Counted from the first letter of the stretch, positions 1-64,000 are shown. The stretch: 64,000 nt of DNA from Chloroflexota bacterium (GCA_002718455.1 PBER01000009.1:15879-79878), one strand, 5' to 3'. Translations and numbers: made by a program. Notes: a model not told the origin generated them from the letters alone.

Positions 1-260
1 TTTTTGAGAGATGAAATCAATCTTTCATTAGGGTTATCTATAGAAGAATTTCCTTTTTGAATTTTACTAAGTAGTTTTTCAGCCAATCTATCCATGACTG
101 ATAGAAAGAGATTTTCCTTAGAAGGAAAATGAAAATATATTCCCCCTTTAGAAACATTACTTTTTTTAACAATTTCATCAAGAGGAGTTTTATAATAACC
201 ATTTTTTGAAAAATGATTTTCAGCTACATCTAAAATTTTATTTTTAGTTAAATCTTTCAT
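1..260 (-). CDS. TetR/AcrR-family transcriptional regulator, N-terminal part only (gene runs off the window start)
   Basis: Not in the ORF track because it is truncated. Minus-strand translation from the ATG at 260-258 reads MKDLTKNKILDVAENHFSKNGYYKTPLDEIVKKSNVSKGGIYFHFPSKENLF. This is the classic TetR HTH signature. Confidence 0.7.
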   Translation of the reverse strand, partial: MKDLTKNKILDVAENHFSKNGYYKTPLDEIVKKSNVSKGGIYFHFPSKENLFLSVMDRLAEKLLSKIQKGNSSIDNPNERLISSLK

Positions 261-316
261 AACCGACCGACCAGTCAGTAAACAGTCATGTATCATTATA
301 TACTAGAAAAACCGTT

Positions 317-1990
317 TTATCTTCCGAATTCTTTTAATAGGTAATCATATTTGATTTTAATTACTGCAGGTCTACCATGAGGGTCCCATGGTACCTCAGT
401 GTTTTCTAGGTCTATTAACAATTCTTTACATTCATTTTCTGACAACTTCTGTCCTGCTCTGACTGCATTATGACAAGCCAAGCGTTTTGAAATAATTTCC
501 TTTGGAGTATCGGCATGTTTTTTTACTAAATCCTTTGAAATCATTTCTAGTAATTCTGTAATGTCTACATTTTTGGTTTTGTACAATTTTTGATAAGGTA
601 TATTCCTTACTATGATTCCTCCTGTGGGAGATTCATCTATATCCCAACCAAGTTCATGAAATTTCTTGATGTTTTCAATGATTTGATTGTTTGAAGTAAC
701 TCCTAAGTCATAATAATTATTTATTGTTAGCATCTGAAATGCTTTTTCATTTTTTTGTTTTTGAAATTGTTCAAATAATATTCTTTCATGAGCAGCATGT
801 TGATCAACAAGATAAATTCCATCTGGACCTTCACAGATAATGAATAATTGTTTTATCTGTCCAATAAATCTAAGAATAGGTAATGTTTTTTTTAGAGATA
901 AGTTTTCTTCGTTTCCAAAACTCATTTGTTCGTGAACTATATTATTATAGTTTTGATATATAGTTTCTTCATTCGTTTTAATAGGAATATTTTTAGGTGG
1001 AACATTATTATTTAAAATGTTACTTATTGATGTGTAGATAAAAGATAATATATTATGTTCTGCTGAAAACTTCACTTCATATTTTTGAGGATGAACATTT
1101 ACATCAACAATGTTATGTGGGACCTTTATATCAATAGATATTATCGGAAACCTTCGATGTTCTATAAATGGCTTATAAGAGTTTTCTATTGTGTAATAAA
1201 TAGAATTATTCTTTACAACTCTTCCGTTTATACTTACTTTCATTCTACTTCTATTCCCGAAGCAATTATTTGGATTTGATAAAATACCGGTTATTTCAAA
1301 ATTATCGTTTTGTTCATTTAATGTTATGAAATCATTTTGTTTTAAATTGTAAATTGTATTCATTATAGAAATTATGCTATTATCTCCATCTGTCTTATAT
1401 TTACGTTTTCCATCAATGATTAATTCAAATGATATGTTGTTATGTGTTAAAGTTATTTCATTTAAAAATTGAACAATTTTTGACATTTCTGATTTCTCTG
1501 AACTCAAAAACTTGTATCTAGCAGGCATATTTTTAAATAAATTTCTAACAAATATCTTTGTTCCATAATTTGATCCTAAAACTTCATGCTTAATAAATTT
1601 ACCGAAAGAAAAAGATACTTTTGTAGCATCCTTAGAATTTCTCTTTCTACTTATGCACTCTATTTCAGATACGGAATTGATTGCCGCTAGTGCTTCTCCT
1701 CTAAATCCAAGACTTTTAACTTCATAAATATCTTCTTTATCCTCAATCTTTGAAGTAGCGTGTCTTTCAAAAGCTAATTTCATTTCTGTCGATTCTATAC
1801 CTATACCATTATCCGAAACTGAAATGAAATCAAATCCACCTTTTTCTATTTCAATAATGATGATGCTTGAGTTAGCATCTATAGAATTCTCTACCAATTC
1901 TTTGATAACAGAAACTGGTCTTTCTATCACTTCTCCAGCTGCAATTAGCAAAGATATTTCTTTACTTAGCTTTTTTATACTATTTGGCAT
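317..1990 (-). CDS. mutL: DNA mismatch repair protein MutL
   Basis: 557 aa. N-terminal GHKL ATPase motifs (IAAGEVIERPVSVIKELVENSIDA, VSDNGIGI) plus a C-terminal dimerisation region. Confidence 0.95.
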   Translation of the reverse strand: MPNSIKKLSKEISLLIAAGEVIERPVSVIKELVENSIDANSSIIIIEIEKGGFDFISVSDNGIGIESTEMKLAFERHATSKIEDKEDIYEVKSLGFRGEALAAINSVSEIECISRKRNSKDATKVSFSFGKFIKHEVLGSNYGTKIFVRNLFKNMPARYKFLSSEKSEMSKIVQFLNEITLTHNNISFELIIDGKRKYKTDGDNSIISIMNTIYNLKQNDFITLNEQNDNFEITGILSNPNNCFGNRSRMKVSINGRVVKNNSIYYTIENSYKPFIEHRRFPIISIDIKVPHNIVDVNVHPQKYEVKFSAEHNILSFIYTSISNILNNNVPPKNIPIKTNEETIYQNYNNIVHEQMSFGNEENLSLKKTLPILRFIGQIKQLFIICEGPDGIYLVDQHAAHERILFEQFQKQKNEKAFQMLTINNYYDLGVTSNNQIIENIKKFHELGWDIDESPTGGIIVRNIPYQKLYKTKNVDITELLEMISKDLVKKHADTPKEIISKRLACHNAVRAGQKLSENECKELLIDLENTEVPWDPHGRPAVIKIKYDYLLKEFGR

Positions 1991-1993
1991 TAT

Positions 1994-3193
1994 TTATTTT
2001 TTTAATAATTCCTTACCCCACATAACACTAGATAGAGCAAATAATATAGTAACTATTGATGTAAATAAAGTAGTAATTTCTGGACCAAAGTATCCAAATG
2101 CCCAGCCCATAGGTATCATACTTAATGGCATTAAACCCCATGACAACATTAATAAACTTACAACTCTAGCTCGATATTCATCGTCAGCATTATCCATCAT
2201 CAATGCTTGTCCTAATGACCACCTTCCCGTTTCAGTCAATCCCATAATTATCATAGCAATAAAACCAATTGTGTATATTGGAATCGCGCTAATCATCAAT
2301 AGCCCAACTCCTGTAAGAATTCCTATTATTATTAAAATTAATCCCCTTCTATTATCAGGGCCTAAGCTGGCGATAATGAATGAACTTATCAAACCTCCAA
2401 TGCCTGCAGCTGCCATTAATGTTCCCACTTCACCTGGATTTGATCCAAAGACATCTTTTGCATAAACAGGGATAAGCATTCTAAAAGGACCTGAGCATAA
2501 AGCTAACACTACTGCATGAATCCATATTATTCGAACTATTTTATTTGTTTTTAAATATTTGAATCCGTTTATAACTTCTCTAATTGTGGATGTTTTAGTA
2601 TTAGCTAATTTTGGTAAAAATTGAGGTATTTGTGTAGCCAATAACAACCCTATAACTGCAAATATAGAAACAGAAAGATAAGATACAAAAGGTCCTAAAT
2701 ATTCATAAAAATACCCACCAATTGCTGGTCCTATCAAAGTTGTAACTCCCATTCCCATAGCATTCAAACCTATAGCGTTTGTTACAAGTTTTTTTCCAAC
2801 TAAATCTGGAATTAATGCTTGCCTTGCTGGAACTTGCATTGCAAACATTGCTCCTTGTAAAATAGAAATGAAAAACAGATGACCCCAATGTAATAAATTT
2901 GTGAAAATGAGTACTGCTACTATAAGAGATGTTAATAAATTAAAAGATTGTGTAATTTGAATAATTTTTCTTTTTTCAAATCTTTCGCCAATAACACCTC
3001 CAAACATTGCAAAAACTAACAACGAGGGAGCAAACCCAGCAGTAACTATCGCCGTTAGTAGAGGGTTATTTGTTATGTCATAAACTAGAATCCCTCTTAC
3101 AGTCATTTGTATATGAAAACCAAACATAGCAAAAAACAGACTGAATAAAAGGTATCGAAAATCTCTAAATTTTAGACTTTCAAAAATTTTCAC
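1994..3193 (-). CDS. MFS-family transporter
   Basis: 399 aa, highly hydrophobic with about 12 predicted TM segments and an MFS-like layout. Lies 3 nt upstream of mutL. Confidence 0.8.
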   Translation of the reverse strand: MKIFESLKFRDFRYLLFSLFFAMFGFHIQMTVRGILVYDITNNPLLTAIVTAGFAPSLLVFAMFGGVIGERFEKRKIIQITQSFNLLTSLIVAVLIFTNLLHWGHLFFISILQGAMFAMQVPARQALIPDLVGKKLVTNAIGLNAMGMGVTTLIGPAIGGYFYEYLGPFVSYLSVSIFAVIGLLLATQIPQFLPKLANTKTSTIREVINGFKYLKTNKIVRIIWIHAVVLALCSGPFRMLIPVYAKDVFGSNPGEVGTLMAAAGIGGLISSFIIASLGPDNRRGLILIIIGILTGVGLLMISAIPIYTIGFIAMIIMGLTETGRWSLGQALMMDNADDEYRARVVSLLMLSWGLMPLSMIPMGWAFGYFGPEITTLFTSIVTILFALSSVMWGKELLKK

Positions 3194-3970
3194 TTAATTC
3201 TCTGATTCAAGGCGAATAAGCATGTTTTCTAATTCTTGTACTTTAATATAGTCCTCGTTTAAGAGGCTAAAGGCTCTCAATAATAGAATTGATATTATTT
3301 CTTTTGATTTTTCATTACTTTCATTAACATGAAATATTATTTCATCAATTTTTCTATTAGCAGGGAGTAAATCTTTTATAGACTTTATTTTTTCTACCTG
3401 AATTCTAATTGTCTCTTTTTCATTATTGGTTTCAGCATAGTCAATTTCACCAATAATTTTGGTAAGCTCTGTCAAAAGATTTGCCTCATTCATTATTGAA
3501 TATGTATTTTCATCTTTTATATTTTTATTATTTAAATCATTACTGGATTTTTTGAAAATTTCTCCTATTATTAAATTTTCATCAAAAAATTTTTTGCAGA
3601 GTTCTGAATATTCATCTGCAATTTGATTTAATTTCGACATGCTATTAATAGGGTTTATGATTTCTATAGTTCCTCCATAAAGAAGATCATCTTTTCGTAT
3701 TTTGCATAATTTTTTAAGTGAAATTAAGTCTCCTTCATATTTTTCAGGACCTAGAGGATAAGCCAAATTTTTTTTGTTCATCATTTTGTCAATTTCCAAT
3801 TGGTCTATTTGTTCTTTATAAATTGGAGGGATATATTTAGATATATCTTCAGCTGTGATTGGTAAATCTATTATATAAGCAGCATATAAGATGCCGTCTG
3901 AATCAAAATATACCATCGCATGTCCACTTGGAGTAGAAGGATCTCCTATTATAAACTTTAAATCTGTCAT
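3194..3970 (-). CDS. hypothetical protein (N-terminal globular part, C-terminal charged and coiled-coil-like part)
   Basis: 258-aa ORF abutting the MFS gene with 0-nt spacing on the same strand. No motif recognised. Confidence 0.55.
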   Translation of the reverse strand: MTDLKFIIGDPSTPSGHAMVYFDSDGILYAAYIIDLPITAEDISKYIPPIYKEQIDQLEIDKMMNKKNLAYPLGPEKYEGDLISLKKLCKIRKDDLLYGGTIEIINPINSMSKLNQIADEYSELCKKFFDENLIIGEIFKKSSNDLNNKNIKDENTYSIMNEANLLTELTKIIGEIDYAETNNEKETIRIQVEKIKSIKDLLPANRKIDEIIFHVNESNEKSKEIISILLLRAFSLLNEDYIKVQELENMLIRLESEN

Positions 3971-4040
3971 ATGTTTTTATAGTTATAAATGTTAAAATTA
4001 TTTGGATATAGAATAAAATATAAATTATAAGGAGTAATTT

Positions 4041-5081
4041 TTGTTCTATAAGTTTTTTATACTTCCAATCTTACAACGTATTAACCCTGAAGTATCACAT
4101 TTCATTGTTGAAATTATACTTCAATGTCCATTTTTTAGAAATTTCAATCCTATTCACTATATAAAAAAACCTATCAATTTATCAATAAAAATACTAGGGA
4201 TAGAATTTAATTCACCTATTGGATTAGCTGCAGGCTTTGATAAAAATTGCAAAAATTTGTACTCGTTATTATCATTAGGTTTTGGATTTATAACTGGAGG
4301 GACAATAACCTTTTCAAAAAGAGATGGGAATCCCAAACCTAGATTGTTTCATTTGAAAAAATCAAAAGCTTTGGTAAATTCAATGGGGTTCCCTGGAGAT
4401 GGATTACAAAAAATTTCAGATCGTTTAAAACATTACAATTCTAAATCTGAAAATGTATTTTTATCGGTTTCCGGCACTATTAAAAAAGATATTATTGATT
4501 GTATTAAAACTCTTAGAAATCATTGTAAGGCGTTTGAAATCAATATCTCTAGCCCAAATACTGAAGGATTGAAAATTTTCCATGATGAAGAAAAATTGTC
4601 CAATTTAATCTTTGAAGCTAAAAAAGTCACAACAAAACCAATTTTTATTAAACTTCCTCCTTGGGATAAAAATAACAAAAATGAAGGTGATTATCTATCT
4701 ATAGCCTATACAAGTATAAAGTCAGGAGCTGAGGGCTTGATTGTCGCTAATTCAAGACCATATGCTTTTGATAAATTAGCTGTTGGTAAGGGAGGATTAT
4801 CTGGAGATCCACTAAAAAATGATACAATACGAATGGTTTCAGAGGTGCGTAATAAGATTGGATCTAAACCAATAATAATTGCTTGCGGAGGGATATCGGA
4901 CGAGATTGATGTGTGGAACTGTATAGCAGCTGGTGCAAATCTTTGTCAAGCCTATACTGCCTTTATATATAATGGACCTTCATTTGCTTATAATATTAAT
5001 AAAAAACTTTCAGCTTTAATGATCGATAAAAACGTAGAGTCTTTAGAAAAAATACAAGGTCAATCAATCATAAAGAGATGA
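4041..5081 (+). CDS. pyrD: dihydroorotate dehydrogenase (quinone), class 2
   Basis: 346 aa. Motifs GLAAGFDKN and NISSPNTEGL, with an N-terminal hydrophobic helix. TTG start preceded by AAGGAG. Confidence 0.9.
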   Translation: MFYKFFILPILQRINPEVSHFIVEIILQCPFFRNFNPIHYIKKPINLSIKILGIEFNSPIGLAAGFDKNCKNLYSLLSLGFGFITGGTITFSKRDGNPKPRLFHLKKSKALVNSMGFPGDGLQKISDRLKHYNSKSENVFLSVSGTIKKDIIDCIKTLRNHCKAFEINISSPNTEGLKIFHDEEKLSNLIFEAKKVTTKPIFIKLPPWDKNNKNEGDYLSIAYTSIKSGAEGLIVANSRPYAFDKLAVGKGGLSGDPLKNDTIRMVSEVRNKIGSKPIIIACGGISDEIDVWNCIAAGANLCQAYTAFIYNGPSFAYNINKKLSALMIDKNVESLEKIQGQSIIKR

Positions 5082-5102
5082 ATTCATAAACAAAATCATT
5101 TC

Positions 5103-6041
5103 TTATAATATTTTCTTTATTTCATCATAAAAAGGCATAGATTCTTGTGCACCTTCTCTAGTTACACTAAGAGCAGATCCAACAACCGCCATTTCAATTG
5201 AAGTATTTATATTCATTGAAAGAGATATGCAACTACCTAAAATTCCTGTGAAACAATCTCCTGCTGCAACACTTGCCTTTACTTCTTGAACTTTAAATGG
5301 TTTGAAATACTTTTCATTATTTGAATCTTTATAGTAAACACCGTTTTCGCCCAATGTAATCGCTACAGCTTTTATTCCAGAATCAATGATTTTCTCTGAT
5401 GCTTTTTTTGCATCATCCACCGATTCTATTTTAATTCCTGTCATGTATTCAGCCTCCGTTTCATTTGGAGTAATAATTTCTGGATATAAAAAATAGTCTT
5501 TAGGTAAATTTTTTCTATACGGTGCAGGATCTAAAATTATTTTTACATTATTTTTTTTTGCAATTTTCATGCATTCTAGTGTTATTTGTGTATCTAATTC
5601 ATTTTGAGTAATTAAAACTTTAGTTTGAGAAATGTTTTTATTAAATTTTTTGATTAATGATTCATCGTATTTTGCATTTGAACCATAAACTGCATTCACA
5701 TAATTTTGATCATTTTTATCATTAAATATGATTGCTATTCCTGAGTGCATCTCATCATCAATTAATATGTTCGAAGTGTTTATTTTTTCTTTCTCCAAAA
5801 ATTGTTTTAATTGATCTCCGTAATTGTCTTCCCCTATAATTCCAAAAAATGACACACTGTTCTCTTCGGTTATTCTTGCAGCAGCAACAGCTTGATTTCC
5901 TCCTTTACCTCCAGGTGCTGTATAAAATTTAGATCCAACGCTCGTTTCTCCTGGTTTTGCAGGAGTATCTATATTCATAATTAGGTCCATATTTAATGCT
6001 CCTAAAACATTTATAGAATATTTATTTGTATTTAACCGCAT
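5103..6041 (-). CDS. ribokinase / PfkB-family sugar kinase
   Basis: 312 aa. PfkB signatures GGKGGNQAVAAAR and AAGDCFTG. Confidence 0.8.
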   Translation of the reverse strand: MRLNTNKYSINVLGALNMDLIMNIDTPAKPGETSVGSKFYTAPGGKGGNQAVAAARITEENSVSFFGIIGEDNYGDQLKQFLEKEKINTSNILIDDEMHSGIAIIFNDKNDQNYVNAVYGSNAKYDESLIKKFNKNISQTKVLITQNELDTQITLECMKIAKKNNVKIILDPAPYRKNLPKDYFLYPEIITPNETEAEYMTGIKIESVDDAKKASEKIIDSGIKAVAITLGENGVYYKDSNNEKYFKPFKVQEVKASVAAGDCFTGILGSCISLSMNINTSIEMAVVGSALSVTREGAQESMPFYDEIKKIL

Positions 6042-6109
6042 TATTATGTGTTTTCAGTATTTATTTTTTCTATAATAATAGCAGTAAAATAAATACAAAA
6101 CGAATAAAT

Positions 6110-6379
6110 ATGGCCATTGTAAAAATTCCAACTCCATTAAGAGCTTTAACAGAAAATAAAACGGAAATTCAAATTAATGGAAAAACGATAATTGAAGTAA
6201 TTGATAATTTAGACTCACTATATATAGGAATTAAGGACAAAATATTAGAAAATGGGAAATTGAAACATTTTGTTAATGTTTATGTAAACGGCGAAGATAT
6301 AAGATATATTGATTCATTAGAAACAAGTATCGATAATAATGATGAAATTTCTATTGTTCCTGCTGTGGCAGGAGGATAA
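6110..6379 (+). CDS. MoaD/ThiS-family ubiquitin-like sulfur-carrier protein (C-terminal GG)
   Basis: The track ORF 6026..6379 is trimmed to the ATG at 6110, giving MAIVKIPTPLRALT...ISIVPAVAGG. About 89 aa, ending in Gly-Gly as in MoaD/ThiS/CysO. Confidence 0.8.
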   Translation: MAIVKIPTPLRALTENKTEIQINGKTIIEVIDNLDSLYIGIKDKILENGKLKHFVNVYVNGEDIRYIDSLETSIDNNDEISIVPAVAGG

Positions 6380-6381
6380 CT

Positions 6382-7485
6382 TTAACCGATGATTTTTGAA
6401 ATAGAACTTTTTACTATTTCAGAAGATACATTTCCTTCAATAATGGCTTCACCGATATTTCTAAGTAAAATCCATTGAACATTCCCATCCACATTTTTTT
6501 TATCCATTCGAATAGCTTCTATTAATTCTTCTGCATTTAAGTTTTTGTCATTAGTTGGTAGTCCATAACTATTTAGTATATTTTTTTGTCTCTTTACAGA
6601 ATCAATATTAACTAATCCTAAATTTAAGGAAATATATATTGATACCATCATGCCTATACTAACCGCCTCACCATGCAAATATTTCTTAAATTTTGTTACT
6701 TTTTCTATAGCATGGCCTATTGTATGCCCATAGTTAAGCTTTATTCTATCTTGTCCTCTCTCAAATTCATCCTTGGAAACGACTTGTGCTTTGATACGGA
6801 CGGACTTTTTTAAAATTTCTGCGGCATATTCAGTATCTAGATTAATGATAACTTTTTTGTTATTTTCAAATTCTTCAAATAATTTTTCATCACTTATCAA
6901 AGCATGTTTAATCGCTTCTGCCCATCCACTATTTTTTTCTCGTATTGGTAAAGTATTTAAAAAGTCTAAATCTTCAAAAACAAGTTTCGGTTGATTAAAA
7001 GATCCTATTAAATTTTTACCGGCATCTAAGTTATAGGCTGTTTTTCCTCCTATAGCAGCATCAGTCATTGCCGCTAGAGTTGTTGGTACTTGTATGTAAG
7101 GAATACCTCTAAGATAACTTGAGGCAGCAAATCCAATGATATCACCAGCTACTCCACCTCCAAAAGACACTATAAAATCTTTTCTTTCAGCTTTCATAGT
7201 TGAAAGCCAATCATATATTTTTGAAACAGAATTATAGTTTTTGTTTTCTTCATTTAGTTCTAGAGAAAAGGTGTTTGTCCTATATCCAAAAGATTCCATG
7301 GTTTCGTGAAGAAGCTTTACTTTTTTGGGAAACATTGACTTATCAGCAATTATGAAGCATTTTTTTTTCTCAATTCCTGCATATTCCAACTCTCTACCTA
7401 ATAAATTAAGAATACTTTTGCCTACTATTACTCGATAATTACCCTGAGATGTGTTTACTTCAGATGCTAAATATTTATTTTTCAT
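6382..7485 (-). CDS. aroB: 3-dehydroquinate synthase
   Basis: 367 aa. Motifs GGGVAGDIIGFAA, NYGHTIGHAIE and HGEAVSIGM. Confidence 0.95.
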   Translation of the reverse strand: MKNKYLASEVNTSQGNYRVIVGKSILNLLGRELEYAGIEKKKCFIIADKSMFPKKVKLLHETMESFGYRTNTFSLELNEENKNYNSVSKIYDWLSTMKAERKDFIVSFGGGVAGDIIGFAASSYLRGIPYIQVPTTLAAMTDAAIGGKTAYNLDAGKNLIGSFNQPKLVFEDLDFLNTLPIREKNSGWAEAIKHALISDEKLFEEFENNKKVIINLDTEYAAEILKKSVRIKAQVVSKDEFERGQDRIKLNYGHTIGHAIEKVTKFKKYLHGEAVSIGMMVSIYISLNLGLVNIDSVKRQKNILNSYGLPTNDKNLNAEELIEAIRMDKKNVDGNVQWILLRNIGEAIIEGNVSSEIVKSSISKIIG

Positions 7486-7500
7486 AAGATTCTCGTAAAA

Positions 7501-8034
7501 TCAAGTCTTGATTTCGCATAATTTATTTTTTATTTCTTCTGCAAGAGTATTTAAGCTCTTATTATCTGTTTTAATAGAAAACTTTGCCAATTGATAGTAT
7601 TTTTCTCTTTGTTCGTATAGAGATGAAAGTTCATTTTCGTTAATTTTTTCTCCAAGTAAAGGTCTAATCTCCTTCGATTCCTCTAAACGTTTAATTATTG
7701 TTTTTATTGTAGAATTTAGCCAAATCATAATTCCATAATGGTTCATAATCTTCAGGTTCTCTTTTATTGTAGGAATCCCTCCTCCTGTAGAAATAACCAT
7801 TTTTGAATCATAATTAATTTCATTTAAGCATTCGGTTTCGATCTTTCTAAAATAATTTTCACCTCTACGAGTAATTATTTCACTGATTTTCATATTTAGA
7901 TTAGCTTCTATTTTTTTATCAGTATCTAGAAAATTAAATTTTAATTTTCTTGCTAATAATTTTCCTACTGAACTCTTTCCTGAACCAGAAAATCCTATTA
8001 AGAATAAGTTATTGTATCTATCTCTATTTTCCAT
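7501..8034 (-). CDS. aroK: shikimate kinase
   Basis: 177 aa. P-loop GFSGSGKSSVGKLLA. Overlaps the aroC end by 11 nt. Confidence 0.9.
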   Translation of the reverse strand: MENRDRYNNLFLIGFSGSGKSSVGKLLARKLKFNFLDTDKKIEANLNMKISEIITRRGENYFRKIETECLNEINYDSKMVISTGGGIPTIKENLKIMNHYGIMIWLNSTIKTIIKRLEESKEIRPLLGEKINENELSSLYEQREKYYQLAKFSIKTDNKSLNTLAEEIKNKLCEIKT

Positions 8035-9202
8035 ATTCTTTAAAAGATGAAATGTAGGCTTTATAATTTCTTTTTATCTCTTGAATACTATCACCACCAA
8101 ATTTTTCAAGTACAACCTCGGATAACGTTATAGCTAACATTGCTTCTCCTATAGGACATGCTCTTGCTACCTGACATATATCTGATCTATTATAAGCAGC
8201 TTCAACAATATCTCCTGAGATAATGTCAACCGAAGGAAGGGGTTTAGTCATTGTTGCTATAGGTTTTACAGCCACGTTCACAATTATGTTATTACCATTT
8301 GACATTCCACCTTCAAGCCCACCAGCATGATTTGTTTTGTGTGAAAATTTTCTTTCGTCTTGTGAATTTGGCTCTATAACATCTTGAACTAAATTCCCAT
8401 ATTTTTCAGTATTGTTAAATCCGTTACCTATTTCAACACCCTTTACAGCATTAATGGACATCATTGATTGAGCTATTTTACCATCTAATTTATTATCCCA
8501 TTGAATATAATCACCTAGGCCTAAAGGTATCCCAAAGCCTATAACTTGAAACACACCACCGATTGTAGTTCTTTCTTTCTTTGCTTGATCAATAACATTT
8601 GTGAATAACTGTTCTTCTCTAGTATTTGTAGATCTAACTATAGAATTTTCAACATGCTCCCAATTTATTTGATCAACATTAGCTACAGATGTTTTTTCCC
8701 ATCCTATGGATATAACGCGAGATTTTATATCAATTCCAATCTCTGATAAAAATTTTTTGCATATGGAACCTACTGCAACTCTAGCAGCAGTTTCTCTAGC
8801 ACTGGCTCGTTCTAAGACATTACGCACGTCTTTGTGGTTATATTTTAGTGTTCCAGGAAAATCAGCATGTCCTGGTACTATTTTTGTTTGGCGCTTAATA
8901 TCATCTTTTTCATTCACTGGTTCTATTGCCATTGCTGTTGTCCAATTCTCCCAGTCTTTATTTTCAATCCACAATGATATCGGTGACCCAAGTGTTTTCC
9001 CATGCCTAACTCCGGACTTTATATTGGCACTATCTTTTTCAATTTTCATCCTGCCACCTGAACCATATCCTTTTTGTCTTCTTGACATGTCAATTCGAAT
9101 ATATTCTTCACTTAATGATAAATTTGAAGGGATACCTTCTAAAATCACGGTCAAGCCCATTCCATGAGATTCCCCAGCTGTTAAAAATCTAAACTTTGTC
9201 AT
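8024..9202 (-). CDS. aroC: chorismate synthase
   Basis: 392 aa. N-terminus FRFLTAGESHG and overall family pattern. Confidence 0.95.
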   Translation of the reverse strand: MTKFRFLTAGESHGMGLTVILEGIPSNLSLSEEYIRIDMSRRQKGYGSGGRMKIEKDSANIKSGVRHGKTLGSPISLWIENKDWENWTTAMAIEPVNEKDDIKRQTKIVPGHADFPGTLKYNHKDVRNVLERASARETAARVAVGSICKKFLSEIGIDIKSRVISIGWEKTSVANVDQINWEHVENSIVRSTNTREEQLFTNVIDQAKKERTTIGGVFQVIGFGIPLGLGDYIQWDNKLDGKIAQSMMSINAVKGVEIGNGFNNTEKYGNLVQDVIEPNSQDERKFSHKTNHAGGLEGGMSNGNNIIVNVAVKPIATMTKPLPSVDIISGDIVEAAYNRSDICQVARACPIGEAMLAITLSEVVLEKFGGDSIQEIKRNYKAYISSFKEYGK

Positions 9203-9218
9203 AATAATTCCTCTGTAT

Positions 9219-10064
9219 CTATAATTTTATACCAACAGAATCAAGCATTGTATTTATAGGAGCTTTTTTATTTGTTAAAAGTTCAAATCCTGAAGCAGCT
9301 TGGAACACTAACATAGATAAGCCTCCTATAGTGTCTATTTTATTATTTTTGGCATCTCTTAAAAATGGAGTGATTTGAGGTGAATAAACTAAATCATAAC
9401 ATAATGCCCTAGTGTTGAGTAAACTCGTGTCGATAGGAGATTTTTTTGGGTCTGGACCACCAGTCATACCAAGTGAAGTTGCATTTATAATTAAATCTAT
9501 TTCTTTTAAGGTGGTTAAATTATTCAATTCTTTAAAATCCATGATTTTTATGTCCGTTTGGTTATTAGCAAATAATTCTTTAATTTCCTCCGCTTTTTGT
9601 AAAGTACGATTGGAAATTATAATTGATTTAACTTTTCCTTTTATAAGGCCCTGGCAGATAGCTTTTGCTGAACCTCCTGCACCTATTATCAAAGCTGATT
9701 TATTTTTGATTGATTTTTTGTAAAAATCTAGACTATTAATAAAACCAAGCCAATCTGTATTATAACCACTTAATGTTCCATTCTTATTTATTATCCAATT
9801 AATCGCATCAATTTCTTTTGCTGAATTATCTATATTATCAAGGTATTGCATTACTTTTTTCTTATAAGGCAAAGTTATACAACATCCTAAAACATTTTCA
9901 TTTCTAAGAGATTGTATCTTATCTTTTAGTAACTTTTCTTCAGTTTCCCAAATTTGGAAATCTATATTGTAACCTAGTTCATTAAATGCTGAATTATGAA
10001 TAGTTGGAGACAAAGTATGTCCAAGAGGGTATCCTATAATTCCAGCTTTCATATTATTTTGCAT
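9219..10064 (-). CDS. aroE: shikimate dehydrogenase
   Basis: 281 aa. GIIGYPLGHTLSPTIHN and the Rossmann motif GAGGSAKA. Confidence 0.9.
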   Translation of the reverse strand: MQNNMKAGIIGYPLGHTLSPTIHNSAFNELGYNIDFQIWETEEKLLKDKIQSLRNENVLGCCITLPYKKKVMQYLDNIDNSAKEIDAINWIINKNGTLSGYNTDWLGFINSLDFYKKSIKNKSALIIGAGGSAKAICQGLIKGKVKSIIISNRTLQKAEEIKELFANNQTDIKIMDFKELNNLTTLKEIDLIINATSLGMTGGPDPKKSPIDTSLLNTRALCYDLVYSPQITPFLRDAKNNKIDTIGGLSMLVFQAASGFELLTNKKAPINTMLDSVGIKL

Positions 10065-10473
10065 TTTGATTCTGTAAATAACTTTCCAATATTATAATAG
10101 CTGATACTGAATTTAATTTACTTTTTATATTTTTAATTTTCATACCAGTACTTTTCATTGACTTAAACGCTTGTTCTGTTGTTAATCTTTCATCCCATAG
10201 TACGATTCTTATTCCTTTATTGCTAGCTTTTAACTTTTTAGAAATTAATCTAGAAAAAATTGCCCTATCACCCTCAGTTCCATTTAGTAATTTTGGCAAA
10301 CCTATAATTAGTTTCTCTATTTGATTTTCTTTAATAATAATATTTATTTTCTTTACCAAGATTTCAGAATTTGATGCATTTATTTCATTTAATGAACTGC
10401 ATTGATTATTAATTTCGTTAGATATTGCTACACCTGTTCTCTTCTCTCCTAAATCTAAGCCTAGAATCTTCAT
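10054..10473 (-). CDS. ruvX: YqgF/RuvX putative pre-16S rRNA nuclease (Holliday-junction resolvase-like)
   Basis: 139 aa. ILGLDLGEKRTGVAIS N-terminus and WDERLTT motif. Confidence 0.9.
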   Translation of the reverse strand: MKILGLDLGEKRTGVAISNEINNQCSSLNEINASNSEILVKKINIIIKENQIEKLIIGLPKLLNGTEGDRAIFSRLISKKLKASNKGIRIVLWDERLTTEQAFKSMKSTGMKIKNIKSKLNSVSAIIILESYLQNQNAK

Positions 10474-13202
10474 TATTTATAATGCTTTGATAATACTTTT
10501 TGTAAATTTGAGATTATTGAATCTAATTTAGATGGATCTTTACCGCCTACTTGAGCTGTAAATTTATTACCACCACCACCACCACCCTCTATTTCTTTTG
10601 AAAGAATAGAAGCAATATCGTTTGCGGCAATTTTTACGTTTACTGTAGTCATTATGACAATTAAAGGCTTATTATCAATGACTGATCCTACTATAGCGAC
10701 TCCTTCAGATAAATTGTTTCTTAAGGTATCTCCTGCTTTTCGTAATGCTCCTATATTAGGAACTTTCACTTTAGATATTGAAAACTTTGTGTCGGAAAGC
10801 ATAAATTCTTGATTATTAGATTTTGATTTATTTCCAAGTGATAATTCAGTCAACTCTCCTTGTAATTTATCTATCGTTTTTTGTTGTTTTTTCACTATTT
10901 CATTTTGAAATTTGAATTTGTCTAAAATATTTTCCTCAGATGCATTCATTTTGATCATAATTTCATTTAAGTTATATAAATTCTTCCTAACCATTGTTTC
11001 TGTTCCAATTCCTGTCAATGCAAAGATTCTTCTGTTTCCAGAACCTATTCCATTTTCCGAAATAATTTTGAACAACCCTATACCTCCTGTGTGACTCATA
11101 TGAGTTCCTCCGCATAGTTCATAGCTCCATGGGGCATCAATTTTAATTGTTCTCACTTCATGATCATATTTTTCTCCGAAGAATGCTAATGCGCCGTCTT
11201 TAATAGCCTTATCATATGTTGTATAACTAACTTCAACAGGCAGATTGTTTCTTATAACATCATTGACTCTATCTTCAACAATTTGTAAAGTTTTTTTGTC
11301 GAGTGCATGCATATTTGTAAAATCAAATCTTAAGTAATCAGGGTGAACTAATGATCCTGATTGTCTTACATGAAGACCAACTATTTCTCTTAGTGCTGCA
11401 TGTATTAAGTGAGTTGCAGTATGATTCCTTCTAATTCTTTCACGGCGACTTCCATCTACGGTAAGATTTAAATTATTACCTACTGATAATGATCCTTCAT
11501 TAATTTTTGCTTTGTGAATATATATTTCTCCATATGGAGAAATAGTGTCAATTATTTCAATCTTACAATTGTCGTTTTCTGCTATACCTGAATCACCGAT
11601 CTGACCACCTCTTTCAGCATAATAAGGTGTTTTATCAATTATTAAATCAAACTCTTCTTTAGATTTGACAGTTTGTATAATTTTTTCGTTTTGTATTATA
11701 GATAAAACTTTTGAAGAAGTCTTTAAACTGTCATAACCGACGAATTCTGTAGGTTTTATATCTAGTGATGAAAATATTTTCTTACTGTTCGCCTTTGTAA
11801 AAACAGAAGATTGTTTAGATTTGTTTTTTTGTTGATTCATAACTTCTATAAATGATTTTTTATCTATATCTAAACCAGATTTTTTACATATCTCTTCAGT
11901 AATTTCTATAGGGAAGCCATATGTATCATATAATCTAAAAGCTTCTAGGCCAGATAAAGTATTTCTTATGTCTTTCTTATTTAAATCATCAATATTTTTA
12001 TAGATTTCTTTAGCAACGTCTTTAGCATCAATTGACATCTTAATTGATTCTTTGACTTTAATACTTCTTAATTCAAATAATGAATACAAAACTTGAGTTC
12101 CAAAATTTAGCGTTTTAGAGAATTTTTTTTCTTCGGTATCTAAAATTGATTTAATGAAATCGAATTTTTCATCAAGTTCGGGATATACGTGACTCAATTT
12201 TTCAGACGATATTTTAGCTATGGGAGATAAAATTGGGAATGAAGCATCAATTTTTATTCCATTAATAATAGCTCTTCTAATTAATCTTCTTAAAACATAT
12301 CCCCTTCCAGTGTTTTCTGGTATAACTCCATCTCCAATAAGGAAACTAGCAGAACGTCCATGTTCAGCAATTATTCTTTTAACTATTTCAATATCTTTTC
12401 TTGATAAGCTTTTAGATGAAATGTCATATTTAATATCTGATAAATGTTTGCTAAACACATCAGTTTTGTATACAGTTTTATTGTTTGTTAGAACGGCTAA
12501 AGTTCTTTCAAGTCCCATGCCTGTATCTATGTTATTAAAAGGTAGAGGAGTGTCTTTAGAATCAATGTCTCTATAAAACTGAGTAAAAACTAAATTGTAT
12601 AGTTCTATAAAATCTTCATGTAAATTAGGACCCCAATTAGGATCGTTGAAATTAAGATTATTGAGATCACCTTGATAATAATGTATTTCTGAACATGGAC
12701 CACAAGGCCCTTCTTCTCCAGCTGGTCCCCACCAGTTATCTTCATCTCCAAATTTATAGATATATTTTTCAGAAATTCCAAGATCGAGCCAAATTTGTTT
12801 TGCTTCATCATCCTCGTTATAAATTGTAAAAAACAATCTATTGATATCGAACTTTAGTACTTCTGTCATGTATTCTAATGCCCAGGCACAGGCTTCATTT
12901 TTGAAGTAGTCCCCAAAGCTAAAATTTCCTAGCATTTCAAAGAAAGTCAAATGAGTATCATCACCAACTTCTTCAATATCTGTAGTTCGGAAACATTTTT
13001 GTGCTGTTGTTATTCGTTTGTTAGGAGGTTTTTTTTCTCCTGAAAAATAGGATTTAAATTGAGCCATTCCAGAATTTGTTAATAACAAACTTGGGTCTTC
13101 TGAAGGTATCAAAGATGAAGACGGTAATATTAGATGTTCTTTTGATTCGAAAAATTTTAAAAAAGAATCTCTTAAATCATCTGCTGTTTTTGGTATTTTC
13201 AT
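10473..13202 (-). CDS. alaS: alanine--tRNA ligase
   Basis: 909 aa. Class II core, editing-domain motifs HTATHLIHAAL and ELCGGTH, and a C-terminal GGGGG-containing DHHA1 region. Confidence 0.97.
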   Translation of the reverse strand: MKIPKTADDLRDSFLKFFESKEHLILPSSSLIPSEDPSLLLTNSGMAQFKSYFSGEKKPPNKRITTAQKCFRTTDIEEVGDDTHLTFFEMLGNFSFGDYFKNEACAWALEYMTEVLKFDINRLFFTIYNEDDEAKQIWLDLGISEKYIYKFGDEDNWWGPAGEEGPCGPCSEIHYYQGDLNNLNFNDPNWGPNLHEDFIELYNLVFTQFYRDIDSKDTPLPFNNIDTGMGLERTLAVLTNNKTVYKTDVFSKHLSDIKYDISSKSLSRKDIEIVKRIIAEHGRSASFLIGDGVIPENTGRGYVLRRLIRRAIINGIKIDASFPILSPIAKISSEKLSHVYPELDEKFDFIKSILDTEEKKFSKTLNFGTQVLYSLFELRSIKVKESIKMSIDAKDVAKEIYKNIDDLNKKDIRNTLSGLEAFRLYDTYGFPIEITEEICKKSGLDIDKKSFIEVMNQQKNKSKQSSVFTKANSKKIFSSLDIKPTEFVGYDSLKTSSKVLSIIQNEKIIQTVKSKEEFDLIIDKTPYYAERGGQIGDSGIAENDNCKIEIIDTISPYGEIYIHKAKINEGSLSVGNNLNLTVDGSRRERIRRNHTATHLIHAALREIVGLHVRQSGSLVHPDYLRFDFTNMHALDKKTLQIVEDRVNDVIRNNLPVEVSYTTYDKAIKDGALAFFGEKYDHEVRTIKIDAPWSYELCGGTHMSHTGGIGLFKIISENGIGSGNRRIFALTGIGTETMVRKNLYNLNEIMIKMNASEENILDKFKFQNEIVKKQQKTIDKLQGELTELSLGNKSKSNNQEFMLSDTKFSISKVKVPNIGALRKAGDTLRNNLSEGVAIVGSVIDNKPLIVIMTTVNVKIAANDIASILSKEIEGGGGGGNKFTAQVGGKDPSKLDSIISNLQKVLSKHYK

Positions 13203-13244
13203 TAAATTTGTTAAATATGTTTTTTTTCCTAAGTTTATTTTATA

Positions 13245-14330
13245 TTAATTTAAGTTTATCTTTTTGGTATTTTTTTTGCCGAATATTGTGTATCTCCACC
13301 CTTTTTGAAGTTTTTCAGAATCATTATTATCTAATAAATTTTGAAGATCTCTTTTGTTTGCGATTAAAGATTTAGAAATATTTTTTTCCATTGAAACTTG
13401 ATTTAGTTCTTTTTTTAAATTATTTAAATCATTGAAATCATTAGTTTTAGATTTATTTTGTTCCTTGAATTCGCTATGTTTATTAATAATAATCTCTAAT
13501 TTTTCGTAATCTTCTAAATAAAAAAATTTATTATTTTTATGTAAATTCAATTGAGTCAATGGGTATAATTCATTTTTATTATTTTTTGATATAAATATAA
13601 TGTCTTTATCCTTAAGGATCCAAGATTTAGGTTTATTTCTATTTTGTGCAACTTTTTCTCTGAATATGGTCAATTCTTTTAATAGTTCTATATTCAATAA
13701 ATTTTTTTGATCTAGCCGTATTCTTTTCCACAAATTATTGGTGTTATTTTTTGAATTTATATGATGGAGAATATTTTCCATTTCTTCTTTAAACCAATCA
13801 AATTTTTTATCATTCACAAGTGATTTATATAATTTACTAAATAATTCTTCCAAATATATAACGTCCGTTCCTGCATAATTGATTTGCTTTCTGGTTAAAG
13901 GTCTTTTTATCCAATTTGAATATTGTTGGTCTTTTTGTACATCTATATCTAATAATTTTTTTACTAGATTTTTGTAACTTATGTTATGTTCAAGACACAC
14001 AAATGCATTTGCAATTTGTGTGTCAAATATATTCTTTATATGAATATTTAAATTCGATTGTAAAATTTCAATATCTTGTTCACAATCGTGAAAAATTTTC
14101 ACAATATCATTATTAATTAAGATATTTGTTAATTTCTCTAATAAATTTTGTTTGTTATAACAATCTAATATAAATATTTTATTATTTATGTTTAATTGCA
14201 CTAATGAAAGAATTGGGTAATATGTATTTTCTCTAACAAATTCTGTATCTATACATATTTTTTTGGATTTGATCAAACTTTTTTCAACAATATTATAATC
14301 GTCTACTGAATTTATAAGATTTATTTTCAT
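13245..14330 (-). CDS. rnd: ribonuclease D (DEDDy 3'-5' exonuclease plus HRDC)
   Basis: 361 aa. Exo motifs CIDTEF, HDCEQDIEIL and YAGTDVIYL. Confidence 0.85.
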   Translation of the reverse strand: MKINLINSVDDYNIVEKSLIKSKKICIDTEFVRENTYYPILSLVQLNINNKIFILDCYNKQNLLEKLTNILINNDIVKIFHDCEQDIEILQSNLNIHIKNIFDTQIANAFVCLEHNISYKNLVKKLLDIDVQKDQQYSNWIKRPLTRKQINYAGTDVIYLEELFSKLYKSLVNDKKFDWFKEEMENILHHINSKNNTNNLWKRIRLDQKNLLNIELLKELTIFREKVAQNRNKPKSWILKDKDIIFISKNNKNELYPLTQLNLHKNNKFFYLEDYEKLEIIINKHSEFKEQNKSKTNDFNDLNNLKKELNQVSMEKNISKSLIANKRDLQNLLDNNDSEKLQKGWRYTIFGKKNTKKINLN

Positions 14331-14433
14331 GTATCTTTGGTTTTAAACAAATAATATACGAATTTAGTAATTTTATTTTATAAAGTTAATTTTTTTTTAT
14401 GTATTATAAATTTAGATAAATACATAAAAAAAA

Positions 14434-16125
14434 TTGTCAAAAGAACTCAAAAGCAAAAAATGGTTTGGGGAGAAAAATCTTGAAGGTTTTCTTCATAGAT
14501 CAGGAATGAAAGCCCAAGGCTGGCCTGAAAATATGATCAAAGATAAACCAATGATAGGTATAGCAAATACGTTTTCTGAGGCTGTTCATTGTAATTCTCA
14601 CTTAAGAATTTTAGCAGATCATGTAAAAAAAGGTGTTATAGCCGCAGGTGCTACTCCTATTGAATTCCCTGTTATATCATTAGGAGAATTTTTTTTATCT
14701 CCAACTTCAATGTATCTGAGAAATCAAATGTCTATTGATATAGAAGAAATGATAAAGGGATTGCCTATTGATGGAGTTGTTATTTTGACAGGTTGCGATA
14801 AAACTACTCCAGCAGCAATCATGGGAGCAGCTTCAGCAAATATTCCTACTATAATTCTACCTGGAGGACCATCTTTAAAAGGTAACTGGAAAGGAGAAGA
14901 ATTGGGTTCTTGTACTGACTGTAGAAGATATTGGAACGAGTTAAGAGCAGGAAATATATCTCAAGAAGATTATGATTCTATGGAAGAATCTATTTATCGT
15001 TCTCCTGGTTTTTGCATGGTTTCTGGAACTGCCTCCACAATGGCTTGTATTTCTGAAGCTATGGGAATGACTTTAGTAGGTGCTGCAACTCTACCAGCTG
15101 TTGATTCAAGAAGAATGGCATTAGCAAATAAATCTGGTCAACAAATTGTAAACTTAGTAAAAAACAATGTAAAATTTGAAAACTTTTTAGATAGACAAAA
15201 CTTTCTTAATGGAATTGTAACACTCATGGCTATGGGTGGATCTACTAATGCGATAATACATCTTCTTGCTATGGCTGGAAGAACCAAAACAAAGATTACA
15301 CTTGATGATTTTAACCAAATTTCAGAAAAAACTCCTGTGTTAGCCAATTTAAAGCCTGCAGGAACAAAATTAATGGAAGATTTTCATTATGCAGGTGGCG
15401 TTTCAGCATTATTGAAAAATATAAAACATCTTCTAAATCTTGAAACAAAAAGTGTATCCGGACAAACCTTGAAAGATATTTTAGATCAATCTGAAAATTT
15501 TGACCAACAAGTAATAAGGTATCCATCAAATCCCGTCAATGATAAAGGTAGTATCGCGATCATAAAAGGATCTTTAGCACCAGATGGAGCTGTTATAAAA
15601 GTCGCTGCAGCCAGTAAAAAATTTCTTAATCACATTGGCAAAGCAATAGTATTTAATAATGCAAAAGAATTGTCCGATAAAATTGATGATCCAGACCTTG
15701 ATATAAGTGAGAATTCTATAATCGTATTAAGAAATCAAGGACCTATAGGTGGTCAAGGAATGCCTGAAAGTGGTTTCTTACCTATTCCGAAAAAACTTCT
15801 AGACAAAGGGATTCGAGACATTGTAAGAATATCTGATGCTCGTATGAGTGGCACTGCATATGGAACTATAATTCTACATATTGCTCCAGAATCATATATT
15901 GGAGGTCCTCTTTCATTAGTAAAAACTGGAGATAAAATAAAATTATCTTTAAAAACTAAATCTATAGATTTATTAGTTGATAATAAAACACTATCTGAAA
16001 GGAAATCTTTACTTAAGGATAGTAAACATAATTCAGAATACGATCGAGGGTATGGCTGGCTTTATAAAAATCATATTTTACAAGCTGATCAAGGATGTGA
16101 TTTCGATTTCCTAAAAGCTAAATAA
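14434..16125 (+). CDS. IlvD/Edd-family dehydratase, sugar-acid (aldonate) dehydratase-like branch
   Basis: 563 aa with a TTG start. CDKTTPAAIMG and GTASTMA motifs. The N-terminus (KKWFG...GFLHRSGMKAQGW) resembles arabinonate/xylonate dehydratases more than biosynthetic IlvD. Confidence 0.8.
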   Translation: MSKELKSKKWFGEKNLEGFLHRSGMKAQGWPENMIKDKPMIGIANTFSEAVHCNSHLRILADHVKKGVIAAGATPIEFPVISLGEFFLSPTSMYLRNQMSIDIEEMIKGLPIDGVVILTGCDKTTPAAIMGAASANIPTIILPGGPSLKGNWKGEELGSCTDCRRYWNELRAGNISQEDYDSMEESIYRSPGFCMVSGTASTMACISEAMGMTLVGAATLPAVDSRRMALANKSGQQIVNLVKNNVKFENFLDRQNFLNGIVTLMAMGGSTNAIIHLLAMAGRTKTKITLDDFNQISEKTPVLANLKPAGTKLMEDFHYAGGVSALLKNIKHLLNLETKSVSGQTLKDILDQSENFDQQVIRYPSNPVNDKGSIAIIKGSLAPDGAVIKVAAASKKFLNHIGKAIVFNNAKELSDKIDDPDLDISENSIIVLRNQGPIGGQGMPESGFLPIPKKLLDKGIRDIVRISDARMSGTAYGTIILHIAPESYIGGPLSLVKTGDKIKLSLKTKSIDLLVDNKTLSERKSLLKDSKHNSEYDRGYGWLYKNHILQADQGCDFDFLKAK

Positions 16126-16189
16126 TTTTTGTCATTTGATTTAGATTTTTTTTCAAAATCAGGTTTATAGGATAATGTCTTTTAAATTG

Positions 16190-17251
16190 TTATAGCAAAG
16201 ACAAAATCGCGCTAGTAACATCATTTGTTTGAGATTCTCCACCAAGATCAGGAGTTAATGTATCTCCTTTCTCTAAAACTTTTTTAACAGATAATTCTAG
16301 TTCTTGGGCTGAATCTTTTTCTCCAAGATGATCTAACATAATTGCTGCTGTTAATATTTGGGCCATAGGATTAGCAATTTTCTTTCCTGCTATATCTGGA
16401 GCTGATCCATGAGTTGGTTCAAACATTGAAGGACTATTATTTGTGGGGTCTATATTTCCACTTGATGCTAATCCCATAGAGCCAGTAATAATTGCACCAA
16501 TATCTGTTAAGATGTCACCAAATAAATTACTTGCCACCACAACATCAAATTCCTTAGGTCTTCTCAAAAAGTCCATACATGCAGCGTCTATTAACAGTGA
16601 ATTGGTTTTAATTGAAGGATAATCAATCTTAACTTCATTGAAAACTCTATCCCATAATGTCATAGAGTATCCTTGCGCATTAGATTTAGTAATAGAAGTT
16701 ACATGATTTTTCTTATTTCTACTTTTAGCTAATTCAAATGCGTACCTTATCACTCTTTCACATCCTTTGCGGGTAAATACTGCACTTTGAACTGCAATTT
16801 CTTCAGGAAAATCTCTATATTGAAATCCTCCAACATTTGCATACTCTCCTTCTGTATTTTCTCTAACAACAACTAGATCTATATCGTAAGGTTTTATATT
16901 TTTTAATGGTGACTCTACTCCAGGGTATAAAATACTAGGTCTCACACAAGCAAATTGATCAAAAGCTCTTCTTATAGGGAGTAACAATCCATTTAAAGTA
17001 ATATGATCTTGTATATCTGGATGACCAACTGCTCCTAAGAAAATTGCATCAAAATTTTTAAGTTGTTTGATACCGTCTTTCGGCATCATTTCATTATGTT
17101 TAAAATAATATTCTGAACTCCAATCAAAATATTCTAAAGAGAATGTGTAATTTTTATTTTTACTTTGTTTTGTAATAACTTCTATAGCACTTTCAACGAC
17201 TTCAATTCCAATCCCATCTCCTGGAATTACAGCTATTTTATATTCTTTCAT
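16190..17251 (-). CDS. tartrate dehydrogenase/decarboxylase-like (isocitrate/isopropylmalate dehydrogenase family)
   Basis: 353 aa. The N-terminus YKIAVIPGDGIGIEVV is typical of the TtuC/D-malate dehydrogenase subgroup. Confidence 0.75.
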   Translation of the reverse strand: MKEYKIAVIPGDGIGIEVVESAIEVITKQSKNKNYTFSLEYFDWSSEYYFKHNEMMPKDGIKQLKNFDAIFLGAVGHPDIQDHITLNGLLLPIRRAFDQFACVRPSILYPGVESPLKNIKPYDIDLVVVRENTEGEYANVGGFQYRDFPEEIAVQSAVFTRKGCERVIRYAFELAKSRNKKNHVTSITKSNAQGYSMTLWDRVFNEVKIDYPSIKTNSLLIDAACMDFLRRPKEFDVVVASNLFGDILTDIGAIITGSMGLASSGNIDPTNNSPSMFEPTHGSAPDIAGKKIANPMAQILTAAIMLDHLGEKDSAQELELSVKKVLEKGDTLTPDLGGESQTNDVTSAILSLL

Positions 17252-17253
17252 TT

Positions 17254-18117
17254 TTATTCCTTATTTTTTTCAAATAACTGGATAATTCCAGCAATGTCTT
17301 CCATTTCTTTTCCCATGTTTCTATATTGATCGAAAAGTATTTCTGTTGATTTTATTAAGGGTAAACTTAAATTAAAATCTTTTGCTAATTCTGTAACAAT
17401 GTGTATATCTTTGATTAAATTTCTAGCAGGAGCGGGTGAACCAATATATGATTTATCTCTGATGATAGGAGCTGATCTTTCTAGCATTGTAGAATTACCG
17501 AAACTCACTGACAATATTTCCATAGCATCTTTAATTGTTATGCCAACAGCATTAGCTAATGATATAGCTTCAGCAGCAGCAGTTGTATGAACTGCTGTTA
17601 ATAGTTGATTTATTAATTTCATTGCAGTTCCTGCACCTGTATTTCCCATATACTTAACCTTGGTTCCCATCATTTCGTAATAAGGTAGAGCCATAGTATA
17701 GTCATCCAAATTTCCGCCTACCATAATTGATAAAGTTCCATCTTTTGCACCTGTGGGTCCTCCGGATATTGGAGCATCTAAAAATGACACCCCTTTTTCC
17801 TTCAATAGTCTGTGACTTTCAATACTTGTCTGTAAACTTACAGTTGAATGATCAGAGACAATTTTAACATTATTCGAATATCTTTTTATTCCTTTTACAA
17901 TTTGAATTGAAGTTTCAATATCGGGAAGACATATAAAAATCAATTCTGTATCTTTAGATATTTGTTCTAGAGAACTTGCTCCTTTTGCTCCTTTTTGTTT
18001 CATTACGGAAATTTTTTCTTTAGATCGTGTAAACACCATTAAATCTGCACCTTTATTTAACAAATTATCTGCCATTCCTTGACCCATATTCCCTAGTCCT
18101 ATAAAACCTATTTTCAT
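17254..18117 (-). CDS. NAD(P)-dependent 3-hydroxyisobutyrate / tartronate-semialdehyde reductase family dehydrogenase
   Basis: 287 aa. KIGFIGLGNMGQGMA Rossmann motif and HIBADH-type fold. Confidence 0.8.
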   Translation of the reverse strand: MKIGFIGLGNMGQGMADNLLNKGADLMVFTRSKEKISVMKQKGAKGASSLEQISKDTELIFICLPDIETSIQIVKGIKRYSNNVKIVSDHSTVSLQTSIESHRLLKEKGVSFLDAPISGGPTGAKDGTLSIMVGGNLDDYTMALPYYEMMGTKVKYMGNTGAGTAMKLINQLLTAVHTTAAAEAISLANAVGITIKDAMEILSVSFGNSTMLERSAPIIRDKSYIGSPAPARNLIKDIHIVTELAKDFNLSLPLIKSTEILFDQYRNMGKEMEDIAGIIQLFEKNKE

Positions 18118-18129
18118 ATCTTTCTCTTT

Positions 18130-19095
18130 TTACAAATTTTGTTTAACATTTTCCAAAAGGGCAACTATACTTTTGTAAATTAATTCTTTAGAATTTGCCC
18201 CGTTATGTGAGGTCAAGATTACATTTTCTAGTGTTTTTAGAGGGTTAGTTTCTTCAATTGGTTCTTTCTCAAAAACATCCAATGCAGCACCTGCTATTTT
18301 TCCTGTAATAAGTGCATCATATAGAACTGATTGATTAATCAAGGATCCTCTTGCCGTATTGATTATTATTGCATTTCTTTTTATTTTTGAAAATTCCTCA
18401 ATATCAATTAAATGTCTTGTTTCTGGAGTTAATTTTGTGTGGATAGAAATCACATCCGAATTTTCAAGTAACATATTTATATCTGCAACTTCTGCAAATT
18501 CTTCGATAGTTCGTATTCTTTCGTTACCTACACGTATTACTGGAGTCATAATGACATGCATTCCTAAACTTGCAGTTAGTTTAGCTACCTGTTCTCCAAT
18601 CATCCCTGAACCTATGATACCCATAGTTTTACCATTTATTAAATCGACCTCTATTGAAGGCCATTCGTTATTATTTTTGATTCTATCGTTTATTTGAGGG
18701 ATTTTTTTTATGAGAGAAAAAATCATTGCTATTGTATGTTCCGCAACAGACATGGTGAAACTATTTGGGATCGAAGTAGTCACAATCCCATTTCTTTTTG
18801 CTGCATTTACATCGATATGGTCTAATGCTGTACCGAAAACAGCAATATGTTTCAGAGAAGGTGAATTTTCAATAACATCGTTGTCTATTTTTGTAGTTGC
18901 TTTCGTAACGACTACAGTATGAGAGTCTTTTATTCTTGAAATGATTTCAGCATTGTCTTCGGGTCTTGAATAATATAAATCAATTTCTCTATTTAACGAG
19001 TTCAGACCTTTTGAGATTTCAGTTTTAACTGAAAATATCTCTGTTTCATCATCAATAATAACTATCTTTTCCATATTTATATCATTTACAATCAA
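18130..19095 (-). CDS. D-isomer-specific 2-hydroxyacid dehydrogenase
   Basis: 321 aa. GIIGSGMIGEQVA, the NTARG motif, and a HNGANS-type C-terminal part. Confidence 0.8.
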   Translation of the reverse strand: MIVNDINMEKIVIIDDETEIFSVKTEISKGLNSLNREIDLYYSRPEDNAEIISRIKDSHTVVVTKATTKIDNDVIENSPSLKHIAVFGTALDHIDVNAAKRNGIVTTSIPNSFTMSVAEHTIAMIFSLIKKIPQINDRIKNNNEWPSIEVDLINGKTMGIIGSGMIGEQVAKLTASLGMHVIMTPVIRVGNERIRTIEEFAEVADINMLLENSDVISIHTKLTPETRHLIDIEEFSKIKRNAIIINTARGSLINQSVLYDALITGKIAGAALDVFEKEPIEETNPLKTLENVILTSHNGANSKELIYKSIVALLENVKQNL

Positions 19096-19140
19096 ATGTT
19101 AAGTCAGTTCAAATTTTATTATAATAGTTAACACGAAATC

Positions 19141-19473
19141 ATGGCGACTTACAGAATCCTTTTTTGGAAAGAAATACCAACTCAAATTAAGTACAATGAT
19201 GATTTGAATTCAACAAAATCCTATATGCTATCTGATTTTTTTCAACAGGCAGTTGATTCTATAGCTATGTTTGATGGCTCTATAAAATCTGATGAATATT
19301 TGAATGCTTGGAGTTGGGGAGAAGAAACAGAAACAAATTTCAAACCTGAAGAAATTGTTGACATCTATAATGATAATATTCCAGAAAAATTTTTAAGTAA
19401 AATAAAAACATTACATGAAAACGGGAATAGAAATCCAATTCCGGGAGCAATTGATTCATGGTTCAAAAATTAA
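19141..19473 (+). CDS. small conserved protein, possibly of the misnamed 'virulence factor' domain family that accompanies split MetH-like proteins
   Basis: 110 aa. YRILFWKEIPTQI and AVDSIAM...DEYLNAWSWG resemble, from memory, the YWRDIPAQV-type small proteins found next to S-methyl_trans and B12-binding genes. Overlaps the next gene by 16 nt. Confidence 0.5.
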   Translation: MATYRILFWKEIPTQIKYNDDLNSTKSYMLSDFFQQAVDSIAMFDGSIKSDEYLNAWSWGEETETNFKPEEIVDIYNDNIPEKFLSKIKTLHENGNRNPIPGAIDSWFKN

Positions 19474-20381
19474 AACCAAATGCACAAAAAATATTAAATG
19501 ATATAAAAAACAATAAAATTTTTTTACTTGATGGCGCTACAGGCACACACCTTCAAAACAATGGTCTTGAACCTGGTGGATGCCCTGAACTAATGAATAA
19601 AGAAAATCCAGAAATTATTTCATCTATGGCTGAGATTTATTATAAAAATGGGAGTGATATTGTTCTAACAAATTCTTTCGGAGGAAATAAGTATAGACTA
19701 AGACACTATGAATTAGGTGATGACGTCTTTGAATTAAATAAACTAAGTGCAATGTTAGCAAAGGAAGAATCTGAGAAATACACTGAAAAATTTGTTTTTG
19801 GATCGATAGGTCCAACTGGTGAATTCTTAGAACCTTTAGGAGCAGTTTCTGAATCTGAAATGTATGATGCATTTGCCACTCAAATGAGTGGTTTGTTTGA
19901 AGGTGGAGTTGATGGTTTTTTGATTGAAACACAAATAGCAACTGAAGAAACAGAACTGGCTATAAAAGTAGCTAAAGAAAATTTCAATATTTTAATACTA
20001 GCTTCTGCTGTTTATGATAAAGGACCAAAAGGTTTTTTTACAATGTTTGGTCTAACTCCAAAAGAAAGTTTACGAATATTCTTCGAGTCAGGTGCTCACG
20101 TCGTAGGAACAAATTGTGGTAACGGATCTGAAAAAATGGTTGAAATATCTAAACAATTACGATCATTTACAGACAAGCCATTAATAGTTCAGGCAAATGC
20201 AGGAATACCTAAAATAAAAAAACAGGATATAATTTATCCTGAATCACCTGAATTTATGCAGGAAAAATATAAAGAATTGATTATAAATGAAATCAATTTC
20301 ATTGGTGGATGTTGTGGAACAAACTCTGAACATATACGCCTTTTTCACGAATTGATAAGGAGACATAATGAGAGTATTTGA
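19458..20381 (+). CDS. homocysteine S-methyltransferase-domain protein (MetH N-terminal module / BHMT-like, Zn-thiolate type)
   Basis: 307 aa. LLDGATGT, plus the Zn-ligand cysteines in GTNCGNG and IGGCCGTNSEHI. Confidence 0.9.
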   Translation: MVQKLKPNAQKILNDIKNNKIFLLDGATGTHLQNNGLEPGGCPELMNKENPEIISSMAEIYYKNGSDIVLTNSFGGNKYRLRHYELGDDVFELNKLSAMLAKEESEKYTEKFVFGSIGPTGEFLEPLGAVSESEMYDAFATQMSGLFEGGVDGFLIETQIATEETELAIKVAKENFNILILASAVYDKGPKGFFTMFGLTPKESLRIFFESGAHVVGTNCGNGSEKMVEISKQLRSFTDKPLIVQANAGIPKIKKQDIIYPESPEFMQEKYKELIINEINFIGGCCGTNSEHIRLFHELIRRHNESI

Positions 20382-21012
20382 AGTTAGAGAACAATTCGGC
20401 AATTGTTTAGAATTGGTTTCAATGGATCCAAATTTCCATAATATCACAGTAGGTTTGTTTATTAAAAATGACATTTTGACAGTTTGGTCATATAGCAAAA
20501 AAGAAGGTGTCAAATTAAGGTTAAATACAATAAGAGATAAAATGGTTGAATTGGGTGGCTTAAAATCTATTGATGAAGATTTTAAACTAAAAGTTCCAAA
20601 AGGATACTTTATTGAAAGGCCTTTAAGATTTTTATTTACACAATCAGTTGAAAAAGGACCTGATTTCAAATTTGATACCGGTCCAATTTCGGCATCAGAT
20701 AATAAAACAAAATTACTTTTCAATATCCAAGGGCAAAAGATGAATGATAACTACATCTATGTAGTTTCAACTAAAGGTGAACATGAACGACCATTTATTA
20801 GAATTAGAGCTGTAATTGGAGGATTTGTTAAATATGGTGAATGTATAAAAATCAATGATGAAAGTTTCTGTTTTAAAGATAAAAAACAACATGATGAATA
20901 TGTAAGAATTCTACTTCCTTATGCACGAAACGTAAGTGCTGTTGAAAATATGATTACTACTTCTGAACAAACAGGACAAATGAATACGCAGACATTAGGA
21001 TTTTCACAATAA
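20368..21012 (+). CDS. hypothetical protein embedded in the corrinoid methyltransferase operon
   Basis: 214 aa. AAGGAG lies 6 nt before the ATG. Overlaps the upstream gene by 14 nt. No motif recognised. Confidence 0.7.
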   Translation: MRVFEVREQFGNCLELVSMDPNFHNITVGLFIKNDILTVWSYSKKEGVKLRLNTIRDKMVELGGLKSIDEDFKLKVPKGYFIERPLRFLFTQSVEKGPDFKFDTGPISASDNKTKLLFNIQGQKMNDNYIYVVSTKGEHERPFIRIRAVIGGFVKYGECIKINDESFCFKDKKQHDEYVRILLPYARNVSAVENMITTSEQTGQMNTQTLGFSQ

Positions 21013-21024
21013 AAAGGAGTTCAT

Positions 21025-22056
21025 ATGAAAACAATGACCAAAAAAGAAAGAGTCTTTAATGCTTTGAATAGACAAGAAGTTGACAGGCCTCCCGTTGCAA
21101 ATCCAACTTCTGTAGCTACTGTCGAAATGATGGATTTAGTAGATGCACCATTTCCTGAAGCATGTCGATCAGCTGAATTAAATGCAAGATTAGCTGCAAC
21201 AGAAATTACTGAATTTGATTTTGATGCTATTGCTCCTTATTTTTCAATTATTCAAGAATCAAGCGCTATTGGATGCGATATGCAATGGGAACAAAAAGAT
21301 AATTGGCCTACTGTCAGGATGAGTAATCCTATATGGCAAGGTTCTTCAGATGTTAAGGTGCCTAAAGATTTTTTAGAACATAAAGACACTAAAGTTATTA
21401 TTGATTCAATTAAGATTTTAAGAAAAGAATTTGGTAACGACATTCCGATAATAGGTAAAACTATGGGTCCTTGGACTTTAGCATATCACGTTTTTGGTGT
21501 GGAAAAATTTTTACTCGGTACAATTGACAATCCATCTGAAACAAAATTAGCCCTTGAAAAATTAAAAGAGTTTACTTATTTATTTGGGGAAGCACAAATT
21601 GATGCTGGTGCTGATATACTTACTGTTCCCGACCATGCGACAGGAGATTTGGTTTCAGGTCAGTATTACAAGACATTTCTTCAAGAATTACATACTGAGA
21701 TGGCAGAAAATTTTAAAGTACCTCTTATTTTACATATATGCGGACGAACGGTAGACAGGATGCCTGCAATATCAGAGACCGGTATGCATGCGTTTCATTT
21801 TGATTCTAAGAATAAACCTGAAGAGGCAATGAATGCAGTACAAAACAAAATTGCATTAGTTGGCAATATTAATAATCCTGAAACTTTATATTCTAAAAAC
21901 ACTATAGAGGTAAAAAAAGAAGTCTTTGATTGTTTAAATGCTGGTGTACAAATTATCGCACCAGAATGTGCTATTCCTTTAAAAACTAAATCTGAAAATC
22001 TTATAGCTATAACCGAAGGTGTTTCAGATTGGCTTTCTGAACACAATAAAAATTGA
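21025..22056 (+). CDS. MtaA/CmuA-type methylcobamide methyltransferase (uroporphyrinogen decarboxylase family)
   Basis: 343 aa. N-terminus KKERVFNALNRQEVDRPPV, and the Zn-ligand pattern LHICG ... APECAI typical of MtaA/MtbA/MtsA. Confidence 0.85.
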   Translation: MKTMTKKERVFNALNRQEVDRPPVANPTSVATVEMMDLVDAPFPEACRSAELNARLAATEITEFDFDAIAPYFSIIQESSAIGCDMQWEQKDNWPTVRMSNPIWQGSSDVKVPKDFLEHKDTKVIIDSIKILRKEFGNDIPIIGKTMGPWTLAYHVFGVEKFLLGTIDNPSETKLALEKLKEFTYLFGEAQIDAGADILTVPDHATGDLVSGQYYKTFLQELHTEMAENFKVPLILHICGRTVDRMPAISETGMHAFHFDSKNKPEEAMNAVQNKIALVGNINNPETLYSKNTIEVKKEVFDCLNAGVQIIAPECAIPLKTKSENLIAITEGVSDWLSEHNKN

Positions 22057-22098
22057 GTGATGATAAAATAAAATTATATATTTTTTACCAAGGAGGAG

Positions 22099-22845
22099 TT
22101 GTTGTTTGAGCATGAAGGGCTATCAAAAGAATTCGAATTCGTAACTAAAGAAAGTGAAATTAAACATATTGGCAATTCAATACAAAACACTTCTTTAAAA
22201 ATGCAAACAATAGCCTTCGCTCTTATACAAGGGGATCAAGATACGGTAGGTGAACTTACCAAAGAATGTTTGGAAGAAGGGATATCAGCAAATGAAATAC
22301 TTGACAATGGACTTCTAAATGGAATGTCAATCGTAGGAGTTAAATTTAGAGACAATATTATTTTTGTTCCCGAAGTTCTTATATCTGCAAGAGCGATGAA
22401 AGCCGGAATGGCACATATTGAACCTATTTTATCTGAATCAGGAATAGAACCTCAAGGTAAGGTCCTAATGGGAACAGTAAAGGGAGATCTACATGACATC
22501 GGGAAAAATTTATGCATTATGATGTTAAGAGGAGCAGGTTTTACTGTGTATGACTTAGGTGTTGATACTTCACCTGAAGATTTTGCAGATGGATTCGAAG
22601 AATATCAACCAGATGTAATTGGAATGTCAGCATTACTTACTACAACAATGCCTAATATGGGTAGAACTATTCAATATTTTGAAGACATTGGGTTACGTGA
22701 TGATGTAAGATTGATGGTCGGAGGAGCGCCCGTAACTCAAGAATTTGCTGATGAAATGGGAGCGGATGCTTATGGAGAAAGTGCAGTTGATGCAGTTGAG
22801 AAAGCAAAAGAGTTAATTGTATTATTAAAAGATTTAAGAGATTGA
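22099..22845 (+). CDS. corrinoid (cobalamin-binding) methyl-carrier protein
   Basis: 248 aa. B12-binding motifs GDLHDIGKN (DxHxxG), SALLTTT and GGAPVT, plus an N-terminal helical cap. The start is ambiguous: TTG at 22099 or 22102 just after AGGAGG, or ATG at 22201. Confidence 0.9.
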   Translation: MLFEHEGLSKEFEFVTKESEIKHIGNSIQNTSLKMQTIAFALIQGDQDTVGELTKECLEEGISANEILDNGLLNGMSIVGVKFRDNIIFVPEVLISARAMKAGMAHIEPILSESGIEPQGKVLMGTVKGDLHDIGKNLCIMMLRGAGFTVYDLGVDTSPEDFADGFEEYQPDVIGMSALLTTTMPNMGRTIQYFEDIGLRDDVRLMVGGAPVTQEFADEMGADAYGESAVDAVEKAKELIVLLKDLRD

Positions 22846-22857
22846 TTTAATTTTAAA

Positions 22858-23121
22858 ATGCCTTCTGAAAAAAAAAGATTGGAAAAAAGCCTCGATAAAT
22901 TGTTCAAAATTTATAAGGATATTTCGACAAAAGCTGACGAAGTTAATCAATATCGCTGTCCTTATAAAAACGCAAAAAACATTTGCACGGCTACTTTCAA
23001 ATGCTTAAATCAACATTTTATAAAAGATAATCCAAAAGAACCAATCTGTATAGGTTCTGAAAAATTAGATTATAGGCCAGCCTGGATTACTGATCAACCA
23101 ATTAAAAGTAATGACGAGTAA
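22858..23121 (+). CDS. small Cys-containing hypothetical protein
   Basis: 87 aa with four Cys (RCPYKNAKNICTATFKC...PICIG). Lies 12 nt after the corrinoid gene and overlaps the activase gene by 11 nt. Confidence 0.5.
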   Translation: MPSEKKRLEKSLDKLFKIYKDISTKADEVNQYRCPYKNAKNICTATFKCLNQHFIKDNPKEPICIGSEKLDYRPAWITDQPIKSNDE

Positions 23122-24745
23122 TAATTATAAATATGAAGAAAACTCTTCATCACTAAGTCTTAATACTACAATATTTCAATGTGCAGATAAAATAAAATTA
23201 AGAATACCAACTTCTTGTGGACGTTTGGGTGAATGTCATGAATGTATAGTAGAAATCTTAAATGGAAAATCTAACTTATCTAATAGAACTGAAGAGGAAA
23301 TGTTTCTTAAAGATCCATTTAGATTAGCATGTCAAGCTAAAATTGTTTCAACAAAAGAAAAATTATCATTTAGACCAAGAAACCGAGACAGAAAAATTTT
23401 AACAGATTCTTTTTTACCCAAAACATTTGAACTTTCTAATAACTTTATAATTTCTTCTAACGGTGTTGAAAAAAAAGAAAATGATACATTTGTGAAACTA
23501 CTTGATAAAGAATCTGATATTTATGGTTTAGCAATTGATGTGGGAACCACCACAGTTGCTATTAATTTAGTAAATTTACTTACAGGAGAAATTTTACTTA
23601 CTTCTTCATATGAAAACCCTCAAGTTTTTGGTGGATCAGATGTTATCAACCGTATATCGTACGATTCAACTAAATTTAAAGGAGAATTACACAAAGCAAT
23701 AATTTCTTCAGTTAATTTTGAAATAGGTGAAATGATTAAACCATTAAAGATTAGAAGAAGACAAATCATAGAAATAACTATTGTAGGGAATACTACAATG
23801 AGAGATATATTTTTCGATTTAAACGTTGAAACAATAGGACTCAAACCATATAAATCTTCAATAGAATTCGATTATATAAATAATAAAGTTGAGTCTACAG
23901 AACTGAAAAGATCTGCTAAAGAAATGGGAATCAGGATTAATCCAAAAGCTCTTATATATAGTCCTCCACTTATAGCATCTCATATTGGTTCTGATGTATC
24001 TGCTGGTTTGATTTCCTCTAGTTTTTTTGATAACGATTCGAATAAATTATTTATAGATATTGGTACAAATACTGAAGTTGTAATAGGAAATTCAAAAAAA
24101 ATGAGCGCAGCCTCTTGTCCAGCTGGTCCAGCATTTGAAGGAGGAGAAGTCACTTTTGGAATGCCAGGGTATGATGGAGCCATAGAAAAAGTAAAATGGA
24201 ATGATGGAGGGATAACTTTTCAAACAATAGGTAATTCTGAACCTTTAGGTATATGCGGCTCTGGTTTAATAGATTTGCTTTCTGAAATGAAAAAGAAAAA
24301 ATATATGAACGACTTAGGACAATTTAAAAACCAAGAAAATGAATTAATAATTGATAAAGAAAATAATATTCTCATATCTCGAAAAGATGTTTCAGCTCTA
24401 GCTCAAGCCAAGGCTGCGAATGTGTGTGGTCAAGCTTTAACTATAAAAGATTATGGTATTTCTATAAATGATTTAGATACTGTATATTTAGCAGGTGGAT
24501 TTGCTAGTTATATAGATGTAGATAATGCAAGAGAAATTGGTTTTATCTTGAATTTTCCTGAAGATAAAATTGTTAAAATAGGTAACTCAGCATTAAATGG
24601 TGCAACCCATTTGTTGCTATCCGATCAAGCTAGAAATAAATTGGTAAAATATGTTAAACAAATAAACCATTTAGAATTAGAAACCAAAACTGAATTTTTT
24701 GATTATTTTGTTGAAGGATGCCAATTTAAAAAAATTAATTTATAA
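23111..24745 (+). CDS. RACo/RamA-like reductive activator of corrinoid enzymes (2Fe-2S ferredoxin plus ASKHA ATPase)
   Basis: 544 aa. Plant-type ferredoxin cysteines SCGRLGECHEC...LACQAKI. ASKHA phosphate motifs GLAIDVGTTTVAINLV and IDIGTNTEVV. Confidence 0.85.
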   Translation: MTSNNYKYEENSSSLSLNTTIFQCADKIKLRIPTSCGRLGECHECIVEILNGKSNLSNRTEEEMFLKDPFRLACQAKIVSTKEKLSFRPRNRDRKILTDSFLPKTFELSNNFIISSNGVEKKENDTFVKLLDKESDIYGLAIDVGTTTVAINLVNLLTGEILLTSSYENPQVFGGSDVINRISYDSTKFKGELHKAIISSVNFEIGEMIKPLKIRRRQIIEITIVGNTTMRDIFFDLNVETIGLKPYKSSIEFDYINNKVESTELKRSAKEMGIRINPKALIYSPPLIASHIGSDVSAGLISSSFFDNDSNKLFIDIGTNTEVVIGNSKKMSAASCPAGPAFEGGEVTFGMPGYDGAIEKVKWNDGGITFQTIGNSEPLGICGSGLIDLLSEMKKKKYMNDLGQFKNQENELIIDKENNILISRKDVSALAQAKAANVCGQALTIKDYGISINDLDTVYLAGGFASYIDVDNAREIGFILNFPEDKIVKIGNSALNGATHLLLSDQARNKLVKYVKQINHLELETKTEFFDYFVEGCQFKKINL

Positions 24746-24754
24746 AGGAGCAAT

Positions 24755-25744
24755 ATGAAATATAAAGCAATTGTAACCGATTATGTTTGGCCTAATTTAG
24801 ATATTGAGAGATCGATATTAAATGAAAATGAAATTGATCTTGTTGATTGTAAATCTATGAGCCGCGAGGAGATTTTAAGTGAATCAACTGATGCCGATGC
24901 AATAATTTTTTGCTTTGCAGATGTAGATTCAGAATTGTTAGAAAAAGCGAAAAAATGTAAAGTTGCTTCTCGATATGGAATCGGTGTTGATAATATTGAC
25001 ATAAAAAAATGTACTGAACTAGGTATAGTGGTAACAAATATTCCAGATTACTGTTTAGAAGAAGTTGCAGACCATGCTATTGGTATGATTTTAAGTTTAA
25101 ATCGTCGAATTACAGAACACTGGGATTTAGTAAAAAATGGAGGATGGCATGAATTAAATCTTGATATTCCTGTTCTTAGATTAAGTGAAGCTACTTTAGG
25201 TATAGTAGGATTTGGAAGAATTGGCAAAACTATAGCTCAAAGAATGTCATCTTTTGGAGTAAAAATAATTGCTTCTGATCCAATTTTGAAACCTGGTGAA
25301 ATTATTGATAACGTAAAAATTGTTACTTTTGATCAATTGTTGGAACAATCAGATTTTATAACAGTGCATGTTCCCCTTATGGAAGATACACACCATTTGT
25401 TTTCAAAACCAGAATTTTCCATAATGAAGAATAATGCAATATTAATCAATTGTGCTAGAGGAGGCCTGATTAATGAAATGGATGCAGCATTAGCTTTAAA
25501 AAACAATGAAATTGGCGGAGTAGGCTTAGATGTAATAGAGGACATGTCAGATAAACCAACTAGTCCATTATTTGAATCTAAAAATGTTATTATTACACCG
25601 CACACAGCTTTTTTTTCTAAATCTTCAAATGAAGAACTTCAAAAAAGAACAGCTCAAGAAGTAGTAAGAGTAATAAATTCAAAACAACCAGAAAATTTTA
25701 TAAATCCTGAAGTAATTAATAATTCAAGATTGAAATTAGTTTAA
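24755..25744 (+). CDS. D-isomer-specific 2-hydroxyacid dehydrogenase (CtBP/PGDH-like)
   Basis: 329 aa. GIVGFGRIGKTIA, NCARGGLI and TPHTAF motifs. AAGGAG-preceded ATG 9 nt after the activase gene. Confidence 0.8.
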   Translation: MKYKAIVTDYVWPNLDIERSILNENEIDLVDCKSMSREEILSESTDADAIIFCFADVDSELLEKAKKCKVASRYGIGVDNIDIKKCTELGIVVTNIPDYCLEEVADHAIGMILSLNRRITEHWDLVKNGGWHELNLDIPVLRLSEATLGIVGFGRIGKTIAQRMSSFGVKIIASDPILKPGEIIDNVKIVTFDQLLEQSDFITVHVPLMEDTHHLFSKPEFSIMKNNAILINCARGGLINEMDAALALKNNEIGGVGLDVIEDMSDKPTSPLFESKNVIITPHTAFFSKSSNEELQKRTAQEVVRVINSKQPENFINPEVINNSRLKLV

Positions 25745-26941
25745 ATTCTGATAATCACTTTCAACAGGCTCTTCTTCTTTTAATTCATCAATAATATTCA
25801 CACTTTCATTTTCTTCAGAAATAGGTGGGATTTCATTAGATGTACTAATTTTCAATGATTCCATTTTTAAAAACTGTCTGTCTATTGCATTTATACGTGT
25901 TTCAGATAAATTTCTCATAGTATTCCCAAGTGTTTGATATTGCCTTAGCAATTTCTGATGTTCATTTTTATATATTGCCCATTGTTTTTGTATAGTATCA
26001 AGCATCAGCCTAAATTCTTGGTTTTTTTCAGAAATTGAAACAGTTTCAATAAATTCTCTTATAACACCTAATATAGCTAAAAGGTTCATCGGAGATATAA
26101 CGATTACTTTCTTGTTATGTGCATATTCTATAATCGAATAGTCATTATCATATATAAACTGTAAAACATTATCGCTAGGAATAAAAATCAATGCATTATC
26201 TAAAGTGTTATCTTCAGTATTTATATAGTTTCTTGAGTCTGTTATTTCCTTAATCCTATCTTTGAAATCTCTTAAAAACTCTCTTGTCAATCTGTCTTTT
26301 TCAGTTTCCGAAGCATTCATAAGGTCCTGGAATTTGCTAAAAGGAAATTTTACATCCATATGTAATTTTTTATTTTGTGGAAGCATAAATGTAAAATCAG
26401 GAATCTCACCACTACTTACAATTTTTTCACTTTTTTTATAATTAACATTTTTTATAAAGCCACCTTGTTTCAATATATCTTCTGCTAGATATTCACCAAG
26501 TTGACCTCTTATTTGGTTACTTGAAAGAACTCCAGTTAACTTTCCCAATTCTTTTCTACTTTCGTGTAATGCATCTTCTGTATTTTTATGTTGTTTTCCA
26601 AGTAATTCTGTGACTGTTTTCAACTGGGTTATATTGATTTTCTGGTCATCGGTTTTTTTATTAACCAATTCTTTCATTTCTTGAATATTTTTATCAATAT
26701 TTTTAGATGTATTTGTTAATTTCAAATCAAAAATGTTTTGTTCTTGATCTAATTTGTTTTTTATTATTTCTGAAACATCATTCTTGATAAGATCATTATT
26801 GAATATTTGATCTTGCTTAATTGAATCTAATAAACTTATAAATGATTTTTCTGAATTGTTTTGAGAAAACCTAAAGAATAGAAAAATTATTACTAAAAGA
26901 ATAATTGTTATAGAAAAACCTAATATTAGCAGTAAATCCAT
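25736..26941 (-). CDS. rmuC: DNA recombination protein RmuC
   Basis: 401 aa. N-terminal TM helix, long coiled coil and a C-terminal RmuC nuclease-like core (IPDFTFMLP...MDVKFP). Confidence 0.85.
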   Translation of the reverse strand: MDLLLILGFSITIILLVIIFLFFRFSQNNSEKSFISLLDSIKQDQIFNNDLIKNDVSEIIKNKLDQEQNIFDLKLTNTSKNIDKNIQEMKELVNKKTDDQKINITQLKTVTELLGKQHKNTEDALHESRKELGKLTGVLSSNQIRGQLGEYLAEDILKQGGFIKNVNYKKSEKIVSSGEIPDFTFMLPQNKKLHMDVKFPFSKFQDLMNASETEKDRLTREFLRDFKDRIKEITDSRNYINTEDNTLDNALIFIPSDNVLQFIYDNDYSIIEYAHNKKVIVISPMNLLAILGVIREFIETVSISEKNQEFRLMLDTIQKQWAIYKNEHQKLLRQYQTLGNTMRNLSETRINAIDRQFLKMESLKISTSNEIPPISEENESVNIIDELKEEEPVESDYQNLN

Positions 26942-27007
26942 TTGATATAAAAAGTATATTTATATACATTATAGACCAACTAATAATAACCTAAAAGGTG
27001 ACTCAAA

Positions 27008-28030
27008 ATGACAGAAACGTCTTCTATGAAAGCTATGACTTGGAGGGGTGGTAACAATTTTACCTCCGACCAACTTGAAATACCTCAAGTAATTGATAAA
27101 ACATGCCTTATAGAAATAGACACTGCTGGTATTTGCGGAACAGACATCCATATAACCCAAGGTTTATTTCCCTCACCTGAAAATGTTGTTCTGGGTCACG
27201 AGTTCTCTGGAAAAGTAGTCGATGTTGGAAAAGGTGTAGATAAGAATTTGTTAAATCAATCAGTTACAGCGCAACCTGTTGGAGGATGTGGACTCTGCGA
27301 AAGTTGTGAAAAATGGTCTCTATCTCATTGTGAAAAAAATAAAAGAAGAGCCGGAGCATTTAGTGAATACGTATTAGTCGATGAAAAAGGAATTTCTGTA
27401 ATTCCAGACAATTTATCCATTCAAAATGCTGCACTAACAGAACCAGCTGCATGTAGTTTATCATGTGTAGAAATGTTAAAAAAACCACTACCAACAAGCA
27501 CAGCTGTTGTTATCGGAAATGGTTTGTTAGGATTATCAACCATCTATTTTCTAAAAGAAATGGGTATAGATAAAATTATATCTTCTGAAATTGCTGAATC
27601 AAGAAGAAATTTAGCAAAACTATTTGGATCTGATATTACTATTGATCCGACTAAAACTGATCTAGCTGAAGTAGTAGAAACTGAGACTAATGGTTATGGA
27701 GCAGACATTGTTGCAGAAGCTGTTGGTAATCCAAATGTAATTAAAAATTGTTTTGAGCTTATAAGACCAAGAGGACAAATGTTACTAGTTGGAGTTCATC
27801 CAAAGGGCTCTTATTTACCGTTTGATCTCCATGATTTACATTTCAAAGAGATATCTATATTTGGTGCTTCTGGTGCAGGTAATTCTTTTAAAAGAGCACT
27901 TAATCATTTACCAAATATGCCATTAGAAGATATTATTTCTGGGCGCTATCCTTTAGAAGGATTACCTCAAGCTATAGAAAAATCTGCAAATGCTGAAGGA
28001 ATTAAATTTGTTATTGGACCTAACGATTAA
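27008..28030 (+). CDS. Zn-dependent alcohol/sorbitol/threonine dehydrogenase family (MDR)
   Basis: 340 aa. GICGTDIH, GHEFSG, and a structural-Zn Cys cluster GGCGLCESCEKWSLSHC. Confidence 0.85.
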   Translation: MTETSSMKAMTWRGGNNFTSDQLEIPQVIDKTCLIEIDTAGICGTDIHITQGLFPSPENVVLGHEFSGKVVDVGKGVDKNLLNQSVTAQPVGGCGLCESCEKWSLSHCEKNKRRAGAFSEYVLVDEKGISVIPDNLSIQNAALTEPAACSLSCVEMLKKPLPTSTAVVIGNGLLGLSTIYFLKEMGIDKIISSEIAESRRNLAKLFGSDITIDPTKTDLAEVVETETNGYGADIVAEAVGNPNVIKNCFELIRPRGQMLLVGVHPKGSYLPFDLHDLHFKEISIFGASGAGNSFKRALNHLPNMPLEDIISGRYPLEGLPQAIEKSANAEGIKFVIGPND

Positions 28031-28057
28031 TTTCCAGTTTAGATATAAAATTAAACT

Positions 28058-29215
28058 ATGAATGATAATAAAATGAACCATAAAGATCTATTTAATCTCG
28101 ATAAACAAATAGTTTATCTGAATAGTGCATACATGGGACTTTTACCTAAAGAATCAGTTACACGAGGGATAGAAGGCTTAGAATTTAAATCCAAAGCCTG
28201 GGAAATTGAATGGAAAGATTTTTACGCTGCACCAGAAAATACTAGAAAAGTGTTTGCAAACATAATTAATTCAGATACAAATTCTATCTTTTTTGTTCCT
28301 TCAGCAAGTTACGGATTTGCTACATTTGCTAAAAACTTCAATCTAACAAGTAGAAAAACGATTCTTTTATTAGAAGAAGAATTCCCTTCCAATGTTTGGG
28401 TATGGAAAGATTTAGCAGAGAGAGACAATGGTAATATAAAATTTGTGAAAAGACCCGAAAATGACGACTGGACATCTGCTATATTAGAAAATATCAACGA
28501 TCAAACTGCATTGATTTCAGTTCCCAATTGCCATTGGACGGATGGAGGATTAATTGATTTATTGAAGTTATCTAATGAATGCAAAAATAATGATATAGCT
28601 TTAACTATAGACGGAACCCAATCTGTTGGTGCAATGCCAATAGATATACAAAATATCAAGCCAGATTTACTAGTGGTTTCAGGCTACAAATGGTGTTTAG
28701 GTCCTTATAGTTTGGGGGCTGCATATATAGATAAAAAATACCATGATGGAACTCCAATAGAACACAACTGGATGGCAAAATACCCTTTACCAGAAGATAA
28801 TTATGTTCCTAATATGACAAAGTATGAAGATTTTACCATAGAAAATGCAAGGAGATTTGATTTTGGACAAAGAGGAAATTTTCATCTTATGCCAGTATTT
28901 GAAGAATCATTAAGTTTAATCGATAGATTATCTCCAGAATATATATATGCATATATAGGTAAATTAAATGAAGAAATTATTAAAAAAACTTCAGAAATAG
29001 GTTTTACACATATTGATGATGAATATAGAGCTAAACATTATTTAGGTTTAAGATTTGAAAATGAAATTCCAGATAAATTTATTGATAAATTAATGACTGA
29101 AAATATATATATAAGCTCTAGAGGGAAAAGAGCACTTAGAGTAACTCCACATATTTGGAATGATTATGCCGATGTCGATAAATTTGTAACCGCTTTATCT
29201 AAAATCCTTAGGTGA
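28058..29215 (+). CDS. class V aminotransferase-fold PLP enzyme (cysteine desulfurase/epimerase-like)
   Basis: 385 aa. Putative PLP-lysine context VVSGYKWCLGP. Confidence 0.75.
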   Translation: MNDNKMNHKDLFNLDKQIVYLNSAYMGLLPKESVTRGIEGLEFKSKAWEIEWKDFYAAPENTRKVFANIINSDTNSIFFVPSASYGFATFAKNFNLTSRKTILLLEEEFPSNVWVWKDLAERDNGNIKFVKRPENDDWTSAILENINDQTALISVPNCHWTDGGLIDLLKLSNECKNNDIALTIDGTQSVGAMPIDIQNIKPDLLVVSGYKWCLGPYSLGAAYIDKKYHDGTPIEHNWMAKYPLPEDNYVPNMTKYEDFTIENARRFDFGQRGNFHLMPVFEESLSLIDRLSPEYIYAYIGKLNEEIIKKTSEIGFTHIDDEYRAKHYLGLRFENEIPDKFIDKLMTENIYISSRGKRALRVTPHIWNDYADVDKFVTALSKILR

Positions 29216-29218
29216 ATA

Positions 29219-30148
29219 ATGAGCATGTATATCAAAGAAAAAACTGTACAAGAAATATTAGATGTGAGAACAACAGTAGATCTTTTAGAAGAAGCTATGA
29301 AGTCTTTATCTACAGGTAAAGGATTCAATAGTCCCAGAAATCGATTACCTACAAGCTACTCGGGTGGAAATCTACACTTTATGGCCGCATCATGGCCAGA
29401 AAAAGGTATAGCTGGTCATAAAAGCTATGTTGTAACAAAAGGGATCGCTACTTTTGTAGTAATTCTTTATTCAACTGAAGGTAAAGGATTATTAGCTATT
29501 ATAGAAGCCAATCTTTTGGGTCAAATTAGAACAGGTGCTGCTTCAGGTCTTGCTTCAAAATATTTAGCTAATAATAATTCCAAGAAATTAGCTGTTATAG
29601 GTTCTGGATTTCAAGCAGAAACTCAACTTGAAGCAATTGTTTCTCAATTAGATTTAGATGAAGTAAGAGTTTATTCAAGGACTAAAGATAAAAGAGAAAG
29701 TTTTGCAAATAAAATGTCTAATAAACTAGGTATAAATATTAAAACCTGTAATTCATCTGAAGAAGCTACTAATGGTTGCGATATTATTTCATTGATAACA
29801 AATTCAAGCACTCCTGTGATTTCAGATGATCAAATTAATGAAGGAATACATATAAATGCAGCTGGTGGTAATAGTTGGCTACGTTCTGAAATATCCTCAA
29901 ATGCAATAAATAAGTTTGATTTTGTTTCTTGCGATGATCTTGAACAAGCCAAAATAGAGTGCAAAGAACTAATGGAAGCAACCGAAAAAGGTATTATTTC
30001 ATGGAATAATGTGCATCAAATATCTTCAGTAATTGATGGAAAAATAAAAGGTAGAACAAAATCACAGGATATTACTTTGTATGAATCATTAGGTATAGCT
30101 ATTCAAGATATTGCAGCTGCTAAATATGTTTATGACCAACTCAATTAA
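29219..30148 (+). CDS. ornithine cyclodeaminase / mu-crystallin family protein
   Basis: 309 aa. LAVIGSGFQAETQLEA Rossmann motif and family-typical length and layout. Confidence 0.8.
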   Translation: MSMYIKEKTVQEILDVRTTVDLLEEAMKSLSTGKGFNSPRNRLPTSYSGGNLHFMAASWPEKGIAGHKSYVVTKGIATFVVILYSTEGKGLLAIIEANLLGQIRTGAASGLASKYLANNNSKKLAVIGSGFQAETQLEAIVSQLDLDEVRVYSRTKDKRESFANKMSNKLGINIKTCNSSEEATNGCDIISLITNSSTPVISDDQINEGIHINAAGGNSWLRSEISSNAINKFDFVSCDDLEQAKIECKELMEATEKGIISWNNVHQISSVIDGKIKGRTKSQDITLYESLGIAIQDIAAAKYVYDQLN

Positions 30149-30174
30149 ATACATCAAGTATTTATTTCTATTAA

Positions 30175-30537
30175 TTATTTTTTTGTTTTCCCCCAAATAA
30201 TTAGAAGTTTTAGTTTTTTATTGCCAGTGTTTTCAAATCCATGATCAATATTTTGCGGAATTAAAACTGCATCACCAGAGATTACAGAAAATTTTTCATT
30301 TCCAACCCACATCGTGCCTGTACCTTCCAAAAAATAATAAAATTCTTCCAAAGCTTCGTTATCACTATGATGATGCATACCTTCAGTAGCTCCGGGGGAC
30401 AGTTCCCAGATTTGTGTTTTTATAGGTATTTTTAGATCTTGATCAAATAATGGACAAACATCAAAAGTCCCTTTTCCTTCATGATGTGCTGGAATTTGAT
30501 GTATATTTTTTGAATCATTTTGTTTGTAGTAGTTCAT
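30175..30537 (-). CDS. cupin-domain protein
   Basis: 120 aa. Cupin metal motif region (GMHHHSD...E and a later H). Overlaps coaE by 4 nt. Confidence 0.7.
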   Translation of the reverse strand: MNYYKQNDSKNIHQIPAHHEGKGTFDVCPLFDQDLKIPIKTQIWELSPGATEGMHHHSDNEALEEFYYFLEGTGTMWVGNEKFSVISGDAVLIPQNIDHGFENTGNKKLKLLIIWGKTKK

Positions 30538-31142
30538 TTTTCTCCTATGTATTGAAAGTTTTTTGATTCTTTTTCTATCAATTTTTTTAGACTATTCAAA
30601 TCAGAATTATTATTAATTATTGAATAATTTATTTTATCCTGATTTAATATGTTTTTGACCTGATCTGTTTTGAGTTGATTATTAAGTATAATTTCAAAGT
30701 TTGTTTCGGATAAATTTCGTTGTTTTTCTACTCTTTTTTTTGATAATTTATAACTAGATTCAATCACCCAAATAAAATCGAAAAGTTTATACCACTCAGC
30801 TTCGATTATTACGGCACCTTCGAAGGCAATTATATTTGAATTTTTTTCAATCTTATTATATATAAATTTCTTAACTTCAGGCCATATTATTCTTTGAAGA
30901 GCATCAAGTTTATCTAAATTTTTAAAAACTAATTTACCTAATTTCTTAGTATCTATATGATTATCATCAGATAATACACTAGGAAAAGTTGCTAAAACTT
31001 GTTCTTTAATTTTATCGTCAGTTGAATAAAAATCTTTAGCTACATTATCTAAATCATAAGTCTCGACACCCATATTTCTGAGTATATTTAAGACCGAAGA
31101 TTTTCCACTTCCTATATTTCCTGTTATTCCTAAAGTAATCAT
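30534..31142 (-). CDS. coaE: dephospho-CoA kinase
   Basis: 202 aa. P-loop GITGNIGSGKSS and CoaE layout. Confidence 0.9.
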   Translation of the reverse strand: MITLGITGNIGSGKSSVLNILRNMGVETYDLDNVAKDFYSTDDKIKEQVLATFPSVLSDDNHIDTKKLGKLVFKNLDKLDALQRIIWPEVKKFIYNKIEKNSNIIAFEGAVIIEAEWYKLFDFIWVIESSYKLSKKRVEKQRNLSETNFEIILNNQLKTDQVKNILNQDKINYSIINNNSDLNSLKKLIEKESKNFQYIGEK

Positions 31143-31235
31143 AATAATTTAACTCTGTATTAAATGATACATGTGTAAAAATTTAAATCTAAGTAATATA
31201 AAAATATCAACCCCCAGAGGTCTGAGCAACCAGAT

Positions 31236-31261
31236 AAAAGCCCTATTCAATTAGGGCTTTT
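31236..31261 (-). terminator. rho-independent terminator hairpin
   Basis: Perfect 10-bp stem AAAAGCCCTA / TAGGGCTTTT with a 6-nt loop. It sits directly after the TAA of the 31261..31587 gene and has T-runs on both strands. Confidence 0.6.
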
Positions 31262-31587
31262 TAAATTAAGCCTCTATCTTTTAATTTTTCTTTAGTAACA
31301 ATTTCATGAAATTCAATTTCATATGAGTCTACAATATCCATAAGTTCAGCAGACAAGCTTGATTTAATCTTATCTGGGACTTTGGTAAAGTTTATTGCTT
31401 CGAGTGATTCCTGTTTCCATTCTGCGCAAACTCCAAATGTTTCCGATGGAGTTGAGAATCCCATTACATATATTGTAGCTTCAGTTCTGCCCTGCTCTTC
31501 ATATTCATTGCATATTTGATGAAGCATTGAAGCTACTTTCCATATATCTTTTCTTTCCACCTTACATATTCTTCTAACTAAAAACAT
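31261..31587 (-). CDS. small hypothetical protein downstream of the enolase-superfamily gene
   Basis: Track ORF trimmed to M12, since GAGG lies about 6 nt upstream of the ATG at 31587. About 108 aa. No motif recognised. Confidence 0.55.
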   Translation of the reverse strand: MFLVRRICKVERKDIWKVASMLHQICNEYEEQGRTEATIYVMGFSTPSETFGVCAEWKQESLEAINFTKVPDKIKSSLSAELMDIVDSYEIEFHEIVTKEKLKDRGLI

Positions 31588-31598
31588 ATATACCTCAC

Positions 31599-32729
31599 TT
31601 ATCTTAAAGCAATTGACCAATCATCTCTAATTTCTGTTTCTCCATCTCCTGGATTGAACGGATATTTTCCCAATTCTGAGTCGATTAACTCTGTTCCGAT
31701 ACCTATATGTTCAGGAATTTCTATATATCCATCGTTTATTGTGGGATTGTAAGTAACTATATTTTCTCTTGAAGGTCTACCTGGAAGTATAGCTTCATTT
31801 ACATCCCAATTAATTAAACTTGCTGCTAAATGTATTGTAATTAAATTTGAGATTGGACCTAGGAAATTATGAGGAATAATACGTTGATGGAAAGATTCTG
31901 CTACAGCTGCTATTTTTTTTATGTTAGTTATTCCTCCAGCTAATCCAACATCAGGTCTTAAAAACAACACGTTAGGAATCATTGCATATTCTCTAAATTC
32001 CCAAATGGTATTATTTCTTTCACCAAGAGCTAACGGTATATTTATTGATTCACCAATTTCTTTCATTGAAAAAACACTGTCTGGTGCAATGGGATCTTCA
32101 TAAAAATAGGGTAAAAATTCTTCTATGTTTTGAGCAAAAACTATAGATTCAGAAGGTTGCATATTTCGATGAATTTCAATGCCTAAATCCATATCCATTC
32201 CAACCTCTTCTCTAACAGAACCAACGATGTCAGTACATTCCGAGATAAGCTTTCCATAACTTAATTTAGCCCAATTTTTTGGAAAAGGAGTAAATTTAAT
32301 TGCTCTATATCCATCATCAAAAGCTTTTCTTGCTTGTGATACAAAATCCTCTTTTGTTTCTAATTTTCCATATCCTCCAAGTAGTAACATTGCTTTTATT
32401 TTTGTTCTCACTTTTCCTCCAAGTAAATCCCATAATGGTAAGTTTACTTCTTTTGCTCTGATGTCCCAAATAGCCATATCTATGGCGGATAAAACAGCAG
32501 TAAGTGCTGGAGATCGAAAACTATATTTCCTGTAAAGTTGATTGAATAGATAATCAGGAGAATATATTGGATTTGATAAGTCTTCATTCAATTGGTCTAA
32601 TATAGTGGTCATTACATTTCCGTAACTCCAAAAATTACCCTCACCCAATCCAGAAACACCATTTTCATTGGTTAGTCTAATGATCATCCATTTATCAACA
32701 ATCCAATGTTCTATTTTAGATATTTTCAT
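31599..32729 (-). CDS. enolase-superfamily enzyme (mandelate racemase/muconate lactonizing family, acid-sugar dehydratase-like)
   Basis: About 376 aa. N-terminus KISKIEHWIV...GVSGLGEG is typical of galactonate/mannonate dehydratase-like members. Start taken at M5, which is preceded by GGAGAG. Confidence 0.8.
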   Translation of the reverse strand: MKISKIEHWIVDKWMIIRLTNENGVSGLGEGNFWSYGNVMTTILDQLNEDLSNPIYSPDYLFNQLYRKYSFRSPALTAVLSAIDMAIWDIRAKEVNLPLWDLLGGKVRTKIKAMLLLGGYGKLETKEDFVSQARKAFDDGYRAIKFTPFPKNWAKLSYGKLISECTDIVGSVREEVGMDMDLGIEIHRNMQPSESIVFAQNIEEFLPYFYEDPIAPDSVFSMKEIGESINIPLALGERNNTIWEFREYAMIPNVLFLRPDVGLAGGITNIKKIAAVAESFHQRIIPHNFLGPISNLITIHLAASLINWDVNEAILPGRPSRENIVTYNPTINDGYIEIPEHIGIGTELIDSELGKYPFNPGDGETEIRDDWSIALR

Positions 32730-32777
32730 ATATCTCTCCATATAGTAATCCTTATTATTACCGATTATACTTACGAA

Positions 32778-33620
32778 ATGTCAACAGTAATCATAGTAAT
32801 AGTATTAATATCAACCTTTATTCATGCTCTATGGAATTTTTCTATAAAAAAATCTAAATATCCTTTTGAATTTTTGCAATTGTTAGCTGTTGGAAGTGGA
32901 TTGATAGCTTTCCCTGTTGGTATTTATTTTTTTATTAGTGAAAAATTTTCTTTCTATGGCACTTTATTAGCCATTATTTCAGGACTAATTCACGTATTTT
33001 ATTTCTATGCATTAGGAAAAGCATATGAAAAAGGAGAACTGTCAATCGTGTACCCAATTGCAAGGGGTACAGCGGTTGCATTAGTACCCATTATCGGTAT
33101 TTTAGTTATTGGAGAGAAAGTAGGATTTACCTCAATTTTTGGTATCATAATTGTCTTTATTGGAATCATAGTCCTTGCTGGGAAATCTTTATTTGTTATT
33201 ACAAACAAAAAAAATGATGCTATTTTAGCAATTTTTGTAGGACTCACAATTACTTGTTACACAATAATAGATAAACTTGCAGTCTCTTTAGTCAATCCAA
33301 TATTTGTTTTTTCTATCAGTTCATTTATCGGGGGTTTTATACCAATTATGATAATTGACAGAAGAATCAATCATTTTAAAAATTTAATTAGATTACACTA
33401 CAAGTTTATTTTCTTTATTTCAATGTGCAGCACCTTAGCTTATCCAATGATTTTATATGCGTACAAATTGTCATCAGTTTCTTTAGTAGCTCCACTAAGA
33501 GAGATAGCTACAGTACATGCTTCTATTCTTGGGATAATTATTTTAAAGGAAATAGTCTCTAAAAACAAAATAATCGGTATTATATTCATAATTTCAGGCG
33601 CTTTCTTTATAGCCCTTTAA
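32778..33620 (+). CDS. EamA/DMT-family transporter
   Basis: Track ORF trimmed to MSTVIIVIVL. About 10 TM segments with a duplicated EamA-like architecture. Confidence 0.75.
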   Translation: MSTVIIVIVLISTFIHALWNFSIKKSKYPFEFLQLLAVGSGLIAFPVGIYFFISEKFSFYGTLLAIISGLIHVFYFYALGKAYEKGELSIVYPIARGTAVALVPIIGILVIGEKVGFTSIFGIIIVFIGIIVLAGKSLFVITNKKNDAILAIFVGLTITCYTIIDKLAVSLVNPIFVFSISSFIGGFIPIMIIDRRINHFKNLIRLHYKFIFFISMCSTLAYPMILYAYKLSSVSLVAPLREIATVHASILGIIILKEIVSKNKIIGIIFIISGAFFIAL

Positions 33621-33711
33621 AAAGAAAAGCCTCTTATAATTTTCTATAGATAAATCAATTCATTCCTAAATGTATTATTATTAACTAAAAATTTATAAAT
33701 GGAGGTTAACA

Positions 33712-34512
33712 ATGTCTTTTGTAGAAATAGATATACAGGATCAAATCATGATAGTAAAACTTAATCGTCCAGAAAGACTTAATGCTCTTGGAAAAGGAAT
33801 ACGTGAAGGTATGGCTGATGCTTTTAATCAATTTAAAAATGATAAAAACCTAGAAGTATCAATATTAACCGGTGAAGGACGAGGTTTTTGTGCAGGTGAA
33901 GACATGAAAGAATCAGTAGAAGCTGGAAGTATAGTAGACACACCTGGGAAAAGTCCGGATTTAGATGATCCTTTTATAAATGGAACTTTAGATAAACCTG
34001 TAATTGGTGCTATTAATGGTTATGCTATGGGAGGAGGATTTATGTTAGTAGAACGAACTGATTTAAGAGTAGCTGTAAAGGAAGCTATTTTTGAAATGAG
34101 TGAAGCTAAAAGGTGGTTATTAGGCGGTTATAATCATGGACATTATGCTAATATTCCTCATCCAATTTCAACAGAAATGGCACTAGGATTTAGATTCTCA
34201 GCTGAAAGATTATATCAATTAGGTTTTATTAATAGACTTGTTGAAAAGGAAGAATTGATTCCAACAGCTTTAAGCATGGCTGAACATATACTTTCTTTAC
34301 CTCCTGCTGCTAGAGTAAACACTTTTTACATGATGAAACATATGGCTCCTAAAGTTGGCAAAAACTTGGAGGAATTAGCTGAAGCTTTGCATGGGCATGG
34401 TTATAAAGATGATCGAATGGAATCTAGACGAGCTTTTGCAGAGAAACGAAAGGCAAACTTTAAAGGATGGAATAAACCAGAAGATAGATATAATATGCCT
34501 AAATTAAAATAA
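33712..34512 (+). CDS. enoyl-CoA hydratase/isomerase (crotonase) family
   Basis: 266 aa. LNRPERLNAL, GEGRGFCAGEDM and GYAMGGG motifs. GGAGG SD. Confidence 0.9.
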   Translation: MSFVEIDIQDQIMIVKLNRPERLNALGKGIREGMADAFNQFKNDKNLEVSILTGEGRGFCAGEDMKESVEAGSIVDTPGKSPDLDDPFINGTLDKPVIGAINGYAMGGGFMLVERTDLRVAVKEAIFEMSEAKRWLLGGYNHGHYANIPHPISTEMALGFRFSAERLYQLGFINRLVEKEELIPTALSMAEHILSLPPAARVNTFYMMKHMAPKVGKNLEELAEALHGHGYKDDRMESRRAFAEKRKANFKGWNKPEDRYNMPKLK

Positions 34513-34551
34513 ATTAATTAAAAATAATGTTAAATTAATTGGAGAAATAAC

Positions 34552-35763
34552 ATGGGAAAATCAACAGGACCATTACAAGGAGTAAGGGCAGTAACTTGTT
34601 CCACAGCACAAGCTGGCACTGTTCCGTATATGTTTATGGCAGATCTAGGGGCTGAAATTATCAAAATAGAAGTTCCAGGTAAGGGAGACGGAAGCAGAAA
34701 TGCAGGTGAAATGAAAGATGGAGAGAGTTCATTTTTTGAGACTAATAACAGGGGGGTCAAAAGTCTTACTTTAAATCTCAAAAGTGATGAAGGAAAAGAA
34801 ATTTTACACAAATTAATAAAAACGGCTGACATATTCGGTCAGAATTTTAGTCCAGGAGCTGCAGAAAGAAATGGATTCGGATATGAAGAATTAAGAAAAA
34901 TAAACCCATCGTTAGTTTATGCTTCGATCTCAGCTTATGGACCTGATGGACCAAGTGCTAATTTGCCTGGCACAGATGCTGTTGGTCAAGCCCTTGGAGG
35001 TGTGACAGAAGCCTTTGCAGTACCAGGGCAACAAATGAGAACTGGAGTAGCTTCCGTTGCAGATGAAACATGTGCAATGCTCACTTTAAGTGGAATTTTA
35101 GCAGCTTACATTCATTCCAAAAATACTGGTATTGGACAAAAAATAGAAACATCATTGATTGGAAGTGCTTTTCGTTTAATGGGTTGGACAATGACAACTG
35201 CGATGTGGAGAAATAAATCACCAATAACTGGAGCTCGTATAAATGGGTCAAGAGATAGAGCTGGAATAGCTGCCTGCTTTAATGATATTGATGGAAAAGC
35301 TCTAGCAATTCAGTTAGATCCGAATCACTGGAAACCAGCCTTAGAACTTTTGGGATTTTATACAACTTTAAAAGAAAATAATCTAGAAGATCTGGGATTA
35401 GCTTTTGAAAGTGATATCAAAAAAGATCAAATATTATCATTACTATCACAAATGTTTTCTAAGAAAAAAAGATCTTACTGGATAAATAAATTAAGAAAAG
35501 CTAGAATGGTAGCGGCTCCCGTTAATAGTATGGTAGAAGCATCAAATGACCCAGATATAGTTGCAAATAATTACGTCTCAGAAATTGATCATCCTAGATT
35601 AGGACATAAGATTAAAACGCATGGTACTCCTTGGAAGTTTTCTGAAACACCTTCGGTTTTAGGAGTTTCTTCTACATTAGGAGAACATAATAATGGGATA
35701 TTATCTGAACTAGGTTATAAAAAAGAACAAATAGTAAAACTAGAACAAAAAAACATAATATAG
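34552..35763 (+). CDS. family III CoA-transferase (CaiB/BaiF)
   Basis: 403 aa. GPLQGVRAV...AGTVPYMFMADLGAEIIKIEVPGKGDGSRN N-terminal signature. Confidence 0.9.
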   Translation: MGKSTGPLQGVRAVTCSTAQAGTVPYMFMADLGAEIIKIEVPGKGDGSRNAGEMKDGESSFFETNNRGVKSLTLNLKSDEGKEILHKLIKTADIFGQNFSPGAAERNGFGYEELRKINPSLVYASISAYGPDGPSANLPGTDAVGQALGGVTEAFAVPGQQMRTGVASVADETCAMLTLSGILAAYIHSKNTGIGQKIETSLIGSAFRLMGWTMTTAMWRNKSPITGARINGSRDRAGIAACFNDIDGKALAIQLDPNHWKPALELLGFYTTLKENNLEDLGLAFESDIKKDQILSLLSQMFSKKKRSYWINKLRKARMVAAPVNSMVEASNDPDIVANNYVSEIDHPRLGHKIKTHGTPWKFSETPSVLGVSSTLGEHNNGILSELGYKKEQIVKLEQKNII

Positions 35764-35767
35764 TAAT

Positions 35768-36268
35768 TTACTTTTCTTCAATTTCAATTGATAAAATTTT
35801 GTCTCCTGGATCAGGATCTGACATTGGGTCCCTTTCTCTAATAGCCAAAACTATTTCCATTCCTGATAAAACTTTACCAAAAATTGTATGAGCTCCATCG
35901 AGATGAGGTGTTGGAGTATGAGTAATAAAAAATTGAGACCCATTAGTTCCTGGACCCGCATTTGCCATTGATAAAATTCCTTCGGAATCATGTTTCAAAG
36001 TAGAATTGAATTCATCATTAAATTGATAACCAGGTCCACCCGTCCCTGTTCCTGTTGGATCTCCTCCCTGGATCATAAAGCCGGGAATAACTCTATGAAA
36101 TGTGGTGTCATTATAAAATCCATTTTTTGAAAGATTGATAAAGTTTTCGCATGTAATTGGAGTGAGATCACTATACAAATGTATTTTTATGTTTCCTTTT
36201 TCAGTTTTTATTATTGCTTTATATGTTTTTTTTAGATCAAGGTTTCCTTTTGGGGGTGTTAAATTCAT
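35768..36268 (-). CDS. cyclophilin-type peptidyl-prolyl cis-trans isomerase
   Basis: [15 protein letters not shown] and [16 protein letters not shown]. Start trimmed to the ATG at 36268, which is preceded by GAGGA. Confidence 0.9.
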
Positions 36269-36337
36269 TTTTTCCTCATTGTTTGATTTTTTTATAATTA
36301 TCTGAAGATTAATAATATTCATAAAGATGAATAGATG

Positions 36338-37345
36338 TCACCTCAAATCCATAATTAATTTACCAAAATTATCTCCTTCAAAGAGTTTCATGAAATTTTC
36401 TGGTATTTTATTGAATCCTTTGTGTATATCTTCCCTATAAACAATCTCTCCTGATTGAATCCATCTTATTAATGCATTCATTGCTTCCGGATATTTATGC
36501 TCATAATTAAAAACTATAAATCCTTGCATTGTAGATTGTTTTGTCAATAATGTTCTTGCCACTCTTGGTCCTGTAGGAATAGATGAAGAATTGTAAATAG
36601 CTATTTGTCCACAAACGGCTGTTCTAGAATAAAGGGAAATATGATTCATAACAGCATCAGAGACTTCTCCTCCGACATTATCAAAATACATATTAACAAA
36701 ATTTTCTCCTATTTTTCCTAATTCTTTGTCAATATTTTGTTTTTTATAATTGAGGCAAATGTCAAAGTTTAAAGTTTCTTTACAATACTTAACCTTTGTA
36801 TCATTACCTACAATTCCTATTACTTTACAGCCCATCAGTTTGGCAATTTGTCCAACAATAGAACCGACTGCACCTGATGCGGCAGAAATAACAATGGTTT
36901 CTCCTGGTTTCGGTCTGCAAACTTCAGTAAATCCCAAATAAGCTGTCCTACCCGGCATTCCCAAAACACCTAAAGAATAAGTAATCGGTATTTCTGGAGG
37001 TAAATCTATTTTGTTAATTTGAGATTTTTAATCTACAATACCATATTTTTGCCATCCCAATCGTGTATTAATATATTCTCCTTCTTTATATAACTTTGAT
37101 TTAGTTTTTATGATTTTAGCAATAACTTCACCTTCCATTACACCTCCAATTTCAACTGGTGCTACATAGGAAGGTCCTGCGTTCATACGCCCTCTCATAT
37201 ATGGATCCAGAGACAAATATTGAGCTTCAATGAGTATTTCTCCATAATTTAAATCTCTTGTTGTTGTGTGTTTTAAAGTTAGGTCAGTTTCTAAATTAGG
37301 AACACCTACAGGTCTTTTAGATAATATCCATTGTTTATTTTTCAT
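36338..37345 (-). pseudogene. NADP-dependent oxidoreductase of the CurA/YncB/PTGR (MDR) type, interrupted by one in-frame TAA
   Basis: ORFs 37028..37345 and 36338..36964 are in the same frame. Reading through the TAA at 37028-37030 gives ...GWQKYGIVD*KSQINKIDLPPEIPITYSLGVLGMPGRTAYLGF..., collinear with E. coli CurA (SLGVLGMPGFTAY). Confidence 0.75.
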
Positions 37346-37399
37346 CTTTTACTCGCTTATTATTTTTTATAGTTTAAAAATATATTTTCTTATAAATAA

Positions 37400-38272
37400 T
37401 TATAAATTGATTTTCAGAAGATCTCTTCCAACTATTATTTTTCCCTTAAAATTTTTAGAAATTCCCGCTCTCCATTTATGAGGTTTATCGAAAGTTGGAG
37501 ATCCTGTTGGGACCAAATGATTAAGTATCAAATTTTTTACTTTTGCTTTCCTTGCAATTTCACCAACTTCCTTCATTGAAGTATGTGCTTCTATAATATG
37601 TCGACGAAATGCATTGTTACCTGGATAGGTAGCCTCAATAATTGCATCTACACCTTCAATATTTAAAACTTCATGAATAAGAAAATCAGAATTTTTTGCA
37701 AATTTTATTAGTTTCTCACTTTTTGATGTATCACCAGAAAAAACAATTCTTTTATCACCTATTTTAAATCTATAAGCATAACTAGGATTAGCTCCACCAT
37801 GGGGAACCTTTATGCAATCTACTGACAAATTATTGTCTTTATAAACTAAAGTATTAGAATTTATTTCATTAATATTAAATATTGAATCAAATTTTGGACG
37901 ATTTTCTTCTTTTATTCGCAATTTTATATCCCATTGCATATAATCCATATACGATTTAATCATTTGCTTAGCAGGAGGAGGGCCAAAACATTGGATAAGA
38001 CCATTATGCCCACTTTGCCATGTTCTGAGAAGTAATGTACCAAAATCTGCTACATGATCTGAATGATTATGAGTTATAAAAATGGCTTTAATAGATTTAG
38101 GATCTAATTTTGATTTTGCAATTTGAGTTGCAACTCCATCACCAGCATCTATAATATAAACATTATTTTTTATTAGCAATGCACTTGCCGGTTGAGATCT
38201 TGTAGCCCAAATTCTTGGTCCACCTCCTGTACCCAAAAGTATCAAATAATCTTGATTAATATCACATTTCAT
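37400..38272 (-). CDS. MBL-fold metallo-hydrolase
   Basis: 290 aa. HxHxDH motif THNHSDHV. Confidence 0.8.
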   Translation of the reverse strand: MKCDINQDYLILLGTGGGPRIWATRSQPASALLIKNNVYIIDAGDGVATQIAKSKLDPKSIKAIFITHNHSDHVADFGTLLLRTWQSGHNGLIQCFGPPPAKQMIKSYMDYMQWDIKLRIKEENRPKFDSIFNINEINSNTLVYKDNNLSVDCIKVPHGGANPSYAYRFKIGDKRIVFSGDTSKSEKLIKFAKNSDFLIHEVLNIEGVDAIIEATYPGNNAFRRHIIEAHTSMKEVGEIARKAKVKNLILNHLVPTGSPTFDKPHKWRAGISKNFKGKIIVGRDLLKINL

Positions 38273-38407
38273 TTAGTTATTTTAATTGAATCATTGAATG
38301 CTAATTTATATCTACACAAATTAGTTTATTATAAGTTTACATTTAATTCATATTTACGTTATGCTAAATATAAATAACTATAGTAGATTATATAAGTAGG
38401 AAAAAAC

Positions 38408-39280
38408 ATGGAAGAAATAATCAAATCTGATTTGAAAGAACCAATTCTTATTTGCACATGGGAAGGTTGGCCGGATGCAGCAGAAGCCGCTACAAAATCC
38501 ATAAAAGAATTATTATCTCAGTCTGAAGTGACTAATACAATTCATTTAAATTCAGAATCTTACTATATATACTCCGATAAAAGACCTTCAGTAACAAACA
38601 TTAACAACAAGCGTCAAATAGATTGGTTAAACAATAAATTTTCTTTTATAAAGCCTAAATCTGCCGATAATGATATTATAATTTTTCAAGGAATAGAACC
38701 TGATCTTAATTGGAAAAAATACATTAAAAACTTTATGAAAATTATTACTCTATATGAAGTTAAAACAGTAATTATGATTGGAGCATTATTAGATTCAGTT
38801 CCTCATACAAGAAAACCAAGAATAACTTTTACGGCTACGGGTAAACAAAATCAACAAATGTTTAAAAATTTGAATTTCTCGAATCCTACTTATGAAGGGC
38901 CTGCAGGCATCACGTCAGCCATAGGAGAAAAATTAGATAAATTAAGGATACCTACAATTTCTTTGTGGGGCCATGCACCACATTATTTACAAATTACTCA
39001 CAACCCAATTTTATCTGCTGCTATTTTGAAGGAATTATCGGAGTTATTATCTATTGAAATTAATTTTGAAAAAATAACTAAAGTCTCCGAAGATTTCAAA
39101 TCATCTTTAAATAATGCGCTTGAGGATCATAACGAAATAACTAAGTATGTTGAAAAACTTGAAGAATCTTATGATACTGAAGAAATGTCAAAAATTGACC
39201 CTGAACCACAAATGATTTTGAAGGATGTAGAAAATTTTCTCAAAGACAAGAGAAAACAAAGTGATGATTTAGGAAAATAA
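38408..39280 (+). CDS. PAC2-family (proteasome assembly chaperone-like) protein
   Basis: 290 aa. N-terminal LICTWEGWPDAAEAA resembles the GW.DAG.AA signature of bacterial PAC2-family proteins, as recalled from memory. Confidence 0.6.
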   Translation: MEEIIKSDLKEPILICTWEGWPDAAEAATKSIKELLSQSEVTNTIHLNSESYYIYSDKRPSVTNINNKRQIDWLNNKFSFIKPKSADNDIIIFQGIEPDLNWKKYIKNFMKIITLYEVKTVIMIGALLDSVPHTRKPRITFTATGKQNQQMFKNLNFSNPTYEGPAGITSAIGEKLDKLRIPTISLWGHAPHYLQITHNPILSAAILKELSELLSIEINFEKITKVSEDFKSSLNNALEDHNEITKYVEKLEESYDTEEMSKIDPEPQMILKDVENFLKDKRKQSDDLGK

Positions 39281-39282
39281 CT

Positions 39283-39909
39283 TTGAAAGATTTAACAAAA
39301 ATCATTTCTAATAATTCTCCTAATCTGGGATTTAAACCTGGTAAAGTAAACCACAGTTTAAAAAAATTATTAATATTAGGTTATTCAAAAAATATATTTA
39401 GAAAAAAAGTTTTAGAGTGCGATGCTTATATATTCGGCTCATCGATTAAAACTGAAATGGGATTCTGTTCAGGTGTACAAATAACAAAATCGGACAATTT
39501 ATCAACTTTAGAAAAAACAGATTTTATAGTAATAGATAATCCTTCAGATGTAAATTTCAATATTTATAGGTATAAAAATCCTATAGGAATAAAAATTAAA
39601 GAAAAATTGAGTCTATTACGTATCAATGCCATCGAGGCCATTAATTTTGATTTTATAATTTACGATAGAGCTCTTTCTCCTAATTTTAATGATATTTTAG
39701 ATATTAAAGAATTATTATCCAATATTGATACACATTGTTTTATAAATATCCATAAATCTAATATAAATTTAGATTATTTAGAATTAATATTTGATATAGA
39801 TATTTCAGGAATAGTAGTAGATCTAGATACTCTGAATAAAAAGGAGTTTTCAAATTTAACAAAGAATATTAACAATCTAAAAGAAGCAAAAGAAAAGAAA
39901 GATGAGTAA
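39283..39909 (+). CDS. hypothetical protein, translationally coupled to tyrA
   Basis: 208 aa. TTG start 2 nt after the PAC2 stop. Overlaps the next gene by 8 nt. No motif recognised. Confidence 0.5.
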   Translation: MKDLTKIISNNSPNLGFKPGKVNHSLKKLLILGYSKNIFRKKVLECDAYIFGSSIKTEMGFCSGVQITKSDNLSTLEKTDFIVIDNPSDVNFNIYRYKNPIGIKIKEKLSLLRINAIEAINFDFIIYDRALSPNFNDILDIKELLSNIDTHCFINIHKSNINLDYLELIFDIDISGIVVDLDTLNKKEFSNLTKNINNLKEAKEKKDE

Positions 39910-40891
39910 GTTAGACAATCAAAAAATATCAATAATTGGAAATGGAGAAGTTGGCTCGGGTATAGGAGCAAGTCTTATAAAATTGAATGAAAACATAATG
40001 GTTAAAGGCTTCGATACACATAAAGAAAAATCTGAAATATCTTTAAAGTCTAATTCAATCACACAGCTAACTAACAACTATGAAGAATGTGTCAAAGATT
40101 CTGACATAATCCTTGTTGCGACGCCTACATCTTCTATATATGAGGTTTTTGAAAACATAAAGGATTATTTATCCAAAAACGTAGTCATCATAGACACTTC
40201 TGATACTAAAAGAGCGGTAAATCAATGGGCTAATGAGATTCTTCCCGAAATAGGGATTATAGGTATAAATCCTTTTAAAAAGAATCAAAGTTTTGAAAAT
40301 ATTTTTTGGGGTGTTGTAAATTATGATAATTCAAATAAAAATACATATGAAGTTGCTTCAAAATTAATTGATGATTTAAGTGGCCAAGTTATAAATATAG
40401 ACATTATGGAACATGATAGCTTTTCAGGATTGGTAGAAACAATACCAATTATTTTAAGTTCTGCTTTAATGAATTTGTCAAATGATAGTAAAAGCTGGAA
40501 AGAAATATATAGGTTCATAGGGAATAGGTTTAATAAATTTACAGATTCATTGGATAATGAACCAATTAATTCTTTTTCATCAATTCTAACTAATAGCGAT
40601 ATGCTACTTGAATGGATAAGGATATATATTACTGAATTACTTAAATTAGAAAAAATGTTAGAAAATAACTCTGAAAATGATATCGCTGATTACATCCAAA
40701 AAAATTGGGAAAACAAGTTGAAAATAATGAACAATATTGATCCTAATGCAAGTCAATCAGCAACAGATTTCATTCCTTCTGCTTCTGAAAATATTTTATC
40801 TCTTTTTGTGGGATCAAGAGCAGCAAAGTTTTTGACAAAAACAAAACCAGCAGTTGAAACAGATAAATATGGCTTTAAAAAGAGAGTTTAA
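39902..40891 (+). CDS. tyrA: prephenate/arogenate dehydrogenase
   Basis: 329 aa. ISIIGNGEVGSGIG Rossmann motif, ILVATP and DTSDTK motifs. Sits immediately upstream of aroA. Confidence 0.7.
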   Translation: MSKLDNQKISIIGNGEVGSGIGASLIKLNENIMVKGFDTHKEKSEISLKSNSITQLTNNYEECVKDSDIILVATPTSSIYEVFENIKDYLSKNVVIIDTSDTKRAVNQWANEILPEIGIIGINPFKKNQSFENIFWGVVNYDNSNKNTYEVASKLIDDLSGQVINIDIMEHDSFSGLVETIPIILSSALMNLSNDSKSWKEIYRFIGNRFNKFTDSLDNEPINSFSSILTNSDMLLEWIRIYITELLKLEKMLENNSENDIADYIQKNWENKLKIMNNIDPNASQSATDFIPSASENILSLFVGSRAAKFLTKTKPAVETDKYGFKKRV

Positions 40892-40896
40892 CTCAA

Positions 40897-42180
40897 ATGG
40901 AATTTTATTTATATAAGTCTAATTCACTTAGAGGTGAAATAACAATTCCTCCTGATAAATCAATGTCTCACAGGGCAGTTATGTTTAATTCACTTGCTGC
41001 AGGAAAAGCTAAAATATCAAATTTTTTAATGGGGGAAGATTGTCTCTCAACAATATCAGTGTTAAAGAAATTGGGTTCAAAGATAGACATTGATAGTGCG
41101 CAAAATGTTATAACTTATGGTCAGGGAATGAATTCACTGAAAGAGCCAAAAGAAATCTTAAATGTAGGTAATTCAGGGACTACAATACGATTAATGTCAG
41201 GGGTATTAGCAGGAAGAAGATTTCGATCAGTTTTAGATGGTGATGAATCTATAAGAAGAAGGCCCATGGGAAGAGTGGTTAAACCTTTAAAGATGATGGG
41301 TGCAAATATTAATGCTAAAAATAATAATGAAAATGCACCTATTGAGTTTAGAGGTGGAGAATTAAAAAATATCGATTATGATATGCCTGTGGCTAGTGCT
41401 CAATTAAAAAGTGCTCTTATTTTGGCTGGTCTCAGATCAAAAGATGGAATCACAATTAATCAACCAGCTCTATCAAGGGATCACACAGAAAGACTATTAG
41501 GTTTTATGGGAGCAACAATAAAAACAAAAGGTTTAAAAATTCAAGTAAAACCATCTAATATCAATGGAGTTGATGTAGTCATACCTGGTGATATATCAAG
41601 TGCTTCTTATTGGCTTGTTGCTGGGTGTATTCATAAGAATGCAGATTTAACAATAAAGAATGTTGGAATCAATGAAACAAGATCAGGAATCATTAGTGTT
41701 CTAAATCGAATGGGAGCTAATATCAAGATGTCTAATAAACTTGATTATTCAGGAGAACCTGTGTGTGATATTAATATCTCAACTAGTAATCTAAAAGCTA
41801 CAATAATATCCGGTGAAGAAATTCCTTTACTAATCGACGAAATTCCAATAATTGCTTTAGCTGCTGTATTTGCTGAAGGAGAAACAAAAATCTCTGATGC
41901 AGAAGAATTACGATATAAAGAATCAGATAGAATATCTTTGACAGTTGAGTGGATGAGAAAAGCAGGTGCAGAAATAGAAGAACTGAAGGACGGTATGATA
42001 ATACAAGGAAACGGTAAAATTACAGGAGGAAAGTTCTCATCACATGGAGATCACAGACTAGCCATGACCCTAGGAATTGCAAGCTTAATATCTGAAAATC
42101 CAATTGAAATAGAAAATCCAGAAGTGTCTAATGTTTCATATCCAAAATTTTGGGAAACATTAAAAATAATAGGTAATTAA
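40897..42180 (+). CDS. aroA: 3-phosphoshikimate 1-carboxyvinyltransferase (EPSP synthase)
   Basis: 427 aa. NVGNSGTTIRLMSG and DHRLAMT motifs. Confidence 0.95.
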   Translation: MEFYLYKSNSLRGEITIPPDKSMSHRAVMFNSLAAGKAKISNFLMGEDCLSTISVLKKLGSKIDIDSAQNVITYGQGMNSLKEPKEILNVGNSGTTIRLMSGVLAGRRFRSVLDGDESIRRRPMGRVVKPLKMMGANINAKNNNENAPIEFRGGELKNIDYDMPVASAQLKSALILAGLRSKDGITINQPALSRDHTERLLGFMGATIKTKGLKIQVKPSNINGVDVVIPGDISSASYWLVAGCIHKNADLTIKNVGINETRSGIISVLNRMGANIKMSNKLDYSGEPVCDINISTSNLKATIISGEEIPLLIDEIPIIALAAVFAEGETKISDAEELRYKESDRISLTVEWMRKAGAEIEELKDGMIIQGNGKITGGKFSSHGDHRLAMTLGIASLISENPIEIENPEVSNVSYPKFWETLKIIGN

Positions 42181-42182
42181 AA

Positions 42183-42758
42183 TTGATCGAGAAAAATACA
42201 GCTAATATTTACGTTATTTCAGGACCATCTGCAGTAGGAAAAGATACAATTATTGAGAATTTACAAAAGTTAGACAATAATTTTCATTTTGTTGTAACAG
42301 CTACAACTCGGAAGCCAAGAAAAACTGAAAAGGAAGGAATAAATCATTTTTTTTATTCTAAAAAAACATTCAATAAATTAATTCAAAATAATGAATTAAT
42401 CGAATGGGCAAAAGTCTATAAAAATTATTATGGAGTTCCTAAATCTCAGATTTTCGAACCATTGAAAAATAATATAGATGTTTTGCTACGCGTTGACGTT
42501 CAAGGAGCAAAAAGAATAAAAGAATTGATTCCTGGCGTTGTTTTAATATTTATAAAACCAGAAAAAATAGAATCACTTAGAAAACGTTTGATCAAAAGAG
42601 GCGTTAATACAACAACGGAAATGACCACTAGATTAAAGACCGCAGAAAAAGAAATTCAAACATCTGATTTTTTTGACTTTATTGTTGTAAATAAAGATGG
42701 AGATCTACAATACGCCGTAAATAAAGTCTTAGATATAATTAAAGATAATAAAAGTTAA
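42183..42758 (+). CDS. gmk: guanylate kinase
   Basis: 191 aa with a TTG start. ISGPSAVGKDT P-loop and TTRKPRKTEKEGINHFF. Confidence 0.88.
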   Translation: MIEKNTANIYVISGPSAVGKDTIIENLQKLDNNFHFVVTATTRKPRKTEKEGINHFFYSKKTFNKLIQNNELIEWAKVYKNYYGVPKSQIFEPLKNNIDVLLRVDVQGAKRIKELIPGVVLIFIKPEKIESLRKRLIKRGVNTTTEMTTRLKTAEKEIQTSDFFDFIVVNKDGDLQYAVNKVLDIIKDNKS

Positions 42759-42917
42759 ACTTATTTTCCTTTCAAAAATTAATATATAATAATGATGAAT
42801 TTGATAACAAATAAAGATGTAGGAAATATTTTAAGATATTATTTGATTCCAAGAACCTATTAAGAATTAGATAAATATTCAGAAAAACTCAAAACGCCTA
42901 ATATAAATACAGTTTAA

Positions 42918-44054
42918 ATGAAAATAAAAAAAATATTATTATCACCACAAGAATTCAAAGAGAGCCTTTCTGGTATAGAAGTGGCAAAAGCTATGAAACA
43001 AGGGATCAGAAATGTGGACAAGAATGTACTCATAGAGCTTTGCCCTGTAGCAGATGGAGGAGACGGGACTTTACAAACATTAGTAGACATAACAGAAGGA
43101 GAACTAATTAAACAACAAGTACGTAATCCATTAGGAAAAATAATTGATGCTGAATGGGGGAAATTAGGTGATAATAAAACAGCAGTTATAGAGATGGCTA
43201 AAGCTTCTGGACTTGCTTTGTTAAAAGAAAATGAAAAAGATCCAATGAAAACATCAACTTATGGGACTGGAGAATTATTCAGATCAGCACTAGATCATGG
43301 AATAAGAGATTTCATTATCGGAATTGGAGGTAGTGCAACTAATGATGGAGGAGCTGGCTTTGCTTCTGCATTAGGAGCTAAGTTTTTAGATATCAACAAA
43401 GATATTGTGATACCAAATGGAGAGTCTGTTGGAAAAATATCTTATATAGACACATCAGGATTAGATAAAAGATTACAAGAAGTTAAAGTCATGGTTGCTT
43501 GCGATGTAAATAACCCTTTATGTGGAGAAAATGGAGCATCAAATATTTTTGGGCCACAAAAAGGAGCAACTGCAGAGACAATAAAAATCTTAGATAAAAG
43601 CTTAAATCATTGGGCAAAGATAATAAAAGATCAAATGAGAAAGGATATTCTGAATGTTCCAGGTTCAGGTGCCGCAGGAGGTTTAGGAGCGGGCTTAATG
43701 GCATTTACAGATGCAGAATTATCAAGCGGATCGGACATTGTACTTGACTATTTAAATTACGAAAAAAAGTTAGAAGGTGTAGATTTAGTTATTGTTGGAG
43801 AAGGCCAGACTGATAAGTCTACGCAATTTAATAAATCCCCAGTTGCAGTATCTATAAGGGCAAAAAAATTCAATATTCCTGTAATTGTCATTTCTGGATC
43901 TTTGGGAAAGGGATACAGTGAATTGAAAAATGTAGGAATTTGTGCATTTTTCAGTATAGTAAATGAACCTATGGATCTACAATATGCAATAAATAATGCA
44001 TATGAATTGATAGAAATTACTACTCAAGAAATATATAAAACTATCTCTCTATAA
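42918..44054 (+). CDS. glycerate kinase
   Basis: 378 aa. SPQEFKESLS...CPVADGGDGT and GIGGSATNDGGAG motifs. Confidence 0.9.
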   Translation: MKIKKILLSPQEFKESLSGIEVAKAMKQGIRNVDKNVLIELCPVADGGDGTLQTLVDITEGELIKQQVRNPLGKIIDAEWGKLGDNKTAVIEMAKASGLALLKENEKDPMKTSTYGTGELFRSALDHGIRDFIIGIGGSATNDGGAGFASALGAKFLDINKDIVIPNGESVGKISYIDTSGLDKRLQEVKVMVACDVNNPLCGENGASNIFGPQKGATAETIKILDKSLNHWAKIIKDQMRKDILNVPGSGAAGGLGAGLMAFTDAELSSGSDIVLDYLNYEKKLEGVDLVIVGEGQTDKSTQFNKSPVAVSIRAKKFNIPVIVISGSLGKGYSELKNVGICAFFSIVNEPMDLQYAINNAYELIEITTQEIYKTISL

Positions 44055-44066
44055 GAGGAGGATAAT

Positions 44067-45278
44067 ATGTTTAGAGACAAAGTAGATTTAGTTATTATAG
44101 GTGGAGGTATTATTGGCTTAGCGACTGCCAATGAAATAATCAAAACAAAAAAAAATATAAAAATTCTTTTGGTTGAGAAAAGTTCTGAGGTTGCTTCACA
44201 ACAATCTGGACATAATTCTGGAGTAATACATTCAGGTATATATTATAAGCCCGGTTCATTTAAAGCAAAATTTTGCGTCGAAGGCAGAGCTTCTATGACA
44301 GAATTTTGCGAAAAAAATGACATACCTGTTTGGACATGTGGAAAATTGATTGTTGCTACCAACAAATCTGATGTAGAAAGAATTGACAATTTATATCAAA
44401 GGGGTACAGCTAACAAAGTAGAAGGTCTTAAAATTTTAACTCCTGAAAAAACTAAAGAGATTGAACCTCATGTTCAGTGTTTAAAAGCTTTACATGCACC
44501 AAAAACAGGAATAGTAGACTATGTTAAAGTTACAGAAGTATACGCTGACAAATTTAAATCCGTGGGAGGAGAAATCTCACTTAATACTGAAGTATTAGGA
44601 GCAAAAATACAAAACAAAAAACTTATCATACATACTAACAAAGGAGATATAGAAAGTAATAAAGTTATTAATTGTGCAGGATTACATTCAGATAGGATAG
44701 CAAAGATTTTTGGATATGATGCGAACTTAAAAATAATTCCATTTAGAGGTGAATACTATACTTTAAAGAAAGAAAAGGAATATTTAGTAAAAGGATTAAT
44801 ATATCCTGTGCCTAATCCAGAATTACCTTTTTTAGGAGTACATTTCACACAGACAATGAAGGGGTTTGTAGAAGCTGGACCTAATGCAGTTTTAGCAACT
44901 AAAAGAGAAGGCTATAGAAAAAGAGATTTTTCATTAAAAGATTCATTCGAAACATTTACGTATAAAGGTTTTTGGAAATTACTTAAAAAGGATTGGCAAA
45001 CAGGATTATGGGAAATTAACAGGTCATTAAGAAAATCTGTTTTTCTAAAAAGTTTAAGATTACTAATCCCTGAAATTGAAAAAAATGACTTACAAGCTGG
45101 AGGATCCGGAGTAAGGGCTCAAGCAGTTGCCCCTGATGGATCCTTAATTGATGATTTTAGAATAGAAAGTTCTGAAAATGCTATACATGTGATAAATGCC
45201 CCTTCTCCTGGTGCCACATCGTCTCTAGTTATTGGAAAACATATTTCTAAAATGGCATTGAAAGAGTTGAATTTGTAA
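44067..45278 (+). CDS. lhgO: L-2-hydroxyglutarate oxidase/dehydrogenase (FAD)
   Basis: 403 aa. Collinear by eye with E. coli LhgO (IIGGGIIG, GHNSGVIHSGIYYKPGS, PFRGEYY, GPNAVLA.KREGYRKRDFS, GVRAQAV.PDG.LIDDF). Confidence 0.9.
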   Translation: MFRDKVDLVIIGGGIIGLATANEIIKTKKNIKILLVEKSSEVASQQSGHNSGVIHSGIYYKPGSFKAKFCVEGRASMTEFCEKNDIPVWTCGKLIVATNKSDVERIDNLYQRGTANKVEGLKILTPEKTKEIEPHVQCLKALHAPKTGIVDYVKVTEVYADKFKSVGGEISLNTEVLGAKIQNKKLIIHTNKGDIESNKVINCAGLHSDRIAKIFGYDANLKIIPFRGEYYTLKKEKEYLVKGLIYPVPNPELPFLGVHFTQTMKGFVEAGPNAVLATKREGYRKRDFSLKDSFETFTYKGFWKLLKKDWQTGLWEINRSLRKSVFLKSLRLLIPEIEKNDLQAGGSGVRAQAVAPDGSLIDDFRIESSENAIHVINAPSPGATSSLVIGKHISKMALKELNL

Positions 45279-45284
45279 CTATTC

Positions 45285-45446
45285 TTATTCAATTAAATAA
45301 GAATCAATAAGGAAAGATAAAGGTATTATTAATATAAAGAAAATTATAATTCCAAATCCACCAGAAACGAGAGCTGAAACAAGTGCAGCTGCAAGAATCA
45401 TTAAGCATAATATTGGATAACCTATTTTATCGTTTTTTATTTTCAT
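45285..45446 (-). CDS. small hydrophobic membrane protein
   Basis: The track ORF 45285..45500 overlaps the tRNA, so it is trimmed to the ATG at 45446, which is preceded by AAGGAG at 5-nt spacing. 53 aa with two TM-like segments. Confidence 0.5.
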   Translation of the reverse strand: MKIKNDKIGYPILCLMILAAALVSALVSGGFGIIIFFILIIPLSFLIDSYLIE

Positions 45447-45461
45447 AAATACTCCTTGTTT

Positions 45462-45553
45462 TGGCGGGAGAGAAAGGGAATCGAACCCTCCTTGATACAA
45501 AGATCAATCATAGTTTTGAAGACTAGAAAATTCACCAGAAAATACTCACTCCC
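45462..45553 (-). tRNA. selC: tRNA-Sec (anticodon UCA)
   Basis: 92 nt: GGGAGTGAGTATTTTCTGGTGAATTTTCTAGTCTTCAAAACTATGATTGATCTTTGTATCAAGGAGGGTTCGATTCCCTTTCTCTCCCGCCA. 8-bp acceptor stem with one U:U mismatch, and a 5-bp T stem with a TTCGATT loop. The anticodon loop CTTCAAA matches E. coli selC. Long variable arm with TTGAT/ATCAA stem, G73 and encoded CCA. The D stem is weak. Confidence 0.8.
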
Positions 45554-45565
45554 TAATCATTTAGA

Positions 45566-45889
45566 TTATACTACAGCGTTTAATTTTTCTTCAAAATGTT
45601 GTTTCCCAACAGCTCCAACTATTTGATCAACAGGTTTCCCATCTTTAAAAATTACATTCATGGGAATTGATCTAACGAAGAATTTTAGAGATAGATTAGG
45701 ATTGCTATCAACATCAACTTTGGCGAATAAAACCTTACCATCAAATTCTTCAGCAAGCTGATCTAATGTAGGAGCAATCATTTTACAAGGGCCACACCAT
45801 TCAGCCCAAAAGTCAACCATTACAGGGATATTTGATTTTTCTACCATTTCTTCAAAATCTGACTCAGTTACATTTATTGGTTTTGACAT
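45566..45889 (-). CDS. trxA: thioredoxin
   Basis: 107 aa. WAEWCGPCK active site. Confidence 0.95.
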   Translation of the reverse strand: MSKPINVTESDFEEMVEKSNIPVMVDFWAEWCGPCKMIAPTLDQLAEEFDGKVLFAKVDVDSNPNLSLKFFVRSIPMNVIFKDGKPVDQIVGAVGKQHFEEKLNAVV

Positions 45890-45904
45890 AATTATTTCCT
45901 TTCT

Positions 45905-48463
45905 TTAGTTTTTATATATTTTTACTTTTTTACACTTTAACAACGGAACCATGGATGAAAAATCAGGATTTTCAGATGCTTCTAATTCAGTAACCATGTT
46001 GGCAAAATAATCAATTTTTGAAATCATTCCTTGTACGGTTCCATTTAAAACAATACTACTTTGAAATTTTTTTCCTTCAAAATCTTCAACAGTTATTTTT
46101 GAATTCTTATTAATTTTATATCGTTTCGCATCATCAGGATGCATGCTTAATAAACTATTTGTAAGAATTTTATTCTTCCCGTTTTCTTTTTCAATTAATA
46201 TTTCTTCTGGTCTATTTAAGATTCTACCTGGTGAATAAATCATGTCCTCATTATTGTATTTATTCTTATCTATTTCAGAAAAAATAAGAACCTTTTCAAT
46301 ATCAGGTTTTTTAATAAAATCAGAATCATTATTTGAAATTTTTGATAGGAGTAGTGAACTTTCTTTTTCAATTAGAATAGATTTTGTATCAAATAATTTT
46401 TCACAGATTTCTGTCACACCTAATAAATTATTATTTACATTATTAACCATTTTAGGTGAAATTTTAATTTTTCCTTCATTATTAATTATTGTTGATTTTT
46501 GTTCAGAATATGTTTTCGTAGGAATCACATAGTCTGATAATTTGAAAAATTGATTTTTCAAGTGATTAGCATATATTAATAGATCCAGCTTATTTCTTAT
46601 TTTATCGAAAGGTTTATCTGAAATTAAATCTGGGCTGACACCATCTCCAAATAAAATCAATGCTTTGATTCGTCCATCATCAATTTTTTCAAATATTTCT
46701 TTTGTTGTAATTGTTTCAGATTTTTTCAAAGAAGCAATTTGATGAAAATTTGATGTGGCCAATCCATAAAATGTTGGATAAATACCTTTTCCAAAACCTT
46801 TAACATTATCTGTTATGATTGCCAAATTTATTAAAGAATTTACATAGTTTTCTGTATCAGAATTCTTTATTACATCATCTCCAAATATAAAAGAAGTTCT
46901 AGTGGATTTAGCAATCAACCTAGCAGATTCATAAATTATATTTTTTGGAACTTGAGTTATTTGTTCAATTTTATTTATGTCAAAATTCCATAAGTAGTTT
47001 TTGAATTCTCTCACATTATCCATTGATACATTTTTACAATTTTCCATAGCCTCATCAAATACAATTTTATTTATTGCATTTATTATTAAGGTTTCTGTAC
47101 CAGGTTTAGGTCGTATCCATATTTTGGCATATCGAGTCAAATCAATTTCTCTTGGATCTATTACAATTAATGAAGAATTTTCTCTAGATGCTTTCTTTAT
47201 TGGTAAAGATAAAAGGTTATTGTCTTCAGTTAAGTTAGAAGATACCACTAAATTACAATTAGAATTTTCTAAATTCCAAACTAAATCAGTGGATGATAAA
47301 AATCCTAATCTCTTTTGTAGAGTATTAAAGTAATTTTTATTATTATAAAATGCCGTAGAAATGTTTTTTGTATCTATTTTTTTTGCCAAATTTAGTAGAG
47401 AAATATTATCTTCAAAGGAAAATCTGGGCGAACCGATAATTGCAATTTCTTCTGGTTTATATTTTTTTAAATTACTATTGAGTTCGTTAAACAAATTATC
47501 ATTAGTCGTAGATTCTAATTTAATTATATTTTTTATATAACTTTTTTTTATACGAGAGCTGGAATTAGGATAATCATAACCAAATTTTCCTTTGTAACAT
47601 AATTGTCCTCTTGTATATTCTGAAGATAAATCACCTTTAAACCTAATTAATTTGTCATTTTTATTTACTTCAACTAATGCATCACAACCACCAGAACAAT
47701 TGAAACATGATGCAGAAAATTCTGTATTTGATTTTTCCCATTTATATTCTCTTTCAACTAAAGCTCCAGTAGGGCAAACATCTATGCAAGCTCCACAAAA
47801 TTCACACCCAGATTCTAATAAAGATGTCCCATTTGAAGTTCCTACCAATGAAACTCCGGATCTGGAAACTAATGATAACGCAGAATCGATTCTGATTTCA
47901 TCACAGACTCTTACACATCTTGCGCAGACTATACACAAGTTATAATCTCTATCATAAAAAGGATCATCAGTGTGAATAGGTAAGTCCCTTCTATTATAAT
48001 TTAAAGGAATTGTCATATCTAATTGAACAAATCTGGCTGTATCTTTTAGTTCACATCTTTCATTTTTAGGACATATTGTACAACGATCTGTTACAGATAC
48101 ATGTCTTTGACATATATCTTGTGGTCCACAAAGTTCAATTCTGTGACAGGTTAAGCATCCATGAGGATGTTCACTCATCAGTAATTCTACAACACCTTTT
48201 CTAAGATCATTTACTTCATCGTTGTTACTAACAACATTCATTTCCGGCGCTGCTGGTGTAGTACAAGAAGCAACAGTCATCTTTCTACCATTTTGTTCAA
48301 CTTCCACTAAACAAGCCCTACATGCTCCATAAGGTTTCATTTTGGGATAATAACAAAGATAAGGTATATAGATATCATTATCCATAGCAACTTGTAAAAT
48401 AGTTTGATCTTTTTTTATATCAAGTTGATTGCCATCTATATTTATTTTTGGTTCTTCTGTCAC
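45905..48463 (-). CDS. NuoG / NAD-dependent formate dehydrogenase alpha-like Fe-S protein with an apparently inactive molybdopterin domain
   Basis: 852 aa. N-terminal 2Fe-2S (CYY..C..C...C), several 4Fe-4S motifs (CIVCARCVRVC, CEFCGACIDVCP) and the MopB cluster CFNCSGGC...LCYKG. The region aligned to the FdhF CARVUHGP site reads NISTAFYNNKNYFN, with no Cys/Sec-His. Confidence 0.8.
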   Translation of the reverse strand: MTEEPKINIDGNQLDIKKDQTILQVAMDNDIYIPYLCYYPKMKPYGACRACLVEVEQNGRKMTVASCTTPAAPEMNVVSNNDEVNDLRKGVVELLMSEHPHGCLTCHRIELCGPQDICQRHVSVTDRCTICPKNERCELKDTARFVQLDMTIPLNYNRRDLPIHTDDPFYDRDYNLCIVCARCVRVCDEIRIDSALSLVSRSGVSLVGTSNGTSLLESGCEFCGACIDVCPTGALVEREYKWEKSNTEFSASCFNCSGGCDALVEVNKNDKLIRFKGDLSSEYTRGQLCYKGKFGYDYPNSSSRIKKSYIKNIIKLESTTNDNLFNELNSNLKKYKPEEIAIIGSPRFSFEDNISLLNLAKKIDTKNISTAFYNNKNYFNTLQKRLGFLSSTDLVWNLENSNCNLVVSSNLTEDNNLLSLPIKKASRENSSLIVIDPREIDLTRYAKIWIRPKPGTETLIINAINKIVFDEAMENCKNVSMDNVREFKNYLWNFDINKIEQITQVPKNIIYESARLIAKSTRTSFIFGDDVIKNSDTENYVNSLINLAIITDNVKGFGKGIYPTFYGLATSNFHQIASLKKSETITTKEIFEKIDDGRIKALILFGDGVSPDLISDKPFDKIRNKLDLLIYANHLKNQFFKLSDYVIPTKTYSEQKSTIINNEGKIKISPKMVNNVNNNLLGVTEICEKLFDTKSILIEKESSLLLSKISNNDSDFIKKPDIEKVLIFSEIDKNKYNNEDMIYSPGRILNRPEEILIEKENGKNKILTNSLLSMHPDDAKRYKINKNSKITVEDFEGKKFQSSIVLNGTVQGMISKIDYFANMVTELEASENPDFSSMVPLLKCKKVKIYKN

Positions 48464-48465
48464 AA

Positions 48466-50166
48466 TTATTCCAATTCACCGGGTCTAGTTCTTGTTGGAG
48501 TATACATTTTTTCCAAAGGTTTGGAATTATTATATACTGCAGTCATGATTTCTTGTTCAAAATATTTCAAAGCAGATGATATTGGATTAAATCCTAATTG
48601 TCCATGACCACATAAAGATCCAATTTTCATGCTATTTCCAATACGTTGTAGAAGCTTTAAATCATCTGGTTTACTTTTTGAATTACATAATCTTTCCAAA
48701 ACATCTAGCATATGGGTATTCCCCAGTCGACAAGGGAAACATTTTCCACATGATTCAAATTGATTAAATGCTACAAGATTTCTTATGAGATCTACAACAG
48801 AAACTGATTCATCACAAACAATAATCCCTCCTGAACCTAGTATTGCTCCTGTTTGCGACATTTCATCAAAATCTATTTTTGTATCAAAAGCATCTTTACC
48901 TAACACACCTCCTAAAGGCCCTCCAGTTTGTAACATTTTAATATCTGAAGAATTTGATCCTCCACCTCCTAAATCAGTAAGGACTTCATTAATGGTCATT
49001 CCCATAGGTATCTCATACATTCCAGGTCTTTTAAGATGTCCAGTTAAACAAACTATGGCTGTTCCTGTAGATTTTTCTGTACCAGTTCCTTTAAACCATT
49101 CCGATCCTTGTTTTATTATTTCGGGGACATAAGAAATCGTCTTTACATTGTTAATATTAGTTGGCTTTTTCCAAAGTCCTGAAGCAGCAGGGAATGGAGG
49201 CTTAAATCTTGGTGTAGATCTTTTTCCTTCAATTGCTTCCATCAATGCTGTTTCTTCTCCTGCTACATATGAATCACCTGTTAGAGAAACTTCCATTTCA
49301 AAATTAAAATCTGATCCTAAAATGTTCTTACCTAATATCCCATTTGTATAAGCTTCTTTGATTGCTCTTTCTACAGCATTTATTGGAATATCATGTCCTT
49401 GTCTTATAAAAACATATGAATGAGTGGATTTTGTAGCATAACCATTGAGGATCAGACCTTCAATTAAAGTATGAGGATCTGTTTCTAAAATACCTTTATC
49501 ATTGAATGCTCCAGGATCGCCTTCTTCAGAATTACATAGAACATATTTTATTGGATCAGTACTTGGGGCTAGAAAACTCCATTTTAGACCGGTTGGAAAA
49601 GCTGCTCCTCCCCTACCTCTAAGGCCAGAATTTTTAACCTCTTCGAGCACATCTTCAGGGTTCATTTCAAACAAAGCTTTATTTAATGCACTATAACCAT
49701 CTTTTGCAATGTATTGAAAAAGATCACCTGGAGTAATTTCTCCAAAATTTCTAGTAGCTATTCTTAGTTGTTTTGAAAATTGGGGTAAATCATGAAGTTT
49801 TGGAATTTTTGTTGAAATAGTTTCATTTGATTCATAAGCAAAACAATTTTCTTCATAAAAATTTTCGCTATTTTGATAATGATCAAATATGTCGTTTGCA
49901 ATAGATTCAGTCATGTTGCCATAATAGAATTTATTATCATTTTGATGAACAACAATTATGGGCTCTAAATACATAAATCCCATAGAACCAACTTCTAAAA
50001 TAGTAGTTTTATCATTCGTTTTAGATAGTAGAGACTTTAAAATTTCATCAGCACCTAGAGCTTGTCCAGAAGTGCCTGTTTGTACCTTTATAACCAATTT
50101 GTTTTGATAAAGTTTATCAATATGAGCTTTAGCTTGATCTTTTAATTGTAAATATTTTTCAGTCAT
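48466..50166 (-). CDS. NuoF/HoxF-like NADH-binding flavoprotein subunit
   Basis: 566 aa. GRGGAAFPTG FMN/NADH site, the N3 cluster motif SCGKCFPCR, and an N-terminal extension of roughly 150 aa. Confidence 0.9.
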   Translation of the reverse strand: MTEKYLQLKDQAKAHIDKLYQNKLVIKVQTGTSGQALGADEILKSLLSKTNDKTTILEVGSMGFMYLEPIIVVHQNDNKFYYGNMTESIANDIFDHYQNSENFYEENCFAYESNETISTKIPKLHDLPQFSKQLRIATRNFGEITPGDLFQYIAKDGYSALNKALFEMNPEDVLEEVKNSGLRGRGGAAFPTGLKWSFLAPSTDPIKYVLCNSEEGDPGAFNDKGILETDPHTLIEGLILNGYATKSTHSYVFIRQGHDIPINAVERAIKEAYTNGILGKNILGSDFNFEMEVSLTGDSYVAGEETALMEAIEGKRSTPRFKPPFPAASGLWKKPTNINNVKTISYVPEIIKQGSEWFKGTGTEKSTGTAIVCLTGHLKRPGMYEIPMGMTINEVLTDLGGGGSNSSDIKMLQTGGPLGGVLGKDAFDTKIDFDEMSQTGAILGSGGIIVCDESVSVVDLIRNLVAFNQFESCGKCFPCRLGNTHMLDVLERLCNSKSKPDDLKLLQRIGNSMKIGSLCGHGQLGFNPISSALKYFEQEIMTAVYNNSKPLEKMYTPTRTRPGELE

Positions 50167-50167
50167 T

Positions 50168-50686
50168 TTATTTAGTTAATTTATTAATCAATTGATCTAC
50201 TTTGTTCTTGGTCATCTTACCATGCATTTTATGATTAACAGCAAAAACTGGGCTTTGTGCACAAGCACCTAAACACGTAGAATACCTTAAGGTAACTTTG
50301 CCATCTTTGGTTTCTCCTTCACCGTTAATCTCTAATTGATCGTGTGCTTGGCCGATTAGTTTTTGTGATCCACTAATATGACATGTAGGGCCCCAACAAA
50401 CATCCAATGTATTATTTCCAGGAGGAGTAAATCTAAAATTAGTATAAAATGAGGCAACGCTCCAAACATCATTAATTGTTACTTTGCAATGTACCGCGGT
50501 TTCTTCTATTGCTTCTTCTGGTAAAAAATGCAAAGAGTCTTGAATCGCTATCAAAGAAGACAAAACTGTCACGGTTTTTCTTTTTTGATTAGAAATGATT
50601 TCTCTAATACGAATTCTAATATTTTCAGAATCACTTTTATTTTTTGGCAAATACACTCCTGAATTCTTCAAATTTAATTCTAGCAA
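50168..50686 (-). CDS. NuoE/HoxE-like thioredoxin-fold 2Fe-2S subunit
   Basis: 172 aa. Cys pattern VCWGPTCH ... CLGACAQSP. Confidence 0.9.
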   Translation of the reverse strand: MLELNLKNSGVYLPKNKSDSENIRIRIREIISNQKRKTVTVLSSLIAIQDSLHFLPEEAIEETAVHCKVTINDVWSVASFYTNFRFTPPGNNTLDVCWGPTCHISGSQKLIGQAHDQLEINGEGETKDGKVTLRYSTCLGACAQSPVFAVNHKMHGKMTKNKVDQLINKLTK

Positions 50687-50727
50687 TAGTAAATATCAGT
50701 AACAAGATATTTAAGGGTAAAAAGGAA

Positions 50728-51504
50728 TTATTTACTTTTTAGATTTTTAGCAATTTTCATATCTTCTGAGATATCTCTTAAAATAGTAGGACTAACTACA
50801 AGATCTTGAACAATTGTCCTTTGTGGCATTCTCATACACAAAAGTATAGCTTCTGCAATGTCCTCAGGTTGCATCATACTTGCTCTTGCTTTTGCATCAG
50901 GAGGAAGAGGTCTATTATCTAAAATAGGAGTATCTACTTCTGCGGGATAGATTGTACAACTTCTTATACCATACTCTCTTAATTCTTGTCTCATAGCTGT
51001 CATCATCGCTGCTACAGCAGCTTTGGCTGATGAATAAGGGATTCCACCCATTAGACCTGGAGTTATCGCTGCCATTGAAGAAACAGTTACAATTGTTCCT
51101 TCCTTATTTTTTATCATATTAGGAAGGATGGCTTGAGTTAATCGATATACCCCTTCTACATTAACATTAAATACTGATTGCCAATCTTCTTTATCAACAT
51201 ATCTTAATGCTCTAACTTTACTACTATGACCTGCATTATTAATTAAATATTGGATGTTTCCAAATTCTTGTATAGCAACATTTGCAACGTTTGCTGCTGC
51301 ATCTCCATCCTCTAAGTCTGCAGATATATATGCCCCCTTCCCTCCAGCTTCTTCAATTTCTTTAACAGTTTCTATCAACAAGTTTTCACGTCTACCAACG
51401 ATAAAAACATTAGCTCCCATTTCTCCTAACATTTTTGCTGTTGTTCGACCGATTCCAGTTCCTGCACCTGTTAAAATTACAGATTTATTTTTTAATGAAT
51501 CCAT
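50728..51504 (-). CDS. short-chain dehydrogenase/reductase (SDR)
   Basis: 258 aa. TGAGTGIGR, NNAG and YSSAKAA motifs. Confidence 0.9.
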   Translation of the reverse strand: MDSLKNKSVILTGAGTGIGRTTAKMLGEMGANVFIVGRRENLLIETVKEIEEAGGKGAYISADLEDGDAAANVANVAIQEFGNIQYLINNAGHSSKVRALRYVDKEDWQSVFNVNVEGVYRLTQAILPNMIKNKEGTIVTVSSMAAITPGLMGGIPYSSAKAAVAAMMTAMRQELREYGIRSCTIYPAEVDTPILDNRPLPPDAKARASMMQPEDIAEAILLCMRMPQRTIVQDLVVSPTILRDISEDMKIAKNLKSK

Positions 51505-51540
51505 TAATCTCTCCTTAAAATTTAATTAATTTGTTTACCA

Positions 51541-53205
51541 TTATTCACCATGCGATCCTGACAACCAATCACCGTAAACAGGGTATTGAATACATATAAA
51601 TTCTATATATGCAGGTTGTCCTTTTTGGTTTGCTATAAGTGCTCTTTCAATCGCAGGAATTATGTCTTTAGGTTCAAATATTCTTTCAGAATGTAATCCC
51701 ATTTGTTTGAGTACTTTAGACATATCTACTGAATCGTAATTTAAAACTTTATGAGTATAGGGATCATGACCTTCACCCCAAAATCCAGGACCATATCCTG
51801 AAAATCCTCCATTACTAATATGTAGAACAGTAATACCAATTTTCTCACGAACTGGAACCTCTAGGTTACCAAGCATATATCCTAAGCCAGCTTCCCCTGT
51901 CACAGCAATTGAATCTCTATCAGGAAATGCGATTTTTGCTGCCATTGCTGCAGGTAAACTAAATCCTAAAGAAGAAACATTCCCCCAACCCAAAAAACCT
52001 CTGGGGATTAATGTTTGGTAAACGGTACTAAGTTGATCTCTTGTATTACCGGATTCATGCGTTACAAATGAGTTTTTAGGATCTAGAACTTGCATCATAT
52101 CAGCATAAACTCTATATGGATTTATTGGAGTATCCAAAGATGATAGGGCATCTGAGTAAATATCATCATCTTTTTGGCGCTCAATTTGAATCTCTTTTAT
52201 TCTATTAGGAGAAGAAATGCCAACTCCAGAGGTTTTTGTTTCTAATTCAGTAATTAAAGACTTAAGTATTAATTTTGCATCCCCTAACAAAGCATGTGTT
52301 GTAGGATAGATTTTGTTTAAATGGTTCTCGTTTATGTTACAAACTATAATTTTTTTATTAGTTGCATCAGGAATTGCATGCGAAAATCTTCCAGGTGAAA
52401 GACTAGAGCCAACAGATATAACAACATCACTTTTTAAAATATAGTGTTCTGTATGTTTTCCTCTTACTCCCAATGATAATGGATGATTTTCAGGAAAAGC
52501 TCCTTTAGCCTTCAATGTGGTAACTACAGGAATATTCGATAGTTCAGCAAAAGCTAATAATTCATCAGTTCCTCCAGAATATAAAATACCTTCTCCAACA
52601 TATAGGATTGGATCGGTTGCTTGAATAATAGTTTCTAATGCAATTGAAACGTCTTCGGAATCTGGAACACTTTTCCAAGTTTTAACAGTCCTATATGGAT
52701 CTAAAGTTTCATCATATTGAGCAGCTGGATTAGGAACTGCAATTATAACAGGGCCTGGAGGTCCATTACGTAACATTGAAAATGCTCGTCGCATAAATTC
52801 ATGTGTTCTTTCTGGCACATCAATATACCCATACCATTTAGAAACAGATTTTAGACTTGTAGTAACATCAAATTCACTATTTTCAGAGTTACCTAAAGGG
52901 ACTCCATCTGTAATGCAAAGGACTGGAGAATTGTCTTCATATGCTTGCGCTAATCCTGCATATGCAACTTGAAGACCTGCAGCATTAACTCCTCCTTGAA
53001 CAGTACATACCCCAATATTTTTTCCAGACGTAATTCTAGAGAAACTATCAGCTAATGCAATAGCATAACGATCGTCACGCATCATAATCATAGGCATTTT
53101 TTCTTTCCCCAAGTAATTATTCACTCTACAAACTGGAAAAGTAGATACCCATTCTATTCCTTCTTCTTTCAAAACTTTTGCTATTCCAGTACCTACATCA
53201 ATCAT
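51541..53205 (-). CDS. thiamine-diphosphate-dependent enzyme (acetolactate synthase / sulfoacetaldehyde acetyltransferase-like)
   Basis: 554 aa. Three-domain TPP layout with a C-terminal TPP-binding region TGEAGLGYM...ISNGG. Confidence 0.8.
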   Translation of the reverse strand: MIDVGTGIAKVLKEEGIEWVSTFPVCRVNNYLGKEKMPMIMMRDDRYAIALADSFSRITSGKNIGVCTVQGGVNAAGLQVAYAGLAQAYEDNSPVLCITDGVPLGNSENSEFDVTTSLKSVSKWYGYIDVPERTHEFMRRAFSMLRNGPPGPVIIAVPNPAAQYDETLDPYRTVKTWKSVPDSEDVSIALETIIQATDPILYVGEGILYSGGTDELLAFAELSNIPVVTTLKAKGAFPENHPLSLGVRGKHTEHYILKSDVVISVGSSLSPGRFSHAIPDATNKKIIVCNINENHLNKIYPTTHALLGDAKLILKSLITELETKTSGVGISSPNRIKEIQIERQKDDDIYSDALSSLDTPINPYRVYADMMQVLDPKNSFVTHESGNTRDQLSTVYQTLIPRGFLGWGNVSSLGFSLPAAMAAKIAFPDRDSIAVTGEAGLGYMLGNLEVPVREKIGITVLHISNGGFSGYGPGFWGEGHDPYTHKVLNYDSVDMSKVLKQMGLHSERIFEPKDIIPAIERALIANQKGQPAYIEFICIQYPVYGDWLSGSHGE

Positions 53206-54513
53206 TTATTTTCCTTTCATTATTAATTTTGAAACATTTTCACCTAAATCCACAGAGTAATTTGTTCCTCTGTCTTCGGGATAAATTTGCGCTGTATTAG
53301 CACAATATAGACCATTAACAGGTAATTCTATAGGTATTTTATATGAAGAATAATTAATTGGAATAATAGGTTGAGCATAATTTATTTTATTAAAACGATG
53401 TTCTATAATCCAATCTTTATTAAATTTTGAATTTATTTTTTTTAAATATGGTTCATATTCTTTATAAACTTCATTGAAATTCTTTGATAGGAGCGGATGA
53501 TCACCTTCTACATAATTGGTTATATAAATAATATTATTATTGTTATATCTATACTTTGGAATAAGATTTGTATGTTCTATAACTCCTAGAAATGGGAAGT
53601 CTTTTTCAGCTATGCTCAACCAATAATAGTTTGATAATTTGTATTTTGAAACAATTATCATCACCACAGCAGCCATATAATCTACTTTTTTAGAATTAAT
53701 TAGAATTTGATCAGGAAGTTTTACAATTTTATTTAAAATATGATAAGGAACAGTAGATATTACTGAATCAAATTTATTTGTTTTTTCTTCTGTTGAATTT
53801 TTAACATTTATAGATTCTACTTTATTATTCTTGATATTTATTTTGGTAACAATATGGTTTAATTTTATTGATCCATTGTTACTTTCAATAGTTTCTACCA
53901 AAGTTTCTATTAAACTTTTAAATGAATTTTTTGGATAGCATAATATCTCTTGAAATTTATGATTTCTTGAAGCAACTCTAGTTTGTAATTTTGACCAAAA
54001 CCAAGGAAGTGAAATTGTTTTATAATATCTTCCGAATTTTCCTCTCAATAATGGTTCAAAAATAATTTCGAATGTTTTTTTTTCTACTTTATTTTTTAAC
54101 CAATCATAAGCAGTTATGTTTTCCAATTTTTTCCAATCTCTTATTAATTTCAGCCTGAGAGATATTAATAAGAGAGAGAATCTCTGTTTCATAGATAAAG
54201 GTCTTAATTTTAATATATCTAATATAGTTGTTGTAGGCCATATATTATTTTCGGTATAAGTAGCTACTGAAGATTTAAACCATTCTAATTCATCGGAGAT
54301 ATTAAGTTCTTTATAAAGTGTTAGAATGTGTGAATCAGATACAAATAAATGATGATATGCTTTTTCTAGATCATTTCCCGATATTTCCAATGTAGATGCT
54401 TGCCCACCATTAAATGAGCTGGCTTCGTATACAACTACTTCGTGCCCATTTCTTGTAAGTCTATAAGCAGCAGATAATCCAGTAATTCCAGAACCTATTA
54501 TTGCTATTTTCAT
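53206..54513 (-). CDS. FAD/NAD(P)-binding oxidoreductase (amine oxidase / phytoene desaturase-like)
   Basis: 435 aa. KIAIIGSGITGLSAAYRL dinucleotide motif. Directly abuts the TPP enzyme gene with 0-nt gap. Confidence 0.75.
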   Translation of the reverse strand: MKIAIIGSGITGLSAAYRLTRNGHEVVVYEASSFNGGQASTLEISGNDLEKAYHHLFVSDSHILTLYKELNISDELEWFKSSVATYTENNIWPTTTILDILKLRPLSMKQRFSLLLISLRLKLIRDWKKLENITAYDWLKNKVEKKTFEIIFEPLLRGKFGRYYKTISLPWFWSKLQTRVASRNHKFQEILCYPKNSFKSLIETLVETIESNNGSIKLNHIVTKINIKNNKVESINVKNSTEEKTNKFDSVISTVPYHILNKIVKLPDQILINSKKVDYMAAVVMIIVSKYKLSNYYWLSIAEKDFPFLGVIEHTNLIPKYRYNNNNIIYITNYVEGDHPLLSKNFNEVYKEYEPYLKKINSKFNKDWIIEHRFNKINYAQPIIPINYSSYKIPIELPVNGLYCANTAQIYPEDRGTNYSVDLGENVSKLIMKGK

Positions 54514-55478
54514 AAATCTTTTTTAGATAGATAAAATTTTTCTAATATGATAATTATAATGCCCAAAAAAGTGATTGGTATCCACAGCACTAAATGAACA
54601 ACAATTATAATCGATCCAGAAATCACAGAATTTATACCAAAAGCGACCAGAGTTAAGGTGCCAAAAAATTCAAAATTACCAATATTACCAGGTAATGAAG
54701 GGATAATTCCAGAAAGATTCGTAATAGCACATACCATGAGAATTATAAAAAAGAGATTAAATAAGTTTATATTATCAATTAAATTGTAGGCAACAAAAAA
54801 ATATACCCCAGATTCAATTAACCAAATCGAAATAGACAAAATAAATATATAAAAATACAATTTAGAATTTCTTTTAACTAGAAAGAAAGAAAAAAGAGTT
54901 TTTATAAACATAAATATATTTTCGATCATAATTTTATAAATAGAAAATCTTTTAAGAAAAAAAATACCTATCATAAAAAGACAGAAAAGTATAAAAAGAT
55001 ATAAAAATGAACTTACGTAATCAAATTCATACACTTCAAGAAATTTTTTATCAACAAATATCAAGCTTATTAATATAAATATAAGCAAAGCTAAAACATC
55101 AGTGATTCTTTCTGTTAAAATTGTAGAAAGAATAGAAACATAATTAGTTTTTTCTCTCAAATTTATTCTTCTTGCTCTAAATAATTCTCCTATCCTAAAT
55201 GGTAAAATGTTGTTTGCCATATATCCTATTATTGTTTCATTTAACATATTAAATTTATAATTATTTAAAAGTTCTAAATATATAATTTTCCATCTTAGAT
55301 ATCTTAAAATGACGGAAGTAAAATAAATCAGGGAAGCAATTATAAAAACAGAATAATTTACACTAAAAATATGTTCCATTACCAAATTGAAATCATTTAT
55401 TAACGTATATAAACCTATAGCAAATAAAACTGAAAAAATTAACGAAATGATATTTGATTTGTTTAAAATTTTATTCAA
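54510..55478 (-). CDS. flippase-like / lysylphosphatidylglycerol-synthase-TM-region (UPF0104) family membrane protein
   Basis: 322 aa, about 8 TM segments. Assigned from topology and from its usual neighbourhood with GT-C-like proteins, so this is a tentative call. Confidence 0.55.
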   Translation of the reverse strand: MNKILNKSNIISLIFSVLFAIGLYTLINDFNLVMEHIFSVNYSVFIIASLIYFTSVILRYLRWKIIYLELLNNYKFNMLNETIIGYMANNILPFRIGELFRARRINLREKTNYVSILSTILTERITDVLALLIFILISLIFVDKKFLEVYEFDYVSSFLYLFILFCLFMIGIFFLKRFSIYKIMIENIFMFIKTLFSFFLVKRNSKLYFYIFILSISIWLIESGVYFFVAYNLIDNINLFNLFFIILMVCAITNLSGIIPSLPGNIGNFEFFGTLTLVAFGINSVISGSIIIVVHLVLWIPITFLGIIIIILEKFYLSKKDL

Positions 55479-57501
55479 GAGACTTAAACTCTTTAGATTT
55501 ATATAAAATTGCGTCTGAACTACCTAAATTGGAGTAAAATTTTTTAGAAATAAAAAAATCTTTAATCATTACTCTTTTATCATTATTTATAATTATTTCA
55601 AATATTTTATCAAAAGTTAAATTCCTATAATTATGTTCAGGAAACCATTTTCGATGTGAATAAGGTCTTCTAATATCATAAAAAGAAAGTGTTTTATCAG
55701 AAATCTTGTCAATTTGGTTTTTATTCATTAATAAAACATCGACTTCATACTCAATATTATCTACTGAAGAAGAGTCAAACCAAATAACATCTTTGAAATT
55801 TCTAAGGTACCACATCCATGGCCATGCAAATCCATCAGAAGTATCAACAGCAACAGAGATATTTGACGATTTGTTTTTAACATAATTTAAATTATTTAAT
55901 TCTTGTGAAATATAATGTAATTCTGAAGAAGTTTGTGTGTATATCAAAAGATCTCGTGGCTCATCAGAATGTTTAAATAAAAGCATATTAGTTGTTCGTA
56001 CTGTAAAGATAGAGAATATGATGAAGACCACAATAACGAAGCTAGTAATAAATAAATTAGGTTTAATTCCATATCTAAAATATGCGAACAAAGAAACTAA
56101 TATTATAAGTAAAAAAAACAAAAAGTCATAATATATACTTTGAGTAGAATTAGTGTAATCAGAAAAAAATAACCTTAATAAGAAAAATAAGATCAAGAAT
56201 GATGCAAATAATATAAATAAAAGAATTTCCTTGTTTATTTTAAGTATGTTTTTTATATTATCTGATAAGAAGATCCCAGTAATAAAAATAAATGGAATAG
56301 TAATATTAACGATTAACCAAGGCATTTTTTCTCCTGCTAAGGTGAATGCTAATAAAGAATAAATAGAAATAAATCCAAAATATTTTTTTGTAAAATCACC
56401 TTTATACAAATAATAAAATGCTACAGGTAATCCAATAATAAAAGATAAGAATTCATATGATAAACATAATAAAAAGTAATAATATATCGGCTGGCTACCA
56501 CGAGCAACTTCTTGTTGAGAAAGCCAATATCCTAAGGATTGCCACTGTCCAGATATAATACCACTCGGATTTATAAAAAAAGAGGTGAACATCAACACGT
56601 ATATTGTCAAAAAGATAATTGTTGAATTAATCCAAACTTTTTTATCCAGATATAATCCGATTGATAAAGAAATAATACATAGTATTGCAGTAATTATTAA
56701 TGACAGATATAAACCATTCCCTATGGGTAGCCCTGGAGGCATAGACGGATATCCCTCAGGAGCAGCAAGTATAAGTCCCAGAGATGATTGAAAAATAGCA
56801 ATTAATGGTGCAGCTAATGGTAAGGATACTGTAAATAAAATTAAGAAAAGTTTGGTATGGTTACTTATTTGTTTTATTGAAATTTTGGACATTAAAACAG
56901 ACAAAATATCTCTGTAAGAATAAGCAAAAAGAAAGAGTAAAATTCCAAAAAGATTAATATACATAGTTTCCTTAGTAGTAAATCCAAATGATAAAGAAGC
57001 AATTGATAAATACAGCCATTTGTTGTCAGAAGATTTTATATATTTAATTGTTGAAATCATAAACATAATAAAAAAAACAGCAATAAAGATATCATTTCTT
57101 GCGAACCTAGAGAAATACGCAATAGAAGGAGAAAAAATAAGCATTAAAGAAATAAGAAAAGTACTCAAACGACCTAGTTCATTTCTAAATAAAAATGGTA
57201 AGAACACAACCAATAAACCAAAAATTGCAAACGGTAATCTTAAAGTTAAATTAGAATCTCCGAATAACCAAAAAAAAGAAGAAATGAAATTAAAGAGAAA
57301 CATCCCATGTGTAAGAGGGTTATGATGGAAAATATCACCTAATGAAGTAGTATATGCAAAATAGCCGTGTAGACTCTCATCATGATGAATTGCTCGATCA
57401 GTAAGTTTATAAAATCGATAAAAAAGAGTAGTTGATAGCAGAAATAAAAACGTTATCAAATCTAATTTATTTATAAATAAGGTTCTAATTTTCTCAAACA
57501 T
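55471..57501 (-). CDS. polytopic membrane protein, TIGR03663-like (N-terminal similarity to PMT/ArnT GT-C glycosyltransferases)
   Basis: 676 aa with more than 12 TM segments. The N-terminal loop AIHHDESLHGYFAY carries the DE and HG residues recalled as invariant for TIGR03663. Confidence 0.65.
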   Translation of the reverse strand: MFEKIRTLFINKLDLITFLFLLSTTLFYRFYKLTDRAIHHDESLHGYFAYTTSLGDIFHHNPLTHGMFLFNFISSFFWLFGDSNLTLRLPFAIFGLLVVFLPFLFRNELGRLSTFLISLMLIFSPSIAYFSRFARNDIFIAVFFIMFMISTIKYIKSSDNKWLYLSIASLSFGFTTKETMYINLFGILLFLFAYSYRDILSVLMSKISIKQISNHTKLFLILFTVSLPLAAPLIAIFQSSLGLILAAPEGYPSMPPGLPIGNGLYLSLIITAILCIISLSIGLYLDKKVWINSTIIFLTIYVLMFTSFFINPSGIISGQWQSLGYWLSQQEVARGSQPIYYYFLLCLSYEFLSFIIGLPVAFYYLYKGDFTKKYFGFISIYSLLAFTLAGEKMPWLIVNITIPFIFITGIFLSDNIKNILKINKEILLFILFASFLILFFLLRLFFSDYTNSTQSIYYDFLFFLLIILVSLFAYFRYGIKPNLFITSFVIVVFIIFSIFTVRTTNMLLFKHSDEPRDLLIYTQTSSELHYISQELNNLNYVKNKSSNISVAVDTSDGFAWPWMWYLRNFKDVIWFDSSSVDNIEYEVDVLLMNKNQIDKISDKTLSFYDIRRPYSHRKWFPEHNYRNLTFDKIFEIIINNDKRVMIKDFFISKKFYSNLGSSDAILYKSKEFKSLE

Positions 57502-57505
57502 AATT

Positions 57506-59746
57506 CTATTTTGTCATAAAAAATTTATATTCTTTATTTTCAAAAATTAAATCAAAGGATTTAATAAATTCATTTTCATCATATTTATTTTTTAAAATAT
57601 CACTTTTAGAAAGTATCAAATATTTTAAGTTATATTCACTTACAAGTTCCATATTGTTATTTGGATCTTGATAAAACAATTCGATTTTATCTTTAAGGTC
57701 ATTGATGGCCGTACTTGACCCTCTCCACTGAATTTCATGATTAGGCCATCCTAAAATAGTAGCTCGTCCCGTAGATGCTGAAATTAAATTTGATTTAGTA
57801 TAAGCTCTTCCAACCGTTTCTAAAACAATATCTTCTGTTTGAGTATTATTTTTAATAAATGAAATTAATTCTTTTTCCTCATCTATAAGATAAGATAATC
57901 CGTCTAATCCCCTAATCCCTTGATGTTCTTGAAATCTAGAATTAAGTGCTGATATACTCCACCAAATGCTAGGAACAATAAATATTAGAAATACAGATAT
58001 AAAAATAAGTGATGTTTTTTTTGATAAGGATAAATAAACTTTATATAAAAAATAAACAGAAAAAATTGATACTAATAAATATACAAAAAAATAAAATTTA
58101 AAAACAGTATTCATTCTGTTGTTGAATGAATCAACTATAAAAATAAATTCAGTTCCATATACTACCAAAATTCCCGACAAAATAGAAATAGCTATAGTTA
58201 AATCTAAATAATTTTTATTTTCATATTTTTGTTTGATAAAAACGATGAATATAGAAATAATCAAAGAAAAAGAAATTATAATAAATACATAATTTAGAAA
58301 TAGTTCTACATTAAAGACTTTAGTTGACACTAAAGTCAACAATACAGAAAAAAACACAAAAACAATTGAATTTTGCAATAATTCTTTCTTCAAGAAACCA
58401 TTCCTAAATATTTTAATAAGAGAAAATAATAATATAGGTGAAAAAATCAAGGACCAATATATTATCAAATGAACCATTTGAGAAGATACTTTTACAAAAG
58501 ATATAAATGGAAATTTAAGTTGATTAGAAGGGTTCAAAAATAATATTACAATAATCCCAATCAATAAAAGTGGTAAACATTTTTGGATAATACTCTTAAT
58601 AAATACCCAAAGTTTAGTTCCAATATAATATTCGTAAAAAAGTAAATTTAGGAAAAAAAGCCATAATATGGGAATAAGGTACCAGGGATTTATTAATATT
58701 GTGAATAAAAAAATTATAGTTAGTTGAATTATTGACAAATAGTTAAATTCATTATTTTTATAAGCATTTTTGAATATAAAAATTATTAAATATATGGACA
58801 ATAAAACAGAAGGAATAGCCAAAACATGTGGGTGTATATCACCCAAGATTACTGAAAATGCAGGAAATTCATTAATAGTGTAATCACTTAATATAAAATC
58901 GGATCTGTTATAACTTATTATTCGAGAAATAGAAAACCACCACCAATGATCATCAGGCCAAAATAATTTAATCTTTGGCAAATTATCAATTCCATTTATA
59001 TCAATAAATTTATAAAAAGATATATTTCCAATTGATAAATGACTCATAAATTCTATAGAAGAGGCAACGGGAGATAAGAAGAAAATAAAAATAAAAGAAA
59101 ATATAAAGAATAAAATAAAGTTCTTTTTGATCTTTAAATGATCAAAAAGTAATTTTGTAAAATGAATAAGTACTATTGCACTATAAGATATTACTGTAGG
59201 CAATATGAAATTATATGCAACATTTGATTCTAACAAGAGTATTTTAGGTACAGAAGAAAAAACAAAATATCCAAAATAATAATATTTTATATTCTCATTG
59301 TGGAACCATAAATCATCTGGAATAATACTTCGCATATCCATAACAGAAGTTAAAATCATTAACTCCATGATTTTTTCAGTGTGTAAAATGTCAGGATTTA
59401 AAAACCTAATCACTAAAGTTAAAAGAAAAACAATGCAAAATATTAATATATTTCTAAACATTGAAATAGAAAAAATATCAACAAAAGTATCTTTTGAAAT
59501 AAAAAAATGTATCGTGGACAATATTAATAAAAGCAGATATGATGAAATCCACAAATATTGTAAAGGAATAAAATTGATAAACAAAACAGAAAATATAGTT
59601 CCTATCAAAATGAACAGAATAAACCCTAAAAATAAATCAGGAACCTGTAAGAGTTTATTTTGTGATAAATATTTGTTAGATACAAATCCTGGAATGAATA
59701 AAAGGATAAATAATATTAAACAAAGAAATGTATATAAAAAAATCAT
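57506..59746 (-). CDS. Chlor_Arch_YYY (TIGR03662 / DUF2298) family polytopic membrane protein
   Basis: 746 aa and extremely hydrophobic. Contains the diagnostic YYYxG motif (NIKYYYFGYFVF). Confidence 0.7.
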   Translation of the reverse strand: MIFLYTFLCLILFILLFIPGFVSNKYLSQNKLLQVPDLFLGFILFILIGTIFSVLFINFIPLQYLWISSYLLLLILSTIHFFISKDTFVDIFSISMFRNILIFCIVFLLTLVIRFLNPDILHTEKIMELMILTSVMDMRSIIPDDLWFHNENIKYYYFGYFVFSSVPKILLLESNVAYNFILPTVISYSAIVLIHFTKLLFDHLKIKKNFILFFIFSFIFIFFLSPVASSIEFMSHLSIGNISFYKFIDINGIDNLPKIKLFWPDDHWWWFSISRIISYNRSDFILSDYTINEFPAFSVILGDIHPHVLAIPSVLLSIYLIIFIFKNAYKNNEFNYLSIIQLTIIFLFTILINPWYLIPILWLFFLNLLFYEYYIGTKLWVFIKSIIQKCLPLLLIGIIVILFLNPSNQLKFPFISFVKVSSQMVHLIIYWSLIFSPILLFSLIKIFRNGFLKKELLQNSIVFVFFSVLLTLVSTKVFNVELFLNYVFIIISFSLIISIFIVFIKQKYENKNYLDLTIAISILSGILVVYGTEFIFIVDSFNNRMNTVFKFYFFVYLLVSIFSVYFLYKVYLSLSKKTSLIFISVFLIFIVPSIWWSISALNSRFQEHQGIRGLDGLSYLIDEEKELISFIKNNTQTEDIVLETVGRAYTKSNLISASTGRATILGWPNHEIQWRGSSTAINDLKDKIELFYQDPNNNMELVSEYNLKYLILSKSDILKNKYDENEFIKSFDLIFENKEYKFFMTK

Positions 59747-60414
59747 AAAATATTAAAATTATTTAAAGCTATTTCAGCCGCAGATTTTTCAGCATCTACC
59801 TTTCTTTCTCCAGTAGCTTTTCCGTAGGATTTATTATTTATAATTATATTTGTTTCAAAAAGGCCTGAATTATTCATCTCTGTAATATATTCAGGCAAAG
59901 GTATTTTTCTCTCCTGTAATATCTCTTGTAATTTTGATTTTGGGTCATTAAACATTTGTTTTTTTACTATCGAATCAATCTTATAAGACATAAGTTCCAA
60001 CAAAAAGATTTTAGTTTTTTGAATTCCTAATTCTAAACTACAACAACCTATAAAAGATTCAAAAAGATCGCATAAATTAGATTCCTTTATCCTACCATTA
60101 TTTTTTTCTTCACCTTTACCCAAAATCATGTGTTGTTGCAAATCAAGGTTTTTTGCTAAATTAGCTAATGAAGATCTTTGGACAACTAATGATCTTATTT
60201 TTGACATATCACCTTCAGTCAAATTGGGATATTTTTCATAAATATATTCTGCAACAATAAAACTTATCACAGAATCACCTAAAAATTCTAATCTTTCATT
60301 TGATTCTAAATCAGTATTAGACAAATTTTCATTAAGGAAAGAGCTATGAGTAAAAGACATCTTTAGTAATTTACTATTAGAAAGTTCAAGTTTTTTTAAT
60401 AATTGTTCAATCAT
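59743..60414 (-). CDS. rnc: ribonuclease III
   Basis: 223 aa. ERLEFLGDSV signature and a C-terminal dsRBD. Confidence 0.92.
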   Translation of the reverse strand: MIEQLLKKLELSNSKLLKMSFTHSSFLNENLSNTDLESNERLEFLGDSVISFIVAEYIYEKYPNLTEGDMSKIRSLVVQRSSLANLAKNLDLQQHMILGKGEEKNNGRIKESNLCDLFESFIGCCSLELGIQKTKIFLLELMSYKIDSIVKKQMFNDPKSKLQEILQERKIPLPEYITEMNNSGLFETNIIINNKSYGKATGERKVDAEKSAAEIALNNFNIL

Positions 60415-61043
60415 AGAGAATGTTGTTTAGGCCACGGAGGTTGAGGTTTTTTCAGTTCTCCAAAATATGTATTATTGAAAACTATATTTTTCAAGCTCTC
60501 AAAAAATTTTTTAGAATCCGATTTTGGAGGAGTAAATGTTTTTAGAAAAACTGTGTTTCCATCAGAAAATTCGATTGTAGGTGTTCCAAATACACCTTTC
60601 AATTCACCTTCTTCATGACTATCAGCAATAATTTTCAAAGAAGCATCTGAATTTATTTCTTCTTGGAATTTTGATGTAAATAATCCTAATTCTTCAGATA
60701 ATTTATATATAAATTCTCTACTTTTCACATCTTTGTGTTCTACATGTTTTAATTCTAGTAGTTTGTGCATATATTGATAACCTGCTTCCTTAGATATAGA
60801 TCGGGCAGCAATTCCTCCTAAATGAGGCCAGATTCCACGACTAGTATAAGTATTTAAATCTTGATCCCAAGCTTTCCAACTATCTTTGTTTTCAGCGTTA
60901 ACTTGCTCTAATAAAAAAGGTTTCCATTCAATTTCAAGAAAGTCAGTTTCTCTTTCTAAATCAATTAGCCAATAATTGGCTTGTCTTACCCAAGGGCAGG
61001 TATAATCAAAAAATACCTTAATTTTTTCTTTTCTTTCATTCAT
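60411..61043 (-). CDS. DsbA-like thioredoxin-fold protein (monothiol CPWV variant)
   Basis: 210 aa. KVFFDYTCPWVRQ at the position of the DsbA/FrnE CxxC, with the second Cys replaced by Val. Confidence 0.65.
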   Translation of the reverse strand: MNERKEKIKVFFDYTCPWVRQANYWLIDLERETDFLEIEWKPFLLEQVNAENKDSWKAWDQDLNTYTSRGIWPHLGGIAARSISKEAGYQYMHKLLELKHVEHKDVKSREFIYKLSEELGLFTSKFQEEINSDASLKIIADSHEEGELKGVFGTPTIEFSDGNTVFLKTFTPPKSDSKKFFESLKNIVFNNTYFGELKKPQPPWPKQHSL

Positions 61044-61089
61044 TAGGTTTTTTCCTTAAACTTAAATATATATAAAGGATCAAATATTA

Positions 61090-62079
61090 TTGAATAAACA
61101 CAAAACATTAATTCATAAATTCATTCAAAGTAATCCTCATTTAGATTATATTATAAGTTTTTGTAAAAAATTTAAAATCAATAATGAGATTGAAATTTAT
61201 ATAGTTGGAGGTGTGGTAAGAGATATTTTAATGTCAAAAATAAACCGTACAAAATTAGATATTGATTTTGCTATAGATGGAAATATAGAAAATTTTTCTA
61301 ATAGATTGGGTTATGAGCTAGATGCAAAGATTCTACACACTAAACAATTTAACGCTTTTCATATAGAAAATAATGATTATTCTATAGACATAACTCATAC
61401 TAGAAAAGAAACTTATCCTAAATCAGGGAGTTTACCTTTATATGAAAACTCCAATATAACTAGAGATCTGAAAAGAAGAGACATTTCAATTAACAGCATA
61501 GCTTTAGAGATTGACGAGAATGAATATAAAATTATTGATCCATGCAATGGAATCAAAGACATAAAAGATAAATTAATTAAAATCAATCATCCTAATAGTT
61601 TCAGAGATGATCCAACAAGAATATTTAGGTGCATTAAATTTGCTTCTCGTTTAAATTTTGGATTTGAAAGGGAAAGTTTAGATCTACTAGAAAAATCATC
61701 AAGATATTTAGATAATATATCAAATTATAGAAAAAATAATGAACTAAAAAAAATCATTCAAAATGAAATGATCAAAGAATTTCACCTTTTTATAAATAAA
61801 TATAATTTTACTAAATTTTTCCCAAAAAATTTTATGAATAAAATTTCTATGATTGATAAAAAATTCTGGGATAAATCAACTATCGAAGAAAAAATATATT
61901 TCTCTATTTTCGAAGATAATTTGGATAGTAAGTTATTGTTTGTTACAAATCTAGGATTATCAAAACAATCCAAACAAAAAATAATCTATATAGAAAACAT
62001 AAAACAAAGTATTATCAATAATGAATTGAAGATAGGAAAGGAAAAGGAACTTATTTCTAACATATATCATTGTCTATAG
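61090..62079 (+). CDS. tRNA nucleotidyltransferase / poly(A) polymerase family protein (short, CCA-adding-like)
   Basis: 329 aa with a TTG start. Head-domain motifs YIVGGVVRDILM, DIDFAI and RRDISIN. Confidence 0.8.
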   Translation: MNKHKTLIHKFIQSNPHLDYIISFCKKFKINNEIEIYIVGGVVRDILMSKINRTKLDIDFAIDGNIENFSNRLGYELDAKILHTKQFNAFHIENNDYSIDITHTRKETYPKSGSLPLYENSNITRDLKRRDISINSIALEIDENEYKIIDPCNGIKDIKDKLIKINHPNSFRDDPTRIFRCIKFASRLNFGFERESLDLLEKSSRYLDNISNYRKNNELKKIIQNEMIKEFHLFINKYNFTKFFPKNFMNKISMIDKKFWDKSTIEEKIYFSIFEDNLDSKLLFVTNLGLSKQSKQKIIYIENIKQSIINNELKIGKEKELISNIYHCL

Positions 62080-62962
62080 CAAAAGATCTATGTTTTCCAC
62101 CCCATAAAAGTGCTCTGCTTGCTAAACGTTGTCTATGAAATATATATTGTTGAGCATAAGATGATAAATTTCGAAATTTTTTTCTGGCAAAATTACTAGC
62201 AAAAATTGGATTCGTCTTTTTAGGTAATCCGTACCATTTAATTAATCCTGAAAGAACATGCCTATCAACAGGGAAAGAATCTTTTTTATCTAGTGAATAA
62301 GCAAGTATACAATCTGCTATTTTTCTTCCTACTCCATGAATTTTCAATAATTCATTTAAGGCAATTTTATATGGTACATCTTTCAGATAATCGAATGATA
62401 AATCTTCATTTAAAATCATGTCCGCAGCATTAATTATGTACGGTGATCTAAACCCAAAACCTAATTTTCTCAATTCGTCTTCACCTAAATATAATATATC
62501 TTCTGGTTTTGGAAAAATTCCACCTGACACTTTTCTTAATTGAGTCATATGTTTTTTTATCATTGGCAAATTTGAACAAGATGAAGTTATAAAACCTATA
62601 GTTGCTTCCCAAGGATCTTGTTTTAAAATTCTTAATCCAGGATATTTTTTTATTACAGGAGAAATGATTTCATCGTTCAATAAAACTTCGAAACCTTCAA
62701 TTTTCTTTGCAGGTTCACCTAAATATTTTTGCAATCTAAAAGTAAAATTATTATCAAAATTATCAGAAAAAACAGTTACACATATTTTATTTTCCTTCTG
62801 TTCTAAATGCAATTTTATATCTTCAAAAAATCCTTCAAATATGATGTTCCCTCTTTTGGAAATATCTTCCCACATAAAAGATTGACCAGCATCTAAAGTG
62901 TTTCTTAAATCTATAGTTTCTTCAATATCAAATATATTTTTGATTTCAGTTATATTTTTCAT
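62057..62962 (-). CDS. 8-oxoguanine DNA glycosylase (OGG, HhH-GPD superfamily)
   Basis: 301 aa. HhH motif HGVGRKIADCIL followed by PVDRHV. N-terminal OGG_N-like region. Confidence 0.8.
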   Translation of the reverse strand: MKNITEIKNIFDIEETIDLRNTLDAGQSFMWEDISKRGNIIFEGFFEDIKLHLEQKENKICVTVFSDNFDNNFTFRLQKYLGEPAKKIEGFEVLLNDEIISPVIKKYPGLRILKQDPWEATIGFITSSCSNLPMIKKHMTQLRKVSGGIFPKPEDILYLGEDELRKLGFGFRSPYIINAADMILNEDLSFDYLKDVPYKIALNELLKIHGVGRKIADCILAYSLDKKDSFPVDRHVLSGLIKWYGLPKKTNPIFASNFARKKFRNLSSYAQQYIFHRQRLASRALLWGGKHRSFAIDNDIC

Positions 62963-63347
62963 AACTAATAGAGATTAATATTGGACATATAATACTTATA
63001 ACTATCATAGAAAATAAAACAATGAAGAAAATGTGTTTATAATTAATTTTTTCTATAAAGTTTACGATGAATGAAAAAACTATCATTAATAAAAATATTA
63101 GAAAGCAAATAAGTAAGTAATTCGTTATTTTTCCATTAATTTCTGGAAAGGTATAAAAATAAAAACCAATTAAAAAATAAATGAACCCATAATAAAAGAA
63201 AGATGACAAATTGATTAAAATTAGACGTCTTAAATCCGTATAGTTTTCTTCTTTTTCAAAAAATAATATTTTATAAACTGAATAGTATGACGAGAAGAAT
63301 AACCAATTTATCAACATCAAAATTAATACTAAAGCAAAAATATACAT
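62946..63347 (-). CDS. hypothetical membrane protein
   Basis: 133 aa with 4 TM-like segments. Overlaps ispE by 1 nt and ogg by 17 nt, on the same strand. Confidence 0.5.
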   Translation of the reverse strand: MYIFALVLILMLINWLFFSSYYSVYKILFFEKEENYTDLRRLILINLSSFFYYGFIYFLIGFYFYTFPEINGKITNYLLICFLIFLLMIVFSFIVNFIEKINYKHIFFIVLFSMIVISIICPILISISYEKYN

Positions 63348-64000
63348 TATAAATTATCAACTACAATACATTTAACTTCTAAATTAGATTCAATTTTCTT
63401 CTTCCAAAATGTTGCAGAATTATCATTAAATATTGAGTAATACGTTGGTCCAGCACCAGTTAAATTCAGAGAATTTAATTCTAAATTTTTTATTATGTTT
63501 TTAAATGATTTTAAAGTGGGAAATATTTGTAACGCCGAGCTTTCCAAACCGTTAAATAAATTGTAAGATATTTGTTTTTTTTCTTTTATCATAGAAATTG
63601 TTTTCATAGTTCTTGATCCATCTGAATAAGTTGAAACATTATCATAAATTGTAGCTGTTTTTTGATCGAGATCAACGTTTGGGCATATTAGTAAAATTTG
63701 ATTGAAAGATGGTCTAGGAATTTCATGTATTATTTCACCTCTTCCTTCAACAATTGCAGTATTATGTGAAATGAAAAAAGGAACGTCTGAACCAAAATTA
63801 AGGCCTATTTTTTTCATTTCCTCAGTTGTTAGTTTCAAATTCCATAATTTATTAATGCCTTTAATTACGGATGCAGCATTAGAAGATCCTCCTCCAAGTC
63901 CAGAGGAATATGGTATATTTTTCTTCACTTCAATCCTTATAGGTAAATTTTTATATTGTTTTTGCATAAATGACACAACTTTTTTTATTATGTTGTCATT
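63347..64000 (-). CDS. ispE: 4-diphosphocytidyl-2-C-methyl-D-erythritol kinase (N-terminus beyond the window end)
   Basis: GHMP-kinase motif IPYSSGLGGGSSNAASV. The reading frame stays open upstream of the track's Met to position 64000. Confidence 0.85.
   Translation of the reverse strand, partial: NDNIIKKVVSFMQKQYKNLPIRIEVKKNIPYSSGLGGGSSNAASVIKGINKLWNLKLTTEEMKKIGLNFGSDVPFFISHNTAIVEGRGEIIHEIPRPSFNQILLICPNVDLDQKTATIYDNVSTYSDGSRTMKTISMIKEKKQISYNLFNGLESSALQIFPTLKSFKNIIKNLELNSLNLTGAGPTYYSIFNDNSATFWKKKIESNLEVKCIVVDNL

Follow-up and report, generated by a model that had tools for sequence, protein, structure and literature searches.

A putative corrinoid methyl-transfer cassette that joins a homocysteine methyltransferase module to an MtaA/CmuA-family enzyme in Chloroflexota

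Organization of the operon

The stretch of DNA that was analysed, hereafter the window, is 64 kb long. Positions 19141-25744 on the + strand hold eight co-directional, translationally coupled genes, whose domains and metal motifs were checked by ORF and profile analysis. The first gene (19141-19473) encodes a 110-aa protein that matches PF13769 ('Virulence_fact') in Pfam at 1.5e-9. It overlaps by 16 nt the gene for a 307-aa homocysteine S-methyltransferase module (19458-20381; PF02574 at 1.7e-57). These are followed by a 214-aa protein of a new family (20368-21012) and a 343-aa zinc methyltransferase of the UroD fold and the MtaA/CmuA family, here called UroD (21025-22056; PF01208 at 3.6e-66). 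A 248-aa corrinoid (B12) carrier protein with a TTG start codon (22099-22845; PF02607 and PF02310) precedes an 87-aa protein with a conserved four-cysteine pattern (22858-23121). The gene for the latter overlaps by 11 nt that of a 544-aa RACo/RamA-type reductive activase (23111-24745). After a 9-nt gap, the operon ends with a 329-aa D-2-hydroxyacid dehydrogenase (24755-25744; PF02826 and PF00389). Along the operon, neighbouring genes overlap by 16, 14, and 11 nt or are separated by 12, 42, 12, and 9 nt. The gene order, coordinates, overlaps, and range of gaps given in the original prediction were reproduced in full. The metal and cofactor motifs it named (GGCCGT, HxC...C, DxHxxG, and four Cys) are all present, and the PF02574, PF01208, PF02310/PF02607, and RACo domains were all matched by HMM searches.

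Only about 45 bp separate the first cassette gene from a divergent operon on the - strand. This operon encodes a 2-hydroxyacid dehydrogenase (18130-19095), a HIBADH-like reductase (17254-18117), and a tartrate dehydrogenase (16190-17251; TIGR02089, 485 bits against a cut-off of 470). An IlvD/arabinonate-dehydratase-like gene (14434-16125) lies beyond it on the + strand. The synteny of these neighbours (14434-19095) is retained throughout SAR202, and a functional link to the cassette is possible. In other SAR202 genomes, the divergent operon additionally contains an SBP_bac_5 ABC transporter and an aldo-keto reductase. None of the genes for transport or product processing points unambiguously to a methyl donor. 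The dehydrogenase at the end of the cassette follows the activase in 43 of 64 loci, Tectimicrobiota included.

The two methyltransferases and the corrinoid carrier

The best PDB match of the 307-aa protein is the Hcy domain of T. maritima MetH (1q7m, 2.6e-44; BHMT, 6.6e-9). The zinc cysteines C220 and C285/C286 (GGCCGT) are conserved in 66 orthologues. PF02574 is its only domain, and with the metH models it reaches 150 where 1011 is required, which places the protein outside canonical MetH. Annotation pipelines already label it methionine synthase. Judging from its sequence, we propose that it is MT2, which would transfer the methyl group of the methyl-corrinoid to homocysteine to form methionine.

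The carrier consists of a cap and a Rossmann domain (PF02607 at 5.1e-21, PF02310 at 4e-28) with the motif D130-x-H132-x-x-G135, and it has a conserved N-terminal extension. Its closest solved structures are 1y80 (1.6e-60) and MttC (7xcn, 8.8e-45), whereas the B12 domain of MetH matches at about 1e-26. By these similarities, the carrier is far nearer to methylotrophic corrinoid proteins than to the MetH domain. Its best NCBIfam models are MtgC and MtbC, with scores under their cut-offs. It is also 53% identical to the B12 protein of an alphaproteobacterial cluster, from Terrarubrum, that combines B12, DUF1638, and PF13769-RACo proteins.

UroD passes the cut-offs of TIGR01463 (237.0 bits against 235.4) and NF004889 (265.1 against 244). 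The MtaA/CmuA-like assignment made earlier is therefore sound, and the protein is not a pterin-binding module. It stays under the equivalog cut-offs of the MtaA (239 against 400) and MtbA (200 against 600) models. In the alignment with MtaA (4ay7, E 4.9e-45), H237, C239, and C315 correspond to the zinc ligands, and the H237-x-C239/C315 triad is invariant in 76 orthologues. CmuA shares this H-x-C...C triad at 23% identity. The sequences closest to UroD are MT2 enzymes, namely the methylcobamide:CoM methyltransferases MtaA and MtbA. MT1 enzymes of the UroD family are also established, such as MtpA (bioRxiv 10.1101/548461), CmuA (PMC3621897), and CdmB (PMC13222342). Each cassette, in the window and at all related loci, has a single URO-D gene, and UroD is 61-97% identical over all cassettes. 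The cassette here holds two zinc methyltransferases of different folds, UroD and the homocysteine methyltransferase.

The activase and its two detached modules

The activase contains Fer2 (1e-6), Raco_middle (2.5e-39), and RACo_C_ter (1.7e-67) in Pfam and scores 336 bits with the AcsV model. Cys36, Cys42, Cys45, and Cys74 are the four cysteines of its 2Fe-2S motif. With a predicted ASKHA domain and this Fe-S cluster motif, the protein has the features of an ATP-dependent reductive activase.

The original prediction left the 110-aa protein unassigned and described the 87-aa protein only by its four cysteines. Both show affinity to activases. On the Terrarubrum plasmid NZ_CP091854, PF13769 forms the N-terminus of a single protein with Fer2, RACo_linker, Raco_middle, and RACo_C_ter, and the fusion gene lies downstream of B12-binding and DUF1638 genes. 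By homology, the 110-aa protein is the N-terminal module of a RACo/RamA-type corrinoid activase, detached as a protein of its own. PF13769 co-occurs with the homocysteine methyltransferase. The 87-aa protein has no Pfam or NCBIfam match but carries the pattern RCPYK..CTA.F.C..Q...C.G..DYR.AW, whose four cysteines are kept in 73 orthologues. The same module forms an N-terminal fusion on the 650-664-aa RACo proteins of loci L091, L092, L095, and L097. These fusions mark the 87-aa protein as a predicted activase-associated module, likewise detached.

A new protein family paired with UroD

The 214-aa protein has no Pfam, NCBIfam, or PDB sequence match, even at E<5 with 41 members of its family. 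Its AF2 model (pLDDT 87.3, pTM 0.82) is an alpha/beta repeat with a two-layer alpha/beta fold and not a TIM barrel. The C-terminal tail GQMTTQTLGFSQ is disordered in the model yet conserved. Foldseek searches with the model returned nothing at E<0.07 in PDB and nothing at E<0.02 in BFVD, and hhalign showed no relationship to DUF1638 (probability 0.1%). The protein represents a new family, whose fold is predicted with confidence and lacks a counterpart in PDB. Since the modelled fold differs from a TIM barrel, the protein should not be a pterin, MttB, or MtaB module, and the concern that this ORF might be a pterin-binding module was not borne out by the AF2 fold or Foldseek.

Relatives of the protein number at least 331 in GTDB genomes, with one genome taken per species. 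The gene lies directly upstream of the UroD-subfamily gene, and a second subfamily, 26-28% identical, always adjoins URO-D. Synteny thus reveals a partnership that was missed when the protein was left as a plain unknown: by its gene neighbourhood, it is an obligate partner of the UroD subfamily. It may serve as an accessory or second subunit of MT1.

Conservation and module swapping

At least 331 species genomes contain the cassette; most of them belong to Dehalococcoidia/SAR202, and Tectimicrobiota and Acidobacteriota are represented as well. Synteny was sampled at 80 species-level loci (±10 kb), in which the identity of the 214-aa protein is 42-93%. The gene order recurs in these 80 loci, an arrangement that far exceeds chance. 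When only loci with sufficient flanking DNA are counted, the frequencies are 75/77 for UroD, 68/70 each for the corrinoid protein and the four-cysteine protein, 67/72 for the homocysteine methyltransferase, 61/68 for PF13769, and 53/65 for RACo.

Of the 80 loci, the 76 from outside Acidobacteriota are free of pterin (PF00809) genes over ±10 kb. Pfam searches of all major ORFs and tblastn with five pterin modules found no pterin or MTHFR gene in the 64-kb window, and DUF1638 (PF07796) has no match there. MttB/MtaB genes are absent from the conserved neighbour families within ±10 kb of the 80 loci and from the same range around 7 loci of the second subfamily, as well as from the window. The lack of pterin and MttB/MtaB modules, claimed for the operon, thus extends to the whole window, and the suspicion that such clusters always sit beside MttB/MtaB finds no case in 80 loci.

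The constant core of the cassettes comprises the 214-aa protein, UroD, the corrinoid protein, the four-cysteine module, and usually RACo, and the second methyltransferase varies. About 70 Chloroflexota/Tectimicrobiota loci and L096 carry the homocysteine methyltransferase with PF13769. Four Acidobacteriota loci, L093, and L097 instead carry Pterin_bind with MTHFR, and L091, L092, and L095 carry Pterin_bind only. L094 unites all of these modules in one cassette, among them MTHFR, Pterin_bind, the homocysteine methyltransferase, the corrinoid protein, and RACo. The variants with a pterin methyltransferase occur in Acidobacteriota and Rhodospirillales-like genomes. UroD is 61-66% identical to that of the sister cassettes, whose Pterin_bind gene, with or without MTHFR, echoes the earlier idea of a replaced pterin module. 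In L093, a PurU-type gene (ACT and Formyl_trans_N) stands divergently beside a cassette with MTHFR and Pterin_bind, which resembles the cmuA/cmuB/metF/purU logic of chloromethane oxidation (PMC3621897). In the commonest variant, UroD is the sole possible partner of the homocysteine methyltransferase within ±10 kb, and here within the whole window.

Proposed function and alternatives

Methyl groups are canonically accepted by THF or by homocysteine, and the simplest reading of the constant UroD is therefore that it acts on the donor side. Each cassette variant would then have a single enzyme for the donor, and none would lack an enzyme for an acceptor. Module swapping therefore favours UroD and the 214-aa protein as the donor side and homocysteine as the acceptor; it is the one line of evidence that we use to decide which methyltransferase loads the carrier. 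We lean, by no great distance, towards a methylotrophic-type three-component B12 methyl-transfer system with homocysteine, not THF or CoM, as the final acceptor. RACo, with the PF13769 protein and the four-cysteine protein as helpers, would consume ATP and take electrons from a donor to bring the corrinoid protein back to Co(I). [quoted passage not shown] The MetH-type module would then pass it from the methyl-corrinoid to zinc-activated homocysteine, yielding methionine. Neither folate nor SAM would take part in the net reaction, X-CH3 + homocysteine -> X-H + methionine. The components of a corrinoid system are complete and translationally coupled, and the carrier resembles those of methylotrophic systems. 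A similar design has been proven experimentally in the MtgB/MtgC/MtgD/MtgE hub of Ruegeria (PMC12478193). By analogy with this hub, the carrier could also be loaded from methyl-THF, should the genome encode a pterin module at another place.

The intact zinc site of one His and two Cys (His-Cys-Cys) points to X being a soft leaving group, which may be a halide (as in CmuA), a thiolate, a selenolate, or a thioether released from a sulfonium. The original prediction had offered a methoxylated compound or a methylated sulfur compound such as MMPA or DMS. Transfer from a plain thioether to THF via the same UroD would be strongly endergonic, to judge from the analogous reactions of MetH and Mtr. MMPA and DMS are thus hard to square thermodynamically with the THF-coupled sister cassettes. 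Methyl transfer from MMPA to Co(I) is itself reported to be unfavourable (bioRxiv 10.1101/548461). A methoxylated donor is disfavoured by the intact triad (PMC10418091). Methyl halides were absent from that list, although CmuA has the same zinc triad. Overall, the earlier reading of a split methionine-forming system holds in part: its composition stands, its replaced module has an echo in the sister cassettes, and the identities of the small proteins and the donor candidates are revised.

Two of the points against the favoured explanation concern the place of UroD. By sequence, UroD is nearest to MT2s, which methylate thiols and do not demethylate substrates, and L094 has a complete MetF and split-MetH set, beside which UroD could be a side branch. 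Both speak for a cassette in which the corrinoid protein, the homocysteine methyltransferase, RACo, and the PF13769 and four-cysteine proteins make up a split MetH, its pterin module encoded elsewhere, and in which UroD and the 214-aa protein work on the acceptor side, where methyl-Co(III) would serve to S- or Se-methylate a small thiol, sulfide, or selenide, in biosynthesis or detoxification. Transfer from methyl-THF to a thiol is exergonic. UroD passes the NCBIfam cut-off of the methylcobalamin:CoM subfamily, the pipeline label of the 307-aa protein agrees with such a role, and Phaeobacter and Ruegeria have their split MetH genes at scattered places (PMC5764234, PMC12478193). We nevertheless regard this as unlikely, because about 70 loci in two phyla, and L096, would have two acceptor enzymes and no donor enzyme, yet this form of the cassette is the most tightly conserved and translationally coupled one. 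The methylotrophic type of the carrier, the lack of a pterin gene in the window and within ±10 kb of 76 loci, and the PurU-type gene adjoining L093 also argue against it.

The same chemistry as in the favoured explanation could bring another selective benefit, with dimethylselenide, methylselenol, or methyl-sulfur compounds demethylated to provide selenide or sulfide for assimilation and homocysteine serving as a sink. The organism decodes selenocysteine (tRNA-Sec at 45466-45554), and UroD has the His-Cys-Cys site of MtaA-like Mlp proteins, which are implicated in dimethylselenide use and of which ClMlp2 methylates selenide in vitro (PMC10418091). Such salvage seems improbable: the single MtaA-like gene contrasts with type 1 mlp clusters, which contain two or more and are confined to anaerobes (PMC10418091), the window has no selD, selA, or selB, and the THF-coupled MTHFR sister cassettes, including L093 with its PurU-type gene, resemble carbon and energy metabolism. 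An ordinary betaine, methylamine, or methanol system, with an MttB/MtaB-type MT1 encoded elsewhere and UroD as a generic MT2, would agree with the best NCBIfam models of the carrier, MtgC and MtbC, although these stay below their cut-offs. We consider it very improbable, given the absence of MttB/MtaB from the window and from ±10 kb of the 80 and 7 loci. Furthermore, strict co-inheritance is seen with the new 214-aa protein, and the MT2 in bacterial MttB systems is of the pterin type, not MtaA.

Relation to known systems

Among the closest known systems is MtgB/MtgC/MtgD/MtgE with RamA and DUF1638 in Ruegeria pomeroyi and Phaeobacter inhibens, where split MetH doubles as a glycine-betaine demethylase (PMC12478193, PMC5764234). 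Both belong to aerobic marine bacteria and have a separate homocysteine module, a B12 carrier, and an ATP-dependent RamA/RACo activase associated with PF13769, which has its own gene here. The carrier of that system is a hub that links a catabolic MT1 to the synthesis of methionine, and the one described here would have the same position. Here, however, UroD and the 214-aa protein would take the place of the MttB-family MtgB, the PF13769 and four-cysteine modules are free-standing, and the genes form one operon instead of being scattered. The MtgD pterin module (PF00809) and DUF1638, which also belong to a split MetH, are absent from the operon and the 64-kb window. Canonical MetH shares the homocysteine-binding module and the methyl-cobalamin:homocysteine chemistry. 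It differs in that the cassette has no pterin or AdoMet reactivation domain, its modules are separate proteins, its carrier is methylotrophic-type, and reactivation would be by ATP-dependent RACo.

The CmuA/CmuB pathway of Methylorubrum extorquens CM4, a chloromethane:THF methyltransferase system (PMC3621897), is also aerobic and uses an MtaA-like zinc methyltransferase with a corrinoid as MT1; its pathway is mirrored in the pterin-type MT2 and MTHFR of the sister cassettes, one of them with PurU alongside. Unlike UroD, CmuA is a methyltransferase-corrinoid fusion, and the cmu core lacks the homocysteine module, the 214-aa partner, and RACo. In MtsA/MtsB and MtpA/MtpC of Methanosarcina (bioRxiv 10.1101/548461), a UroD-family zinc enzyme demethylates thioethers to a corrinoid, and the MtaA/MtbA family of these methylsulfide systems is the closest sequence neighbourhood of UroD. 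These systems differ in their acceptor, coenzyme M, in their anaerobic archaeal hosts, and in a RamA with Fe4S4 clusters, and they have neither the homocysteine module nor the 214-aa partner. Type 1 mlp clusters (PMC10418091) have His-Cys-Cys MtaA-like proteins, a corrinoid protein, and a RACE/Ram activase, and no THF methyltransferase. They differ in having at least two Mlps (Mlp2, Mlp3), against the single URO-D per cassette, in belonging to obligate anaerobes, mostly Firmicutes, and in lacking a PF02574 module and the 214-aa partner. Kountz and Balskus proposed that these clusters demethylate thioethers or selenoethers with the help of the corrinoid and that the methyl group is reused to form methionine (PMC10418091). 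The operon described here probably makes methionine directly from an environmental methyl donor, with no need for folate.

Gene Content and Conservation of the Cassette

Eight genes on the + strand make up the cassette at 19141-25744, in precisely the layout of the original prediction, with overlaps of 16, 14 and 11 nt and intergenic gaps of 12, 42, 12 and 9 nt. Family scans bore out the proposed domain identities. The 307-aa homocysteine methyltransferase (19458-20381, +) carries PF02574. The 343-aa UroD protein (+) carries PF01208 and scores above the curated cut-offs of TIGR01463, the MtaA/CmuA family (237 bits, cut-off 235.4), and NF004889 (265 bits, cut-off 244). The 248-aa corrinoid protein (+), the presumed methyl carrier, combines PF02607 with PF02310, and the 544-aa activase RACo (+) contains the Fer2, Raco_middle and RACo_C_ter domains. 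A 329-aa protein (+) with 2-hydroxyacid dehydrogenase domains closes the cassette. The metal and cofactor motifs that had been noted were all found and are kept in orthologues: C220 and C285/C286 of the homocysteine methyltransferase, the zinc triad H237-x-C239 and C315 of UroD, D130-x-H132-x-x-G135 of the corrinoid protein, and the four cysteines of the 87-aa protein. RACo has a 2Fe-2S motif of four cysteines. The 307-aa protein is labelled '5-methyltetrahydrofolate--homocysteine methyltransferase' by the annotation pipeline; the folate domain is absent and the label can be corrected. Its orthologues P0277, P0302 and P0374 bear this name or 'methionine synthase', and their content is the homocysteine-binding domain only.

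The 214-aa protein, which has no family assignment, served as the marker of the cassette. Its relatives occur at 331 places in a one-genome-per-species GTDB collection. The best 80 of these comprise 71 Chloroflexota (Dehalococcoidia/SAR202), 4 Acidobacteriota, 4 Entotheonella/Tectimicrobiota and 1 unclassified locus. Neighbours were counted among those of the best 80 with enough flanking DNA. UroD is present at 75 of 77 such loci, the corrinoid protein and the 4-Cys protein each at 68/70, the homocysteine methyltransferase at 67/72, the PF13769 protein at 61/68 and RACo at 53/65. The downstream 2-hydroxyacid dehydrogenase is found at 43/64, Tectimicrobiota among them. UroD (61-97% identity) and the carrier (62-96%) are the most constrained proteins. 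The cassette is a real, ancient operon, and chance juxtaposition is ruled out. The closest public relatives of the window are Dehalococcoidia/SAR202 MAGs; in JAPYUX010000001.1, the 214-aa protein is 93% identical to that of the window and its neighbours are 84-96% identical.

Some SAR202 cassettes vary in detail. Genes are inserted between the 214-aa gene and the UroD gene at five loci (L001, L058, L064, L072 and L080), with the order otherwise intact; the insertions are DUF433/DUF5615 toxin-antitoxin-like pairs or a DUF4268 gene. RACo is not adjacent to the cassette in one sublineage (L070, L072, L077, L079, L080, L082, L085 and L086). Several RACo-less loci have a downstream FNR-like gene (FAD_binding_6 + NAD_binding_1), which resembles the PaaE-like oxidoreductase of cmu clusters, and a gene for an NMT1-type binding protein.

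Detached Activase Modules

The first gene of the cassette (19141-19473) encodes the 110-aa protein, which matches PF13769 ('Virulence_fact'). On an alphaproteobacterial plasmid of Terrarubrum (NZ_CP091854), PF13769 is the N-terminus of a 760-aa protein and is followed by Fer2, RACo_linker, Raco_middle and RACo_C_ter. This fusion comes after a B12-binding protein and a DUF1638 protein, a set that matches the split-MetH accessory set of Phaeobacter and Ruegeria (PMC5764234, PMC12478193). Because PF13769 is the N-terminal domain of a RACo fusion in Terrarubrum, it is an activase module, free-standing in the window. The Pfam name 'virulence factor' is misleading and can now be corrected. Alphaproteobacterial RACo/RamA-type corrinoid activases carry PF13769 as their N-terminal module (L088, 11756-14038). 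A word-indexed homologue search with the 110-aa protein returned close relatives only.

Four related cassettes encode the 4-Cys protein as an N-terminal fusion with RACo, yielding activases of 650-664 aa (L091, 12513-14465; L092, 12515-14509; L095, 12563-14545; L097, 12509-14497). The 87-aa protein of the window is thus an activase module too.

A New Family Encoded Upstream of UroD

Across 41 members, the 214-aa family has no Pfam match even at E<5, and the window protein has no NCBIfam match and no PDB sequence match. Its AlphaFold (AF2) model (pLDDT 87.3, pTM 0.82) predicts a fold of repeated beta-beta-beta-alpha units. The C-terminal tail, GQMTTQTLGFSQ, is disordered in the model yet strongly conserved. 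Foldseek comparison of the model with PDB and BFVD found no structural neighbour (best PDB E 0.07, TM below 0.25). The protein therefore represents, as far as the predicted structure goes, a new family with a fold that has no match among solved structures.

The original prediction had allowed that one of the unknown ORFs or the UroD-like protein might be a pterin-binding module. For the 214-aa protein, a hidden pterin, MttB or MtaB module is ruled out, since the confident alpha/beta repeat of the AF2 model contains no TIM barrel, and Foldseek, Pfam, NCBIfam and PDB gave no match. Homology to DUF1638 is likewise ruled out (hhalign probability 0.1%). As for catalytic Cys or His residues, Cys13 is invariant only in subfamily 1, the window-type proteins, and the CGxxH pairs are gone from the window's lineage; the protein therefore has no obvious metal site or methyl-accepting cysteine. 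An exhaustive profile search recovered a distant subfamily 2, which is 26-28% identical and has a different tail, RGVLxAPSAQ. It is encoded directly upstream of the UroD gene in 7/7 readable contexts. Searches of a plasmid collection gave no match with the subfamily-2 protein and only hemE-like matches with UroD.

Exchange of the Second Methyltransferase

In the subfamily-2 cassettes (L091-L097), UroD is 61-66% identical to that of the window and is followed downstream by the corrinoid protein, the 4-Cys module and RACo. The second methyltransferase differs from locus to locus. It is Pterin_bind alone in L091, L092 and L095, and MTHFR with Pterin_bind in L093 and L097, a PurU-type gene adjoining L093. 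L094 carries MTHFR, Pterin_bind, the homocysteine methyltransferase and PF13769; its close relative L096 carries the homocysteine methyltransferase and PF13769 only. Within subfamily 1, four Acidobacteriota loci have Pterin_bind (2.8e-20) and MTHFR (6.8e-34) without the homocysteine methyltransferase or PF13769. Since the same unit recurs while the second methyltransferase changes, the constant unit consists of UroD with its 214-aa partner, the corrinoid carrier and the 4-Cys module, mostly with an adjacent RACo. The exchangeable partner serves THF, homocysteine or both, the two classical methyl acceptors.

The predicted absence of a pterin-binding module holds for the operon and for the whole 64-kb window, where neither a pterin nor an MTHFR gene was found by Pfam on all major ORFs or by tblastn with five pterin modules. 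Neither gene was found within ±10 kb of 76 non-Acidobacteriota loci. MttB and MtaB, whose presence beside orthologous clusters would have indicated an ordinary betaine or methanol system, are not among the conserved neighbours of the related loci.

Proposed Mechanism

A three-component system of the methylotrophic type with UroD on the donor side is the most economical reading of the cassette and, judged from the sequences, on balance a probable one. UroD and the 214-aa protein would load the corrinoid carrier from a donor X-CH3 (the MT1 role). The MetH-type module would then unload the methyl group onto homocysteine (the MT2 role), and RACo with the two detached modules, PF13769 and 4-Cys, would keep the cobalt reduced. 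The carrier is far nearer to methylotrophic corrinoid proteins (1y80, 1.6e-60; MttC, 8.8e-45) than to the B12 domain of MetH (about 1e-26), which argues for a methylotrophic-type system. UroD-family MT1 enzymes are well documented in MtpA (10.1101/548461), CmuA (PMC3621897) and CdmB (PMC13222342). The design also follows that of the proven Ruegeria hub, where MtgC is loaded by MtgB and unloaded by MtgD and MtgE (PMC12478193).

The main counter-argument is that the nearest likeness of UroD is to the MT2 enzymes MtaA and MtbA. Together with the complete MetF and split-MetH set of L094, this likeness suggests that UroD might instead methylate a thiol or selenol, the SAR202 pterin module being encoded elsewhere. 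We consider this unlikely: with UroD on the donor side, each cassette variant has a donor enzyme and one or more acceptor enzymes. A fuller form of the donor-side reading is put forward tentatively, as possible rather than probable. The cassette would be a folate- and SAM-independent methionine-forming system of SAR202 and sponge-associated bacteria, with an MtaA-like zinc enzyme and the 214-aa protein as a new two-protein MT1. The methyl group would come from a compound that is abundant in the environment and whose leaving group is soft; candidates are methyl halides, sulfonium compounds of the DMSP type, MMPA, DMS, methanethiol and methylselenides.

Nature of the Methyl Donor

The intact His-Cys-Cys triad of UroD argues against an O-methyl ether donor, because UroD-type O-demethylases have the cysteines of the triad replaced (PMC10418091). 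The triad is no proof of a thiol substrate, since the chloromethane enzyme CmuA (from pCMU01), aligned with the UroD of the window, has a matching H-x-C...C. If the MetH and Mtr reactions are a guide, moving the methyl group of a plain thioether is strongly uphill to THF and roughly isoenergetic to homocysteine. The step from MMPA to Co(I) in MtpA is already unfavourable (10.1101/548461). Depending on the lineage, nearly the same UroD is coupled to THF or to homocysteine, so donors of high methyl-transfer potential (methyl halides; sulfonium compounds like DMSP) would fit all cassette variants. Thioethers and selenoethers (MMPA, DMS, methanethiol, methylselenides) would fit the homocysteine variant only.

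No gene near the cassette points unequivocally to one donor; the neighbours of subfamily-2 cassettes were considered as well. FCD-type GntR regulators adjoin three of them, a hint of a carboxylate effector. With a PurU-type gene beside the cassette and MTHFR and a pterin-binding methyltransferase inside it, L093 parallels the cmu pathway (PMC3621897). APH-family kinases beside three cassettes (L093, L094 and L096) prompted the idea of methylthioribose salvage, which was rejected on two of them: the L093 and L094 kinases score only 42-43 bits against an MtnK cut-off of 275. An acid-sugar donor was rejected for want of a consistent clue, since the neighbours are a mixed set (DgcN/DgcA, 3-oxo-tetronate kinase and decarboxylase, enolase).

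Neighbourhood and Other Features of the Window

A divergent operon lies only about 45 bp upstream of the cassette. It encodes a 2-hydroxyacid dehydrogenase, an HIBADH-like reductase and a tartrate dehydrogenase (TIGR02089, 485 bits, cut-off 470), and an IlvD/arabinonate-dehydratase-like gene lies beyond these. In other SAR202 lineages, the divergent operon also includes an SBP_bac_5 ABC transporter and an aldo-keto reductase. The enzymes of the divergent operon and the 2-hydroxyacid dehydrogenase that closes the cassette may process the demethylated product or may simply be syntenic. A promoter and terminator scan was uninformative (37 promoter-like sites, 45 expected), and an Rfam scan of the window found tRNA-Sec only and no B12 riboswitch.

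The tRNA-Sec gene (45466-45554, -; Rfam 66.3 bits; ARAGORN anticodon TCA) lies directly downstream of a thioredoxin gene (WCGPC; 45573-45890, -). Beside the latter is an NAD-linked formate-dehydrogenase-like operon (45905-50686, -) encoding NuoE-like, NuoF-like and 852-aa Fer2_4/Molybdopterin subunits. No in-frame TGA interrupts the 852-aa ORF, and the window contains no sel genes. Window G+C is about 30%. The region 54500-64000 is more AT-rich (G+C 0.23-0.27 vs about 0.30 elsewhere) and encodes large glycosyltransferase-type membrane proteins (LPG_synthase_TM, PMT_2, DUF2298); after these come RNase III, a DsbA-like protein and a CCA/polyA-polymerase-like gene. The genes of the shikimate and aromatic amino-acid pathways form two groups: aroE, aroC, aroK and aroB (6382-10064, -), and a prephenate-dehydrogenase-like gene with aroA (39902-42180, +). 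A 208-aa ORF (36338-36964, -) corresponds to only the C-terminal half (ADH_zinc_N) of a zinc alcohol dehydrogenase, and is a truncated gene or has a mis-set start. For two ORFs, at 3194-3970 (-; 258 aa) and 39283-39909 (+; 208 aa), Pfam gave no match at E<0.001.

Relation to Known Systems and Significance

The cassette would work like the Ruegeria MtgBCDE hub and CmuAB, MtsAB and MtpAC, but is a member of none. It lacks, at least locally, the pterin and DUF1638 features that define split MetH. It does not have the multiple Mlp proteins that type 1 mlp clusters require or the fusion architecture of CmuA, and it has no MttB or MtaB as partner, unlike betaine and methanol systems. Corrinoid-dependent recycling of methyl groups from thioethers into methionine was proposed by Kountz and Balskus (PMC10418091); their clusters come from anaerobes and contain solely MtaA-like proteins. 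In the literature searched, no paper describes the cassette, mentions PF13769, or ties SAR202/Dehalococcoidia to MtaA-like corrinoid systems. What is new here is the MT1/MT2 pairing, an obligate partner protein whose fold has no match, and the free-standing activase modules; the chemistry is a proposal.

In the dark ocean, SAR202 ranks with the most abundant bacterial lineages. The system is widespread in this ecologically dominant lineage, and the cassette is found in sponge symbionts and in Acidobacteriota from soil as well. Aerobic demethylation of MMPA and methyl-halide sinks independent of cmuA are, to our knowledge, old questions whose genes have never been assigned. The aerobic cobalamin-dependent DMS 'methyltransferase' is still without an identified gene (PMC6548844). 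The cassette is a concrete gene candidate for such activities, known from physiology for decades, and makes these old questions testable. If the proposal is true, the family would be a candidate for the long-sought 'DMS/MMPA methyltransferase' of aerobes, a cobalamin-dependent enzyme, or for a methyl-halide sink that does without cmuA, and corrinoid methyl-transfer enzymology would gain a new obligate partner of UroD-type methyltransferases. The THF-coupled sister cassettes of Acidobacteriota and Rhodospirillales-like genomes would represent the same enzyme in a catabolic version. Aerobes forming a large group would make methionine straight from an environmental methyl donor, bypassing methyl-THF, and their B12 demand would be tied to the cycling of that donor.
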